Below are positions 1-64,000 of a stretch of 64,000 bases of DNA, in pieces. The notes under the pieces were generated by a model. The model had not been told where the DNA came from and did not search any database. It was given only the letters and a program-made list of their open reading frames with translations. Where the stretch lies: the NCBI GenBank assembly GCA_977017575.1, contig CDRNVI010000006.1:186001-250000 (forward strand). Reading direction: 5' to 3'. The stretch is from Paramoeba atlantica (Eukaryota > Protista > Discosea). Within the stretch, counting starts at the first letter, position 1; each line of letters starts with the position of its first letter. The translations under genes were made by a program, and so were the position numbers.

Positions 1-8
1 TGCATCCC

Positions 9-3000
9 ATGGCTCCAATCAAAATCGACCTCTCCCTGCGTGTCTCCGAGGACGAGGCCGCCCATTTGGACTCCATTCTCTCCACAACTCCCACAGCCCC
101 ACCCCGCGAGCCACAACCCCTCGACCCCACCCTCCCCCCTCCCTTTGTCCCACAAGATCGGGCGGCATTACGTCGGCGAAAACACAACGTAATGAACAAA
201 ATGAAATACGTCGCGCGAAAACAAAATCTCGCAGCGTACTCAGCCCGTCATGAGGCGATTCAATTTCTCCGAGGAAGACAAGTTGCTATTCTGGAATGCT
301 ATCCGGACCCCATGCGTGTAGGCGCCGCGGTACAAATCCCTCAAGCCTGGGTAGAGCTCGAGGAGTTCTCCCGGGAACGCACGTTCGTGGTGCGCCTCTC
401 GGACCTACTGTGCCAGAAAGCCGCGCAACAGGCCGCAGCGGAGACGTGTAGCGAGCAAGACGGTCTAATCACGTGGTATAATCCGTTTCTTCAGGTGGAA
501 AGTGAAAAACTACGGACAACGGCAGCCTCCCAGGTGATTTATCTCACTCCCCGGTCAATGCTTCATCTCTTAATGTCAAAAACAGGCATGGAACGGTTCT
601 CTGTGTTTGTGGAGGATATAACGGATGTCATAGCGTACTGTGAGACAAATGGGGGGAGCCGTCCGTGCGAGAGGTCCTGCCCCACTTTTCAAGTGCTGCA
701 GGACGAGATTGCGCTGTTAATGGTCCTTCGCCACTTTTTAACACGCAACGCAGTGACTCGGATTATGTTTGGTACATCTTCTACGGTTGCACCCCTCACT
801 CGGGCGTGGTTTCGGAGCTATCTGCAAGGGGAAGTAGATCCCATGTCGCAGGAAAACTTGCTACGGGCTTTGACATTTTCGCTTGCGCAGCCTGCGGACC
901 AACTGACATCAAATTTCGTGACACCATATCTCCCTTCACCACCGAGCAGCGAAATCTCTTGTATTTCTGAAAGACAACATAACGTGTTGATCGATGCTTT
1001 AACAGGAGTAGTCGGCTCCAATATTCCCCTGCCTTGCTTACTGCTCGTCGAAAGTGTCAGCCAATTTCGCAACTTACTGTTAAAACATTTCGCTGCTGTT
1101 TGGAAGAGCTGTGACTTGGAGGACTACACACAGAGACACTATCTGCCAGGAGAGCTCGGGTTCGATCTTTTTACTAAAAAACTTCAGGAGAACGAGTCTC
1201 CATCAAACAAAGTGATGCGATCATTCGCTCTGGCGCGGTTTCCTTTGGACACGCGCACGGCTTCGATTATTTTAAATGAATACGAAGACTCACCTTTTAA
1301 AAGTGTCCTGGTTGTGTCTGACGGATGTGCCCCAAACGTGGGCCCAGACTATGACGCCTCAACGAACACGTACTATTACTCAAAACGTCCGGAGCGCGTC
1401 CATCCAGTATTTGACCTGGAGAAAAATGTTGTGCTAGCAAGCTTAATTCCCAGGTGCGATTTCTTTTACTGTCAAAATGCTGAGAAATTTGAAGTTTCGA
1501 GTTTGGTTACTGAGGGCGTTGAAAAAGGTTATGTACGGCATGAGCGTCAAAATTTTCTTGCTCGCTTTCCAGGGGATCGATCTGAGGCATCGAGCCAAAA
1601 CATGTATTCATTGCTGCCAGAAAGCTCAGAAATTGATTTAGGGCTTCCAATTTTCATAGCACATCTGATGCGGTTGAATATTTCAGAGCAGATGGTACTG
1701 TTTGGCATCGCAATCCCGCAACCAGCACTCGAGTACTGTGCGAAGACTACCGAGCATCGCCTGTATTTAAATGGCTTGATAGGCTTGAAAGGGGAAGTTA
1801 CGCCACTAGGTGTCATGACCGGGAAATTTCTTTGCCTCGGGCCCGGATTATCCTCTCTAAAGTTATTGGGGTTAGGCACAGCATTTTCTTGTTCAAGTGA
1901 CGCTGCTTTCGCAGCAGCAGCCGATCTTTTGCTTGAATATGACTGGGAGCCTACGGACGTTATGAGTCAATGTATTCCCAAATTGTATCCGGAAAAGACC
2001 TATCAGGTCACTTTCCAGGAAGGAAACCAACTGCTTTATTCTCCTGCAGCCGTCCTCGCGGAATATCTATTGCTCATGAAAACAAACTCCTTATCAGATG
2101 ACGGAGCCAAGGAGCTAGATTGTATTCATCAGTTCGTGCGAATGGGGGCAACCTATCCAGAGATATGTCTTCGTCGCTCAAAATTTTACACGGGCAATAC
2201 TACCCCCGAAGAAATCATGATCCTACCACTAATAAATAGTCTGAAGCGGGATCAAAATTTGTCTCAGAAGAAAGAAAGCATTAAGGAACTAATTCCGTTC
2301 GTTGGGACAACACAATCCCTGCTGAAAGCCCTGTCAGAGAACATTTCATTACCTGCTATCAAGCCAAAATATTCTTGGGGCGATTCTATTTTTTGTTACA
2401 CTTCCAGAATTCAAATAGGAGGCACCATGTATCTTTGCACCGCCTTTCCCACTACCGACTTTGTACCGTCCAAATACTTTGACTGCTGTGAATTGTCAAC
2501 GCTTCCTCTGCTTCTTATTGCCAAAGAATGTATTGTGGAAACCCCGTACCACTCTTCATCACAAAACAAGCCAACGCCTGGGAAACAGAGCCATTCCTCT
2601 GTGAAGTCTCGAACCGGTACGCTCACCAGGGGTTGGTACCCGCCTCTGACTCGCAAATGGTTTCATCCCTCCATATTGGAGACCAATGAAGAGTCACAGG
2701 GACCAGAAGACGCATGGCGCATCACCTCTGTACGTCGACCGGGAAAAACCTTTACCTATGATGACAAGCTGCCAATGAACACCACACTCAGCTCTGTTTT
2801 AGTCGATAAGGGACTCTTGTTTGTAGGTGATGGTGACATTACAGTGCCCCACTTTATGGTTCTTCGTAAACATTTAAAACATGTGTTCAGTAGCTCTCCT
2901 CTCAAGGCATCCGACGAAATTATGCAAGCCCTGGTATGGACCTTATCCAAAGACAGCTCGGACGAACCTATGGAAGACAAAGAGCAGGAGCAACACACAT

Positions 3001-4190
3001 GGCTGACCTCGACTGCGTACAAAGCGCCCCTGTGCAACACTTCCTTGTCAAAAAACACTATGGCATCCGATACGTTCACCGCAGACCGCCCCGAGCCTCC
3101 TCGAAGTGTGCTCCAACGACGGGTCCTGGACCGCGTTGTTTCCCTCATTACCGCCACGAAACAACGTCACCTGGAGTCCAAAATCCAGCAACTCTCCGCG
3201 CTTGAGAGCCCTCCTGAAATTCTCAAAGAGGTGCGAAATCTGCTCGAGTTCCTCACCCCCTCAAACGAGCTCCATCGTTTTTATGAGTCCAGTTTACTCC
3301 ACGCCTGCCCCTCCATTCCAATGGCCCATAACCCATACGACACCAGTCGGCTTCTGCTCTCCATGACGCAACGATCGGATTCTGCCGGGACACAGGCCCG
3401 CAGTGAGGGCCAGAAGGCCTCAAAGAAACGCGACTATCTCACGCGGCTGCAGCAGGAGGGGATTATCCAATCAGAGCCTTCGAACATGAGGAATGGGACT
3501 TTATCTTCTTCTTCGGAAGGATTGATGCGACATGGGGAAACCCAAACGGTTAATTTCGTCCCACGTCCTGCAAACCATAAAGAAGCCTCGAGTGAAACCC
3601 GGGATAGTCACGAGGCTGCAGAAGCCGCGAAACGTGCCATCGATCATGTTTTTGGAGGAGAAGAGGACGCGAGTCACCGTTCCATCAATGATTCTCGAAG
3701 TGCTCGAACCCTGTCGGATTTCCGGAATGAAATGCGGCCCTATGTGAACAGCAGCCTACGAAAACAGCAGAGCATGCAGGACGCCGTAGCGAGTTCCCAT
3801 ATGCGCTCGGCAGTCTCCGCAAAGGTAGTGGTGACCCATGCCAGTGAGGAGGAGCTGGTGAGTAGTATTCCTGCGGTACTGGTGGAGCCCATTCCGGTAC
3901 CGAAAGGAAATGCAAAGCTAAACATTCCGCTTATTCTCGCAAAAGCGCTCGGGGAGGCCATTGGGGCGAAAGTAGGCCCGACCTCCATGCTGGAGGGGTG
4001 CGGACACATCCAGGTCCATACAAGGGAGGTGGAGCAAGACGCGCTACGGCTCGGGACGTTTATGTGCCTGGGCCAGTCGGTGAGGATACGGAAGAACTGC
4101 TACTTAGTGACGCACACGAATGAAACGGTCACGAGGAAATTGGAGGGCATCCGAAATAAGAATGAAACCAGTCAGTATCGCTCACGGTGA
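9..4190 (+). CDS. Degenerate DEAH/RHA-family RNA helicase-like protein (pseudo-helicase) with HA2 and OB-like regions
   Basis: LAAYSARHEAIQFLRGRQVAIL..GAAVQIPQAWVE aligns to the LPV..QVVVIVGETGSGKTTQIPQ region; VIYLTPRSML..FSVFVEDITD aligns to motif Ib/II; LIGLKGEVTPLGVMTGKFLCLGP is HA2-like. The GKT and DEAH motifs are absent. Confidence 0.7.
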   Translation: MAPIKIDLSLRVSEDEAAHLDSILSTTPTAPPREPQPLDPTLPPPFVPQDRAALRRRKHNVMNKMKYVARKQNLAAYSARHEAIQFLRGRQVAILECYPDPMRVGAAVQIPQAWVELEEFSRERTFVVRLSDLLCQKAAQQAAAETCSEQDGLITWYNPFLQVESEKLRTTAASQVIYLTPRSMLHLLMSKTGMERFSVFVEDITDVIAYCETNGGSRPCERSCPTFQVLQDEIALLMVLRHFLTRNAVTRIMFGTSSTVAPLTRAWFRSYLQGEVDPMSQENLLRALTFSLAQPADQLTSNFVTPYLPSPPSSEISCISERQHNVLIDALTGVVGSNIPLPCLLLVESVSQFRNLLLKHFAAVWKSCDLEDYTQRHYLPGELGFDLFTKKLQENESPSNKVMRSFALARFPLDTRTASIILNEYEDSPFKSVLVVSDGCAPNVGPDYDASTNTYYYSKRPERVHPVFDLEKNVVLASLIPRCDFFYCQNAEKFEVSSLVTEGVEKGYVRHERQNFLARFPGDRSEASSQNMYSLLPESSEIDLGLPIFIAHLMRLNISEQMVLFGIAIPQPALEYCAKTTEHRLYLNGLIGLKGEVTPLGVMTGKFLCLGPGLSSLKLLGLGTAFSCSSDAAFAAAADLLLEYDWEPTDVMSQCIPKLYPEKTYQVTFQEGNQLLYSPAAVLAEYLLLMKTNSLSDDGAKELDCIHQFVRMGATYPEICLRRSKFYTGNTTPEEIMILPLINSLKRDQNLSQKKESIKELIPFVGTTQSLLKALSENISLPAIKPKYSWGDSIFCYTSRIQIGGTMYLCTAFPTTDFVPSKYFDCCELSTLPLLLIAKECIVETPYHSSSQNKPTPGKQSHSSVKSRTGTLTRGWYPPLTRKWFHPSILETNEESQGPEDAWRITSVRRPGKTFTYDDKLPMNTTLSSVLVDKGLLFVGDGDITVPHFMVLRKHLKHVFSSSPLKASDEIMQALVWTLSKDSSDEPMEDKEQEQHTWLTSTAYKAPLCNTSLSKNTMASDTFTADRPEPPRSVLQRRVLDRVVSLITATKQRHLESKIQQLSALESPPEILKEVRNLLEFLTPSNELHRFYESSLLHACPSIPMAHNPYDTSRLLLSMTQRSDSAGTQARSEGQKASKKRDYLTRLQQEGIIQSEPSNMRNGTLSSSSEGLMRHGETQTVNFVPRPANHKEASSETRDSHEAAEAAKRAIDHVFGGEEDASHRSINDSRSARTLSDFRNEMRPYVNSSLRKQQSMQDAVASSHMRSAVSAKVVVTHASEEELVSSIPAVLVEPIPVPKGNAKLNIPLILAKALGEAIGAKVGPTSMLEGCGHIQVHTREVEQDALRLGTFMCLGQSVRIRKNCYLVTHTNETVTRKLEGIRNKNETSQYRSR

Positions 4191-4609
4191 GAGGAATAGT
4201 GTGACAACACTATGGTGTGACTGCATTTCGAGGAATACCATTTGCGTGGTAGAGGGATATTTCCGGATAATTATCTCCGATTTGGTGTATGCCAAGAGCA
4301 GTATGTAATCTCACATGAAAGTCTAGCGGTGTGTATTCTTCGTTCTTTGATAATTTTAGGAAAAGTGTGTGTGATAGTGTTCTGCGTGTTCATTCGAAAT
4401 TACATCTTTTTTTCTCAACACATTTTGAGGTAAATGCCATCATTTGTAAAAATACGTCTGAATTTGTGTGTACGTTGGATTCATGTAACGTGTAATTTAT
4501 ATCGTGAAAAAAATGCCTTTGGATTTCTTACTACTGTTGTACGAAGGAGCAGTGCATAAGTCTTCACCTTGTCCTTTTTCTGGAAACGGTGCGTATTTTT
4601 TTAGATTAT

Positions 4610-5422
4610 ATGCCGATGTACTTTTTGTTCAAAAGTTTGATTTTACTTCTGAGCGTGAGTTGGACGCATCAAGCTGATAAGCCATCTCGCACACATAAAG
4701 TCAAGGGCACTGCCATGTCTTCCGAGATGTGTCTACCGCGATTTATTCAATATATCACGAATCCGGATAAATCGTGGGTTGTCTCTACCCGCAAACTCTT
4801 GGGAAGGCGCCCTGTCTCCGTGTGTACATGGAAAGGGGTGATCTGTGACTCTAGCAACGAGGTGGTTAAGATTACGTGGCTCGATTACGGTCTATTGGGC
4901 AAGCTGAACTGGGATTCCCTCCCCCTTTCCTTGCGGTCGTTTCATCTGCGAGGCAACGTGCTCCTCCACCCAATCACGTTGGAAGATTTCCCGGCTCAAG
5001 TGCATGAAATATCAGCTCCGATGAACTCTTTTTCGGGAGAACTGCAGCTTCGGGATCTCCCCGACGGTCTGCGCATTCTGTGTCTTGATAACAACTCTAT
5101 TGAGGGAAGAGTACAACTAGGCGATATACAGATCCCTCTTGAGTATCTATCACTAGAACGAAATGGTTTAAGTGGGTCTTTGGACCTGAGTGTGGTTCCT
5201 GCTTCCCTGCACTACTTAAGCCTCTCAGCCAATAAACTAAGTGGAGAACTTCATCTACACGGGTTTCTACATAACCTGAACGTATTGCTCGTTGCAGAAA
5301 ATTCTTTTAGTGGAATACTGGACGTCCGTGACCTTCCGATTCATTTCGAGCAGTTAGATGCGTCCAACAATGAGTTTCAAGACATGCTTCCAGAAAAGGC
5401 CCCTGCAAAGGTTACGATTTGA
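4610..5422 (+). CDS. Secreted/surface leucine-rich repeat protein with plant-type N-cap
   Basis: Hydrophobic N-terminus from ATG 4610 (MPMYFLFKSLILLLSVSW), cap motif CTWKGVICD, repeated LxxLxLxxNxLxGxL units. Confidence 0.85.
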   Translation: MPMYFLFKSLILLLSVSWTHQADKPSRTHKVKGTAMSSEMCLPRFIQYITNPDKSWVVSTRKLLGRRPVSVCTWKGVICDSSNEVVKITWLDYGLLGKLNWDSLPLSLRSFHLRGNVLLHPITLEDFPAQVHEISAPMNSFSGELQLRDLPDGLRILCLDNNSIEGRVQLGDIQIPLEYLSLERNGLSGSLDLSVVPASLHYLSLSANKLSGELHLHGFLHNLNVLLVAENSFSGILDVRDLPIHFEQLDASNNEFQDMLPEKAPAKVTI

Positions 5423-5596
5423 AAGAGGATGCTATAGTTGTGCTTTAATGTGCATGTATGTGCTATAGTGTTATACTGTATACATGTGCTATAGTTGAGT
5501 TTTAATGTGTATCGTATTGTTGGAATAGTGATCGCATCAACTATTAAATGAGGGTAGTAGTTATTCGAATTTCTTATTTTTACTTCTCAACGTTTT

Positions 5597-6016
5597 ATGC
5601 ACTCTACCGACAGGAGTATTTTCTCGGCCATTCGTTCCTCACAAGCAGCAGATGAGTATCAGCCTATCGTCTCCCTCCCACCCGTGTTACCCAACGAGGC
5701 ATGCCGCCTGCTTTTCATACGTCAACTTCCCCGTGCAGTGACGGTGGAACAAATCTACGAGTTATTTGGACGCTGTGGAGAAATCGAAAATGTGTGGAGG
5801 GGGAATACACCTCATACTAAAGGAACGACATTCGTGCTGTTTGCTCACATTTATGATGCAAAACAAGCAGTCGATACCCTACACAACATGAAAATTGGTA
5901 ACCGCTTTCTGAATGTGAGCTATTTCAGTAAAGAGCGCGCTGAACGAGCTGCCGAGATAAAGGCGAAGAGAAGCCGAGTTCTCGAGACTCAAGGCATTGT
6001 CTTTGCCGATGGGTAA
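5597..6016 (+). CDS. SF3B6: Pre-mRNA branch-site protein p14 (SF3b14), RRM
   Basis: LPNEACRLLFIRQLP..GNTPHTKGTTFVLFAHIYDAKQAVDTL..NRFLNVSYF matches the p14 signature. Confidence 0.88.
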   Translation: MHSTDRSIFSAIRSSQAADEYQPIVSLPPVLPNEACRLLFIRQLPRAVTVEQIYELFGRCGEIENVWRGNTPHTKGTTFVLFAHIYDAKQAVDTLHNMKIGNRFLNVSYFSKERAERAAEIKAKRSRVLETQGIVFADG

Positions 6017-6386
6017 GATTCGTAAAACTCTCTGAAAAAATGAACGCATTGGGGAATCTACAAAGATCTCTGCAATCACTCGTTTTGGGGAAAAATAAAT
6101 TTCTTACGCTTGAAACAGAAGCTCATCAAAAAATGAAGCATGCCTATTAAGTTAAATATCAAAGCCATATGCTTATTTTTTGCATGACGGGGCATGATAG
6201 GGTTATCAAAAAATTTAGTGTCATACATCTACAAAGATATATCTACAAGTATATATCTAGAAGATATAACTGTATATCTATAAGATTTGAGTCACATGAC
6301 ATAAAAGGAAACCCTTATCTTCGCAATAACATACCTTTAGCGATCTTAAAAACCGTCCTCTGAATTCCTCCTACTAATGTCCCCTC

Positions 6387-8540
6387 ATGCAACACGTCGC
6401 CGATCGCATTCCTGACCCCGTCCGTCGGCCTCTCCGCGCGCGAAGACCCAACACCGCCCCACCCGCCATACCCAACCTCGCACTCGACCGCGTGGAGAAA
6501 CTCTCCCTCCACCCCCCTTCTTCTTCCAATGCTACAAACAGTGCACGTCACACGCCTCGCGCTCAGCTCAACGGAGCCTTCACTACTCGAGAGTCCCGCA
6601 TCGGGGGGTTGTTTCCCCCGAACCCTCTTCTTCCTCATCCCGAGACCTCTCACTCCATGCTCACGCCACGAGCGCGTCTCCACCCCTCCAAACTCGCCCA
6701 AACCCATCCCTCTAAATCCGCATGGCACACCATGCCCCCAGCCTACTGGTCCCGTATGAACCCAACAGAGACCACAGCCCCGCTGGTCTCCCCGAGGGCG
6801 TCTCGACGAAACCTTAACGTTCTACCCCCTCGAGGCCCGGCTCCTCCTCTTCCTTTGTTTCCCGGAGGAAACGCTCCAGGCGCTGCTCCTCCTCCCCAAG
6901 CCTCTCATCCAGCCTTCCCTTTTGAGTTTCATGGAAACCCTCAAAACCGTTTTCAAGGCACAGTGAAAACAGAGGACCCCAACACGACCCCTCGAGGTGT
7001 TGTGTTCCCCATGACGCCTCGAGACCCACAAGAGCTTTCTCGACTCGAGTTCCATCCAACACGAAATAAAGGGAATCTCAATTTGGCAACGCCTCGAGAA
7101 GAGAGAGGGCATGAGACTCCACGAAGGCATGAGACTTTAAGAATGCATGAGACATTAAAAATTCATGAGACTCCACGAAGGCATGAGACTTCACGAATGC
7201 ATGAGACTCCACGAATGCCAACAAATGTGTTTTCGGTACAGCAAACCCCACAGGAAAATAGAAAGCCACAAAGAGAGGAGATGGGACTTACCCCTCGTCG
7301 TCTCCCTCCGCCCCCTCCTGCGTTTCAAACGTTAATGCACCCGACTGTACCCTCGAATGGGGTTGCGAGCGCAGTGGCAGACAAAAGCACAAATGTAGAA
7401 AATAATGGGGAACAAAGGGCTGCAGTCCCGCTGGCCTCATCACAGACACGAAAAAAAGTAACCTATGCGCTACCGAATCAATGCATGGAGCAGGGACACT
7501 TTTATGTGGTGCTGGGAGAGGACGCGGACCCCGGCGAGGGGCGGTTTAAAATTCTATCCTTGCTGGGGCAAGGAACATTCGGGAAGGTCGTCGAGTGCTG
7601 GGACCGGAAACGACGGCAGTATTGTGCAGTGAAAATCGTCCGGAACATTCCGAAATACACCCGGGATGCGACAATTGAGGTGCAGTACATGCAGCGTATT
7701 GCGTTGGCCGATCCGTCGGATACCGAGCCGTTTATTAAGCCATGGAAAAGTTTTTTGAACGCCGGGGGGCATATGTGCATTGTGATGCCGCGATACGGTC
7801 CCTGCGCGTTGGAGCTTTTACAAAAACATGGCCCTTTTTCGATTGCCCATGTGGCGGACTTAGCCTATGAGTTGGGTCGCGGTCTTGACTTCCTACACTC
7901 TCGGTTGCGACTGATGCATACGGATTTAAAACCGGAGAACGTGTTGTCATTGGAGTGTAATTTTACCCCGGCCAATCACGCAGGAGCCCCTCTTCGGCTT
8001 AAGATATGTGATCTGGGCGGATGCACGGAGGAGACACACGCGAAGTACGCGATCGTATCCACCCGACACTACAGGGCTCCGGAAGTTATTTTAGGTCTCG
8101 GCTGGATGTATCCCGCGGATATGTGGAGCGTAGGGTGCATCCTAGTCGAAATGCTGACAGGGAAACTGCTCTTCGACACCCATGACAACCTGGAGCACCT
8201 TCACATGATGCAGCGTATCTTGGGACCGTTGCCGAGCGATTGGGTTAGAAACTGCTCTCCTGAAGCAAAAGGGTTTTTTAGTGGCTCCGCGTTACGGCCT
8301 CCTCTGTCTAGTAGTTGTATAAAGCTTAGTCGTATGCGCTCGTTGCCGGATTTCGTCGAGAGATGCTGCGGAAACGCACATGTAGCAGCAGCTTTTCTCT
8401 CTCTTTTGCAAGGGTTGCTCCATTATGAGCAAAAAAGTCGTCTCACAGCTCGTGACATTGCAGCTCATCCTTTTGTGACTAGTTTTTCTCCGCTATACCA
8501 TCATCGTACCAGTGATATGGATAACGGGGCCTGTGTCTAA
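6387..8540 (+). CDS. KKT10: CLK/LAMMER kinase, kinetoplastid kinetochore kinase KKT10/KKT19 type, with long N-terminal extension
   Basis: KKVTYALPNQ..GHFYVVLGED, RFKILSLLGQGTFGKVVECWDRK, HTDLKPEN, ICDLGG, STRHYRAPEV, DTHDNLEHLHMMQRILG (LAMMER-like). Confidence 0.9.
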   Translation: MQHVADRIPDPVRRPLRARRPNTAPPAIPNLALDRVEKLSLHPPSSSNATNSARHTPRAQLNGAFTTRESRIGGLFPPNPLLPHPETSHSMLTPRARLHPSKLAQTHPSKSAWHTMPPAYWSRMNPTETTAPLVSPRASRRNLNVLPPRGPAPPLPLFPGGNAPGAAPPPQASHPAFPFEFHGNPQNRFQGTVKTEDPNTTPRGVVFPMTPRDPQELSRLEFHPTRNKGNLNLATPREERGHETPRRHETLRMHETLKIHETPRRHETSRMHETPRMPTNVFSVQQTPQENRKPQREEMGLTPRRLPPPPPAFQTLMHPTVPSNGVASAVADKSTNVENNGEQRAAVPLASSQTRKKVTYALPNQCMEQGHFYVVLGEDADPGEGRFKILSLLGQGTFGKVVECWDRKRRQYCAVKIVRNIPKYTRDATIEVQYMQRIALADPSDTEPFIKPWKSFLNAGGHMCIVMPRYGPCALELLQKHGPFSIAHVADLAYELGRGLDFLHSRLRLMHTDLKPENVLSLECNFTPANHAGAPLRLKICDLGGCTEETHAKYAIVSTRHYRAPEVILGLGWMYPADMWSVGCILVEMLTGKLLFDTHDNLEHLHMMQRILGPLPSDWVRNCSPEAKGFFSGSALRPPLSSSCIKLSRMRSLPDFVERCCGNAHVAAAFLSLLQGLLHYEQKSRLTARDIAAHPFVTSFSPLYHHRTSDMDNGACV
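7110..7217 (+). repeat. 18-bp coding tandem repeat x6 (HETPRR-type hexapeptide)
   Basis: CATGAGAC starts six consecutive 18-nt units encoding HETPRR HETLRM HETLKI HETPRR HETSRM HETPRM. Confidence 0.9.
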
Positions 8541-8664
8541 AGTAATGAATCGTTCTTTCGGTATTATTTTTATACTTATTCAGTACAATATTTCTGCTTT
8601 CTATTGCCACGAAATAACTTTCACCACACTCACATAGCGTCTACATCTCATCTTTATCACTGTA

Positions 8665-10080
8665 ATGAATTTTGACGGATCTTGGGAGAAAGTTGTTCGG
8701 CAACGAGTTTGCATTCCAGATGAGTGTCTCTCGCCTTGGAGCACGGCCACACATCGAGCCTTGCTCAGCCTCGTTGACAGGGACCCGCAATGCATGGATC
8801 GTATTCGAGACACCCACAGTGTATTGACCTCCAAATTATCCGACATATTGCGTGTGCACAAAGCGAAGCTCTACCTCTTCGGGTCCTGTGTAGTCAATAG
8901 TGTGGTCGAGCCCAAAAGTGATGTCGATTGTGTACTACTCACCGAGAAAGATTTGAAGCAACCTCCCTCTGTTGGAGACCCAAGTACTTCACAGTCGCGC
9001 TCAGAACAAAATTTTGTGCTCAATTTAGTGGCGAAAACTCTGATGCGATATACAGAGACTTTCTCTGCGATCCAAGAAAAGCCTCGTGCACGTGTTCCAT
9101 ACGTTAGATGTGTTATGAAAAATGGGCAAGAAATAGACATCAGCGCCAACCGCAGAAATGGTGTAAGAAACAGCCTTTTGCTACGAAATTATTTAGCACA
9201 GCCGTTCGTGTCGAGTAACTCTACACTTTCCGGGTCCTCTAATTCGTTTTTTCGTTTCATGTCACTTGCGATAAAGATTTGGGGTAAAAGAACGGGGCTT
9301 ATTGATCCAGCACAAGCCTACCTCACGTCCTATGCGCTTAATATTCTACTGTGCTACTACATGATACAGCGATCAAAGATGAATTTTATTGATCCACAGA
9401 GTATTACGGTACCAACTCAGGAGCCTGTTCTTCCGAAATACAGCGTTTTCGATTTGGAAGAGCAACGCAACGAACTTGGATTTCACATGCGTGATTTTCT
9501 TACTTTTTATAACCATGAATTTGACTTTTCAAACGACGTAGTGACACTGAGTCGTCCGAGCAAGACGAAAAAAGCTGACCTTGAGTGGACCTCTCAAGAC
9601 GAGGAGAAGATGAGAGGAGACGGTAATGCCTTCTTTTACCGTCTCTGTATTGAGGATCCGTATGAGGATCGCCTTAACCTGGGGCGATTCGTTACTCCTC
9701 TACGATACGGAATGCTTCGCCTGGCGCTACACCAGGCTCAGATTAACGGTCTGGGATACATGGACCTCGGTAGGAATGGAGCAAAAATAATACCACAAAC
9801 GGAGAAAGCAGTAAAACTCGATCAGGACGTACCGCAGCCAAGCACTCAAAATCATTCCAGTGAAACTTTTGCAACCAAATTTTGTGGCGCCCCGGCGCAA
9901 CCGACAGGAGATCCCACGGCTCCTAAATCAGAATCAAAAAATAGTGGACACGCAACACATGGGAACCGAATTAATTTGTACTCAACGTTTTCGAATCCTA
10001 GCAATCCACAAACGAAAAGTTCTTTTCCCACGCCTTTCGCTCCTCAGGTCACAAAATTTTCTCCCGTAACTCAATCATAG
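8665..10080 (+). CDS. TUT4: Terminal uridylyltransferase, kinetoplastid TUT4-like
   Basis: LYLFGSCVV..KSDVDCVLL (nucleotidyltransferase motif), DISANRRNGVRNSLLLR, LCIEDPYEDRLNLGRFVTP, as in trypanosomal TUT4; low-complexity C-terminal tail. Confidence 0.85.
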   Translation: MNFDGSWEKVVRQRVCIPDECLSPWSTATHRALLSLVDRDPQCMDRIRDTHSVLTSKLSDILRVHKAKLYLFGSCVVNSVVEPKSDVDCVLLTEKDLKQPPSVGDPSTSQSRSEQNFVLNLVAKTLMRYTETFSAIQEKPRARVPYVRCVMKNGQEIDISANRRNGVRNSLLLRNYLAQPFVSSNSTLSGSSNSFFRFMSLAIKIWGKRTGLIDPAQAYLTSYALNILLCYYMIQRSKMNFIDPQSITVPTQEPVLPKYSVFDLEEQRNELGFHMRDFLTFYNHEFDFSNDVVTLSRPSKTKKADLEWTSQDEEKMRGDGNAFFYRLCIEDPYEDRLNLGRFVTPLRYGMLRLALHQAQINGLGYMDLGRNGAKIIPQTEKAVKLDQDVPQPSTQNHSSETFATKFCGAPAQPTGDPTAPKSESKNSGHATHGNRINLYSTFSNPSNPQTKSSFPTPFAPQVTKFSPVTQS

Positions 10081-10513
10081 AAACAAGCCAAACCAGTATT
10101 CAGCGCATCGGAGGTATGTGATTTACAATGACATGGGGGATATGATCTCTCGACAATTCGCTATTCTTCTTCAGAGACATAGTCATGCTTCTGATTCATG
10201 TTTGTTATACTTGCACATTCATATTCGCGTCGTTCACTTTTTGGGAACCCTTGCAACACGGAAAAGAGAGTCGACTTCTTTACGACTTTTTTTCTACCTT
10301 TTTATCGTCTGTATGTTTTATCTGTGGAATTAACAAAAATAAATAGATTAAAACCTTTTAAGCCTTTCAGCTTAAGCAATATTTACGCCGTGTGTCTTAC
10401 AATAGAGATGTCACTCAACAAATATTCATACGTTATCAATCCACTGCATTTCTTACATAAAAATTATCAGTAGAGCTCGTTTTGATCGCGTGATTTAACA
10501 CGAGGCTCACTCC

Positions 10514-13500
10514 ATGTTTCTACCGATATTCCTTCATTTAGTGTCCACCGGAGATGCTGTTTTCTCCCGCGATTCCCATGAGCAACTCCTTCAGGATTAT
10601 CATCTCTCGAAACACGAGGCCTCACGCCTCCTCGACACCCATGAGGGGTTGCTCTTAAGTCACATTCTTACTCGCCCGAAATATCATATCCCGCACTGGA
10701 CAGAGTACACAGACTTATCGATCGAGGCCCCGGGCTACGATGACAAAGTAGGACCCTTTGCCTGCGTGGGGGATAGCATCCTTGTGAAAGGAAGATCCGT
10801 CGAGGCCTACGGGAACCTCCCTCCTGTGTCGGAGCTCCCTTTTGAGGACAACCGCCTGGAGTCCAGGCAGCGGATCTGTCCATTCGACGAGAAGATTCCC
10901 ATGCCATGGCTCCAAAGCCACAAACTTCAGTGTGTTTCCTGCGATCGACGACTAGATGAGGTCACTGAGGCTTGCCCTCTTCCCCCATCCTTACAGCCTG
11001 GAAAATATATTATCAAAGTGGGCACTGAAATTTCACCTCCTTTTTCTGTAATTACCGAGGGCGAAATCCATTCTTCGGAGGTCGTGCACAATCCGATTTT
11101 TACGGCAGCTCCTTATTCGACGGTCGACTTCCACACGCACGCCGTGGAGTTTAGTTTTATTTTCCGGTTACAATCTCCAGAGAGGGTCGCTTCCAGTACA
11201 CTGTTCGTGGAGTATCGTGCACCAGGAAGCCGGAATTATGAGACCTTAAGGGACATTGCGATTGACTCAAACTTTGGAACCGCACAGGGAGTCACTGCTC
11301 CTTGCAATGAGGGTAAACTACAGGTTCGGGAATTTCTTCTTGCGAGTCTGCGGGAACAGACATCTGCTCATCGTTGGAGGATTCTCTTGCCGGACAGGGA
11401 AGGAAGCCCTGGACAGTACCGTCTGGTGCTTCGAGTGGGAAATTTACCCCCGAGTACGCATTCTTTTGATATTTGGATGCCGGCTGAACCACAATCTGTG
11501 GCGGCGTTTACCACACCGGCTCCTCAGTTATGTTTATCGGGTAGAAATGCTGGAAAATTACGGATGCCCGTCTTTGATACAACGGAGCAACTCTCCGTGC
11601 AGTGGAATACGGTGCCCCATATGAGGGCCGAATGTCAGCTTCAATTTTTTGCTGGGCTACCGGACGCTGCGGATAAGGACCTGTTTTACGCCATGGATAT
11701 ACGCTTATCCCCAGAGGAGCAGAACAATGTGATTGTGGATCTTGGTGATCTCACGAAAAAAGTCACGCGGACCTCTGTTATGCATTTAGTGATGGAATGC
11801 TCACGCGTAAAACCTTCTTTGTGGGGTAACACTTTGCGTTGGAGATCGAGCCCTTTCGTAGTCTTTAACCGAGACCGCTTTGCTGATCATTGTGACATGT
11901 TACGGCAGGTGGAGCATGAACATTTTGAAGAATTTGCTCCTAGTGAAAGTGTGCTTCGCCAGCAAGCTATCGACAAGGGTTTGTCAGAAGAGCAGAGAAG
12001 GCTTGCATGGCCTTTGTTGATGCGCCGATCCATATCTTACATGGAGTTTAGTAGAGGAAAACCGGCGGAGAGAGCCATTATAGGCGCAGATGTTCCTCGA
12101 ACGAACTACGAGAACGTAAATCAAAAAATGTTGCGCGAAATACTAGAGCAGAGCATGGGGGTGGACATGAGCTGGCAGTACTACCAGGGGATTAACGATG
12201 TTACTAGCGTCGCCATGGCTGCTTGTGGGGAAACGGGTGCCCGACAGGTGCTACAAGGTCTGGCACGATACTGGCTACATGAGTATTTTTCAGGCAGAAA
12301 TGCTGGAGACAAATTTCTAACAATGAGTCGACTGGTGCTGCCACTAGTAGCCACGCAATCTGAAGAACTGGCGACACATTTATCATCATCAGACCCTTAT
12401 GTCGTGCAAGGTGCGTATGCGCATGCATGGAATTCATTTATGTTTGTTGGGGCGTTCCGAGAAGATTCATACATGCCGGTGATGATGAGACTCGTTGATT
12501 TCTTTCTTGCAACTGACCCATTGATGATGCCACTCTACGTTACTGTGTCCATGTTATTGGAAGACAAAAAGGATATGCTGAGTATCGAGGAAAGATATCT
12601 ACTCCAGTACCTTCCCAAGTTACCTAAAGTCATGTTTCGAGAAGGAAGATTGGAAAAGGTACTACGAAGAGCGCTCGCCCTCCATCATACGTATCCACCA
12701 TCACGCCTATTACAAGAAAATACTGAAGTGAACGATTTTTATCCACTGCGCACCCTACCGCATGTTTCCCTAGATGTACTTCCCGAAGACATTGAAGGAC
12801 AAACCTTTGAAAAGGGGTATCGGCGCTGGTTCTTCTTTGGTCCTCGCTCATGGATACCCACAGGACGGTATAATACCCTCAGCACACCGTATGCGGTTTT
12901 AGAAAAGCAGGTCAACGTGCCTCAAGGAGAAACAAATTTAGAAGAAGAGCATGTATCGGAAATGCATCTCCTTTTAGACGATCAAGTCGAGAGACCTATT
13001 CATACTCTCTCCCTCCCCTTGCTCTGGGAGGATGAGGTATCGAAAAATATTTTATCCGTTCCCTCCTACATCTCGAAGCACATTGAACTACTCACTGAAG
13101 AATTAACCGCACAATACGCAGAAATTTTAGACAGTTTCCTGCGCAACGGACAGTGCTCCCATTTACGACTGTACCCCCTACTCTACTCACAACTCCCGGG
13201 GATCACATTTTCTTCAAATAGACTCATCGATCTCACGGCCAAGAGCCTTACCGCCGCCGTAAATCAAATCGAACAACGCGACCCGCATGCGTTGCTCCAA
13301 AAATCCATTTCCCTGTGTGTACCCAATTTGTATCTCCACTCCGCACTTCGTGCCTCACTCGCGCACCATCGACTGGTCGGTGCCACGTGGTGGTATTACC
13401 GACTCCCGCGTAGTTTTGTACGACCGCTGCTGCACACAGTCTCTCCTTCCCGCTACCATGTAAACGGAGAAGAGACCATTCCGCGCTATCTATGGTTTTC

Positions 13501-14146
13501 TTCAGGATCCGCCCGCGTGGTCACCGACGCCTACGCTGGCCTCGCGAAAGTACGATTAATGAGATCCCACACTCGAGGTTCGGATTTCGCCGTTCGTCCG
13601 TTCGTTGTGCACAGTGATCTCACGTGTACCATTGATGTCGTGACCCCCCGGCACTGGAAATTTCGATACCCGCGAAGTACATTTATGCTGCGCTTATCTC
13701 ATCTGTATTTTCGTATTGTCGAGCAGTTTGAGCGATCCCCATGTAACACACTCCGGATCCCACAGGATGTTTTAGCGCGCAAATTTGTGCAACAATTTCT
13801 GGAGGAAAATGACGTGATTGAGCCGGAGAGTTCAGAGGAGGAGCGAAATTTAGCTATCGATGATCAGCTTGCTCGTGCCGTCACCAGCGCACTGGCTGTG
13901 TTGCCATCGGAGACCGCGCAGGGATTGTTGAACAAGCACGGCAATGGAGGCAGTGCAGTTCAACTTTGTATGGGAACTCGAACCCGAGCACAAAAAATGA
14001 AGCTGTATTTAGAATCCGCGATTAATCAAGTGTGTGAATTTTCAGAGGAATCGGAAAAGCAGATCAGTGCCTCTGTCGCGCTTATGGAGATACAGCCACA
14101 AAAGAAGGAAGGCTTTTCACAAAAGAGTGAAGAAGAAGCTTTGTGA
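10514..14146 (+). CDS. Rab-GAP TBC-domain protein (TBC1D20/Gyp8-like) with large N- and C-terminal extensions
   Basis: AIDKGLSEEQRRLAWPLL, IIGADVPRT (R finger), YYQGINDV (Q finger). Confidence 0.75.
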   Translation: MFLPIFLHLVSTGDAVFSRDSHEQLLQDYHLSKHEASRLLDTHEGLLLSHILTRPKYHIPHWTEYTDLSIEAPGYDDKVGPFACVGDSILVKGRSVEAYGNLPPVSELPFEDNRLESRQRICPFDEKIPMPWLQSHKLQCVSCDRRLDEVTEACPLPPSLQPGKYIIKVGTEISPPFSVITEGEIHSSEVVHNPIFTAAPYSTVDFHTHAVEFSFIFRLQSPERVASSTLFVEYRAPGSRNYETLRDIAIDSNFGTAQGVTAPCNEGKLQVREFLLASLREQTSAHRWRILLPDREGSPGQYRLVLRVGNLPPSTHSFDIWMPAEPQSVAAFTTPAPQLCLSGRNAGKLRMPVFDTTEQLSVQWNTVPHMRAECQLQFFAGLPDAADKDLFYAMDIRLSPEEQNNVIVDLGDLTKKVTRTSVMHLVMECSRVKPSLWGNTLRWRSSPFVVFNRDRFADHCDMLRQVEHEHFEEFAPSESVLRQQAIDKGLSEEQRRLAWPLLMRRSISYMEFSRGKPAERAIIGADVPRTNYENVNQKMLREILEQSMGVDMSWQYYQGINDVTSVAMAACGETGARQVLQGLARYWLHEYFSGRNAGDKFLTMSRLVLPLVATQSEELATHLSSSDPYVVQGAYAHAWNSFMFVGAFREDSYMPVMMRLVDFFLATDPLMMPLYVTVSMLLEDKKDMLSIEERYLLQYLPKLPKVMFREGRLEKVLRRALALHHTYPPSRLLQENTEVNDFYPLRTLPHVSLDVLPEDIEGQTFEKGYRRWFFFGPRSWIPTGRYNTLSTPYAVLEKQVNVPQGETNLEEEHVSEMHLLLDDQVERPIHTLSLPLLWEDEVSKNILSVPSYISKHIELLTEELTAQYAEILDSFLRNGQCSHLRLYPLLYSQLPGITFSSNRLIDLTAKSLTAAVNQIEQRDPHALLQKSISLCVPNLYLHSALRASLAHHRLVGATWWYYRLPRSFVRPLLHTVSPSRYHVNGEETIPRYLWFSSGSARVVTDAYAGLAKVRLMRSHTRGSDFAVRPFVVHSDLTCTIDVVTPRHWKFRYPRSTFMLRLSHLYFRIVEQFERSPCNTLRIPQDVLARKFVQQFLEENDVIEPESSEEERNLAIDDQLARAVTSALAVLPSETAQGLLNKHGNGGSAVQLCMGTRTRAQKMKLYLESAINQVCEFSEESEKQISASVALMEIQPQKKEGFSQKSEEEAL

Positions 14147-14522
14147 GTTTAGCTGTACAAGTTTGTAGATAGCATGGTAAGGTAAATAAGGTGAAGGACT
14201 CTCTCGTCATAGAAAACAGCGTTATTGAGATGGAGTATTTAACACATCGACTATTTGTATGTAGCTTTACTAAATTCATTTTATTTTATCTTAGCGATGT
14301 TCAAAATGAATTTGATTCTAAATTCTTAATAATTTTTTCCGCTAAAAATCTACTCTGTAGTGTGACTGCAAAGTTTCCTTACATAATGTCTTAACCTTAT
14401 TTTACTCATCTCTATACTTTGGAAATCATCCAGCGTTTATCATATTTTGTATTTTGACTTTGCAGTTGTGCTTAGACACGTTCATTTACGTTGTTCTTAA
14501 TAAGACTTTAAAAATCTAATTC

Positions 14523-14627
14523 ATGGGAACAATCTCACGCCCGCGAGGCATGCGCCCGAAATGGAGAAAGAAGAGACTGCAGCGATTGAAGCGACGACGA
14601 CGAAAGATGCGTCAACGCAGCAAGTAA
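14523..14627 (+). CDS. RPL41: Ribosomal protein eL41 (34 aa; below the ORF-track cutoff)
   Basis: Hand translation ATG 14523 to TAA 14625-14627 gives [34 protein letters not shown]; canonical eL41 is [25 protein letters not shown]. Confidence 0.95.
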   Translation: [34 protein letters not shown]

Positions 14628-15031
14628 TGTCCGTGGTAATATTACGCACACGCGTCAGTTGGTGTAAGAGAGAAAGGAAACTTGTAACTTTTGACTAACA
14701 TAAGGCAGAAGAGCAGTATGAAAGAAATACGAATAATGTCTTGAATATTTGAATACGGTGTTATTAGGAGGGTCCTTTCCGATTTAGTGGATAAGTTATG
14801 TGGCTAAACTGTGACCCTTCGTTTACATTACTGTTTCGCTCCTCGTAATAAAATAGTGCACGTGATCGGCCAATTACACTGTATTGGGAAAGTAGAATAC
14901 TAAAGCCTCGATTAAAATATACACAGTTTTTACGTAGTGAGTGTGAGACTCAAGAGGCATTTGGGAAAAATCTCAATACTTATTAACAAACAAAATTAGA
15001 AGAACATACGTTCACACACTATTTCTTCCAC

Positions 15032-16378
15032 ATGTCAGACGATAAATCTGTCGAAGAAAGCGACAAGGCGGTGCAACGATGGCGCCTAAAGAAGCTAATT
15101 GAAAACCTGGAAGCTGCCAAAGGAAACGGAACTTCCGTCATTTCCCTTTACCTCACTCCCCGAGATCAGCTCACCAAAATGACTACAAAGCTTACGGAGG
15201 AGCATGGCACCGCTTCGAACATTAAATCAGCAAGCAACCGGAACTCCGTGCAGACAGCCATCACCGCGTGTCTGGGTCGGCTAAAAATGTACCGTGGGGT
15301 ACCCCCCAATGGCCTTATTGTGTACTGCGGCACTGTACTCACCGAGGACAACAAGGAGAAGAAAATCACCTTCGACTTTGAGCCCGTTAAACCCGTCACC
15401 CGCAGCATGTACCACTGCGACAACAAATTCCACACCGACGAGCTTCGTAAAATGCTCGAAAGCGATGACAAATTCGGGTTTATTATTATCGACGGCTCCG
15501 GGACTCTCTACGCTACCGTACAGGGCAGCCAGCGCGATGTCCTGCACCGTTTCGCCGTGGATCTCCCAAAGAAGCACGGACGCGGGGGACAAAGTAAAAA
15601 CCGTTTCGCACGCATCCGTGAGGAGCGTCGACACAACTACGTGCATAAAGTCGCCGAGCTCGCGACACAGTTTTTTATTGCCGTCGATCGTCCAAATATT
15701 TCTGGTCTCGTTCTGGCCGGTAGCGCGGATTTTAAAGACGTCCTCGCGGGCTCTGACCTGTTTGACCCCCGGCTACGTGCCGTGATCGTCGCCGTGCTGG
15801 ATATTGCCCACCCCGGGGAGGTGGGGCTGAACCAAGCAATTGATCTCAGCGGCCCTGTGCTCGCGGGGGTGAAACTTGTGCAAGAGAAGAAATTGCTGCA
15901 AAAATTTATGGAGGAAATTGCGCAAAACACCAATCGGTATTGCTACTCCGTAAAGGATACCATGAAAGCACTACGTATGGGTGCCGTGGAGACACTTATT
16001 GTGTGGGAGGAGCTCGCTACGAAGCATTTTGAGGTAACAGACCCCAATACGGGTACGGTGACCGAGTACGACATGAGTGCAGCGGAGGCTGCTAAACAGG
16101 ATTTTACTCGAGACCCGGAGACTGGGCTTTGTACGCTCGAGGTCGAGTCGGGCTCCCTCGTCGAACACCTCGCAGAGAAGTACCGGAAGTACGGCTGCAC
16201 GCTGGAGTTTGTCACGAACCGAAGCCAAGAGGGGGCGCAGTTTGTGCGTGGGTTCGGTGGGATTGGAGGTTTGCTTCGGTATCAAATTGATTTTGTACAA
16301 CTGGAAGAGCTGGAGCAAGGCGAAGTGCATGAGCAGGACAGTAAGGACGCGTTTGATCTCGAGGACGATTTTATTTAA
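15032..16378 (+). CDS. eRF1: Eukaryotic peptide chain release factor 1
   Basis: GTS, TASNIKS, YHCDNKF and KKHGRGGQSKNRFARIR (the GGQSKNRF variant typical of kinetoplastids). Confidence 0.98.
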   Translation: MSDDKSVEESDKAVQRWRLKKLIENLEAAKGNGTSVISLYLTPRDQLTKMTTKLTEEHGTASNIKSASNRNSVQTAITACLGRLKMYRGVPPNGLIVYCGTVLTEDNKEKKITFDFEPVKPVTRSMYHCDNKFHTDELRKMLESDDKFGFIIIDGSGTLYATVQGSQRDVLHRFAVDLPKKHGRGGQSKNRFARIREERRHNYVHKVAELATQFFIAVDRPNISGLVLAGSADFKDVLAGSDLFDPRLRAVIVAVLDIAHPGEVGLNQAIDLSGPVLAGVKLVQEKKLLQKFMEEIAQNTNRYCYSVKDTMKALRMGAVETLIVWEELATKHFEVTDPNTGTVTEYDMSAAEAAKQDFTRDPETGLCTLEVESGSLVEHLAEKYRKYGCTLEFVTNRSQEGAQFVRGFGGIGGLLRYQIDFVQLEELEQGEVHEQDSKDAFDLEDDFI

Positions 16379-16633
16379 GGTCGTCGGAGGTGTAGCCAAA
16401 TCCCCGTGGATGTGCGACGTGGATGAAGCATGCAACGTGTGAGTGGTTCATCCCTTATTGGATAACGAAACTGTGGTCGGTACCCATCTTTTTTTAATGG
16501 TTATTCGAACATTACATTAAAGAAGATTTGGGAATTGTTATGACTCTCAAAAAGTAAATTTTTCACTCCACTTCTCCTTTATCTTTGTCGCCCATTCTTT
16601 TCCTTAACCCCTTTCCACCCCGCTCCCCTCCCC

Positions 16634-17341
16634 ATGGCCCACCGCGTGCTGCAAAAAAACATGGCCCTGATGCAGTCCTTCCCCCCCTCCGACGGCGTCC
16701 TCTCCTGCACCTACGTCTCCGAGGCCAACCTCTTCGCCTGGGACCTCACCCTGCGCGGTCCCCCGGACTCCCCCTACCACGGCCTCACCTTCACCGCCTC
16801 CCTGGCCTTCCCCCGGGACTTCCCCATGATGCCCCCCGAGATGCGCATCACCTCCCCGTTCTGGCACCCCAACGTGTACCCCGACGGGCGGGTCTGCATG
16901 ACGATCCTGCACCCGCCCCAGGGGAACCGGGAGGACTGCCTGCGGTGGAGCCCCGTGCTCGGGGTCGACAAGATCGTGCTGAGCTTCCTGTCGCTGCTGG
17001 CCGACCCGGACCCCTCCGAGGCCGACGCCCCCGCGAACGTCGACGCGCTCCGGGAGTGGAGGCACGACAGGGGGAGGTACGTGCGGAGGGTGGAGGGGAT
17101 GGCAGGGGCGGGTAGCGTAGGGGGGGAGGGAAAGGAGGGGGAGGGGAATGTGGGGACAATGTCGCCGTCGGTGAGTTTGTTGACCACAATCTCACCGACG
17201 ACGGGTGCGGGTCCGTATGTTGGACAGGTTCGTGCGTTGCAGGAGATGGGGTTTGCGGTGTCGGTGAGTGATATGGCGCATATTTTGGATCAGGTGGGTG
17301 GGGATGTGGAAATGGCGGCGAATATTCTGGCAGGGGATTAG
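16634..17341 (+). CDS. Ubiquitin-conjugating enzyme E2 (Cdc34/Ubc7-type insertion) with C-terminal UBA-like domain
   Basis: FWHPNVYPDGRVCMTILH (catalytic Cys), an insertion before RWSP, DAPANVDA, and C-terminal QVRALQEMGF..VGGDVEMAANIL. Confidence 0.88.
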   Translation: MAHRVLQKNMALMQSFPPSDGVLSCTYVSEANLFAWDLTLRGPPDSPYHGLTFTASLAFPRDFPMMPPEMRITSPFWHPNVYPDGRVCMTILHPPQGNREDCLRWSPVLGVDKIVLSFLSLLADPDPSEADAPANVDALREWRHDRGRYVRRVEGMAGAGSVGGEGKEGEGNVGTMSPSVSLLTTISPTTGAGPYVGQVRALQEMGFAVSVSDMAHILDQVGGDVEMAANILAGD

Positions 17342-17656
17342 GGTGTCGTGAAGAGGGGGAATTTGAATTTGTGCGAGGATTTGTACCCCGATAGAAATAT
17401 TTCAACTTTCTGTAAAAATCATACTCCAAAACATGTAATTGACGAATCTCAAACGTCAATTCGACCCAATGACCAATGTCGTTGAGCGAATAACTAGCTA
17501 TTCATGAATCCCAATTTTTGCTGTTTCAATAGGGAAAGATCTTTGAGTTCTTTGTTTTCTGGGTTTGATAGATGAAATACATGATCTGTATTATTGAACT
17601 ATGAGCCTACAGCTATCAGAATATTGAACGCCCCACCCATAGCTTGTATTCACTTT

Positions 17657-18046
17657 ATGATTTTTCCCGAGGATGCAGCTCTCCGATTGTGGGGATCGGA
17701 TGCTATTATCGACAAAAGATATGCCGAGCACAACGCTAAACAATTGAACAAATTGATTGTCTTGCAGTCTGTCCTGTCTGGAGTTCTAGCTGGTGTCTTC
17801 GGTATTGAGGGCACTTACGGGTTCTGCTTCTTAGCTGTTGGACATGTGATTTCTCTCTGTACATTTTTCTGTACTTTACCAAACATAAAATACTCTAGAC
17901 CGAGGACATGCAGGTGGGACAACCTTCATCTCGCGTCTTACTTCACATCGTACGACGAATTGTTTCCATTAAATTCACTGACGGAGTCCTTATTGACATT
18001 CGTGCTTTTGTGGACGCTTTCTTACGGCATCTTCCACGTATTTTAA
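17657..18046 (+). CDS. EMC6: ER membrane protein complex subunit 6
   Basis: SVLSGVLAGVFGIEGTYGF and LLTFVLLWTLSYGIFHVF* match EMC6; first in-frame ATG is at 17657. Confidence 0.85.
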   Translation: MIFPEDAALRLWGSDAIIDKRYAEHNAKQLNKLIVLQSVLSGVLAGVFGIEGTYGFCFLAVGHVISLCTFFCTLPNIKYSRPRTCRWDNLHLASYFTSYDELFPLNSLTESLLTFVLLWTLSYGIFHVF

Positions 18047-18602
18047 GAAAAACAGAAGAGAGCGTAGCCGTTGCTCTTATGTGCTCAAACGCTTTCTCGT
18101 GTGCACAGCTCGAAGCTGCAAGCACACGGCCCAGAGATTTGCACGATATCGGATTTGTCGAGCTTGATCAATTGCAAATCTATCTGAATTCTTACCATTT
18201 CTGTCAAATTGTAAAGTCCGTACCACAATTGAGAATATAAACGGTTCTGTAATACGAAGTTTCTTACGAATTTGTACTCTGTCAAAAATGAAACGAGGTT
18301 CGGAGAAAGCTCAACTCTTTTTATGACGATTTTGATGGAAACTTATCACCGATAATGCATTTGAATATATATTTACTATCTTTAAACACCGTCTTAAGCT
18401 TTAAATACCCTCTTGAGCTTTTTCAAGGCGTTTTCAAGAGATATACCGTTAGATTTGCAAGAGTTTCTAGTATATTTTGTGAAAGGTTTATGTCTTCTTG
18501 TTTGTCGGAAAACCACCCTAGCGGACTTTGAAGTCAGATCGCGCAAAAATGACGTAGGCTAAGCGAAACAGTCCCTTGACTGCTAGCATAAAAATATTAC
18601 CC

Positions 18603-19748
18603 ATGACTTTTTCGGACGCTACGGTCTATGTGGAGCATACACTACGGTTTCAAAGTATGGCAGGATCTGTTCAAAATAATACAAATGCGGTTGCGCAACC
18701 AAACCATGTTTCTGATGCTCCGAAATATTTTCCTTACAACCAGCTTGAGTTCCAATCCGTCGTACAGTTTATTTCTTTGATCACATTCCGAGTACGCGCA
18801 GTGCTAGCCGAATTCTTTGTCATGGTACACAAAGATATTCGCGGAAAAGTCGATATCCGGAGTACATATCGCTGTGTGGGTTTGAAATTATTCCTATTGA
18901 ATGAAGATTTAGTAGTTAGTTATTCCTCACCGGAGCAATGGAGAAAAAGGAGGGTCCAGTATGACGCCTTGAAAATATCTATGGAGGATGCTATCCAAAA
19001 CATACTTTCTGAAGGAGGCAGTAGTAGTACTCCTTCCAATTTATCTAACAACACTTCAAATTCCGAAAGGTGTCCCAGTGCACTTCGCGAAATTCTTGAT
19101 GATAAGCTCCTAATTAATAAAGTAGAGTCATCGAAAAAGATGTTAAATTTCCTGCGTCGAAGAAATAACTTTGTATGTCCCCAATGGATTGGTAATATTC
19201 GCTTGCTTCTTCAACAACTCAAGAAAGAGTTGCAGGATGTGACAAAGTACATTACATTACGAATTATTAAGGTGTGGGACGAGCAGCTTCTGGTTTTTAG
19301 AGCTCCATTCGGTATTTTACCTGTCCCGAGACTACGGCTGTCCCGCCATCACTATTCGGCCCCATCGGCCGCCACATTGGGCAGAGTAAAGACATTCGCA
19401 GATGAGGTAAAGGATAATTTATCTGAGGAAAATGAATTTCGTCCATCAATTATGCATTCGCGCTTAGAACTTGATGAGGCAATAAAAGCAGACACTGTGA
19501 ACCGTGTCCACCAAGTGGCCGAACTAAATCAAATGTTGCAGTCACATGTGGAGTCCCAACATCAGAGTCTTCATGATCTCTTAGACGACAGTCACTTGCA
19601 TGAGAGCAATCTGTCGGAGACACATTTAGAGCTTAAAAAAGCACGCCTACGTCAAAGTGGAATAATGGGCACGTGGAGAAGGATGTTTTCAGTATTTCTT
19701 TTATTTTTCTCCATATTCTTCTCACTCCTTCATTCGTTGGTTAGATGA
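18603..19748 (+). CDS. Syntaxin-18/Ufe1-like Qa-SNARE
   Basis: C-terminal heptad SNARE motif (VAELNQMLQSHVESQHQSL..NLSETHLELKKA) followed by a terminal TM helix ending in a short tail. Confidence 0.6.
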   Translation: MTFSDATVYVEHTLRFQSMAGSVQNNTNAVAQPNHVSDAPKYFPYNQLEFQSVVQFISLITFRVRAVLAEFFVMVHKDIRGKVDIRSTYRCVGLKLFLLNEDLVVSYSSPEQWRKRRVQYDALKISMEDAIQNILSEGGSSSTPSNLSNNTSNSERCPSALREILDDKLLINKVESSKKMLNFLRRRNNFVCPQWIGNIRLLLQQLKKELQDVTKYITLRIIKVWDEQLLVFRAPFGILPVPRLRLSRHHYSAPSAATLGRVKTFADEVKDNLSEENEFRPSIMHSRLELDEAIKADTVNRVHQVAELNQMLQSHVESQHQSLHDLLDDSHLHESNLSETHLELKKARLRQSGIMGTWRRMFSVFLLFFSIFFSLLHSLVR

Positions 19749-20053
19749 AATTTATTGCATCGAACAAGCATACGTGGACGAGTAGGAAACCCGCAGTGCG
19801 TTGGACGTCTATTTTCAGGATGCGAAGACTAAACGTTGAAGATGAGCCATTATCTTCTGCCGTAGTCAGAATAGGAGGATCGAAAGAACGTCAAACGGAT
19901 ATTAATGAATGCTCCGCGTTAACGAAATAATTTGCACATCATGGCGACGAAATAATATTCTCGATAAATTGTGTAAAAGATACAATACTTTTGTTATTGG
20001 ACATTTCATTTTTTTATCCTATCAGCTTAGCAATATCTATTAAATCAATTTTA

Positions 20054-20365
20054 ATGACTGGCGTCACGAAAGAGCTCCTGGAAAAAAGAGCCCAAGCTGT
20101 ACGCCTTGGAGGGAAAGGTACGGTGCGCCGGAAGTCTAAAGGAGTTCACAAGACTTCAGGAGGAGACGACAAAAAGTTTCAAGGCATGCTGAAGAAACTT
20201 GGTGCCGCAGGTATCGGTGACATCGAAGAGGTGAGTTTTCACCGTGAGGATGAAAGTGTAACCACCTTTAAAAACCCTCGGGTCGACGCAAACATTCCTG
20301 GACACACGTATGTTATTCGTGGAAAGTCGGAAACCAAAAAGCCCGATTCCCAGACCCAGGAGTAG
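20054..20365 (+). CDS. BTF3: Nascent polypeptide-associated complex subunit beta
   Basis: AVRLGGKGTVRRK, DDKKFQGMLKKLG, DIEEV, FKNPRV; ATG at 20054. Confidence 0.93.
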   Translation: MTGVTKELLEKRAQAVRLGGKGTVRRKSKGVHKTSGGDDKKFQGMLKKLGAAGIGDIEEVSFHREDESVTTFKNPRVDANIPGHTYVIRGKSETKKPDSQTQE

Positions 20366-20691
20366 AGCTACCACAGCATAGTGATACTGCCAAAAGAAAG
20401 CCTATTGCTTTTATTTAATTCGCATTCAAACCTATTGTATACCCATTCCATAAAAATTAAGGTAACATAGAACTTGGTGACGTTTATGGGCTATTTTTCA
20501 GAGACTTGATGTTTCATTTTAAACATTCGTTTTCTTACGATGATTTACCTACATGTATTGCGCGAGAAGTAGCGTAAAATGACGTACCGCTTCTAAAATA
20601 TATTAAACTTTCAAGAAATTATATCACTAAGTTTCTAGTGTCCTACATTTGGTTCGGTATAAAATTTCCAAAGGTGGGCGTAAATGCATGA

Positions 20692-21399
20692 ATGATGATG
20701 CGATCGTACATCGCTCGTTGCAAGTCCGCACGAGCTCTCACAGAATTTAGACGGCCTGCTTTCGATGTTCACCATATGCCGAAATCCGGTAAAAACGGGT
20801 ACCGCTTTTCTGTAACCTATTTGGGGAAAGGATCCATACTCGTGACGTATTACCCACGCGACTCATCGGCAACAGAGTTCTCACGCCCTTCTTTTGACAT
20901 GACTCGACGTCACAGTGTGTATCTGGACATCAAGTCTGTGGCTACAATACTCGCGGTCGCGGATGGAAGACTGACTTCTGCCTCTATGCAAGCGCGCTGC
21001 GGGAATTATGTTGAGTACTACAGAAGAGACCCTACACAAAACAGAGATTTATCTAGCGGATTGGAAGAAAAGGACGATAGGGAAACAGAACACTTTACAA
21101 GCGATGCGCCTCTTTTTTATCTTCGAGTCAAGCAGTGTATTCCAGTAAATCTGCTGAAACCACCGGTGGTAGACAATCCCGACAAACAGGGAGCACACGA
21201 CAGTACTTCGAAGGGAAAAAGCGAACACAATCAAGGTCTTCAAACTGAAGAAAAGATAGAAACAATGCCAATACCAGCATGGGAACTAGCACCGTTACAA
21301 TTCGAAATTTCGTTTACCTCTCATACTTGCATTATGTGGCACCGTTTTTTGAATAGCGTAGTAAAACACTTCATGGGATTCATTGATGTCTTCGTGTAG
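20692..21399 (+). CDS. Mitochondrial guide-RNA-binding protein of the MRP1/MRP2 (gBP21/gBP25, Whirly-fold) family
   Basis: RPAFDVHH, PSFDMTRRHSVYL and IMWHRFLNSVVKHFMGF resemble remembered MRP motifs; Arg-rich presequence. Confidence 0.65.
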   Translation: MMMRSYIARCKSARALTEFRRPAFDVHHMPKSGKNGYRFSVTYLGKGSILVTYYPRDSSATEFSRPSFDMTRRHSVYLDIKSVATILAVADGRLTSASMQARCGNYVEYYRRDPTQNRDLSSGLEEKDDRETEHFTSDAPLFYLRVKQCIPVNLLKPPVVDNPDKQGAHDSTSKGKSEHNQGLQTEEKIETMPIPAWELAPLQFEISFTSHTCIMWHRFLNSVVKHFMGFIDVFV

Positions 21400-21903
21400 G
21401 CCCAGAACACGGCACTACTTTCGGCACTCAGAACGTCTTAGCGGAATCTCCTTTTTACACACGCCCCCCACATTGCAGTTTTTATTGAATTTTGTGGGGG
21501 TATTCTGCAACGAAATCAACGTTAAGATAGAAGCTCACCAGGACAACACGCATGAGCTAATGGTTCAAACTTTGTTTTCACTTGTTTGGTTGAGACCTTC
21601 GGGCATTGAGCCTTTTGAAGTCTCATAGCTTCGAACTATGAAACTAGGGAAAAGGCTCTTGTTATGACAGGTTCTTCTGATTGAACCAAATGCCAATAGC
21701 CGACGTTCATATCCCTTTGGATTGGAAAGTTCTTCAAGGACCGAGGAAACTTTTAAAATTTTAAAAAAGCGCTTTTGAAGCGCTTTCAACTTTTTTGTAC
21801 AGCTTTTGAATTTTAAAATAAATGCTTTCAATAAATGCATTTTTTAAAGAATCAATTCTCCAAAAAAAAAATTTCAGAGTTTACAGCATCGTCGTATTGA
21901 TAT

Positions 21904-22692
21904 ATGATTTCTTCACTTGATACTCCGGATTCGAGCGACGCACAGAACCAGAATGCACGACCTCCCTCTGAATTTGCAGATCTCAGTGCTCCCTACTCGT
22001 TTGGGCAAGATAGGAAGAGCGGTAACGTTGTTTGTTCAGACGCAGTACATGCGGAGCAAAACAACTTGAATACTAATGATGTCACCGATACTCAACAGAA
22101 TGAGAATAGAAATGAAAGCTTTACGAACGCTCTCGATTCCGAACAGGGTGCAACAACTGTCGGAGATGGATGCGACGGGCGTTTATCAGAAATGATTACA
22201 CCCGATTCAAATACAGTACCTACAACTGAAACTGAGCTAAACAAAGGAAAATATATTACTCCCGAAAATGCGGACGCCATGGAACGCTCAACTGTTCTAC
22301 CTGAACTCTCCGTACCACTAACAGCGGATGAGACAAAGGCACTGGCATTAGTGCCTGAAGAAGAACCGCCCATAAAAAAGAAACGAACACATAGAAAAAA
22401 ATCTAGTGGACCGATTGACGGCTTCTATCCCCACGTGTGCTTGGGCTGCGGACTGAGCAAGCGGAAATGGGCGTTCTGTGGGTGGACAGGTCGGCCCCAC
22501 CCCCCGGCACCTACTCCCTCTCAGGTGGAACGATTGCAGCACCTATGGCACCTCGTGAATGCCTCCACAGTGTCGACTTCGGCTCCCCAAGAGTCGACCT
22601 CGGCAAGTGTTGCGAGTAAAGAACAGGAATCCGAAGTGGGGGTGGAGGTAGAACCGCAGCCTTCTTCTGCGCCCACCTCCGAGGCGGTATAG
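21904..22692 (+). CDS. Hypothetical low-complexity protein with one CxxC-x9-CxxTGxxH putative zinc motif
   Basis: 262-aa ORF from ATG; HVCLGCGLSKRKWAFCGWTGRPH preceded by basic KKKRTHRKK. Confidence 0.6.
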   Translation: MISSLDTPDSSDAQNQNARPPSEFADLSAPYSFGQDRKSGNVVCSDAVHAEQNNLNTNDVTDTQQNENRNESFTNALDSEQGATTVGDGCDGRLSEMITPDSNTVPTTETELNKGKYITPENADAMERSTVLPELSVPLTADETKALALVPEEEPPIKKKRTHRKKSSGPIDGFYPHVCLGCGLSKRKWAFCGWTGRPHPPAPTPSQVERLQHLWHLVNASTVSTSAPQESTSASVASKEQESEVGVEVEPQPSSAPTSEAV

Positions 22693-23057
22693 AGATAGAG
22701 AGGCATATAGTGCTTGTAGAATGCGAAAAGTAGATCCCTATTGAAAAAAACTTCTATTGAAAAATAGATCTACAGTCAGCAAAAAAACCGTTCGAATGTT
22801 TCGGTTTTTTTTTCTTTTGTATAGAGCTATTGATTAAATATCACCGTTGCGCTGGTAATGTGTGCTAGTAGTGTAGGCATGAGTGTCACCTAATAGTACC
22901 CGTAGATAGTTCATCTCAGTTCGTTCTACCAAAGAAATAAGAATGAATATAAAAAAGTTTAGCATTCGAAAGGTTTTTTTGCTACCTATTATAGAGAAAA
23001 TCTTGTCCCAAAAAATAGATGAAACGTAATCGCCCAAGAGAGATTATGCCCCTAAAA

Positions 23058-24068
23058 TTAGTATTTAGTATTCCCCCCACGAGCCTTCAGCACTGCCTTC
23101 ATACGGGCAGGCATACTGTCCACCTGGGCACGACATACTGAGGGTGGTATGTTCGCCCATTCCATTTTTACCCTCTCCCACAACTCTCGGACCCCGCTTG
23201 GTGGATCATCGTGCGCTGCAAGGCGCCGCTTGAGTTCCCCCCAAACGTTTTCGATTGGATTTAAGTCAGGGGACTGCGGGGGCCACCGCATGACTTCAAA
23301 CCCGGTACCCCGGAGGTGCCGTTGCGCACAATGGCTTGTGTGCTTGGGGTCATTATCTTGTTGGAAGATGACCATTGGGGGGTCTAGACCCATAGTTTCG
23401 ATGGAGGGGGCAAGATTCTCTTCAAGAATCTCGACGTACTGTGTGGCGTTCAGGTTCCCTTGAACTAGACGCACATGCCCCACACCGCTTCGGGACATGC
23501 ACGCCCAAATCATGATGTGCCCCCCTCCGTACTTTACCGTGGGAATTACCCCTTTTTCACCCAGTTCCTCCCCCGGGGTCCCCCATGTCCAAAGACTTCC
23601 CCCCGTTTCAAAGCGCGAGATCTTCGTCTCGTCCGACCATACAACTGGAGCCCAGTCGTGCACTGTCCAGTGCTCATGGGCCGTGGCAAAGTCCATCCGA
23701 AGCTTGCGATGGCGCTTGGACAGGTAGGGCTTGCGGACACGCTTTCTACCTTTGTGTCCGAAGCGGTGCATCGAAACTCGGATAGACTGAGGAACAACAT
23801 CAGCAACGCCCTCGCGGCGCAGCTGAGATGATACCTCTCGCGCAGAATTTCCGGAGAACACAAGTCGTCGCACACGGCGTGTGCACGGCTCGGAAAGCTT
23901 TCGAGGGCGTCCACCCTGCATCCTGAGAGTATCAGGCCTTTCTTTTTTTAATATCATAGAAATTGTTGAGATACTTAAATTTACAGTATCAGAGATGGAC
24001 CTCATAGACACACCGCTGTCGTAGAGCTCTGCAATTTGTTTCTTTACGTAACGTGGTGTGGGCCTCAT
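23058..24068 (-). CDS. Tc1 transposase, DD34E, intact (left arm)
   Basis: WSDETK, FQQDNDPKH and SPDLNPIENVW, with 34 residues between D2 and E; N-terminal HTH; C-terminal GGNTKY. Confidence 0.95.
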   Translation of the reverse strand: MRPTPRYVKKQIAELYDSGVSMRSISDTVNLSISTISMILKKERPDTLRMQGGRPRKLSEPCTRRVRRLVFSGNSAREVSSQLRREGVADVVPQSIRVSMHRFGHKGRKRVRKPYLSKRHRKLRMDFATAHEHWTVHDWAPVVWSDETKISRFETGGSLWTWGTPGEELGEKGVIPTVKYGGGHIMIWACMSRSGVGHVRLVQGNLNATQYVEILEENLAPSIETMGLDPPMVIFQQDNDPKHTSHCAQRHLRGTGFEVMRWPPQSPDLNPIENVWGELKRRLAAHDDPPSGVRELWERVKMEWANIPPSVCRAQVDSMPARMKAVLKARGGNTKY

Positions 24069-24069
24069 A

Positions 24070-24164
24070 GAAAATAAGAATTTTAGGTAAGAAGAATTTT
24101 AGGTTATAGAGTTTATCTTACACTATTACATTGTTTATCTTACACTGTTACATTTTGCACTCTA
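24070..24164. promoter_or_regulatory. 95-bp asymmetric spacer between the two divergent transposase starts; candidate bidirectional 5' leader/trans-splice region
   Basis: Left half is purine-rich with AAGAATTTTAGGT x2 (24076, 24092); right half is pyrimidine-rich with GTTTATCTTACACT(A/G)TTACATT x2 (24111, 24133). Each strand has about 50 AG-free nt before its ATG. Confidence 0.5.
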
Positions 24165-24165
24165 T

Positions 24166-25176
24166 ATGAGGCCCACACCACGTTACGTAAAGAAACAAAT
24201 TGCAGAGCTCTACGACAGCGGTGTGTCTATGAGGTCCATCTCTGATACTGTAAATTTAAGTATCTCAACAATTTCTATGATATTAAAAAAAGAAAGGCCT
24301 GATACTCTCAGGATGCAGGGTGGACGCCCTCGAAAGCTTTCCGAGCCGTGCACACGCCGTGTGCGACGACTTGTGTTCTCCGGAAATTCTGCGCGAGAGG
24401 TATCATCTCAGCTGCGCCGCGAGGGCGTTGCTGATGTTGTTCCTCAGTCTATCCGAGTTTCGATGCACCGCTTCGGACACAAAGGTAGAAAGCGTGTCCG
24501 CAAGCCCTACCTGTCCAAGCGCCATCGCAAGCTTCGGATGGACTTTGCCACGGCCCATGAGCACTGGACAGTGCACGACTGGGCTCCAGTTGTATGGTCG
24601 GACGAGACGAAGATCTCGCGCTTTGAAACGGGGGGAAGTCTTTGGACATGGGGGACCCCGGGGGAGGAACTGGGTGAAAAAGGGGTAATTCCCACGGTAA
24701 AGTACGGAGGGGGGCACATCATGATTTGGGCGTGCATGTCCCGAAGCGGTGTGGGGCATGTGCGTCTAGTTCAAGGGAACCTGAACGCCACACAGTACGT
24801 CGAGATTCTTGAAGAGAATCTTGCCCCCTCCATCGAAACTATGGGTCTAGACCCCCCAATGGTCATCTTCCAACAAGATAATGACCCCAAGCACACAAGC
24901 CATTGTGCGCAACGGCACCTCCGGGGTACCGGGTTTGAAGTCATGCGGTGGCCCCCGCAGTCCCCTGACTTAAATCCAATCGAAAACGTTTGGGGGGAAC
25001 TCAAGCGGCGCCTTGCAGCGCACGATGATCCACCAAGCGGGGTCCGAGAGTTGTGGGAGAGGGTAAAAATGGAATGGGCGAACATACCACCCTCAGTATG
25101 TCGTGCCCAGGTGGACAGTATGCCTGCCCGTATGAAGGCAGTGCTGAAGGCTCGTGGGGGGAATACTAAATACTAA
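24166..25176 (+). CDS. Tc1 transposase, DD34E, intact (right arm; protein identical to left copy)
   Basis: Same 336-aa sequence as 23058-24068. Confidence 0.95.
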   Translation: MRPTPRYVKKQIAELYDSGVSMRSISDTVNLSISTISMILKKERPDTLRMQGGRPRKLSEPCTRRVRRLVFSGNSAREVSSQLRREGVADVVPQSIRVSMHRFGHKGRKRVRKPYLSKRHRKLRMDFATAHEHWTVHDWAPVVWSDETKISRFETGGSLWTWGTPGEELGEKGVIPTVKYGGGHIMIWACMSRSGVGHVRLVQGNLNATQYVEILEENLAPSIETMGLDPPMVIFQQDNDPKHTSHCAQRHLRGTGFEVMRWPPQSPDLNPIENVWGELKRRLAAHDDPPSGVRELWERVKMEWANIPPSVCRAQVDSMPARMKAVLKARGGNTKY

Positions 25177-25500
25177 TTTTAGGGGCATAATCTCTCTTGG
25201 GCGATTACGTTTCATCTATTTTTTGGGACAAGATTTTCTCTATAATAGGTAGCAAAAAAACCTTTCGAATGCTAAACTTTTTTATATTCATTCTTATTTC
25301 TTTGGTAGAACGAACTGAGATGAACTATCTACGGGTACTATTAGGTGACACTCATGCCTACACTACTAGCACACATTACCAGCGCAACGGTGATATTTAA
25401 TCAATAGCTCTATACAAAAGAAAAAAAAACCGAAACATTCGAACGGTTTTTTTGCTGACTGTATGTATTGGCAAAATATACACAGCGCACAGTTTATTTC

Positions 25501-25540
25501 TTTTATCACACAATCTATTTCTTCATTCTTCTCTTATCAG
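25501..25540 (+). promoter_or_regulatory. Probable trans-splice acceptor for the USP14 gene
   Basis: Pyrimidine tract TCTATTTCTTCATTCTTCTCTTATC ending in AG at 25539-25540, 8 nt before ATG 25549. Confidence 0.55.
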
Positions 25541-25548
25541 TCCTACTA

Positions 25549-26859
25549 ATGCGAATCACCGTGAAGTGGGGAAAGAAAACGTTTGATCTGGAGGCAGATC
25601 CTGAAGACACGGGTCTCATTCTTCGCGCCCAATTGCAGAGTCTGACGGGCGTGGAATCTAATAGACAAAAATTAATCGGAGCTCGGATCGAAGATGACAT
25701 CCCACTGTCGGCTACATTGGAAGGTAAACGTTCTCTGCTTTTGATAGGGTCGTGTGACCCTCTCGCATCGATGAAAAAGAATTCCGCATCAGCCACGAAG
25801 CTTGATACTGTAAAGAGTGATCCCGAAACTATTCAAGACGTGTCTCTTCGTCGGGGACTCCACAATATTGGAAACACTTGCTATCTTAACGCTTCGATTC
25901 AATTGCTGTTGTGCATTCCACAGCTATCCTCTTTATTCCCAAACAATGACGACAACCGTCGCAAGCACTTTCCATTTATGAACATGCTCGGAAATCTTCT
26001 CCAGGAGCTCACAAAAAGTGACTCCCAGGCTTGTCACCCCCTTGCCTTTTTAATAGCCTTCCACGCCGCATTTCCCCAATTTGCGGAACGGGACACTCAA
26101 GGTGCACTTTTACAACAAGACGCCCAAGAAGCGTTATCTTGTATTCTGAACCACATACGAGCATCCCTTGATAAGGAGTCACTGCAAGAGTCATTTCGTC
26201 GTTTATTTGTTATTGAGTCAAGGGAAAGTGTGAGGTGTTTAGAAGACGAGGCTACGGAACCACAGATGAGCTCTACTTCGTCTCTTATGTTGAGCTGTAC
26301 CATATCACAAGATACGGCATGCCTTGAAAATGGTCTATTACTCTCCATGAAGGAAGAAATGATTAAATATTCGGATGCTTTAAAACGAGATGCCAAATGG
26401 GAAAAACTGTCCAGAATTTCCCATTTGCCGGAATATCTCTATGTGCATATGATGCGATTTAGCTGGCGGCACGATACAACTCAGAAAGCCAAAATATTGA
26501 AAGCTGTTACTTTTCCTTTAGTACTTGATCTCTCTTCGCATTGTGTGGAAGAGTTAAAACAAGATCTAAAGCCGAAGGAAGGCAAAGTGTCCTCAAACGA
26601 GAAAGAAGGAAATAGCGCAAGCGAAGAATGTTCTTCGAACCAAAGTATTGCTACGTGCTACGAACTTTGCGGAATAGTTTCCCACAAAGGACGTACGGGA
26701 GATGGGGGACACTACGTTGCTTGGGTACGTGGTCCCGAAAACAGTTGGATTGTGGCTGACGATGAGAACAGTGCCCGTGTTAGTGAGGAGGACATAATGC
26801 GACTCCGTGGTGTAGGAGAAGCCCACATTGCATACGTCTTATTGTATCGTCGAAAGTGA
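25549..26859 (+). CDS. USP14: Proteasome-associated deubiquitinase USP14/Ubp6
   Basis: N-terminal UBL (ITVKWGKKTFDL..LQSLTGVESNRQKLI), Cys box GLHNIGNTCYLNAS, QQDAQE, His box HKGRTGDGGHY, AYVLLY. Confidence 0.93.
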   Translation: MRITVKWGKKTFDLEADPEDTGLILRAQLQSLTGVESNRQKLIGARIEDDIPLSATLEGKRSLLLIGSCDPLASMKKNSASATKLDTVKSDPETIQDVSLRRGLHNIGNTCYLNASIQLLLCIPQLSSLFPNNDDNRRKHFPFMNMLGNLLQELTKSDSQACHPLAFLIAFHAAFPQFAERDTQGALLQQDAQEALSCILNHIRASLDKESLQESFRRLFVIESRESVRCLEDEATEPQMSSTSSLMLSCTISQDTACLENGLLLSMKEEMIKYSDALKRDAKWEKLSRISHLPEYLYVHMMRFSWRHDTTQKAKILKAVTFPLVLDLSSHCVEELKQDLKPKEGKVSSNEKEGNSASEECSSNQSIATCYELCGIVSHKGRTGDGGHYVAWVRGPENSWIVADDENSARVSEEDIMRLRGVGEAHIAYVLLYRRK

Positions 26860-27142
26860 TTCGTAAAAGTTCGGTGGAAGTACATCTGTAAGTACGGTGT
26901 AGTGCATAGCACTCTATTTCACGCTAAATATTAGTCGCTTCCTCTCAAAGAAATTTATGTATACTTCTTAAATAGACTCAAAACTTTACATGTTTTAAAC
27001 GTGTTGCGCGCAATCCATTGGGTTGTAACCAACGTGTTTCATCGATAAATAATGATTATAAGTTGCTGTGCCTCAAAAAATTACAGGAAAATATATTATA
27101 AAAAAAGCGTTGACCCCCCATATTTAAATTCCCTTGTTCGTA

Positions 27143-29101
27143 ATGCCCCAGCTGTTGCGGTTGCGACGCTTCACGGCTACACTCCAAAGGTGTTCACATT
27201 ATTGCAATACAAAGTCTACTCAAGGTGCAACAGTCTTTACTTCAGGTGTGAAGTTCTTTGGGTACAGTCCACATATCGCGACCTCAAAAACATTAACTGA
27301 TGCGCGTGAGAGAGAACAAGACACTGCACGGCCAGAAACTTGTTTACCCACCAGTGATGAAAAAAATGTAAACAACACATTAATGACGAATTCGTTAAAA
27401 ACTGGTACTACGACCGGGCTTGAAAATGATGCACGCCCTACCCAAGCGCGTATAGAGTCTCCCCCTGACGTCTTGGCCGAGAAATTTCGCACTCACTGTC
27501 AAGATTTGGTAACCCTTTTGGAAAAAGCTGCATTACTCCCGAATCCATTGAAGATACGCATTATTTCACAGTATCCAGCGGAATCTCATGATTTCTCTTG
27601 GTTAGCCTCCGAAAATCATGATGTACAATTAGTGATTGTAAGTGCGCAAAACTTTGAGCAGATTGTGAAACATCTACCGCGTGACGCTGTGATTGTAAAT
27701 CTCATTGATAATGTGGAAGAGGATACGAAAACAGGTGCCATTGGGGGGAAGAGAGCTATCGCAACTTACGAGGCATATGGACACGCATACACAGGCGCAT
27801 CTCCCAGAAACTTTGCCACTCTCAAATCTCAAATTAAGAAAAATGGGGTAAATAGCCCGCGCTACGTTATTATTCGAGATCGCAGCACCCAATACTTGAG
27901 CCCGACAGAGGACGGAAAGTCACTACTGATTCAAATACAGTCACCCGATTACGATTCAGTCAACAAATCTCTGGACAGCTCTGAAAAGAAGGCGGAGAAA
28001 ATAACACAAGATTTATTACATTTTCCCCTTATTGTGAAACCGCACACTGACTTTGGCGGATCGACTCACATACGAAAGGATACGAAAGTGCACAATTTTA
28101 CGGAGTTAGAACGCGTTGCCAAAGGTTTTCCTGTTCCAGATATGATTTGCGAAGAATTTATTGATGGTCGTGAATATGCAGCCTTGGTATTCGAGGAGTT
28201 GCCCAAGTATTGTATATCACTGTCTCAGGTTCGACGAACTATAAACACTATGCTTAACTACCTTCGCAAGACATCTCAAATGTCGATAAAAAATGTCGTT
28301 TTACCTGCTACAGCAATTCAGTTCATAAAACGACGATTAAACTCGCATAGAAAAGGAGCTTCATCCGCGGTTGTGTTAGATCCCATCGAGGTTGTCCTGC
28401 CTGCCGGAGAAACATTTCAGCACGAGGATCTTAAATGGCGCATGGATAAATATGCTAATTATCAAGCAAAAAGAGGACGAAATTTTCAAGGTGCGGCGCT
28501 TACAACTGTACATGGGGGTGTTGAGGGATATTTTTCCGTGAGTATCCCATCTGACAAATGCCCTCACAGCAAGCGCGGTGAACAAAGTTCCATGGCTTCT
28601 GAAAATAATTCTAAAGAGAACTCTGCGTGCCTGAGTTATCGTATGGTACAAACGCGTCGAGAGGCAAAGTTGCGCAAAACCATGAAAACTGTTATAAGAC
28701 GAGCATGGAAATCACTGAAACACGATGGTTATTTTCGGTATGATATTCGCGTAAATCGTAGCGCTTTCGAAAATGAGAGCCCGTCAGGAGTGGAATCGCT
28801 TCGCAAACCCAAGCCTCGTCAAAATGATGTACACATCATCGATGCAAACCCCTATTGTAGTCTTTTCGGGACTTTAGATAATTTGGACGAAGCCGACACT
28901 ATACTACGTGCTTCTGGAAAAAGTATGAACCACAAACACTTTACGGGGCACTTGGTTAAGCTTGCGATACAACGAGAACTTCTGAGACGACTCAGTTTAG
29001 TGAGCAGTCTGCTCAACGTACTTAAACAAGACAAGCGCGAATATGCGACTAACAAAAGAGAACTCCTAAACTCACCACAGAAGACTGATGCTAGTTCCTG
29101 A
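27143..29101 (+). CDS. ATP-grasp enzyme, D-alanine--D-alanine ligase-like, with presequence-like N-terminus
   Basis: IVNLID..AYTGAS, FPLIVKP..GGS, ICEEFIDGREY, GYFRYDIR, IIDANP. Confidence 0.75.
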   Translation: MPQLLRLRRFTATLQRCSHYCNTKSTQGATVFTSGVKFFGYSPHIATSKTLTDAREREQDTARPETCLPTSDEKNVNNTLMTNSLKTGTTTGLENDARPTQARIESPPDVLAEKFRTHCQDLVTLLEKAALLPNPLKIRIISQYPAESHDFSWLASENHDVQLVIVSAQNFEQIVKHLPRDAVIVNLIDNVEEDTKTGAIGGKRAIATYEAYGHAYTGASPRNFATLKSQIKKNGVNSPRYVIIRDRSTQYLSPTEDGKSLLIQIQSPDYDSVNKSLDSSEKKAEKITQDLLHFPLIVKPHTDFGGSTHIRKDTKVHNFTELERVAKGFPVPDMICEEFIDGREYAALVFEELPKYCISLSQVRRTINTMLNYLRKTSQMSIKNVVLPATAIQFIKRRLNSHRKGASSAVVLDPIEVVLPAGETFQHEDLKWRMDKYANYQAKRGRNFQGAALTTVHGGVEGYFSVSIPSDKCPHSKRGEQSSMASENNSKENSACLSYRMVQTRREAKLRKTMKTVIRRAWKSLKHDGYFRYDIRVNRSAFENESPSGVESLRKPKPRQNDVHIIDANPYCSLFGTLDNLDEADTILRASGKSMNHKHFTGHLVKLAIQRELLRRLSLVSSLLNVLKQDKREYATNKRELLNSPQKTDASS

Positions 29102-29900
29102 AGCAAATTTTGTCTAGTGTTGTGGAGTGTTGCGCTGTAGACTTAATGGGTGCTTATTTTCATAGATATTTCTGCGAAGTCAGTTTACAGAAAATTCTTT
29201 TTTTATGGTTTCTTTTGTCTTCTAGATGGAGTTCCCAGTAAAGTATATTTACGTTCATCGGATAATATTTTTGAATTAATTCATGCAAGGCTTTTCAATT
29301 TGCTCCTTTGGTCGTAGACATACGAATCTCGAATTGCGAGATTACGAATTCACTTCGTTATTTTTCTAATTTTCGTTTGCACTTGAAGTCAAACGTAAAT
29401 TGAACTCCAAGTCTTCTAACTCCAATGTTTCTAAGGTACGATGTACTCTGATACTATGTATCAAATACTAAATTTTATATGACAATCAAATATTGATTAT
29501 CATATTAAAATATGATAATATTATTAGTATAATGTGGAAAAATGCGCTAATCATCTTATTAGGTATTTTTCGCTATCATTCAAGTTTAAACGGAAAGTGT
29601 TTGCGATGTATTGCCCTTTGAACGTTGCATGCTTCAGCACTTTTATTGCACTCAGAATCACTGCACAAGCAATATTGTTCGCCACCTAAACTCGTAATAA
29701 TAATATTTATAAACAGGGTTCGCGGAAACTTTAAAACTTTCAAGAAAGTACTTTAAAGTTACTTTATTTTTTTTCTAAAAACTTTCAAAAAAAATTTTTA
29801 TTCGTATACTTTAAAATTTCTTTCATCATGATTTTGATTCGTCTGTATTCATGACAGTTCATTATTAGGCCTCTATACAATACAAGATACTTTTTTTCCG

Positions 29901-30754
29901 ATGGTAAAGCTCACCTGGGGCACTTTTTGTAAAGATTTCTTTACTCAAGTACCTAATGCAGAGGGCGACAAGCAGATGGTGGAGTGCAAATTGTGTCCTG
30001 AGAATGGCAAAAAACGTTTTTTTGACGGCAAGAGGTCTGCAGACCGATTACATATCGGCAGAAAGGCATCTTCGAAAACACGATAAAAGTTATGATACGT
30101 GGTGCACGGAGCAAAGGGAGAAATATCGCCGAGAAAATCCAACGTTGCACGTAAGTTCCCAAACCGCGACGCCTGAGCACCACAAGGATGTTATAATCTG
30201 GAAATCCGAATGTGGCATTCCAACCTCGGCCCTTGAGCACCCAATATTTCGTCACAAAATTGTACGTGGAATGTGCCCCACCCCATCTCGAAGAGAAAAG
30301 CTTAACGAACTTACCATTGAGTACGCCAAGCAACTGCGTACCAAAACGTGCATTGACTTTGGATTTAAATTTTCGGATGTAAGTGTATGTATGGATACAT
30401 CCACTATTCACCACCGCACGACATGTGCCGTGACACTCGTACACAAAGGAATCTCGATGTGTTGGGCTATCAAGCCCATGTCATCAACTGACGCCACCGC
30501 ATTCAAGCGGTGGCTTCAAGGGAAAGTTTGGTCACTTATCCATAACAGCGCAAAAGCTTATTTCTTTGGTTGCATCTGAAGCAAGCTGCGAGCGGCTGTT
30601 CAGTTCTGTGGGGTTCGTGTACGAAGATCTGCGAAGTCGCATGTCACCGGAATTAGTTGCTGTAGAAACCTCGATTCGATGCAGTTTGCTTTCTCGCAAC
30701 AGTGACTGTAGGGATCCCCCAGTAGGCTTGGAAAATGAATATTAGAGGGGGGGC
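29901..30754 (+). pseudogene. hAT transposase remnant, frameshifted and internally deleted
   Basis: BED finger (VECKLC..HLRKH) split across frames at a T run near 30020; first catalytic region VSVCMDTST; then, in another frame from about 30551, the dimerisation motif LISLVASEASCERLFSS..RSRMSPE. Confidence 0.8.
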
Positions 30755-30805
30755 GGCCGGTCGGTGGTGATAGGCAGAATATGGCAGAATACGGCAGAAT
30801 ATGGC
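30753..30805. repeat. Putative hAT end (YAGAGGGGGGGC) with GGCAGAATA subterminal repeats x3
   Basis: The same head and the same repeat, inverted, recur at 62949-63000. Confidence 0.5.
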
Positions 30806-30821
30806 AAAAATCAGGTATATA

Positions 30822-30941
30822 AACCCCTCCGCATCAAAAAGGCACCCACCCTTATTTTTCGCACGAGGGGGGCTAGGGGGGTTATCGCACCACTTTATCG
30901 TGCAAAAATTTGAGATCTGTACGTTCCCGTTGTTTATTAAT
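30822..30941 (+). mobile_element. Orphan 5' end of a DD35E Tc1 family element
   Basis: Colinear with the reverse complement of 42030-42140 (CCCC..CTTATTTTT..GGGGGTTATC..GAGATCTGTACGTTCCCG); flanked by a 16-bp direct repeat. Confidence 0.75.
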
Positions 30942-31142
30942 AAAAATCAGGTATATATTAATAAAAAAAATCCGCACCGCTCCGCGGCGCCTTGGTTTAT
31001 TGCTTTTGCTAATGTTATTAAAACAGAAATCGGGGATTCATCACTGTAGACAAAGTTTAATAATAATCGTAACACTTCCAAAAAGTCAAGATTTACTTTT
31101 ACACTGATCTTACTAGCTTAGTCCTCGGGGAAATTAACAAAC

Positions 31143-31793
31143 TTAATCTTTCTGACTTTTGTCTTCCTGCACGATGCGTGGTGGTGCCCGAGGACCTATG
31201 GGTCGTCCCCTTTTCTTCGGGAACATTCCATTAATGACAATAGGGGGCTGTATCGGCACTTTTACATTGATGGGTGGAGGGGGACGGACAATTTGGAGAG
31301 GATCCTGGGTGTCATCTGCCAAGTTGGAAGAAGGGGATGGAACACTCACAGGAATAATCGACAATGTTTCGCTTTCTTGTGGCGTGTTCATCTGTGAACG
31401 GCGACTCACTCGGATGTTCTGGCCTGCGAGGTAGGCCCAAAAACGACCAGCGAATGCCTTGCATTCAGCTTCAGGATCAGACGAATTGAATTCGTCATGT
31501 GAGGCAACAACAGAACGAAGTTCCAGGCCGGCTTCGCAAATAAAGCCGTCTCGTACGTGCTCCGCACCCAGCCACCCACCACGATATGTGATGAGATTAA
31601 TGATCAATTGCACGACCCCTGTGGCAAGAAGCGGAACATCACATACCAACACATCGTCGTAGAACGCAACCGCGCTCAGACAACGATTTAAAACGCGATC
31701 AATTGCTTCCGGGTCACCTTGAAGAAGAGTGATATTTCCGCGAACAAAGCGATACTGTTTCAATGGCTTTTGTATCGCTGCCTTCCATTGCAT
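31143..31793 (-). CDS. Hypothetical protein with C-terminal AT-hook-like motif
   Basis: 216-aa ORF from ATG with globular-looking N-terminal half and KKRGRP; no homolog recognised. Confidence 0.5.
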   Translation of the reverse strand: MQWKAAIQKPLKQYRFVRGNITLLQGDPEAIDRVLNRCLSAVAFYDDVLVCDVPLLATGVVQLIINLITYRGGWLGAEHVRDGFICEAGLELRSVVASHDEFNSSDPEAECKAFAGRFWAYLAGQNIRVSRRSQMNTPQESETLSIIPVSVPSPSSNLADDTQDPLQIVRPPPPINVKVPIQPPIVINGMFPKKRGRPIGPRAPPRIVQEDKSQKD

Positions 31794-32274
31794 GATGTAC
31801 TTCTAAAAGACCAAGCTTGGTCTGAATTTCCTCTGATACGGTTTGTACAGAGACGTCAGACATATTCGTACGAAAGAAAGTGAAAAGAAGGAATGGATTC
31901 TTGGAAAATAGAGGAATAAGGCTCGTTGAAGAACAACTGGCTTTGGAAATAATATGGACTGGTCAATCTTTATTATTTAATCATAGGCTTACTATCGATC
32001 CCGTCCTGGCGACTTCGCTCGTTTTTTCGACTTTTTGGTTGAGGGGACAGGAAATTTCCTTAGCGCTTCCCGATACTGCGCTCTAATTAGCTCGCAATTT
32101 AATTATTATAAATTTATAATAATTTATAAATTTATAATTTATAAATAATTTATATTTACTTACTACATTTCGAATATTATATATTAAGGCTAAATTTAGC
32201 TATAATGCAATATCAAGAGAAATTGTTTTAAGTAGCGTAAAAAAGTTATTTTTTTAGGTTGCTTTTCGCGTGTT

Positions 32275-32778
32275 ATGCCCTCCGTTCCCCCATTGCGATA
32301 TCGGTATCGATGGCACACTCTTTGTAGAAGTGTGCAAGAACCCTTCGTACACCCCCACCGCCCCAAACCAGCCGAAGAAAAAACTCCCTATTCGTATCAG
32401 CCCTTCTTGCGTTCGCGTCATGTTGCAGACATAGAAACCATAGAGATTCGCGGTATGTATAAAGAGGAAATTCGCATCGAAAGAGGCAAATTCCCTACCT
32501 ATAATAAGGTGTGGTGGATTCATACAGATGGATCGTTAAGTCTGAGGGAAGTTGAATACAACGCTCCGTCTTTTATAACACTTTTTCGTGATGGAGCTTA
32601 CACACACCGAGAGCGTCGTGAAAACCTGGCGCGCAGAAAAGGGCGAAGCGCTTATAAAAGTTGGGAGCATAATTCTGCGAGTCGCCTCGAGACTTCTTCT
32701 ATACCAATGGTAGATATGAATGAGTTTCCTTACTGCGTTCCTAGCCACCACCTCAGAGAAGCGATAGAACAAGAATAA
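32275..32778 (+). CDS. Probable mitoribosomal protein bL31m (MRPL55-like)
   Basis: IRIERGKF..VWWIHTDGS..Y..P..D..ERRENLARRK parallels the MRPL55 pattern R..Y..VLLVKQDGST..Y..P..D..ERRARLRKR. Confidence 0.5.
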   Translation: MPSVPPLRYRYRWHTLCRSVQEPFVHPHRPKPAEEKTPYSYQPFLRSRHVADIETIEIRGMYKEEIRIERGKFPTYNKVWWIHTDGSLSLREVEYNAPSFITLFRDGAYTHRERRENLARRKGRSAYKSWEHNSASRLETSSIPMVDMNEFPYCVPSHHLREAIEQE

Positions 32779-33306
32779 TATCCCATAAAATTCGAAACAA
32801 TATTCGCTGAAAAAAGAATAAGGGAGCTACTTCTTGAGTTACAGGATCGTGCTGAGTAGCTTACATTCCTGCTAAAGAAATTGCGTATCCTCGTACATTT
32901 CGGGGGTATATTCGCATCACACACACAGACATGTAATTTCTTTGATTTATCAGTGTCGTTCGACCAAAACTCCAGGTGTTCGTCACTCCGACAAGACAGA
33001 AAATTGCGTCTGAATAAAAACGAACTTTCCTTGCGCAACCTGTTAGATTCTTTCGATTCGAATCGAAATTGTTTAACTTGATATACACTTGTATATTCCG
33101 GCCATATTTATTACAGGCCATATTAAGAATTAAGGATTTTTGTTTTTGAACATCGATTGGTTCTTGGAATTTCTGTGTTCATTGTAAAATTCATAGTAAG
33201 TTTCTTAATAATGTCGGTGGGTTACAACCCCGACATCGGATGCTAATAGCCTAATACCAAGTATTATAAAGAAGAAGACTGAATAACCAAGCATATCGAG
33301 TCATAA

Positions 33307-34521
33307 ATGAGGAATATGAACGAAGTTCAAGAAGAAAACCTACTGGCTTATGTGCGAAAAAATTTCCCGCAAAAAATATGGAGTTATTACGAAAAGGAGT
33401 TTGGAAAAGTTGAATGGCTAACTATCCTAAGGTCTTTTTGCTTTTCGTCTAGAAAGGTCGCAGTTTTCAACAAACATTGGCAGGCGTACACCGATGATCC
33501 TTTTCAAACGTTGTGTGATTCAATACAAGCAACTTTGCTACCCATTACAATATGTGACTCGTTTGATGCGGAACTACGCTTCAGCGTTACAGAAGGCACA
33601 GGGTTTCCAGCTCCTCATAGTTCCCTAATCACTATTCTTGCACGTGAAGGTGACTACATTGATACATTGGATTTTTTCGGGTTTTACGCACAACATAATT
33701 CGAAGTTTTTAAGGGAGTTGTCTTCCCCCGAAAAAGAACTTATTCCTTCTCCTTGCTGCGACAACTCTCAGACACCTGCATATTACCTTATGGACCCAAG
33801 TTCCCTTGCTCCTATTCTTGCTTTGGGGATAGAGCCGCATTATGATGTATTGGATATGTGCGCGGCACCTGGAGGAAAATCATTAGCAATATGTCAGAAG
33901 CTTGATTCACGTGGAAGCCTGACGGCAAACGAATATGATCCTATTAGGTGTCAACGACTTAAGAGGACGATTAATGCTCATATAAACCATCCTATGCGTG
34001 AAAAAGTTTTGATTACATGCCGAGATGCATCAAGATGGCAAGCTGCGAGTAAATACGACCGTATTCTTCTCGATGTGCCTTGTTCTTTCGAACGTCATCT
34101 TATTCGACAACTCTTAGGGGAGAAGAATACTTTAAATATTAAAAAATTGATTCAAAAATGGGCCATGAAGTGGGACATTCTTCCAAGAACACAATATAGC
34201 ATTCTCTTCCGAGCTTTACAGTGTCTTCGACCGGGTGGTAGACTAGTATACAGTACTTGTTCTGTTTCGACAAAGGAAAATGATGACGTTATAAAAAGGT
34301 TCTTAAGAGTCTCTTCTTCTTTTGACGTTCGAGTTCTCACTGGTAAAGAAGGAAAACTCGTGAAAAACGAAGATGAACACGAATCTTTTTGTTTTGCTGA
34401 GGCATTCAACACAAATACAACTGAGCTAACAGAATATGGAGTGGTCTTTTTCCCTCATCAGAATGCACTTAATTGTGGGCCAATGTATATTTCAGTAATC
34501 GAACTATTGCCGTGCCAGTAA
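33307..34521 (+). CDS. RsmB/NOP2 family m5C RNA methyltransferase (NSUN3/4-like)
   Basis: YYLMDPSS, VLDMCAAPGGKS, DRILLDVPCS, LVYSTCS. Confidence 0.92.
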   Translation: MRNMNEVQEENLLAYVRKNFPQKIWSYYEKEFGKVEWLTILRSFCFSSRKVAVFNKHWQAYTDDPFQTLCDSIQATLLPITICDSFDAELRFSVTEGTGFPAPHSSLITILAREGDYIDTLDFFGFYAQHNSKFLRELSSPEKELIPSPCCDNSQTPAYYLMDPSSLAPILALGIEPHYDVLDMCAAPGGKSLAICQKLDSRGSLTANEYDPIRCQRLKRTINAHINHPMREKVLITCRDASRWQAASKYDRILLDVPCSFERHLIRQLLGEKNTLNIKKLIQKWAMKWDILPRTQYSILFRALQCLRPGGRLVYSTCSVSTKENDDVIKRFLRVSSSFDVRVLTGKEGKLVKNEDEHESFCFAEAFNTNTTELTEYGVVFFPHQNALNCGPMYISVIELLPCQ

Positions 34522-34622
34522 TTTTTTTATAGCCACTCGCTGGACTTAATTTCGAGTAGTAACTTAGTTGCTACTAAGTAGTTACTAGCTTAACTCGTAA
34601 CTACTAGTTCGTAGTTAATATA

Positions 34623-35183
34623 CAGGGGGGATCGGTTAAATCTGGGGGGTCTAAAATTTGTAAATGTAAGTGGACAATTTTGGAAAATAATAGCGCATTT
34701 GAGAGCTCTCGAATAGCCCTACTGTGGAATCTATGTCGTTTCGCGCATAAATAACATTTTTGTAAAATGAAAGGTGGCTCAAAAACGTCAATTGCAATTT
34801 TTTTTAGAAAATTGCAAAAGGTGAAATGACAAATCTTGAACCAACAACATTCTCTGCGTTAGTTTTGTTTTATCTGAGGGTGAGAAAAGGCTTTCCGAGA
34901 ATTTCCTTCGAGAAGAATGTGAATGCACACGTCTTTGTGGCATGAATGCTCCAAAAAAGGGAGAAAAACAGGAAAAAGAGTAAGAAAATGAGAAAAAATA
35001 CAAATTTTGCGCCCCGAAAAAACGTAGTTTTCATCTAAAAGCCGATGTGCGTAAAAGCACGGGAAACGGCATAGATTCCATAAGAGGGCTATGCGAGAGC
35101 TCCCGAATGCGGTATTAATTTCCAAAATTGGCCACTTTTTACAATTTTAAGATCCCCCCAGATTTACTAGCTGATGCCCCCTG
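34623..35183. mobile_element. Non-autonomous Tc1-type MITE with ~120-bp imperfect TIRs and TA flanks
   Basis: TA|CAGGGGGGATCGG..TAAATCTGGGGGG at the left end, reverse complement ending CCCCCTG|TA at 35185; no ORF inside. Confidence 0.85.
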
Positions 35184-35593
35184 TAGTGTAGCTGATGCCC
35201 TCTGTATTAGCAGCTAATCGCGGTGGTTGTATAACTACCGCTCTTCCCTGGATTAGTGAAAAAAGTGAACAAAAAACAGTGAAAATATAAGAGGAACACA
35301 GTAATAAAATTTATAATATATAAGACGAAAAAATATATAAGGGGGCTCCGGTGGTCCAAAATTGAAAAAAAGAATTGAAAAAAATGGGGGGTCCATGGGG
35401 GGGGTTCAGGAGGGGGGGCATACGTCCAAAAATAGAACCTGACCTAACCGCGGGGTTAGGGGGTACACCTGTGTAGGTTATGGGGGGGGGGTAGACTTTC
35501 GGTGGGCCTAGGGCAAAAAAAAGGAAACTAAAATGGTTTGGGGTAAACCTTGTCCCCCCCAGCAGTAGAGAGGCTGCGGGTGCTGTGTCAGCA

Positions 35594-35664
35594 CGGTTTC
35601 GGTACGGTTTCGCACGGTTTCGACGCAGTTTCGTGCGGTTTCGCCGCGGTTTCGCGCGGTTTCG
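35594..35664. repeat. Seven C(G/A)GTTTCG boxes at alternating 11/10-bp spacing
   Basis: Starts at 35594, 35605, 35615, 35626, 35636, 35647, 35657. Confidence 0.9.
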
Positions 35665-35706
35665 GAGAGATCCGAACGCCTTCTCTACATAAAGGTGGGA
35701 TGTATC

Positions 35707-35760
35707 GGTGCGGCCTCAGTGCGGTCTCGTTTGGTGTGGTGCGGCCTCAGTGCGGTCTCG
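35707..35760. repeat. 23-bp direct repeat x2
   Basis: GGTGCGGCCTCAGTGCGGTCTCG at 35707 and 35738. Confidence 0.85.
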
Positions 35761-36036
35761 GCCAATCTTCCTTGCGTCATATTTCAACAATTGCGTAGAA
35801 AAAATCTGAGTTAAGATTGTATTGGATCAAAGGATAATCAAAAGCAAATATGTGTGCATTTTTTATGTTCTAACCAAGATTCATACTTTTTTTTATGAAA
35901 TATTGGTAGTGCGGTAATCTAGAAAACGTGAACATTATGACTTGGCGCACCTACCCGTTTTTTTAGGGTCGTACGCCACGTTATGGATATGCTCCTTAAG
36001 CCAGTCTCTGCGGGCTTTTGTACACTCAACCATACC

Positions 36037-36578
36037 TCACCCTTTACTACACAAACACTCATCCTCATCACTTTTGGGTTTTAAACTTGAATATATCATA
36101 GAATCAAAATCATACTGCGGCTTGTTAGCCAGCAGACCGTACGTTACTACAGATACAATTTGAAGGGCGTCTCGGACCCAAGGAATATCATGGTCAGTAC
36201 CATGAAAAAAACGAAACCTGTCAAAATGAGCAAAACATCGCTCAATTCGAGACCGAATCAATGAAATTCTTTGGTTAAGCTGCTTTTGCGATTTGGTCAG
36301 ACCACGGCCAATTTTTTTTATAGGGTACAAGGCAGTGTGCACAACCAATGTACCCTAAATCAGCCAAAAAAAGTTCATCCTTGTGGTGATCAAATACAGG
36401 AGTACGATGCACACTCGTACTTTGGTACCCACGTCGGAAGGACCGACGTAGTGGACACGTCCAAATCTTCGGTTTGTCCACCCGAAAAGACGCTTGAAGC
36501 GCTTGTATATGCGTTCCTTCGTCTCATCGTCAAAGCCTTGAAACTGTATTCAGTATGTTTCCATAACGGAAAAGACAA
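36037..36578 (-). pseudogene. PIF/Harbinger/ISL2EU-type (IS5-like DDE) transposase remnant
   Basis: Split across frames: LADLGYIG..LVPYKK, then LTKSQKQLNQRISLIRSRIERCFAH. Confidence 0.7.
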
Positions 36579-37192
36579 ATGCCTTCGTTACAGCATGTTT
36601 ACCATCGATTTCTTGGAGCAATTTAAAGTGCACTTTCCTTAAAATTGCCTTCCACTCTTTGTTAAAGCCTCTCTGGCGCTTTCTTCCCTTGAGACCACGA
36701 TTAATTCGTGATTGATAAAAAGAGGCACCGTTTCTTTTAATACTTCGGACAGTTCTTAAACTGATCCGATACTTTTCGCTCAGCTTTTTTGTGTCCAATT
36801 CGCTCAGACACATATTCAACTTCTCTTGCATAGTCAAGCACACTCTAGAGGTCCTAGGTGTGCTGATGGGAAGAGAGTCAAATGTGTTGGGGGGAGGACG
36901 GCTGGCCACCGGGGGACCAATTCTCGGCGCTGGCGGAATAACCGTAAACCAGCGTCCCAAAGGACCCGAAATCGCCGACCCACGAGTGTGCACTTTGTCT
37001 GGCGTCTCGCTCTCGGGAGAATCGACAGTCTTTGAAAGGACGAAGGGAACTAATAATAAAGTTTCAGTGATTTCCATAAATGAAAATATTAGAAATTTAC
37101 ACCATATTTACTCAACCTTTTCGGTCAAAAGAATATTGGTCATTTTTTTTTTTCGGACATTGTTTTTCAAAACGGCACTATAAGTGGGGGAG
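36550..37192 (-). mobile_element. pogo/Tc5-like 5' fragment: HTH-bearing ORF with TA-flanked terminal repeat
   Basis: LDTKKLSEKYRISLRTVRSIKRN resembles a psq/CENP-B HTH; end TA|CTCCCCCACTTATAGTGCCGTT on the minus strand at 37194-37171. Confidence 0.5.
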
Positions 37193-37266
37193 TACCCCGC
37201 GGCACTATACGTAAGTTACTATATGTAAGTGGGGGGCACAGTATTCCACTTTACACCACGTTTTGT

Positions 37267-37340
37267 ATGATGATACAGCAGTAGCACTGCTTTTATGGCG
37301 CCTCTTGTCCGAGACTATGCTCAATGAGACTTTAAACATT
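37267..37340 (+). ncRNA. Truncated box C/D snoRNA copy (no terminal D box)
   Basis: ATGATGA at 37267, guide GGCGCCTCTTGT followed by CCGA, C' ATGAGA; sequence diverges before the CTGA. Confidence 0.5.
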
Positions 37341-37851
37341 ATACTCCCCCTCTCATTAATTTTAATAAATGGATTCCGAGTTATAAAAATTCGTTTTATG
37401 CGCTCTCATTAATTTTTATAAATCAATAAACGAATTCAACTATACTTTTTAAATTATGTTTCGAAGCAAACAAAAATGACTCTTTTGTTCTACTGAAAAT
37501 GGATTACTTCATGGGCGTCCTTCACAGCAGTTTCTTTCAGAGAAGAGAAAGTGGTTGGTTTCTATGGTGGAGAATAATGGTAAGAAAATTACGATAAAGA
37601 TATCGCTTTTGTAAAAAGCAACTTTCTCTAAAGTTGGATGCAAACTCGATGTGGAGAAGTAAGGTCAGAACCTCCTCATTATCTTCCCTGGAATTGCCAT
37701 CTCACTGATGGTACTAACGCCGATCAACTACCATTTTCTGGGTAGGGGGGGCCTTAGATGAAAATTCATCGAAAGTTACATTGCACGGATGAGAAAAAGC
37801 TTGTCTGAGTTCTTAATTTTTTTAGTTAATTCGAGTTTCCACTCTAGTATA

Positions 37852-37945
37852 CAGGGGGGATCACCAATATCGGGACACCTCCCATTTTTGTGCCATGTGT
37901 CCGTTTCACCTGATTTTTGTTGCAAAAGAGAGATCTCGACGCGAA
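37852..37945 (+). mobile_element. Isolated Tc1-type end fragment
   Basis: TA|CAGGGGGGATC head like the MITE; GTGTCCGTTT..CTGATTTTTGTTGCA shared with 40844-40875. Confidence 0.55.
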
Positions 37946-38015
37946 TATGATCGGAACGACATTTTTTTTTTTTTGGGGGGGGGGGGGGGAATTTTCACCC
38001 TCGACCTGAAACATA

Positions 38016-38079
38016 CTACCCCCCCCACTTATAGTGCCGTTTGGTCGAAAACCGCGGCACTATAAGTGGTGAGACACAG
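38016..38079. mobile_element. 64-bp minimal hairpin element of the pogo-like end family
   Basis: ACTTATAGTGCCG (38027-38039) and CGGCACTATAAGT (38055-38067) are inverted; TA on both sides. Confidence 0.6.
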
Positions 38080-38112
38080 TAATAAAGTCATCCGATTTAC
38101 AACATGTTTTAC

Positions 38113-38195
38113 ATGATGATACAGCAGTAGCACTGCTCTTATGACACCTCTTGTCCGAGACTATGCTCAATGAGACTTTGAACAATATATTCTGA
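38113..38195 (+). ncRNA. Box C/D snoRNA, LSU rRNA 2'-O-methylation guide (copy 1)
   Basis: C box ATGATGA 38113; guide GACACCTCTTGT then D' CCGA 38155; C' ATGAGA 38170; D CTGA 38192. The guide is antisense to the conserved LSU segment CA(A/G)GAGGUGUC(AGAAAAG). Confidence 0.8.
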
Positions 38196-38240
38196 TTCTT
38201 ATAAAATTAATAAAGTTATCCGATTTGCAACATGTTTTAC

Positions 38241-38323
38241 ATGATGATACAGCAGTAGCACTGCTCTTATGACACCTCTTGTCCGAGACTATGCTCAATG
38301 AGACTTTGAACAATATATTCTGA
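38241..38323 (+). ncRNA. Box C/D snoRNA (copy 2)
   Basis: Boxes and guide identical to copy 1. Confidence 0.8.
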
Positions 38324-38368
38324 TTCTCATAAAATTAATAAAGTCATCCGATTTACAACATGTTTTAC

Positions 38369-38451
38369 AGTATGATACAGCAGTAGCACTGCTCTTATGA
38401 CACCTCTTGTCCGAGACTATGCTCAATGAGACTTTGAACAATATATTCTGA
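38369..38451 (+). ncRNA. Box C/D snoRNA (copy 3, damaged C box)
   Basis: C box reads AGTATGA instead of ATGATGA; guide, D', C' and D intact. Confidence 0.6.
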
Positions 38452-38739
38452 ATCCTATAAAATTAAACAATATGTTCTGAATCTTATAAAATTAAACAAG
38501 GAATGCTTCCTTTCTGTGCCGTGGGTCGTCTTTAACCCTGCAATTTCGGTCCAAACCCGGAGCCACATGCCTCCTTGGCAACGTGGAAAGGGGATGGAAG
38601 ACGCACGTCATAGGGCAATAATAAACAAGCAATCAAGGAGAGGGGGAAATGCATCCGACGTCGCCTGGCTTGGAGAAAATTTTGGGAGACTATACACCCC
38701 CCCTACATACTATACTCCCCTTCGTGATTGTCACCGTCC

Positions 38740-39035
38740 ACTCCTCCCTACTTATTTGTCAGTTCTGAGGAAAGCTAGTAAATTCACCACAAACAAGCAT
38801 TTCGAAGCGACGCCGATTCTTTTTTTGCGATTTCGTTCAAAAAAAAATTACTTTATTGTCCCATTACACAACTGGTAAAGAGATAAAAATATCGTCTCTG
38901 TACTGATTTTCAGATCAAAAAATGTTTCCATTTTGATCGCGCCCAACGACACTAACCTCCCGAGTTGTTTGTCATCCACCGAACCCCCCCTTAGTTATTT
39001 GTCACACACCCGACCCCCCTAGTTATTTGTCACTT
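38740..39035. repeat. Dispersed CCCCCTAGTTAT(T/C)TGTCAC subterminal-type repeats
   Basis: Two near-exact and two degenerate copies here; three copies at 63830-63935. Confidence 0.65.
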
Positions 39036-39297
39036 TTCTCCAAAAAGGGGTAACATTTAAGTAGGGGGTGTATAGCACATACAGTACATACACCCCCGTA
39101 TGTATACATATGTAGGTGTGTATACATATGTAGGTCATTACATGTACAAAATGTTACAGCGTAAAAAAGCATTTCTAAAAACTTCGTTTACAGTCCGTTT
39201 GCCGTCAACGAGGTGGCTGTCATTTAGTTGACCCGTCACACAAGTAGAGATATAGCCGACAATTATGAGAGTTAATGAAAGGGGTACTACATCTTCC

Positions 39298-39380
39298 ATG
39301 ATGATTCTGCAGCACAACTGCTTTTATGACACCTCTTGTCCGAGGGTTTACCCAATGAGACATGAAATGTAGTATTCTGA
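39298..39380 (+). ncRNA. Box C/D snoRNA, diverged paralogue
   Basis: ATGATGA 39298, the same guide ATGACACCTCTTGT-CCGA, CAATGAGA, TTCTGA 39375-39380; the sequence between the boxes has diverged. Confidence 0.8.
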
Positions 39381-39495
39381 GGTAAAGCTATTTTAAATTT
39401 CGAGTCAATTGAAGCTTTGAAACATAACGCAATTTGGGGAGAAATTGTTACAAAGTAATCGATATTACACAGTCCGACACAGTCGAATTATTATA

Positions 39496-40425
39496 AGCCC
39501 CGGTACACGAATAAGTCACCCCCCCCCTATTTTTTTGCATGAAGGAGCCTAGGGAAGTTATGATGCCACTTTTTCGTTCAGAATTTCGAGATCTACATGT
39601 TCCCGCTATTTTTAGCTGCTTTTAAAAAAATGAAAAAAAGCTACTTTTCTTGGTCTGACAAGATTTTTTTCTGACAAGAATTTTTTTTCATGGTGAAATC
39701 CAGGTACCGTCTTACAAAAGGGGGATAATAATGTTTATCTGATGAGAAGATATTTAGTACGAATTATACACATCAAAAGAAGTGAGTTGCCCGAGGAGAA
39801 AAGGCCGTCCCCACGCAGAAAAAGCGTTGGGCGCCCAAATGTCACGTGTGAGGTGCCATTGGAGTTGGATGGTGTTACCTTGTGGTGCTACTATCCAACA
39901 TTTCAATCCCAAGTGAAGCTTGTGTAGAAATGTTAAGTAATGCTCCCTTTCCCCGCAAATTTATTTTTCAGCAAGATGGGGCGGGTGCACACACGACGAA
40001 AAGTACGAAAACCTCTTTCTTTACTTCAAAAATTAAATACATACCAAATTGGCCGGCAGGTTCTCCTGATCTTAATCCTATTGAGAACGTGTGGGAAATG
40101 ATTCAGCAACGCGTAAATGAAATGAATCCGTCTTGTACTACCTCTCTAATTAAGTGCGTAAAGAAGCTTTTAATAATATTCTTGAATCTGAGCTTGACCG
40201 TACTGTTTTAAGTTTCGACAGATGCCTGAAATTTTGCAAAAAAAAATGGTGGCTAAAAAGTAAAAAAGTAGTAATACTAAATTCATATTTTATTGGTTCC
40301 CAGATTTATTCTCTATATGATATGCGCAAACAAGCGTCATCGAGATCTGAAAAATGCAACAAATTAGCCCAAACGGATAAAGTAACCAAATTTTAGAGGG
40401 GGGTGACTTATCTTGTCCCGGGGTT
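39496..40425 (+). mobile_element. Degenerate DD35E Tc1 element (N-terminal deletion, nonsense codons)
   Basis: Imperfect TIRs TA|A(G/A)CCCCGG..ATAAGTCACCCCC at both ends; LSDEKIF, WAPKCHV*GAIGVGW, FQQDGAGAH..SPDLNPIE with 35-residue spacing. Confidence 0.85.
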
Positions 40426-40798
40426 TATGCCCTGCAGTGGCCAAAAACGGTCAAAACAAGTTATGTCGCTCTATCTTACTCGTAAATACAGACAAATTCC
40501 TAAATAACGTGAAATTTTTCTAGGTAGCACTCTCTGCAGCATGACTTCACGAATAAAAAAAATGCAAGAGCTCAGAACCATCATTCGTGTATTCATAAAA
40601 CATAAATGCACCACTCGTACGGTGAATACCGACCTTCTTATGTTAAACGGGGGTCCGGTTTAGCATGCCTGTGACCTCGTACCATACGGGGGGGGGGGTA
40701 TGGTATCGTGACCCAGGGTCGATGGCCTACCCCCCCTTGGTTTTTCAGGCAGAGAAGGTGTGATGTCGACATCTTCGAGGTGGCCCACGTAGATTATA

Positions 40799-42140
40799 AA
40801 AACCCCGCGTCATGAAAAGTGACCCCCCACTTTTTTTCGTACAAGTGTCCGTTTGAGCTGATTTTTGTTGCATTTTGCAGGTCTCAACACAAAGACTTTG
40901 CGCGAGAAGGAATGAAACTAAAAGAAGCGAATACGTATATTTTATTGAGGAATTACCATTTTTTCACTTTTTCGCCTTTCAATCTTATACACTCCTTAAG
41001 GCGTGAGTCAAAGCTTAAGACCGTTTTGTCTCTCACATTTTGAGACAAGCGAGACCACGCTTTGCGTACACATCGGATGAGTGAAGGCTTATCCGATGGG
41101 GTCTGTTCGTCCACCGCCCCTTGGACCATAGACCAGACGTTTTCTATTGGGGAAAGATCTGGTGAGTTGGGGGGCCAATTTTTCAGAAGTTCACTCATTG
41201 CGCTTTCAATGTACTCCTTTGAGGCACGAGCAGTGTGTGCCGTTGCCCCATCTTGCTGAAAAATACGATTAGGGGGGAAATCTACCTCTTTTAATGTTTC
41301 TATGTACGTCTCACTTGTAATAGATGTGTCATTTTGTAGAATTACCAAGTACCTCCACCCCACCCCTACAGCACCCCAAACTTGGCATCTTGGTGCCCAA
41401 CGTACTTTTTGACGCGGGGCTGCTTTTTGACCGCGCCTTACCCACATTTTTCTTCTGCCATCATTCGTATCAAATATTTTTTGAAAGATATTACTATTTT
41501 CTGTAAAGATGACACGGGAAGTATACATATTGTAATTCAACGCAAATTGAACTCTTTTTACTTTTTGTCGTTCGGTAAGCCCTTGGCATAGCGGTCGAGC
41601 GGCATAACTGTAATCCGGGGATGATAAGTCTCTCTGTACAGTTCTTTTTGAAACTTGTATATTCTTTTTCTTCAATTGGGCTGCTATGCGCCTTGATGAA
41701 TTGAGTCTCGGTACTCCAGCGGGGTCAAGAGGGGTTATTATCTTCTCAATTTTCGTTTTACGAGTTTTCATTATTTTTTTTCGCTCAGGACTCAAAGTGT
41801 ATACTGGGGTAATTTTTTTTTCGTTCAAATATTTTTTAACTATCCTTCTAGAAACGTTGAAATCACGGGCTAGCTCTTTTATTGGTACTCCTTGTCCGTG
41901 CCTCATCTTTAAAAGAACCTTTCCACTAGAAGTCAGCCCCCCTCTTGGGAGTCTATATGGTGATTTTGGCATTTTTGAAAAAAAAAGTTAAAAAAAATTT
42001 ACTGAATTTTAAAGTTTTAAAATGAGCTAAAAACAGCGGGAACGTACAGATCTCAAAATTTTGAACGACAACGTGGTATGATAACCCCCCACGACCCCCT
42101 GTGCTAAAAATAAGGGGGGGTCACTTATTGACGCGGGGGT
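40799..42140 (-). mobile_element. DD35E Tc1 element with TIRs
   Basis: ACCCC(C)GCGTCA..AAGTGACCCCCC inverted at about 40801 and 42140, TA flanks. Confidence 0.85.
40953..41972 (-). CDS. Tc1 DD35E transposase; ORF open but first catalytic Asp lost
   Basis: FQQDGATAH..PDLSPIE with 35-residue spacing; VIFTENSNIFQKIF where the sister copy at 39.7 kb reads LSDEKIF. Confidence 0.8.
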   Translation of the reverse strand: MPKSPYRLPRGGLTSSGKVLLKMRHGQGVPIKELARDFNVSRRIVKKYLNEKKITPVYTLSPERKKIMKTRKTKIEKIITPLDPAGVPRLNSSRRIAAQLKKKNIQVSKRTVQRDLSSPDYSYAARPLCQGLTERQKVKRVQFALNYNMYTSRVIFTENSNIFQKIFDTNDGRRKMWVRRGQKAAPRQKVRWAPRCQVWGAVGVGWRYLVILQNDTSITSETYIETLKEVDFPPNRIFQQDGATAHTARASKEYIESAMSELLKNWPPNSPDLSPIENVWSMVQGAVDEQTPSDKPSLIRCVRKAWSRLSQNVRDKTVLSFDSRLKECIRLKGEKVKKW

Positions 42141-42413
42141 TAACTTTATAGGGCATTATTCTTTTGTTTTCTTTGTTATTTATGGCGTTTTTTTCACTTC
42201 TATGATTTTTACCTGTGATATTATTAATCACTACTGGTAACTTTTGCTGGTAGTCATTAGTGAACTGTTCTTTCAAGAAGATCATTGTTCCCGAAGGAGA
42301 AGCTACAAACGTTCTCTGTATAAAAGAATTCAATACCTTTTTTGGAGTTTAGATGTGTTTTAGATTATGTCGGATTTTTCGGTCAGTGTAACTTAATATG
42401 GTCCTGTACTTAT

Positions 42414-43832
42414 ATGACTGATGGAGTCGAAGTGTTCTTTCGACAATCAGAAGCACTGGAATGGCGACACCATATGTCGCGGAAGAGAGGGTTAAATGAT
42501 ACACAATCTTCAAATACTCTGTTTGTATTCGGTGTTGAGAGGCCCTCCAGAGGTTCGAGCCAGCCAATATCAGACAATGCAGATCTGCGTACTTTCTCAT
42601 GGAAGTTAGATAATTCTGGAGCAACCAAAACGAAGGGAGATCGTTACTTTATAGTGGGCACGGTGCGTGCGATTTGGGAAAGAATTAAAGCTGAGGAACC
42701 CCTTCATCGTCACTATTATGAATTGATAGAAGAAGGAACACCTTGTCACCCTTATTTTGACTTAGAATGTCACGAACGCTCCGCGCCTCCACTCAACAAT
42801 ATAGTGTCTGCACTGCGGGATGCTATAAACTGTAGTGGTATTTTTCCCATGTGGGGACACGATGCCCGCCGTAGTATTGTATCATCACAAGACCTATTCG
42901 TGCTTCAGAGTCTTCCAATTGTGAAAGAAAAATTTTCACTGCATGTTATAGTACGATTGCCGACTTCCTTGACGAACGGATTTCACTGCGTTTTTCCTAA
43001 TAATATGGAGTTAGGACTCTGGATTAAGAGTTTTATATGCCCATACATGCGTGCAGCACTGGGCGTTGATCTGATAGACACGTCAGTTTACAGTAGGAAC
43101 AGGACATTTCGTAGCCCATGGTGCTGTAAAAAGGATAAAAATAGTACTTTAGTGCCGATTTATGCGAACGTTGTTCAATCAAATTCGACATCACTTGCAG
43201 AGGAATGCGCTCCTACCGGGCTTTGGGATGCTTATGAGGTATTTCACCGTGGATTGATCACTGATCAATCCGATACAATTTTACTCCCTGCGCATTTCAC
43301 TAAGCACTTCTCTGACACAGACTCGAAAAAACATCCTGCTGAACACCGAGTGTATGCTCCTCTGCGGCCAAAGGCTTCTTTTTCAAAAATAATCAAACCG
43401 TTAAGCGAGGACCTCCTTCATAGTTTGGGAATTTCTTCTGCTAATGTTTCGCTTCTACCAGCAGGCCTGGCTGAAAGCGTCATAGACAATGTAGTTAGTG
43501 CCCTGCAAAAGGGAGATCATCCCAAGCATCTTCATTCGAATTGCTTTCATCCAGAGTTGGATAGGTACATTCTTACATGTGTTGACGATTTTCGATCCTG
43601 TATATGGAATATACAAGCATTCACAGTGTATTACGCTTTGAAAAACTCTAGGTACTGTATCAATGTCGGCAGAGAGCATAAAAGCAATGGCACGTATGTA
43701 TCCATTCATCTCATACGTCGAACTATGAGTCAGCGGTGCTATGACGACGCATGCAAGACCTTTCGAGGACCTGAAGTACCAATCCCTCATGAAATTCAAG
43801 GATGTATTTGGTACAACTTAATTGATAAGTAA
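42414..43832 (+). CDS. PRIMPOL: PrimPol (AEP primase-polymerase with UL52-like zinc finger)
   Basis: YELIEEGTPCHPYFDLE, KFSLHVI, IDTSVYSRNRTFR, RYCINVGREHKSN..QRCYDDAC. Confidence 0.92.
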   Translation: MTDGVEVFFRQSEALEWRHHMSRKRGLNDTQSSNTLFVFGVERPSRGSSQPISDNADLRTFSWKLDNSGATKTKGDRYFIVGTVRAIWERIKAEEPLHRHYYELIEEGTPCHPYFDLECHERSAPPLNNIVSALRDAINCSGIFPMWGHDARRSIVSSQDLFVLQSLPIVKEKFSLHVIVRLPTSLTNGFHCVFPNNMELGLWIKSFICPYMRAALGVDLIDTSVYSRNRTFRSPWCCKKDKNSTLVPIYANVVQSNSTSLAEECAPTGLWDAYEVFHRGLITDQSDTILLPAHFTKHFSDTDSKKHPAEHRVYAPLRPKASFSKIIKPLSEDLLHSLGISSANVSLLPAGLAESVIDNVVSALQKGDHPKHLHSNCFHPELDRYILTCVDDFRSCIWNIQAFTVYYALKNSRYCINVGREHKSNGTYVSIHLIRRTMSQRCYDDACKTFRGPEVPIPHEIQGCIWYNLIDK

Positions 43833-44145
43833 TGGACCAAAAAGATTATCTGTAAATTGTTTACCAAATATGGTATGAGAGATATAAAGTTTTGCAGTAC
43901 CATTTTTGATGCTACGTTTAGCATCACCATAGGATACTCCTTGTATTTAGCCTTCAATGCTTTCAGCACCAAGGGGAATTCGAGACGATGCTTAGAGTAA
44001 TAAAAATTGTTTTCCTACTCACTTTAAGAAGTGTACAAAAAATAAATCTAAATAGTCTAAATAATCTTCCTCTAAAAATCTCAATATCGTTTTTAACTAT
44101 TTCAAGCTCTTCACAGCTATCATAGAACAGTGGGTGGTAGAACCA

Positions 44146-46341
44146 ATGCCTGCATTTCGTCGTAGCACCGCCTACTTGAATCGATTTACAAAATTGGTCG
44201 TTGACAGGAATTATATTTGTCCAAAGACTTTACGGCCATGGCGCGATGATTCGGCAGATGGGAAACCTGCAGTAAGCGACGAAGACCAAGAAGCATATAA
44301 TTTTTTGCACCGTAGTCCACACCGTCATAGTGATCTCGGGGGATACGGAGAGGATTTCGGATTTCATTATGTACCACGCGTGTGGGTAGATCCCGATTCG
44401 CCGCATATTACTCCATATTTTAATCGCTGGATTAAATGTGCTAATTTGAGAGAGGCTCGCTATTCGCACCATCGTCGGTTTTTACATGCAGTTGACGTTG
44501 AGAAACTTATACGGCATGGACGTCTGCTTCCTATGCCTCATCGTCTGTTGAATGATTACTTGATGTGTCGTATTCCTCTAACGGATCGTGATTTAGCTGC
44601 TATCTTTCGTTACGCCCGTTCTATACTCATCCGCCAAGGCAGCGATCAGTACTATCCTCACGTGGAGGAAATGTTCGAACGAGTGTTAGCTACGATGGTC
44701 CCACCAGTTGAAATTGGTGCCCATACCCACGCTGCTTTAATACGCTGTTGTGCTAGCATTGGAAGGTGGAAGGAAGGCTATGAATGGTTTCGTAATCGCA
44801 TAGCTGACTACGATATAACGGAGAATAGTGAGTTGTATGACGCTATTTTAGAATTATGCGAGACATGTGAAGAACACGAAACAGCGTGGCTCGAGTTTGA
44901 AAAGCTGTTAAAACTAGGTGTAAGAGTGCCATCCGTCACTTTATGTCGTATGATTCGCATTGCGGCAGAGCAAAGAAAGTGGGAGCTTGGGAACGAGGTG
45001 TGGGACCTTTTCGAATTCTTTGATGAGAAAAGAGACGCTCCAGCTTATGCTTCTTATTTGACTTTGGCAAGTGAATGTCCTGGCCACTGTGAACGTGCAC
45101 TAGGCGTGTTTGCTGAGCTCCGAACTCTCAATCTTATTCCCACAATTGAAATGGCGCACAGTGTAATGTACACTCTTTGCAAAACTCCGGGATACATGGA
45201 ACTGGCACGTTCGCTCATGAATGATCTTTTATCAACTGACCAGCAAACGAATCGAGGACTCCTTCCGGATTACCGAACAGTTACTTACATGATGATGGGA
45301 TGCGCCGTGAATTCCGACATGCAGTTGGCAATGGAGATATACAATCTCGTTCTGGGTCCAGACTACAAAGTTCGTTCGATACAAATTTTGCCGGAAGCTG
45401 TATTTCATATGCTGCGAGCGATTTTTAGGGGACTAATTGAGAGTGAACTGCAATCACTCGATGGTGGCTTACAAAAAGCATTACCCTTCACTTTAATACG
45501 TGAATTCGTGGACAGCAGCATCCGCCACGTTCGCAAAGTATATCCTCGTTCAAACTATGAGGAATGGATCCTCACTGAGCATGTGGCCATACTTTCTCAG
45601 CTAGGTGACTTTTCGCGAATTTTGAGTATTCTAAAATTTTTTGCCGGTTCAAATTTCGAGGTGAACATGCGAATCTATTTTTTTCTTTTGTATTCACTTA
45701 TAGAGCCGTTTAGACGATGTTCATTACTGAAGTCATTGGAGCACCATTATTCAAACCACATAGCTCCGTCGACTCTGAACACGAACGAACAAAATTTCTC
45801 AAAGTTGCGTTCACGAGGGAAAAAGTTAAGCAATTCTGACTCTCTTAAAAGAGCTGATGCTGAGTTTGAGTTAGCTAACGCTTTACATAATAAAATAATG
45901 TGCGTGCTGGACATGGCTCTCTTAAAGAGGGTTCCTATTAGTAGATGTAATTGCATTTCAGAAGCCTATGGTATTCTCCGCAGTCTTTATACTAAGGAAT
46001 GTCGCACCGCACCGCAGCAATTGCAACCAATGGCTCGAAGCCTGGATGCCACGTGGGAAGGTATTAATAGGCTTACAGTGGATACTGTGCCAGAAGAAAC
46101 TGCTGTAGCTTCAGATATGTCCCACACCACTACACCTTCGAATGATAAAAGCGCGACGTTCGATGCCACCAAAGACGATCTTTTCGATGACCCTCTGTGG
46201 GGAATTGACCCAGCTCTACCCTTGCATCCAAGGCATGCAAAATATGTGAAGTCTAACTTCCACTTTTCACGAGAGGAGAAGGGTTTGCAGAAGCTTGGTC
46301 AAGGGTACAAAGCTCCGAAACATATTCCAATGGATGCCTAG
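44146..46341 (+). CDS. Mitochondrial pentatricopeptide-repeat protein
   Basis: Repeated ~35-aa helical units (AHTHAALIRCC, SVTLCRMIRIA, APAYASYLTLA, YRTVTYMMMGC); Arg-rich presequence. Confidence 0.7.
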   Translation: MPAFRRSTAYLNRFTKLVVDRNYICPKTLRPWRDDSADGKPAVSDEDQEAYNFLHRSPHRHSDLGGYGEDFGFHYVPRVWVDPDSPHITPYFNRWIKCANLREARYSHHRRFLHAVDVEKLIRHGRLLPMPHRLLNDYLMCRIPLTDRDLAAIFRYARSILIRQGSDQYYPHVEEMFERVLATMVPPVEIGAHTHAALIRCCASIGRWKEGYEWFRNRIADYDITENSELYDAILELCETCEEHETAWLEFEKLLKLGVRVPSVTLCRMIRIAAEQRKWELGNEVWDLFEFFDEKRDAPAYASYLTLASECPGHCERALGVFAELRTLNLIPTIEMAHSVMYTLCKTPGYMELARSLMNDLLSTDQQTNRGLLPDYRTVTYMMMGCAVNSDMQLAMEIYNLVLGPDYKVRSIQILPEAVFHMLRAIFRGLIESELQSLDGGLQKALPFTLIREFVDSSIRHVRKVYPRSNYEEWILTEHVAILSQLGDFSRILSILKFFAGSNFEVNMRIYFFLLYSLIEPFRRCSLLKSLEHHYSNHIAPSTLNTNEQNFSKLRSRGKKLSNSDSLKRADAEFELANALHNKIMCVLDMALLKRVPISRCNCISEAYGILRSLYTKECRTAPQQLQPMARSLDATWEGINRLTVDTVPEETAVASDMSHTTTPSNDKSATFDATKDDLFDDPLWGIDPALPLHPRHAKYVKSNFHFSREEKGLQKLGQGYKAPKHIPMDA

Positions 46342-46528
46342 GTGCACCGTCAGACCTTGGGAAACATTTCCGGGTCATAAAACAAAGTCTTGGAGTTGAT
46401 GTTACATTCACTTCGGTAGAATAATTGACATTTCGTTATTTTTTAGTCTCAAAAAATTCATTTTCACTATTCTAAAGACTACGTGTACTACTTTTAGAGA
46501 CCAGAAAGTAAGATTTCTCCCTGTAAGA

Positions 46529-47599
46529 ATGTTTCAAATAATGACGACGCAGATTGCGGCGCTGATTGTTGTATTCTGGGCAAGTATTCACTCGAACTCT
46601 CACGTTTCCAGCAGCGTCATCGTGAGAGCCATTGTTTTGGCCGCAGAACCAAACGTGACAATTGGTCAAACTCTAGAGCAGAAGGGAAAATCTGAAATAT
46701 TTGAAACGGTCAGGAATCCATCTGGAGACATGCAATACCATTCCTTGGAATTCTATTCTCAGCGATATGGAATGACTTCTACGTGGTGCCTATTGATTCT
46801 TATCCTATCGTTACTCCTTGTATTTCCTTACCTCTGGCTTCGTTTTCTCTACCAAGTCCGGCAGCCGAAACTTGTCCTTGTCGGTCCGTGTGGATCGGGA
46901 AAAACGGCTCTGTTCCAAAATCTTGCCGGTCTGGAAATCCTTCCCACGCACACCTCTTACAAGCCTAATGAAGGCACTTTGGAAAAAAGGAGCCTAGCTG
47001 TTCCGTTATCCAAATCCTCAATAAAGGATTTCAAACTTGTCGATGTGCCTGGCCACCCACGCATGCGACATCTCGCGGAGCGTGAGATCACGGGAGGCAA
47101 CGAGGGCACCTGTGCTCGTGCTGTTGTGTTCGTTCTGGATGGTGTGAGTCTTGCGGAATCGGAGGGGATGGCTGAAATTGCGTCGTACTTATCAGACGTC
47201 ACGCGATGGATGCAACAAGCACAGAAAAACGCCCCAGTTTCCCTTTTTATTGCCTTTAATAAAGCGGATGATGTCATGTGCCCCCGAGCATCGTTCGCGA
47301 AAGAAAGGATTATGCGCGAGATGTCGCGTGTGGCCTCCACGCCGAGTATTGCTAATATTTCACACATTAAGGAGAGGAGGCAAAATGCGTTGGCAAGAAT
47401 ATTAGCAAAGTGTGGTCTGAAAAGGAAACGCTTCGAGGCAATGGAGGATACGGCGTTAGTGTCATGTACTAGTTTTCTAGAAAATACTAAAGTTGATTGG
47501 GGTCTGACGAGTTCCCAGGATAACAAAAGTGCAGACTCGCCTTGCACTGGAAATACGGAATTGAATTCAGAATTCTACAAGTGGATACAATCTCTTTAG
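46529..47599 (+). CDS. SRPRB: Signal recognition particle receptor beta (likely true start ATG 46772)
   Basis: TM helix then GPCGSGKT, THTS, VDVPGHPRMR, VVFVLD, NKAD; an AG after a pyrimidine tract at 46761-46762 precedes ATG 46772. Confidence 0.85.
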   Translation: MFQIMTTQIAALIVVFWASIHSNSHVSSSVIVRAIVLAAEPNVTIGQTLEQKGKSEIFETVRNPSGDMQYHSLEFYSQRYGMTSTWCLLILILSLLLVFPYLWLRFLYQVRQPKLVLVGPCGSGKTALFQNLAGLEILPTHTSYKPNEGTLEKRSLAVPLSKSSIKDFKLVDVPGHPRMRHLAEREITGGNEGTCARAVVFVLDGVSLAESEGMAEIASYLSDVTRWMQQAQKNAPVSLFIAFNKADDVMCPRASFAKERIMREMSRVASTPSIANISHIKERRQNALARILAKCGLKRKRFEAMEDTALVSCTSFLENTKVDWGLTSSQDNKSADSPCTGNTELNSEFYKWIQSL

Positions 47600-47870
47600 A
47601 TTTCATGTTTTGACAGATCTTCCTTGATGCCTTTAGATGTTTATGACACGTATGCGGCGGAACTTTTCCAGTTTCCCATTTCTCTTCACAACTTCAGACT
47701 CAACGAAACGGAGGGTGTAAGAGGGTGTAACTACACTGTATTTGTGTCTACTATGTACTTGTTTCATGTATAAGATAACGTATTTCGTTTAATGATGATT
47801 TAACATAGAGATTTAACACACCTCGACGCATTAGGAATCATAGACTCTCAACCATTATTGTTTTTCTCTG

Positions 47871-49925
47871 ATGAAGAAAAGCAAGACCCCGCACCCTTTT
47901 CGTTCACGAGCCCAAACGCTTTGCAAAGCAGAGCTACCTGTCACATCTGTTCCAGAATTGAAAAGCGCTTGGCAAGCTACCCAGTTGGAAGACTTCTTCC
48001 AAACTGCAGCCGAAAATGAAAAGGACTTTGCTGCACTCAGACATCCTCAATTAGTTAACGCCTCTAAGATTGAACACACAGAATCTCACCATGATACAGT
48101 ACCGGACTCCCATGGCGTATATTTACCTATTCCTCGTCGCCCATCCTGGAGGTACGATGAAACAAAAGCAGAATTGGAGGTGAGAGAAAGAGATTACTTT
48201 CTTACATGGCGCAGAGAGGTGAATTCAATGGAACAAAAACTACGCCCTTTGGTAGTGAGTCCATATGAAAAGAATTTAGAGGTATGGCGTCAACTCTGGC
48301 GTGTTGCAGAGCGCAGTAGTCTGATACTGCAAATAGTGGACGCACGAAATCCGCTTGGCTTCCGCTGTCTGGATTTGGAAAAATATGTTGTCGAGAGTAA
48401 CCGGCTCTGTGTATTGGTGCTCAATAAAGCAGATTTGCTGACCTCTGAACAGCGGGAGCAATGGGCGAAATACTTCACGCGGGACGGTATTCCTTTTCTT
48501 TTTTTCAGTGCTATTGAGGACGGCGTTTCAAATGTAGAACCCGAATTGGTAGTCAATCACAAGGTTTCAGAGTTGAGTGCAGATAAGAACTCGGCCGGTA
48601 CGTCATCCATTTCTACTGGAGAAAAGCGATGTTCTAGAAGACGCCACCACAAATCGAGTAGTATCGGTACTCTGCCCCCCTGGGTGAACTCTATGGCGGC
48701 TTCCGGAGGTGATTTATCCCTTATTCGACACTCTTTGCAATCGCTTGCAGGGGGCAATGTGGATGAAGCTGACAGAGCCCGTAACTTGACAGTAACAGAG
48801 CACAACAGAACGACGAGAGCTAAATCGTTTTTGGAGGAGAATCCTGCCATTTCATGCAGTGAACAGCTTGCGCATGCAGTATTTAATTCCTCACGGATCT
48901 TCACTCCGAAAGATTTGGTTGACACTCTTCTTGTATTTTATGAATTGTGGAAGGTGGAGTCGTGCTCTAACGATGGTGACGGTCAGACTGTCTTTGAGTC
49001 AACGTCGTGTAACAAAGATGGCAGTTCATCCAATTTTACTAACGCACTGCACGTAGGTCTTGTGGGCTATCCGAATGTGGGTAAAAGTAGTGTGCTAAAT
49101 TTCTTACAAGGGAAAAAGCGCGTCACAGTCAGTCATACTCCTGGCAAAACGAAACACTTACAAACATTGTACTTGGAGTATGAGAGACGTCTTGTGCTTG
49201 TCGATTGTCCTGGTCTCGTGTTTCCCGTGGTAGGGAAGACAGAAGAAGAGATGACTTGTGACGGAATTCTTCCCGTAGCTACTATGAGAGACTACGCAGC
49301 TACTGTGGAGGTTGTCTGTGGACGAGTACCACAAGATGTACTTGAGCGTCGGTACGGTGTGGATTTGACCAGTGAATGGAATGAGCCGAATCTATCTCTA
49401 GGCGAACGCCTTATGGATGCTCTAGCAGTATGTCGTGGTTACGTGGGAAAAACGAGTACCCCGAACAGGTCGCGAGCCGCACTTTTAATTCTTAGAGACT
49501 ATCTGAACGGTCGCATTTTATATGTGCACTTACCTCCGGGCACGACCTCTGAGAAGTCTTTAAGACACCGATCTGTTGATGCGGAGGTAGGATGCGACTC
49601 TTCGGATGAGTGGTCATCTGTTACTTCTCTTGATATACCTTTAGAACGCGAAGAAAATGTTGTCAATGAAAAGCACTTACGGGAATGCTCGGGTCAAAGC
49701 AAGAATCCTTTTGCTTGCGAAGCGTCGAGAACTAGTGTAGAAAGCAATTGTCCTGATGAGGAATGTCTCGAAGTTGACGCCTCGGACGAAATTTTGATAT
49801 CAAAACCGGAAGAATTTGTTGATCACCCGCGCGAAGGTCATCGAAGAGGCCAAAGTAAAGCATCTGCTCGCCGTGCGCAGAAAAAGATCGACAAATCAAT
49901 GCAGAAAACGTTCTTGCTTCAGTAG
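47871..49925 (+). CDS. LSG1: Large subunit GTPase 1 (circularly permuted GTPase)
   Basis: PYEKNLEVWRQLWRVAE, IVDARNPL, LNKADLL, VGYPNVGKSS, TPGKTKHLQT, DCPGLVFP. Confidence 0.95.
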   Translation: MKKSKTPHPFRSRAQTLCKAELPVTSVPELKSAWQATQLEDFFQTAAENEKDFAALRHPQLVNASKIEHTESHHDTVPDSHGVYLPIPRRPSWRYDETKAELEVRERDYFLTWRREVNSMEQKLRPLVVSPYEKNLEVWRQLWRVAERSSLILQIVDARNPLGFRCLDLEKYVVESNRLCVLVLNKADLLTSEQREQWAKYFTRDGIPFLFFSAIEDGVSNVEPELVVNHKVSELSADKNSAGTSSISTGEKRCSRRRHHKSSSIGTLPPWVNSMAASGGDLSLIRHSLQSLAGGNVDEADRARNLTVTEHNRTTRAKSFLEENPAISCSEQLAHAVFNSSRIFTPKDLVDTLLVFYELWKVESCSNDGDGQTVFESTSCNKDGSSSNFTNALHVGLVGYPNVGKSSVLNFLQGKKRVTVSHTPGKTKHLQTLYLEYERRLVLVDCPGLVFPVVGKTEEEMTCDGILPVATMRDYAATVEVVCGRVPQDVLERRYGVDLTSEWNEPNLSLGERLMDALAVCRGYVGKTSTPNRSRAALLILRDYLNGRILYVHLPPGTTSEKSLRHRSVDAEVGCDSSDEWSSVTSLDIPLEREENVVNEKHLRECSGQSKNPFACEASRTSVESNCPDEECLEVDASDEILISKPEEFVDHPREGHRRGQSKASARRAQKKIDKSMQKTFLLQ

Positions 49926-50208
49926 TGAAACTGAACCAGAAGTCCACATATATTTTTTCGTTCACGAGCATCGTTTCTGTGATCATCTATAACATGGAAA
50001 GCCTGCCCTTTTTCTTTTTTCATTTCCTTTTCCTTTTCATTTCAAAACATTTGTGCACTTTTTGTTACTCTTTTCATCCCTACCCCCCACACTTTCATCT
50101 CCTCAAAACCATCTCCCCTATAAAATTAAACCCTCACCCCTCTCCCCACCCCCCTCCTTTTTTACCCCCTTTACCACCCTCCCCTTTCCTTCTCTCCCCT
50201 TCCCTCCC

Positions 50209-51240
50209 ATGCCCCCCCCTTCCCCCGTCCCCCCCTTCTACCACGCCCTCCTCGCCGCGGACAACCCCTCCCCCCTCTCCCTCGCCCTCCGCACCGCCGC
50301 CTCCCTCCTCCTCCTCCTCGCAACCCTCACCATCTGGGCCGCCGCCTGGCTCGTCTCCCTCCCCGTCTACGGCCTGGCCTACCCCGTGCTCCCCACCCCC
50401 CGCCGCCGCCGCCTCCTCTCCGCCATCTTCCGCTTCTTTAACGTTAAACTGCTCATCGCGCTCTGCGCCGGGTGGCTGTGGCGCATCCACGTCCTCGAGG
50501 ACCGCTGCTTCCCCCGGCTGCCGAGGAGGGCCCGGGTGATCTACTTGGTGAACCACGCCTCCAACGCGGACCCCTGGGTCGCGGCCCGGGTGCTGTGGGA
50601 GAGCGGGGGGGTGGACTGCCGCTGGGTCGCGAAGGCCTCGCTGTTCCGGATCCCGTTCGCGGGGTGGTGCATGCGGATGGCGGGGGATATTGCGGTCCAC
50701 TTTACGGCGGAGAAAGGGGGCTGGGGGACGAAACGGGGGAGTGTGTCCCGGATGATGCGGTATTGTGGGGAGTTGTTGGAGGAGCGTGTCCCGATTGGGG
50801 TGTTTCCGGAAGGGGGACGGAGTCGGGTGGGGGAGGAGGGGCCGTTGCTGCCGTTTAAGCTGGGGTTTTTTGATTTGGCGATAAAGAAGTCGGCGAGCGC
50901 GACAACGGAGCAGGATGTGGTGTGGCTGGTTCCGGTGGTGTTGGTGAACACGCACATGGCATGGAAACCGGGCGATTGGAAAGTGGCCAGCAGTGATATT
51001 TATGTCACACTGGGTGACCCCTTTCCTGTGTCGGAGGAAAATGTAAACTATTGTGTGGAAAAACTATCCATAGAAGGTGATGTAGCGCCGTTAACTGAAC
51101 AGCTGACGGTAAGGAGAACGGAAGCACTCGCTAGTCACATGCAGGATACTTTTTCGAGAATACGAAAGAAGATGCACTCCCAGTTACGCGTATCCAAAGG
51201 GACCAGGATACGGCCTAGTAAAAAGATACATGCAAACTGA
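50209..51240 (+). CDS. 1-acyl-sn-glycerol-3-phosphate acyltransferase (PlsC/AGPAT family)
   Basis: NHASNAD (HX4D motif), WVAKASLFRIPFAGW, VFPEGGRS; N-terminal TM helix; ATG 50209. Confidence 0.9.
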   Translation: MPPPSPVPPFYHALLAADNPSPLSLALRTAASLLLLLATLTIWAAAWLVSLPVYGLAYPVLPTPRRRRLLSAIFRFFNVKLLIALCAGWLWRIHVLEDRCFPRLPRRARVIYLVNHASNADPWVAARVLWESGGVDCRWVAKASLFRIPFAGWCMRMAGDIAVHFTAEKGGWGTKRGSVSRMMRYCGELLEERVPIGVFPEGGRSRVGEEGPLLPFKLGFFDLAIKKSASATTEQDVVWLVPVVLVNTHMAWKPGDWKVASSDIYVTLGDPFPVSEENVNYCVEKLSIEGDVAPLTEQLTVRRTEALASHMQDTFSRIRKKMHSQLRVSKGTRIRPSKKIHAN

Positions 51241-51497
51241 CAGTAAAAGGTGATATTCTACTTTTTTGTAGTAAAAACCATTAGTACGTTTTATGTAAAT
51301 GTAATTTGTAAATAGCTTTACGAAATCTAATACAGTGGTGTTACGTAGGTAGTAAATCCAGCAGCAAACGCAATATAGTAAGTGACAAAAGTTCAACTAA
51401 AAAAGTAGAAATTCAGATAACAGAGTCTTCGAAAGCTGAATAGTGGATCAGATTTAGCCCATCATACTAAACTTTTACAAATTTATCTGCATCAACC

Positions 51498-52292
51498 ATG
51501 AGTACACAAAACGTTTCTGAAAAGAATCAAAAGGACAAGATGAAAATCGACGAGAGACATCATGCAACAACATCATCTACGGTAAGAAGCATCAACCTTC
51601 CCCGCGCCCCAGGTGTTTCCCTGACATTAACTCGCAAAGGTATTAGACACGTGATGCTTCTTGACTTTGACAATGTCCCCGATTTCTTTCGAAGATGCGA
51701 TCACGCGGCACAGGAGCTCTGTGGTGGTGACAATCCGCTGCCGTTCCTTCTTCCACCTGGGACATTTATTTGGTGTTTCAACAATGTACGTCTCAGGTTA
51801 TACGATTTTACAGTGGGTAGTACGTGTTTTTACGACCTATTGCGCCATCATGATGTAGAATTCGACATGCCTGCGGCTATGCAGAAGAATTCCGCCGACA
51901 CAGCTTTGGCTCTCTGTGTGGGTAAACTCGGGGCCATATGTCCAAAGGGCGTACCGTTCACCGTTATTAGCGAAGATCGTAGTTTTGACGAATTGGTTCG
52001 AAGAAAGGGGAAAAGTCGTAATATGGTGCGCTTCACGCGATATCTCTCTTTGGAGGAACACAAAAACACACACCTCGACTTCTTTGCACAGTTGTACCAG
52101 AGACTTGTAGGGAAGCCAACCTCAGAAGCTAAGCGATACACGGAATATCCTTATTGTTACGTAAATTATGATTCTAGGGATAGCGTCAACGCCCAGGTCC
52201 GACACGCAGTGACTCAAATACATCCTTCTAAATATTCGCGACACGTAACGCAGGATCTAAGCCAAAAGAAACCAAATTTAATGCATTTTTAG
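51498..52292 (+). CDS. PIN/NYN-like nuclease-fold protein
   Basis: LLDFDN, KNSADTAL and VISEDRSF match the DxxN / K..D / S.D..F pattern of NYN/LabA-type PIN domains. Confidence 0.6.
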   Translation: MSTQNVSEKNQKDKMKIDERHHATTSSTVRSINLPRAPGVSLTLTRKGIRHVMLLDFDNVPDFFRRCDHAAQELCGGDNPLPFLLPPGTFIWCFNNVRLRLYDFTVGSTCFYDLLRHHDVEFDMPAAMQKNSADTALALCVGKLGAICPKGVPFTVISEDRSFDELVRRKGKSRNMVRFTRYLSLEEHKNTHLDFFAQLYQRLVGKPTSEAKRYTEYPYCYVNYDSRDSVNAQVRHAVTQIHPSKYSRHVTQDLSQKKPNLMHF

Positions 52293-52535
52293 GTCAAGCT
52301 GCTTTTGGGTCGCTTCAGTATGAGATGCGTGCCTGCATGTTTACACAATTTATTCACAAGCCGCGTACAGTTTTGCGCGCTTTTTAGTATAACTTCCCTT
52401 ATCAAAAAAGTGAAATGTTCAATCTCTCATATACAAGCCCTATTTTTTTCGGTCTTTTCCAGAAAACAAAGGTTTCTTTAGCTAGTTTCACCAACTTTGC
52501 AATTTAATAACAGGGCAAAGTTATTGCCCTTCCTA

Positions 52536-53675
52536 ATGAAATTTAAGGCAACACTTCACAACGCTCGCGCATTATATGCAGCATGTGATTCGCTACGAAA
52601 AATTAGCAAAACTGCAATACTACGTCTAAACTCTGCACGAATTCGACTCGTCGTCAAAGGATCTGGCACAGACGAAGCCACCTCAAAAAGTTCCCCGAAT
52701 GCCCAAGTCTGGGTCTCGATTCCCACCGCGTCCATCTTTCAGCTCTTTCACATCAAATCAAAGCTCCACAATGACATCTACTGTGAAGTCAGCCTTGCGG
52801 ACCTGATGTTAGCCCTTCGCCAAGGCTGCGAAGCCGAAGACACCTCTTCACCCTCTTCCCACCTCCCCACCTCAACCCCCGTTACGCTACGCCTTACCAA
52901 GGATGGCACCCAGCCCACACTGAACCTCTCGCTGGCCATGAAACGAGGCGCCGCACGACGTCTTAACCCCAACCCCGCGGACCCCAGGGGTTCGGGACTC
53001 GGTCCCTCCCACTGTGAGCCCACCCTTGATGGGGATATCACACACAGTGTCCCGGTGCGGGTTCTCGCAGAGGGGGAGGTCTCGGATACACGGCTGCCTA
53101 CGCTGGACAGCTGTGTGTTCGCGCTACACCCCCCTCCGCCCTCCACGCTCTACGGGTTCTTTGACTCCTCCCACCGTGCGGTGGGCCACACGACAAAGTC
53201 CAATGCCACACAAAGGTGGTACTCCATGGGTACCACCCCGCAAGCCATCGCAGAGGATTGTATGCTGTACGTGAGCAAATCAAGGCAGGCTTCCCTTTCA
53301 CGGGCAAAAATGAGGCTTGTGGTGTGCAGGGATACACATAAAATACAATGTACCTTCTCGGATTTACCGGTCGTCGATACGGCAGCGTTTCTACAGGAAA
53401 ATGCGGAGGCGCCCGTCGTGGAGAGTGATGAACCTCGTAATACACGTCGAGATACAAGTGTGGATGAGGAAAATGAGAAGGCGGAGGAGACATTGGCCTA
53501 TGCACTATGCACGAAAACGTTTTCCAACATTTTACGCTCCATAGATAAGCTGAAGTATATTCGAGTAAAGCGAACTTTGTTTCATTGTCCAAGGGATACG
53601 GGTCTTGTTGTCTCCACGTTGTGTTCCGAGGACGTCACGTTCTTGTATTACTTGCCCACTCACACTAGTGAATAG
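52536..53675 (+). CDS. HUS1: 9-1-1 checkpoint clamp subunit Hus1
   Basis: MKFKA.., QVWVSI..IFQLFHIKS..NDIYCEV, LRLTK, ITHSVPVRVL. Confidence 0.8.
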   Translation: MKFKATLHNARALYAACDSLRKISKTAILRLNSARIRLVVKGSGTDEATSKSSPNAQVWVSIPTASIFQLFHIKSKLHNDIYCEVSLADLMLALRQGCEAEDTSSPSSHLPTSTPVTLRLTKDGTQPTLNLSLAMKRGAARRLNPNPADPRGSGLGPSHCEPTLDGDITHSVPVRVLAEGEVSDTRLPTLDSCVFALHPPPPSTLYGFFDSSHRAVGHTTKSNATQRWYSMGTTPQAIAEDCMLYVSKSRQASLSRAKMRLVVCRDTHKIQCTFSDLPVVDTAAFLQENAEAPVVESDEPRNTRRDTSVDEENEKAEETLAYALCTKTFSNILRSIDKLKYIRVKRTLFHCPRDTGLVVSTLCSEDVTFLYYLPTHTSE

Positions 53676-53816
53676 GTGCCTTGCTTCGGATAGTTTGATC
53701 ACTTTTTTCTTTGTCATTATTCTGAACCTGTAAAATCAAAAATCCATGAAACTAAAAACAAACTCATATACCTAAACCAATATATTTTTTTCAGTATTTT
53801 CTCCCACCCGAGTTCA

Positions 53817-55373
53817 ATGCGTCGCACCGCCTATCTTGGCTTCCTCTCCCCTTTCTCCTCACGCACCTACCCCACCCCTTCCTCCCCAACCCCCCCAACC
53901 CCTACCCAACCCCTCCAACACCCCATCCCCCCACCCCCACCACACAACCCCCCATGCCCCTGTTCCTCCTGCAACACCGGGGTTAAAAATACCCCCCCTT
54001 CCCTTCAACCCCCCTCCGGCACATCTCGCTCTCCTCCCCCCCCAACCACCACGACAACCAACAGCAACGTCCTCTCCACACGCTCCCCCCTCCCGGGGGG
54101 GCTGACCCTACGCTACGCCTCGAGCGGGGCCCGAGCCGGTCCTCTCGCCCCTCTGCCCTCGGGCCCCTCCCCCCTCCCCTCGGTACTCTACGCCCACAGT
54201 GCCGCGGCCTTCGCCCGGCCCGGGGAGGCAGCGGGAGCGGGAGGGGGTCGATTCGGGGAGGCGTTCAACCGAGGGGGAGGGGGAGGGGGAGGGGGGGGCT
54301 TCCAGCGTCGTGGAGGCTTTAGTGGCGCCTTTGACCGGAGTGGGGGTGGTGGGGGGAGTGAGGGGTATAATGAGAACACTAGCCGAGGTCAAGGGTACGG
54401 TTCGCCCCCGTACCGAGGAGGGGGGGGAATGGGACGTGGTCGAGGAGGGTTTATGGGAGGCTCTGCTCGGGGAGGGTTTCAAGGTGGAGCTGCGGGATAT
54501 GGTCGTGGGGGATCGGTGGGGGAGGAAGGTGGTCCGTCGGGTACGGAGGGGCAGGAGGGGGAAGGGGGGAAGTCGTACAACCCGTTTAAGTCGGATGGGA
54601 TGCTTTTAATGCAGATTATGTCTCACTTTCCGGTCAAGGAGGGTGTGATTACACCGATGCAGGTGCCAAAGCTCATGGCAGCGTTGCCCGAGGAGGCCCA
54701 GGAGGCGTGTGGTGAGAAAGGGGGGCTGCTTAAATTTCTAAAAGACCGGCAACAGCTGTTTGTGGTCAAGCAGGCCTCAATGGAGGAGGGGGAGAACACC
54801 GGCACCGCGTACTACGCGGTCCCGACCTCTGTGGCGGCTAAGATTGCCAAGCAGAAGGCGACGCAGGTTGGGGAGCTACGTGAGGCCCGGCAAGCGATGA
54901 AGGAGGCGAAGCGAAGTGAGGGCCCATCGGATGGCTTTTCCAGAGGAGGTCGAGGCGGACCCTCGCGTGGGGGATTCGGCAGGGCTGGGGGATTTGGTCG
55001 TGGAGGATTCAGCCGTGGTGGTGGTGGTGGCGGAGGGTATGGCCGTGGTGGGGGAGGGGGCGGATTCAACCGTGAGGGGGGTGGGGGCGGATTCAACCGT
55101 GAGGGGGGTGGGGGCGGATTCAACCGTGAGGGGGGTGGGGGCGGATTCAACCGTGAGGGGGGTGGGGGCGGATTCAACCGTGAGGGGGGTGGGGGATTCA
55201 ACCGTGGAGGAGGGGGAGGAGGATTCAGCCGCGGTGGGGGAGGCGGATTTAGCCGTGGAGGTTACGGCCCGCCCGCTGGTCGAGGGGGTGGTGGGTTTCA
55301 GAGAGCAGACCCGGGCAACGAAGGTGGGGGTCGGTTTAGTGGGGGTGGCGGACGGTTTGCGAATTTTAAGTAA
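53817..55373 (+). CDS. RGG-rich RNA-binding protein, probably mitochondrial, with a central winged-helix-like domain
   Basis: Two RGG/FxRGGG tracts flank LMQIMSHFP..LPEEAQEACGEKGGLLKFLKDRQQLFVV; N-terminus MRRTAYLGFL. Confidence 0.7.
   Translation: MRRTAYLGFLSPFSSRTYPTPSSPTPPTPTQPLQHPIPPPPPHNPPCPCSSCNTGVKNTPPSLQPPSGTSRSPPPPTTTTTNSNVLSTRSPLPGGLTLRYASSGARAGPLAPLPSGPSPLPSVLYAHSAAAFARPGEAAGAGGGRFGEAFNRGGGGGGGGGFQRRGGFSGAFDRSGGGGGSEGYNENTSRGQGYGSPPYRGGGGMGRGRGGFMGGSARGGFQGGAAGYGRGGSVGEEGGPSGTEGQEGEGGKSYNPFKSDGMLLMQIMSHFPVKEGVITPMQVPKLMAALPEEAQEACGEKGGLLKFLKDRQQLFVVKQASMEEGENTGTAYYAVPTSVAAKIAKQKATQVGELREARQAMKEAKRSEGPSDGFSRGGRGGPSRGGFGRAGGFGRGGFSRGGGGGGGYGRGGGGGGFNREGGGGGFNREGGGGGFNREGGGGGFNREGGGGGFNREGGGGFNRGGGGGGFSRGGGGGFSRGGYGPPAGRGGGGFQRADPGNEGGGRFSGGGGRFANFK
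55059..55207 (+). repeat. 27-bp coding tandem repeat x5 plus partial copy (GGFNREGGG)
   Basis: GGCGGATTCAACCGTGAGGGGGGTGGG starts at 55059, 55086, 55113, 55140 and 55167. Confidence 0.92.
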
Positions 55374-55738
55374 TGAGTATAAATCGTCCCGTCAACGAAA
55401 GACATTTTTGGCTCTTCAAAGCCATTCCACTAGACTCGGATAGAATGGTTGAATTGTTACCAAAACACATGTAGCGATTCGAAGCATTACTTTGCCTACA
55501 TATTTTTAACCTTATGCAGATCTTCATAATTAAGCGGCAAAGTCATTTTTATCACATCATTAGTATCTTGTCTTATGCAGGAGTTCTCATTTTGAAGTGT
55601 TTAAAAATTGCAAACGAGGACAATATGGGTGAATTTACTGCATGGCATGTTTATTGGAACAGGACAAGAAAACGAATTATTCTACCTTTTTACTGACGGG
55701 TTACGTGAGTTTATGACGAGAGCAGGGTATCTTCTGTG

Positions 55739-56179
55739 ATGCCGGTAATGAAAAGATTCGATCGCTTCCTCGTGCGCCGTACTTCGGGGGTTTTCTCGAG
55801 TCACATAAGTTTAAACAATCAGCCTACTGCAGACCCTTCCACAACGATTCCTTCAAGCGCCATACACGCAAATACACACAACTTTTGGCGTGAGAGATTG
55901 ACGTACAATGTTGGTCGCATTCAGCAGTCTTATCTACCCACTTGGGATCGACTAGCACATGTGGCAATCATGCTTGCACGTCCAATTGACCAGCAGTCGG
56001 AGCCTTATCAGATCTTTCGTCACATTATCGATGGTTGGAGAAGATCGTTCATTCTTCAGTTAACTGGAATACGTTCCACTTTTCTCCCAGCGCTGACAGC
56101 AGGCGGGGTGAAATTACCAGATCCTGAAAAAGTAAGAAAACAAGGAAATTCCCCACATTCTGGAAACGGAATCCCATGA
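55739..56179 (+). CDS. Hypothetical protein, possibly mitochondrial
   Basis: 146-aa ORF on the cluster strand with Arg-rich N-terminus; family not recognised. Confidence 0.55.
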   Translation: MPVMKRFDRFLVRRTSGVFSSHISLNNQPTADPSTTIPSSAIHANTHNFWRERLTYNVGRIQQSYLPTWDRLAHVAIMLARPIDQQSEPYQIFRHIIDGWRRSFILQLTGIRSTFLPALTAGGVKLPDPEKVRKQGNSPHSGNGIP

Positions 56180-56597
56180 CGCGTCGATTCAAAGTACTCT
56201 TATGAGAGGCGGCATTTTCCTGGAAAGAATTTTCCTTGAGTGACGAACATTGAGGCTCCAACGAACAAATGTTCACGTAAGAAAATCTTTTGAATCGAAT
56301 AATTCGCATTTTCACCATTTTTTCTCGTCGAATACGCATTTTTTGTCTCAGGCTGTGATATGACAACAAGAACTGAATGTTATTTAGACGGTCCTTACAT
56401 TTTAAATGATTTACCGCTATCGTACGATATGGTTACCGATTTCGATTAAGTTATACTACAGAGGAAGAAAAAAAGGAAAGAAATTCATTGTACAAAGAAA
56501 GACAGTACATTGGAAAGAAAAAGAATAACAAATTAGAATGATTTTGAAAGACGTGTATTAATTCTTTTTAACGTAAATTTGTGTATTGAGACGTATT

Positions 56598-58673
56598 ATG
56601 TATCGTGTGTCTGGGAAGTATCTGGTATCTCTTACGGGAGCACGGGCAGATCGTGGATTCCTTAGACCGGTCAAGCAGAACGTCGTTAGTAAAGGCGACC
56701 CAATGATTCTAGTTTTAGTGGAATCACCGAACAAGGCCCCGGCGGTGCGAAATTATTTGTCAAAGTACCTTTCCAGTCGATCAAATAACGTAGTGAACCT
56801 TCAAGTTATGGCCACAGTAGGACACTTCATGGAAAGCTGCGATTTGGAACTCCGCGACAACTACGAAATGCAATGGAAATTGAGAAAGGACAAATTGAAT
56901 ATTATTCAAGGAATCATCGACGTTCTGGCACATTCTAGGATAAGAGAGGTTGTCCTTGCATCCGATCCTGATCGCGAAGGAGAGCTGATCGCGGCCCATA
57001 TTCATGACATGATTCTCCCTACCAAGGTTGGAGTACCTTTTTCACGCGCTTATTTCTATGCTATGACGGACGAAATGGTGACCAAGGGTTTTGTGGAGCG
57101 GAGGGAAAATTTCATTGATAAGAATCTTGTTGACAGTGCTTTGGCCCGTCATGCTATGGATAAAATTTTCGGATTTACAGCGAGCATTCTTTTGCAAAAA
57201 GTACATCCTAGCTGTCGGTCAATAGGAAGGGTCCAGACGCCAGCATTGCACATAGTACAAGAACGCGAAAACGAAATCCGTAAATTTCAACAGAGGGGAG
57301 CTCTTGTGAAGTACGATGTATATCCTGTTCTACGTAATAACTCCTCTCATGAAGACCTCTTTGGCGCATTCGACGCAAAAACAGCAGGTCTAACTACGGA
57401 TCAAAATTTATGCGAGGAACGCGTAACAGAACTTCTAAAAAAGTGGAAAGGTCACTGCGGAAAAGTAAAAGTACAGATCAATAAGAAGACTGTCTCACCT
57501 CCACATCCATTTACAATGGCAACGCTCCTTATTGAGGCCGGAAAACAATTCTGCATGAGAGGTGACCAAGTAAGTCAGATAACACAGAAATTGTTTACTG
57601 AAGGACTCATCACCTACCCGCGCACCGATTCAGAACGTCTGTCTGAAGAGTTTGAAAACTCTCTGCTGAGCTATGTTTCTCAGACCTATGGAAAATCCTT
57701 GGTAGGCGTTGGAAGAAAATCTCGCAAGAAGGACACTTCAAATGCGGAAGGGGCACACGAAGCGATACGTCCTACAGATCTGACAAAGACTCCTAGAACA
57801 ATGTCTCTTACGGGGGGTGCGATGATGCTTTATACGCTTATCTATCAACGAACTATTGCAAGCCGTATGGCCTCACTTGTGCAAAACGTAGCAGAAGCTA
57901 ACGTCGTGTTTTCAGCTGCGTCAGAGGGTCGCGATCGGGCAGTGGTTACTGTGTCGTCGGCCTATATTTCCAGCCCTGGATATCGTCTGGCGTTCACGAC
58001 CCCTGGATTGTCTTTCGACGAAAAGTCCTCTGCGGAAGTGCAGAATCGGTCACTCTATGATACCATAACAGCGATGCCAGACTCAACGGTGACTTTACAT
58101 GACATTCGGGTCGCGACACATCGTGAGGCAAAGCCGCAGAGGTTGACCGAAGGAACGTTGATAAAGGCTCTCAAAGACGCAGGTATCGGTCGGCCTTCCA
58201 CATACCCGACTACTATGGTGACACTGCGAGAGCGCGGCTATGTGTCCCACCTACGTGATCAAAAGTTACAACTCGCACCGCAAGGCGAAATGGCGGCATA
58301 TTTCGCTAAAAAACATTTCCAGTCTTTCGTCGATACAGGGTATACATCTGGGATGGAAAAAATGTTAAATACTATGGCCAACGGAGGCACACTGCGCCAT
58401 ATGGTCGTTGCTCAATTCTGGAAAGAGTTTGATCAATGCGTATCAAAGTCGCAAGCCGTTTCTTCTTCTGCGCATGGTGAAGTGTACGGAAAAGCACGCA
58501 CACTTTACGAGGCGACGGAAATGTACTGCCCGAGAAAAGAATCTAAATCGGAGTCTCACGTTAGATATCCGAATTATAAAAAGCCTGGAGCCCGTCTTAT
58601 CCATCCCCTCAAACTGAAGAAAAGGAAGAGCCAGATTCAAAAAAGTAGACTCAAGGTAAACTTACATAATTAA
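56598..58673 (+). CDS. Type IA DNA topoisomerase, bacterial TopA-like (mitochondrial type)
   Basis: LVESPNKA, ASDPDREGELIA, SIGRVQTPAL, GLITYPRTDS (catalytic Tyr), AHEAIRPT, GIGRPSTY. Confidence 0.95.
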   Translation: MYRVSGKYLVSLTGARADRGFLRPVKQNVVSKGDPMILVLVESPNKAPAVRNYLSKYLSSRSNNVVNLQVMATVGHFMESCDLELRDNYEMQWKLRKDKLNIIQGIIDVLAHSRIREVVLASDPDREGELIAAHIHDMILPTKVGVPFSRAYFYAMTDEMVTKGFVERRENFIDKNLVDSALARHAMDKIFGFTASILLQKVHPSCRSIGRVQTPALHIVQERENEIRKFQQRGALVKYDVYPVLRNNSSHEDLFGAFDAKTAGLTTDQNLCEERVTELLKKWKGHCGKVKVQINKKTVSPPHPFTMATLLIEAGKQFCMRGDQVSQITQKLFTEGLITYPRTDSERLSEEFENSLLSYVSQTYGKSLVGVGRKSRKKDTSNAEGAHEAIRPTDLTKTPRTMSLTGGAMMLYTLIYQRTIASRMASLVQNVAEANVVFSAASEGRDRAVVTVSSAYISSPGYRLAFTTPGLSFDEKSSAEVQNRSLYDTITAMPDSTVTLHDIRVATHREAKPQRLTEGTLIKALKDAGIGRPSTYPTTMVTLRERGYVSHLRDQKLQLAPQGEMAAYFAKKHFQSFVDTGYTSGMEKMLNTMANGGTLRHMVVAQFWKEFDQCVSKSQAVSSSAHGEVYGKARTLYEATEMYCPRKESKSESHVRYPNYKKPGARLIHPLKLKKRKSQIQKSRLKVNLHN

Positions 58674-59316
58674 TTCGCAAACGATTACAAAAGGAAATGC
58701 TAAACTATATAAATGCATCTCGAGCTAAAAAAGTGCATGTGAGCTAAAAAAGTGATCATGTGCTCACGAGAGATTCGGCTGGCAATAGAAGTATTGTGCC
58801 TCAAAATGCCATCTAGTAGGATCCCAGTGAAGTTTCAAATTCTTTAAAACTGACAAAAACTTGTTAATTTTTGCATTCACCTCTTCACATTGTAATACAC
58901 TGAATGCGTGCTTACTTAGTTGTCAGTAGTTATTGTTGGTCAATTTCAATCTCTAATACTCGCCTTGATGTATAACTGGCTATGAATCGAATCGCTTAGA
59001 ATATGTACATGTACATGTACATGTATATCTTTTTGAAGCTTGTTCTTTTTACTATTTTTATTAATAAAAAGAGGACACTCTTGTATGTTACAGGGCTCAG
59101 TGCAAGACTATGATACGTATATGGTGTGCAAATCTGCGTAATTTTAAATTACGAAGTAAACTATTTATTAGTCAATGTGTTTGGGTGTAAATTTACTCTT
59201 AATACATTCTTATCTAGATATTGGTTTCCTTTTTCCCACTACCGTCCTACAAACTCATTTCTAAGACCTTCCCCCTTTTCCTAACCCTCTTTTTACCCCC
59301 CCCCCCTGTAAGTGGC

Positions 59317-60303
59317 ATGCCCCCGCGTCTCCTTCACTTTCGTACACTGCCCCTTTTCCTTTCCCTTCTCCTCGGGTTTTCTCCCCCGTTATCCTCACAC
59401 TCTTCTCTTCTATCTGCTTCTCTCTCACTTAATCGAAGTGGTTTGAAAACCACAGCTCCATGGGTTCCGCATCTCGCGGCCTATGATGACGACGTCGAGA
59501 GGACTAGTTCAAGCTCCATGGATGAGAACAGCACAAGGAAAGGAGTTGAAAACAGCGAGGGTAGTGAAGAGGATGTGAAGCAAATGGAAGAGAGTAGACA
59601 GCTGGAGACTCAAGAAGAGGAAGAAGACGAGGAGGAGGAGGAGATGCTGCAGTCTACGGAGTCCCAGGACATACGCTGTGCCGTGCGGGTGCCCTCCTAT
59701 ACCGGGAGTTCTTCGGTGGAGCTCACCGCGGGGTCTCCGATGGATGTGGTTGTGACGGTCGCTAACCGGGCCCAACGGGACGCGTTGGCCGGAAGTTACC
59801 GGGTGGAATATGTCCTGGCGCATCTCGCTGTGGGACAGCCGGCGTTTTTTGTGCAGAATTTTACTGGTGCGCAGTACAACCGCACGGTGCGCCCCGGAGA
59901 CACGATCAGTTTGCCGTATCGCCTGTTTCCCGGTGTAGATCTCGAGAACCGGGACTACAACTTCGTGCTACAAGTGTTCTATGTGGGTGAAGAGGAAACG
60001 TTTCTAGCCACTCCGTTGAATACAACCGCAACCATACTTTCTATCTCTCGTACCTCATCACAACTCTCTCGTTTTATGATTGGTGTCTCCTTGTTGGCTG
60101 CATTACTGGTTGCTATTTTTGTTAGGTGGGTCCAACGTAGGCGGTGTCTGAAATCGCATCACGAGAAAGCGCCAGGAAGAAAGAGTTCGGTTCATGCGAT
60201 TTCAGAACAGATAGACTGGGACTACATAGGACCAGAGCACAGACAGCGCGTGCGAGCACGCTCACATACACCCAAGCCTGTTAGAAGTTCGATGCAGAAC
60301 TAA
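59317..60303 (+). CDS. SSR1: Translocon-associated protein alpha-like
   Basis: Signal peptide, acidic tract, FVQNFTGAQYNRTVRPG..LPYRL, LNTT, C-terminal TM helix. Confidence 0.75.
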   Translation: MPPRLLHFRTLPLFLSLLLGFSPPLSSHSSLLSASLSLNRSGLKTTAPWVPHLAAYDDDVERTSSSSMDENSTRKGVENSEGSEEDVKQMEESRQLETQEEEEDEEEEEMLQSTESQDIRCAVRVPSYTGSSSVELTAGSPMDVVVTVANRAQRDALAGSYRVEYVLAHLAVGQPAFFVQNFTGAQYNRTVRPGDTISLPYRLFPGVDLENRDYNFVLQVFYVGEEETFLATPLNTTATILSISRTSSQLSRFMIGVSLLAALLVAIFVRWVQRRRCLKSHHEKAPGRKSSVHAISEQIDWDYIGPEHRQRVRARSHTPKPVRSSMQN

Positions 60304-60984
60304 AAGCTCAAATTTATGCTCTGCACCGGTTTCGAATGATAGTTTCAATAGTTCTATTTATGGAATATACTTTTAGAGTACGATCTTGTATAAAAAGACG
60401 ATACTCCATGTGGCTTTTATTTAAATCAGAATCCACTTTTTCTATGGCACTTACTAATCTCATTGTTTTGTACGTATATTATAGCTATTACGTATGCTAA
60501 AGTCCCTGCTACATACGATATGGGCTATTCAGACCATCTTGTACTATTATCGGGTAAGATGCAGTATACATGTAAATGTAAACCTACATGTAAATGTAGG
60601 TTGAAAATGATATTTTTGAATATTGTTCGAGTTCGCTTTTTCCAGGGATCCTTAAAACTACATCTAATAGATGTATAGATTCTAAATTAGTATAGATACT
60701 AAATTAGTATAGATTCTATACCAATTTTAAGGTGCTATAATCACATAAATACTATATTTAAACCTTTATTTTCCCCCTGCTTTTTCTTTACCTCGTCCAG
60801 TATCACCCATGTCGAACAAACGCAGAAATGACAAAAGACAAGAAGAATGTGCTGTGACGAACTCCGATTTTTTTTGGCAATCAAGACTTTTTCTGTGGTT
60901 CATTTTTCATGCAAGTGAGTGAGCTCATGCACTTCCGTAAAGTCATAGTACATAGCGCCAGAAGATACGAATTTGTCCCCTCGT

Positions 60985-61075
60985 ACATCAGGTATTTCAT
61001 GAGTGCGTTGATTGACAACCCCGTACCTACGCCATTCGCCCCTGCGCAACTTCCCTCGCCCCGCCCAAAACCCCC
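60985..61075. repeat. Dispersed repeat shared with 63200-63295
   Basis: TTCATGAGTGCGTTG..ACGCCATTCGC..CCCCGCCCAAA at both loci; AATCCTTGTTACTGGGGGGG lies beside both. Confidence 0.75.
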
Positions 61076-61362
61076 CTCCCCCCCTGAGCCACTCTCCCTA
61101 GCCAAACCCCTGCTACTGGGGACCGTCCCAGAAATGATCAAATCCTTGTTACTGGGGGGGTCTACGGTATATCGGAAAAAGGCGACGCGCGAAAATAAAT
61201 GAACGTTTCACTTCCTGAAGAAAAGTATCTTTATGATAAGCTCTTGCTTTATGAAAGGTCTCGGACTGCCATCTCATTGACGGTACACACGCCGACCAAA
61301 AACGTCACTGGTTCAAAAAACCAAAAGGTGGACAAAGAATATTTCGTACTCTTAGTAAAATA

Positions 61363-61830
61363 CAGAGGGGTGCACGAAAATATCGGGGGGTCAAAATTCT
61401 TATAACTCGGCCAATTTTGCAAAATAATAGCGCATTCGAGAGCTCTCGCAGAGTTACGTGTCATGTGATATTACGTTTTACGTAGTTTCCAGGTATATGC
61501 ATTCTCCTGAATACCGTAAATAGGGCAACTGCAAGTTTTTTTTCTGGTAAAAAAAAGTTAGTATCCACAATTTCCACCTTTTTTCTCCAACAAAATTTTC
61601 ACACGCGTTGGAACACTCTTTAAAGTTCTCAAAAATACATCGTATTGCTCCCCCTTTAATTTTTCGACCCCAGAAGCGATCGCTCGTCTCAAATCTTCAC
61701 GATTCGTTGGACAAAGCGCGTTTATATGCTCGTCCATTATTCCCCAAATGTTTTCTATTGGGTTTAAATCTGGGGATTTGGGTGGCCAACACAACATCTT
61801 CACTCCTTCATCATTAAAGGCACGACGAGT
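61363..61830 (-). mobile_element. Tc1 3' remnant with terminal repeat of the 34.6-kb MITE family
   Basis: WPPKSPDLNPIENIW..KKGGNCGY* (stop at 61558); TA|CAGAGGGG..CCAATTTTGCAAAATAATAGCGCATTCGAGAGCTCTCG matches the MITE TIR. Confidence 0.8.
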
Positions 61831-62948
61831 ATAAACGCAACCTGGCGGCCTCACTACAAAGGGAAAGCGATCAGGAGTGCCTTCAAGGCCCACACCCAAC
61901 CCCGCTCCCCTGGAGGACCGACCCGGAACCGCAGAGCTGAACCAGGCTCCAGCGCAGCCGCTAAATTGCGAGCTGCTTACGCAAAGAAGGCTTGAGACAC
62001 AGCCTACACGATGCAACGGGGTTGGACGCCCGTCCTGGTAGCTACGGTTGGGGAGCCGTGCTCGGGCCGCAAGGCGTCGAGTGCCGTCTGGGAAGGGGGT
62101 AGCAAGACGATGAAGGTCGGTGACCTGAGACTCTACCCTAACGGTTGGCGCTGCAGAGCCCTCCGTGTTCTTCTTCTTCTTCTTCTGATCGCATGGTTGA
62201 TGATACACAACGACAAGTTGTGGAGAACTATTGGCGAAGTTCTGTTTCTCAAAAATACGTTTAGACAAGCATTAAACCGGATTCACTTTTCCGAAACACA
62301 CACGGAACGCGAATTTGGTCACATGTTGCACATAGAAAACAAGAAGAGACATCTTTTTGACGACCTACTTGAGGGTATGGTGCGAGTCCTTCTTAATGAT
62401 CCGTAGAACCGAAACCGACACAAGGCGCGCAAAGGAACACGAGGAAGACACTCATTTCCTTCGGAATACAACACCTTATCGGTGAATTGGAGCAAATTGT
62501 TTTTGGGAAAAGAACGGAAAGTAGCCCACAAGGAGGAGACAATTCATTTGTCTAATGGAATTACACTTCGCTGGTATTTCCTTGGACAATCTAAAAGTAG
62601 GAAGTAGGGCGGTAGTGCAGAACGAGGATATCCGCATCGTTCACACAGACTTTCGAGAAAAAGAGAAACTCTTTAGCTACGTTAGACAGGCAGTGAGAGC
62701 CAACCAAAAACTGTTTCTGCATTTTCAGCAGTGGGCTTTAAAATTCTCAAGCAATGGCCATAACATTGAGTCGTATAATTATTTGCCTTTGTAATACCGT
62801 GATTTTAAAATAGTACACCTCTTTTGAATCTTACCTTCGTTTTTGATTTTTTTTTCGTTTACAGGGGTTTTTTTCTATGCTTTCCTATCATTTCCTTGTT
62901 TTTTTCCTTTTTAAACGAATTTTATTAACGTGGTTAAACCTGGAATAT

Positions 62949-63734
62949 CAGAGGGGGGGCCACCGCCAATGCGACACTATTCTGCCATATTCTACCGATC
63001 GCAGGGGTTTCGTCCTTTTGAGGCGTACTTTATTTTTGGAACCTGCCCCGCGACGCGAAGCGGCGCGCTTTTTTTGTGTGAAAAGCTTTTTTTTGATTTG
63101 GTGGTTATATACCCCTCCAGTAATAAAATCGATTTTGGATCAAAATGGGTTAAATCCTTGTTACTGGGGGGGTATACTTTTTGGGAGAGAAAGGAGCTTT
63201 TTTGTTCATGAGTGCGTTGCTTTTCAGTCCATCCAACCCCGCAACCACGCCATTCGCTCCCTTACAACCGCCCTCACCCCGCCCAAACACCCCTTGTTTG
63301 GGCACACTCCCTTTGTGCGTGTTTTCTTTGCCGCGAAAAACTGCGTCTTCAAGTGCTGCGTGCGGAATATTGTACTTCACCTTCCAGTTCACAATGTCGA
63401 AATGGGCCTCCGAATCTAGTGCCTGCGTACTGAAATGCAGTGTAGGATTATCTCTCCTTCTCTCGGCAAGTTTCTCATCACGCCACACTTCAAACGTCTT
63501 CGAGTGTTTTTTTAAGTGCTGTAAAGCCGCTTGATAGGATGATGACATGCCCCGAGCAATCTTAAATGTTTTTCCCTGACCTTCCCGACAGAGCTTGCAG
63601 ATGTACTCAAGTAAAGGTGTCGGAGAACTTCCACCATCGGGGTCAGTACTACAGTGCCGTTCCAGCCATATTGCAACAAACATTTCGCTCTTAGGAAAGG
63701 TCCTCAGGTGAAATAAGTGGTGGAAAAGCATCAT
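62949..63734 (-). pseudogene. Second hAT remnant (BED-finger N-terminus)
   Basis: YICKLC..HLKKH..RRDNPTLH..IVNWK..IPHAALEDAVFR is colinear with the 29.9-kb copy; putative end CAGAGGGGGGGC at 62949. Confidence 0.7.
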
Positions 63735-63826
63735 TTAGGGACAGGACTTTAGTGCAAAATTAGTTTGTTGAAACAGTTTTAAGATTTTTCAATTTGCTTT
63801 TGAGTCAAAATGTTGGGCGGGAAGTA

Positions 63827-64000
63827 CTGTGCCCCCCCTAGTTATCTGTCACACGTCAACCCCCCTAGTTATCTGTCACTTTTTGGCACTTCGAATTTTT
63901 TTCCGTCGACTACCCCCCCTAGTTATCTGTCACTTTTTAAAAATAGGTAAAACGCTTTTTTCCGAAAAAAATCATGAAATGAAACTCTGCAAAGTGTTCC
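63827..64000 (+). mobile_element. End of a TA-targeting element running off the window edge
   Basis: TA|CTGTGCCCCCCC (same end as the minus strand at 37241) followed by three CCCCCTAGTTATCTGTCAC repeats. Confidence 0.55.

What the first reader, a model, noticed from the sequence alone, without database searches (positions are those of the whole stretch)
22771..25463. Palindromic two-transposase Tc1 element, potentially orientation-independent in a polycistronic genome
Seen: a 2,689-bp unit whose arms (1,297 bp each) mirror each other and each encode an intact, identical 336-aa DD34E transposase, head to head. Both outer ends are the same 3'-type terminus (CAGTCAGCAAAAAAACCG), each flanked by TA; the mirror symmetry stops exactly at the TA. 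Known: Tc1 elements normally carry one transposase between short TIRs, and kinetoplastid genes lack individual Pol II promoters and are expressed only when sense to the host polycistron. Inference: this design always places one transposase sense to host transcription whichever way it lands, which could be an adaptation of a cut-and-paste element to promoterless genomes. Read-through would also make a 1.3-kb RNA hairpin, a built-in silencing trigger. Identical arms imply very recent origin or ongoing arm-to-arm conversion.
Basis: partly seen in the sequence, partly recalled or inferred. Interest (0 to 1): 0.9.

Follow-up and report, generated by a model that had tools for sequence, protein, structure and literature searches.

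The report
Mirror-image twin-transposase Tc1 transposon family
A jumping gene in a free-living relative of trypanosomes is built as a perfect mirror image carrying two copies of its own transposase gene. It moves as one unit, and this odd design is an inherited family trait rather than an accident or an assembly error.

Summary
Window 22773-25461 is a 2,689-bp element. It has two 1,297-bp arms that are 100% complementary, a 95-nt non-palindromic spacer, and two identical intact 336-aa DD34E Tc1 transposase genes head to head, flanked by TA.

It is real and mobile.
- A second assembly of the same organism and an independent read set carry the same locus empty, with a single TA.
- I examined seven further loci. 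One is a second full palindrome; six are deletion derivatives, five of which still keep part of the second arm. None is an ordinary single-gene element.
- A sister family (51% protein identity) has the same architecture, with symmetry again ending 1 nt before the ATG. The two families form a 100/100 clade.
- None of the 80 metagenomic relative loci carries the gene inside an inverted repeat. Most show ordinary ~220-nt TIRs on either side of a single gene.
- Copy-specific substitutions are present in both arms, which shows arm-to-arm homogenisation.

It is plausible but untested. No RNA data were usable, and ordinary Tc1 families live in the same genome.

First-stage notes of this scan report similar palindromic Tc1 elements on other pieces of this genome; I did not check them.

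Verdict: a new structural variant of Tc1/mariner.

The parts
22771..22772 (.). Left TA target-site duplication
   Evidence: The empty allele has a single TA here.
22773..22990 (+). Left terminal module (~215 nt). It corresponds to the usual TIR of this Tc1 subgroup. Terminus is CAGTCAGC. The outer 33-nt motif at 22778-22810 is repeated, inverted, at 22951-22983.
   Evidence: I2. Several metagenomic relatives have ~220-nt TIRs with the same outer/inner inverted motif layout.
23058..24068 (-). Transposase gene, left arm, 336 aa, intact
24070..24164 (.). 95-nt non-palindromic spacer. GC 0.25. Purine-rich left half (Y 0.36) and pyrimidine-rich right half (Y 0.69), so each ATG is preceded on its own strand by a pyrimidine-rich, AG-free leader of about 50 nt. 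Contains short tandem repeats (D3, D6).
   Evidence: Junctions to both arms are seen in contigs of independent runs (records 10, 11, 19).
24166..25176 (+). Transposase gene, right arm, 336 aa, intact. DD34E (D146, D238, E273). Sense to the host gene cluster.
25244..25461 (-). Right terminal module, mirror of the left one (33-nt motifs at 25251-25283 and 25424-25456)
   Evidence: I3
25462..25463 (.). Right TA target-site duplication
22773..25461 (.). Whole mobile unit, 2,689 bp. It lies in the 154-nt intergenic region between a 262-aa gene and a USP14-like ubiquitin hydrolase gene.

Best explanation
This is an autonomous, recently mobile Tc1-family (DD34E) cut-and-paste DNA transposon of a non-trypanosomatid kinetoplastid, and its terminal inverted repeats have grown to include the whole transposase gene. 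Each half consists of a ~215-nt terminal module, a 3' UTR and a complete transposase gene. The two halves face each other across a short, AT-rich, non-palindromic spacer that begins 1 nt before each ATG.

Shown here:
- The unit inserts as one piece at TA and duplicates the TA.
- The mirror design is the ancestral, heritable form of at least two families that share about 51% protein identity.
- The arms of a copy evolve in concert.
- Copies decay by losing part or all of one arm, in the manner of abortive gap repair.

Inferred:
- The transposase binds the ~30-nt motifs in the two outer terminal modules and cuts at the CAGT ends, as in ordinary Tc1 elements. There are no inner ends, so only the whole palindrome can move.
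- The arms are kept alike by intramolecular gene conversion or repair of a snap-back heteroduplex.
- Expression comes from read-through of the host's one-directional gene cluster, which finds one gene in sense whichever way the element lands.
For: Structure and protein.

One-step insertion with a TA duplication:
- An 18-kb contig of run X1 joins 22770 to 25462, skipping 2,691 nt with 2 ambiguous letters.
- ENA contig ctg4002l (L006) reads ...TAGATC-TA-TGTATTGG..., with flanks 97.3% and 99.8% identical to the window.

Family trait:
- L001 is a second full palindrome at another TA. Its arms differ at 3 positions and it has the same 95-nt spacer.
- L002, L004, L005, L008 and L009 keep one full or nearly full arm (L005 also lacks the centre and the first ~155 nt of that arm) plus a remnant of the other. 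L010 keeps one full arm, part of the spacer, the 8-nt terminus of the lost arm and a 12-nt filler that matches mid-arm sequence.
- In L009 and L010 both termini are retained next to TA.
- 0 of 8 loci is an ordinary 5'TIR-gene-3'TIR element.

Sister family:
- L007 has 48-nt central arms, a 55-nt spacer, outer arms 99% alike and TA flanks.
- Two 338/339-identical ORFs of that family lie on one 200-kb contig.
- Families A and B form a clade with 100/100 support, apart from 42 metagenomic relatives and two other Tc1 families of this genome.
- None of the 80 metagenomic loci has the gene inside an inverted repeat. Most show ordinary TIRs of up to ~240 nt on either side of a single gene.

Concerted evolution: one window-specific and two L001-specific substitutions are present on both arms.

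Host context: 28 of 32 ORFs of 200 aa or more lie on the + strand. The best named homologues of the neighbouring USP14-like gene are trypanosomatids and Neobodo, at 34-39% identity.
Against: - The filled junctions of this particular copy were not seen in any listed read contig. Only the empty allele and other insertion sites were seen.
- No long read was examined.
- No transcript evidence exists. The one RNA-labelled run holds none of the element.
- The case for conversion rests on only 3 symmetric changes in the intact copies (1 in the window copy, 2 in L001), plus 2-3 in the decayed copy L002.
- Family B is documented by one sequenced deletion derivative plus an indirect pair of ORFs that I could not fetch.
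- Binding of transposase to the terminal motifs is assumed from homology and was not tested.
Confidence: 0.85

Rival explanations
1. Adaptive reading. The mirror design is selected because kinetoplastid genes have no promoters of their own. Whichever way the element inserts in a polycistronic unit, one transposase gene is sense and can be trans-spliced. The pyrimidine-rich leaders on both strands of the spacer serve this purpose.
For: - The host gene cluster runs in one direction and is kinetoplastid.
- The architecture has been kept across two families that are 51% identical, although single-gene revertants with both terminal modules arise readily (L002, L007).
- Both genes are intact in both full copies.
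- In both families the spacer is purine-rich then pyrimidine-rich, so each ATG has a Y-rich, AG-free leader. That lies within the range seen for host genes in the window.
- 4 of 5 one-arm derivatives with a clear host context keep the gene that is sense to the neighbouring genes. With n=5 this is not significant.
Against: - Ordinary single-gene Tc1 families (373 aa with ~111-nt TIRs; 339 aa) and other class II elements persist in the same genome.
- Read-through would also make a 1.3-kb perfect hairpin RNA.
- There is no RNA evidence at all.
- The first AG after the pyrimidine leader lies inside the ORF (ATGAG), so the use of these signals is unclear.
Confidence: 0.3
2. Neutral by-product. A single fold-back (inverted-duplication) repair event at the 5' end of an ordinary Tc1 element created a long-TIR derivative. 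It remained mobile because it has two good outer ends. The design persists by inheritance and arm homogenisation, not because it helps expression.
For: - The relatives are ordinary elements with ~220-nt TIRs.
- The palindrome equals TIR module plus gene, mirrored, with no inner ends.
- The clade structure points to a single origin.
- Tc1 transposases need only the terminal modules (established knowledge of Tc1/mariner).
Against: - Over the long A/B divergence (branches of 0.6-0.7 changes per site), single-gene revertants should have replaced a costly, recombinogenic palindrome if it gave no advantage.
- The symmetry boundary sits at ATG-1 and the spacer composition is strand-symmetric in both families. 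This looks constrained.
Confidence: 0.3
3. Self-repair or redundancy reading. Two gene copies that convert each other act as an internal backup, as in the palindromes of the human Y chromosome, and lengthen the life of autonomous copies.
For: - Symmetric lineage-specific substitutions show arm-to-arm transfer.
- Intact copies have 0-3 arm differences. The decayed copy L002, where homology is interrupted by a deletion, has about 12 arm-specific differences in about 490 nt.
Against: - Conversion can spread a disabling mutation as easily as remove it.
- There are too few copies for any test of direction.
Confidence: 0.15
4. Portable divergent start region. The AT-rich spacer between two outward-facing genes works like a miniature divergent strand-switch region and starts transcription in both directions, so the element does not depend on the host unit.
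For: - The genes are head to head, as at kinetoplastid divergent strand-switch regions (general knowledge; also discussed in PMC8101967).
- The spacer has GC 0.25, between ORFs of about 56% GC.
- Outward transcripts would not form a hairpin.
Against: - 95 nt (55 nt in family B) is far smaller than known start regions.
- No promoter motif was identified and there are no RNA data.
Confidence: 0.1
5. Artefact or chance juxtaposition. Either an assembly or amplification fold-back chimera, or two separate elements that landed head to head.
For: Perfect arm identity is what a fold-back chimera would give. No spanning long read was inspected.
Against: - The insertion is exact, TA-flanked, and matched by an empty allele.
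- The same structure, with the same spacer, is at another locus in another assembly.
- Derivatives exist whose arms have diverged (L002, 97%).
- Spacer-arm junctions appear in contigs of runs from different samples.
- The inner ends have no terminus or TIR module.
- A sister family has the same design.
Confidence: 0.02

Closest known systems
Ordinary Tc1-family DD34E elements with long (~200-460 bp) TIRs carrying two transposase-binding motifs per end (Sleeping Beauty and other IR/DR elements, Tc3, Minos, Bari3)
   Same: - DD34E catalytic domain, alignable to SB100X at E 1e-56.
- Paired-like HTH N-terminus.
- TA target duplication and CAGT-type termini.
- A ~215-nt terminal module with the ~30-nt motif present twice.
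- Internal-deletion derivatives.
   Different: - The gene is inside the inverted repeat and therefore present twice, head to head, and there is no distinct 5' end.
- The two motifs in each terminal module are inverted relative to each other. In IR/DR elements they are direct; that point is from memory.
Bacterial composite transposons made of two inverted IS copies (Tn5, Tn10; the IS630-based Tn630-NC1 of PMC11544213)
   Same: Two inverted transposase-bearing modules move as one unit using their outer ends. In Tn630-NC1 the two genes are also transcribed outward from the centre.
   Different: Each IS module there is complete, with its own inner end, can move alone, and the pair flanks cargo genes. 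Here the inner ends are absent, there is no cargo, and only a 55-95-nt spacer lies between the genes.
Foldback-type elements with very long TIRs (Drosophila FB, Galileo of the P superfamily; PMC3573991, PMC3688188) and palindromic non-autonomous Tc1/mariner derivatives (hairpin-like MITEs)
   Same: Kilobase-scale inverted arms that make up most of the element. The arms evolve in concert.
   Different: Their arms are non-coding repeats. The transposase gene, if present, is single and central, and MITEs encode nothing.
Arm-to-arm gene conversion in large genomic palindromes (human Y-chromosome palindromes; from memory)
   Same: Near-identical arms are maintained by intrachromosomal conversion, and duplicated genes lie inside the arms.
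   Different: Those palindromes are not mobile elements, and the scale is tens of kb to Mb.
DNA transposons reported so far in kinetoplastids (Merlin in Bodo saltans and Perkinsela, PMC8101967)
   Same: A class II element in a non-trypanosomatid kinetoplastid. The question of orientation relative to polycistronic units was raised there too.
   Different: That is a different superfamily, judged inactive or uncertain there. The element here is a Tc1 with a polymorphic insertion and a mirror architecture.

Membership tests
Tc1/mariner superfamily, Tc1 (DD34E) family | DDE_3 catalytic domain with the D, D(34)E triad | tested here: met
   Pfam DDE_3 at E 1.7e-15. D146, D238 and E273, with 34 residues between the last two. 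These match the Sleeping Beauty catalytic domain.
Tc1/mariner superfamily, Tc1 (DD34E) family | N-terminal paired-like helix-turn-helix DNA-binding region | tested here: met
   HTH_Tnp_Tc3_2 is above its cut-off. There are weaker matches to HTH_SB, HTH_38 and HTH_7 at residues 9-42.
Tc1/mariner superfamily, Tc1 (DD34E) family | Insertion at TA with TA duplication | tested here: met
   The empty site has one TA and the filled site has two. TA flanks are also seen at L001, L002, L005, L007, L009 and L010.
Tc1/mariner superfamily, Tc1 (DD34E) family | Terminal inverted repeats ending in CAGT-type termini | tested here: met
   CAGTCAGC... is at both ends. The whole 1,297-nt arm is an inverted repeat.
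Tc1/mariner superfamily, Tc1 (DD34E) family | One transposase gene between the two TIRs (canonical layout) | tested here: not met
   There are two genes, each inside a TIR. This makes it a structural variant. It does not affect superfamily membership, which rests on the transposase and the TSD.
Tc1/mariner superfamily, Tc1 (DD34E) family | Cut-and-paste activity of the encoded transposase on its own ends | not testable with these tools
   There is only indirect evidence: insertion polymorphism, deletion derivatives, and footprint-like end fragments.
Composite transposon (two complete IS or transposon copies flanking a segment) | Each module has both of its own ends, so inner ends are present | tested here: not met
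   No terminus or TIR module lies next to the spacer. The arms end at ATG-1.
Composite transposon (two complete IS or transposon copies flanking a segment) | Cargo between the modules | tested here: not met
   Only a 95-nt spacer with no ORF lies between them.
Foldback elements | Long arms made of non-coding tandem subrepeats | tested here: not met
   The arms are a unique coding sequence plus a UTR. The only tandem repeats are the short ones in the spacer.

The most novel reading that the evidence does not exclude
The mirror twin-gene layout is an evolved solution that lets a cut-and-paste transposon live in a promoterless, polycistronic genome. One gene is always sense to host transcription, the strand-symmetric pyrimidine leaders in the spacer provide processing signals in both directions, and arm-to-arm conversion keeps both genes functional. 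This would be a transposon architecture shaped by the host's mode of transcription, kept since before two families diverged to 51% identity.
Probability: 0.3. Interest if true: 0.85.

Novelty: new variant of a known kind. Interest (0 to 1): 0.7.

Why it matters
Tc1/mariner elements are among the best-studied transposons, and their layout is normally one gene between two short or medium TIRs. I did not find a natural, autonomous lineage with the whole gene inside the TIR in the literature I could search. Here that design has been inherited across deeply diverged families and kept symmetric by conversion.

This matters for three reasons.
- It sits in a kinetoplastid. In the library searched, the only report of DNA transposons in this group is a 2021 paper on Merlin (PMC8101967).
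- The insertion polymorphism suggests recent activity, so experiments are possible.
- It offers a clean natural test of how a transposon copes with promoterless polycistronic transcription and with self-made hairpin RNA. It is also a small model for palindrome maintenance by gene conversion.

Tried and rejected
- **Assembly or MDA fold-back chimera:** rejected on the evidence.
- **Two independent head-to-head insertions, or a composite of two complete elements:** rejected. There are no inner termini and the empty site shows a one-step insertion.
- **A third palindrome at L001:10775-11228:** this is a nest of unrelated Tc1 fragments, not a twin-gene element.
- **The 339-aa Tc1-like gene at window 40953-41972:** it is only 25% identical, has no long inverted repeat, and is not the sister family.
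- **Exact-protein look-ups of the window's transposase and its neighbour gene:** both found nothing. The window's own allele is not in that collection.
- **Rfam scan of the window:** nothing at gathering score.
- **RNA evidence:** the only RNA-labelled run of the species holds none of the element, so expression, spliced-leader sites and small RNAs could not be examined.
- **Literature searches:** searches for a palindromic or twin-transposase Tc1 and for Tc1 in kinetoplastids found no description of this design. Absence from this library does not prove it is undescribed.
Full report
**1. The observation**

- The repeat finder reports one inverted repeat with arms 22771-24069 and 24165-25463. 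They are 1299 nt, 100% complementary, and 95 nt apart.
- The two outermost bases of each arm are TA. The element proper is therefore 22773-25461, or 2,689 bp, with 1,297-bp arms.
- Each arm holds an ORF of 336 aa, at 23058-24068 on the minus strand and 24166-25176 on the plus strand. The translations are identical.
- The 26-nt terminus occurs twice in the window and nowhere else, against zero expected from shuffles.
- The protein has Pfam DDE_3 and HTH_Tnp_Tc3_2. Residues 107-336 align to the catalytic domain of Sleeping Beauty SB100X at E 1.3e-56. The triad is D146, D238, E273, that is DD34E.
- The ORFs are about 56% GC in a host background of about 42%.

**2. The host**

28 of the 32 ORFs of 200 aa or more in the window lie on the plus strand. 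The gene just downstream of the element is a USP14-like ubiquitin hydrolase. Its best named homologues are trypanosomatids and Neobodo, at 34-39% identity. The host is therefore a kinetoplastid outside the trypanosomatids, with the one-directional gene clusters expected of that group. The element sits in the short intergenic region between two plus-strand genes.

**3. It is a real insertion that moved as one piece**

A public assembly of the same organism (ENA ERZ24900291, contig ctg4002l, locus L006) carries the same two neighbouring genes only 154 nt apart.
- The left flank aligns to the window at 97.3% identity and the right flank at 99.8%.
- The join reads ...TAGATC-TA-TGTATTGG..., with a single TA where the window has TA, 2,689 bp, TA.
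- Independently, an 18,140-nt Logan contig of run X1 lies on 21800-22770 and continues at 25462. It skips 2,691 nt with two ambiguous letters, and it carries the same flank variants as the ENA allele.

This is the classical signature of a Tc1/mariner insertion polymorphism. The allele without the element shows no footprint.

Contigs of runs from other samples cover the joins between the spacer and both arms: X2 records 10 and 11, and X4 record 19. Word depth over the element is roughly 10-40 times that of the flanks, so the element is multi-copy.

The filled junctions of this particular copy were not among the contigs listed, and no long read was available. That check remains open.

**4. The palindrome is the family's normal form**

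The 97%-identical protein cluster has 13 members on about ten contigs of the ENA assembly. I fetched seven of those loci and laid the window's spacer plus arm on them.

| Locus | What is there |
|---|---|
| L001 (= L003) | Second full palindrome at another TA, with the same 95-nt spacer. The arms differ at 3 positions. |
| L002 | One full arm, the spacer, and a second arm with an 806-nt internal deletion. Both terminal modules are kept. |
| L004 | One full arm, the spacer, and only the innermost 16 nt of the second arm. |
| L005 | The centre is deleted, including the spacer and the first ~155 nt of the retained arm. 39 nt of the second arm remain. |
| L008 | One full arm, the spacer, and the inner 283 nt of the other arm. 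|
| L009 | One full arm, the spacer, and the inner 45 nt of the other arm, joined directly to its terminal TA-CAGTCAGCAAAAG. |
| L010 | One full arm and the spacer from nt 31, then a 12-nt filler that matches mid-arm sequence, then the terminal TA-CAGTCAGG. |

Counting the window copy, 2 of 8 loci are complete palindromes. Five keep a remnant of the second arm, and L010 keeps only its terminus. None is an ordinary 5'TIR-gene-3'TIR element.

The derivatives look like products of interrupted gap repair after excision, which is how Tc1, mariner and P elements are known to generate internally deleted copies. That comparison is an inference from established knowledge. The diverged arms of L002 (97% over 348 nt) cannot be produced by an assembler.

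**5. A sister family has the same design**

The next-closest protein in the databases, P0002, is 51% identical over its full length and comes from the same assembly. Its locus L007 shows:
- central arms of 48 nt around a 55-nt spacer;
- outer arms 99% alike, at 2538-3082 against 3950-4487;
- a 717-nt deletion in one arm;
- TA on both sides, next to CAGTAACTAAC-type termini;
- the same sub-terminal inverted motif.

In both families the symmetry stops exactly 1 nt before the ATG. In both, the spacer is AT-rich (GC 0.25 and 0.27), purine-rich in its left half and pyrimidine-rich in its right half. Each gene therefore has a pyrimidine-rich, AG-free leader on its own strand.

Two further family-B ORFs that are 338/339 identical lie on one 200-kb contig. 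That is what a full family-B palindrome would give.

**6. The relatives elsewhere are ordinary**

A scan of metagenome contigs with a profile of the family returned 80 loci at 34-52% identity.
- Self-comparison found no locus with the gene inside an inverted repeat. Most loci show a single gene flanked by TIRs of up to ~240 nt, about 215-240 nt where both ends are complete.
- In several of them the outer ~30 nt of the TIR is repeated, inverted, at the inner edge of the TIR.
- That is the same layout as the 33-nt motifs 140 nt apart in the window's terminal modules (I2 and I3). The window's terminal ~215 nt therefore corresponds to the subgroup's usual TIR.

The palindrome can be described as TIR, gene (reverse), spacer, gene, TIR.

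In a maximum-likelihood tree of 46 proteins, families A and B form a clade with 100/100 support on a long stem. They are apart from 42 metagenomic relatives and from two other Tc1 families of the same genome. The simplest reading is a single origin of the mirror layout before A and B diverged. L067 and L079 (52% in their best segment) were left out of the tree because their ORFs are broken.

The same genome also holds ordinary Tc1 elements:
- a 373-aa family with ~111-nt TIRs at L001:8088-9657;
- a 339-aa family in the window at 40953-41972, with no long inverted repeat.

**7. The arms evolve in concert**

I aligned all arms.
- The window copy has one substitution that no other copy has, and it is on both arms (column 1156).
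- L001 has two such symmetric substitutions (columns 118 and 127) and three arm-specific ones.
- L002, whose arm homology is interrupted by the deletion, has two or three symmetric and about twelve arm-specific differences in about 490 nt.

A new mutation arises on one arm. To be on both, it must have been copied across. The identical arms are therefore better explained by ongoing homogenisation than by youth alone, and section 6 shows that the design itself is old. The mechanism is inferred: either gene conversion between arms or repair of a snap-back heteroduplex. The counts are small.

**8. How it most likely works**

*Shown:* the unit transposes as a whole into TA. It has only two termini, both of the 3' type. 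It encodes an apparently intact DD34E transposase twice.

*Inferred from homology:* the transposase recognises the ~30-nt motifs in the outer ~215-nt modules and performs ordinary cut-and-paste.

- It fits the host's gene organisation, the conservation of the layout, and the strand-symmetric pyrimidine leaders.
- Four of five one-arm derivatives with a clear context keep the gene that is sense to the neighbours. With n=5 this is not significant.
- Against it, ordinary Tc1 families coexist in the genome, read-through would fold into a 1.3-kb hairpin, the first AG after the leader lies inside the ORF, and no RNA run holds the element.

The alternatives are a neutral fold-back duplication kept by inheritance, a conversion-based backup of the gene, and a miniature divergent start region. 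I rate the adaptive reading at about 0.3.

**9. Comparison with what is known**

By transposase, TSD and termini this is a member of the Tc1 (DD34E) family of the Tc1/mariner superfamily. It fails only the canonical one-gene layout.
- It is not a composite transposon in the Tn5, Tn10 or Tn630 sense (PMC11544213), because the inner ends and the cargo are missing.
- It is not a Foldback or Galileo-type element (PMC3573991), because the arms are coding and unique.

Full-text searches found no description of a natural Tc1 with the gene inside the TIRs. They also found that the first DNA transposons in kinetoplastids were reported only in 2021, and those were Merlin, not Tc1 (PMC8101967). Subscription literature was not searchable, so prior description cannot be excluded.

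First-stage notes of this scan list three more palindromic twin-transposase Tc1 elements on other pieces of the same genome, of 2,663, 2,528 and 2,245 letters. I could not read those pieces. The 2,663-letter one has the length expected of a full family-B element.

**10. Verdict**

The mirror twin-gene Tc1 is a real, recently mobile family architecture with concerted arm evolution, shared by at least two deeply diverged families in a kinetoplastid. The adaptive interpretation is attractive and now directly testable, but it is unproven. I class the finding as a new variant of a known kind, with interest 0.7.

Noticed in passing
window 14859-22738 versus 25462-34000 (against L006): The two alleles are 97.3% identical to the left of the insertion site (159 mismatches and 14 gaps in 7.9 kb) but 99.77% identical to the right (20 mismatches in 8.5 kb). 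Heterozygosity or divergence switches right at the element. This could be a recombination or loss-of-heterozygosity boundary.
   Followed up: no
L004:6283-6318 and L008:5316-5345: Just outside the right terminus of two copies there is a short filler followed by a second 10-15-nt copy of the terminal sequence and another TA (for example ...GCTGACTG-TA-TATACATTGCTGACTG-TA). These look like footprints or extreme deletion derivatives left by excision and repair.
   Followed up: partly
L002, L004, L005, L009 versus L010: In one-arm derivatives, the retained transposase gene is sense to the flanking host genes in 4 loci and antisense in 1. L008 is unclear. This is suggestive for the orientation hypothesis, but n=5 is not significant.
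   Followed up: partly
L001:8088-9657: An ordinary single-gene Tc1 element (373 aa, ~111-nt TIRs beginning TACAGGGGTG, in a TA-rich site) lies 0.8 kb from the second palindrome. It sits beside a reverse-transcriptase gene and fragments of the window's 339-aa Tc1 family, in a transposon-rich nest.
   Followed up: partly
L011-L090 (for example L016:125-345/1517-1726, L040, L070, L090): Metagenomic (mostly soil) relatives have ~220-nt TIRs. In several of them the outer ~30 nt recur, inverted, at the TIR's inner edge. Each TIR is thus a small hairpin-like module, unlike the direct repeats of IR/DR elements. Many of these contigs end at the TIRs, as expected for multi-copy elements.
   Followed up: partly
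window 22805-22828 and its mirror 25406-25429: Reading inward from each terminus there is a T-rich tract (T9CT4) followed by AGAG about 50 nt inside the element. In a kinetoplastid this could act as a trans-splicing and polyadenylation signal for the host gene upstream of an insertion.
   Followed up: no
L001:5899 (column 6 of the arm alignment): One arm of the second full copy has G to C in codon 2 (Arg to Thr). This also removes the AG at +4/+5, which is the first AG after the pyrimidine leader.
   Followed up: no
L007:4871-5494; window 29901-42140: Other class II elements are near these copies. A hAT dimerisation-domain gene lies beside the family-B copy, and several transposase lineages are noted in the window. 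This kinetoplastid genome appears unusually rich in DNA transposons.
   Followed up: no
other pieces of the same genome (scan notes): Scan notes filed under the same genome include bacterial features, such as an ERIC-like element in a DsbA signal peptide. The assembly evidently contains co-cultured bacterial contigs.
   Followed up: no
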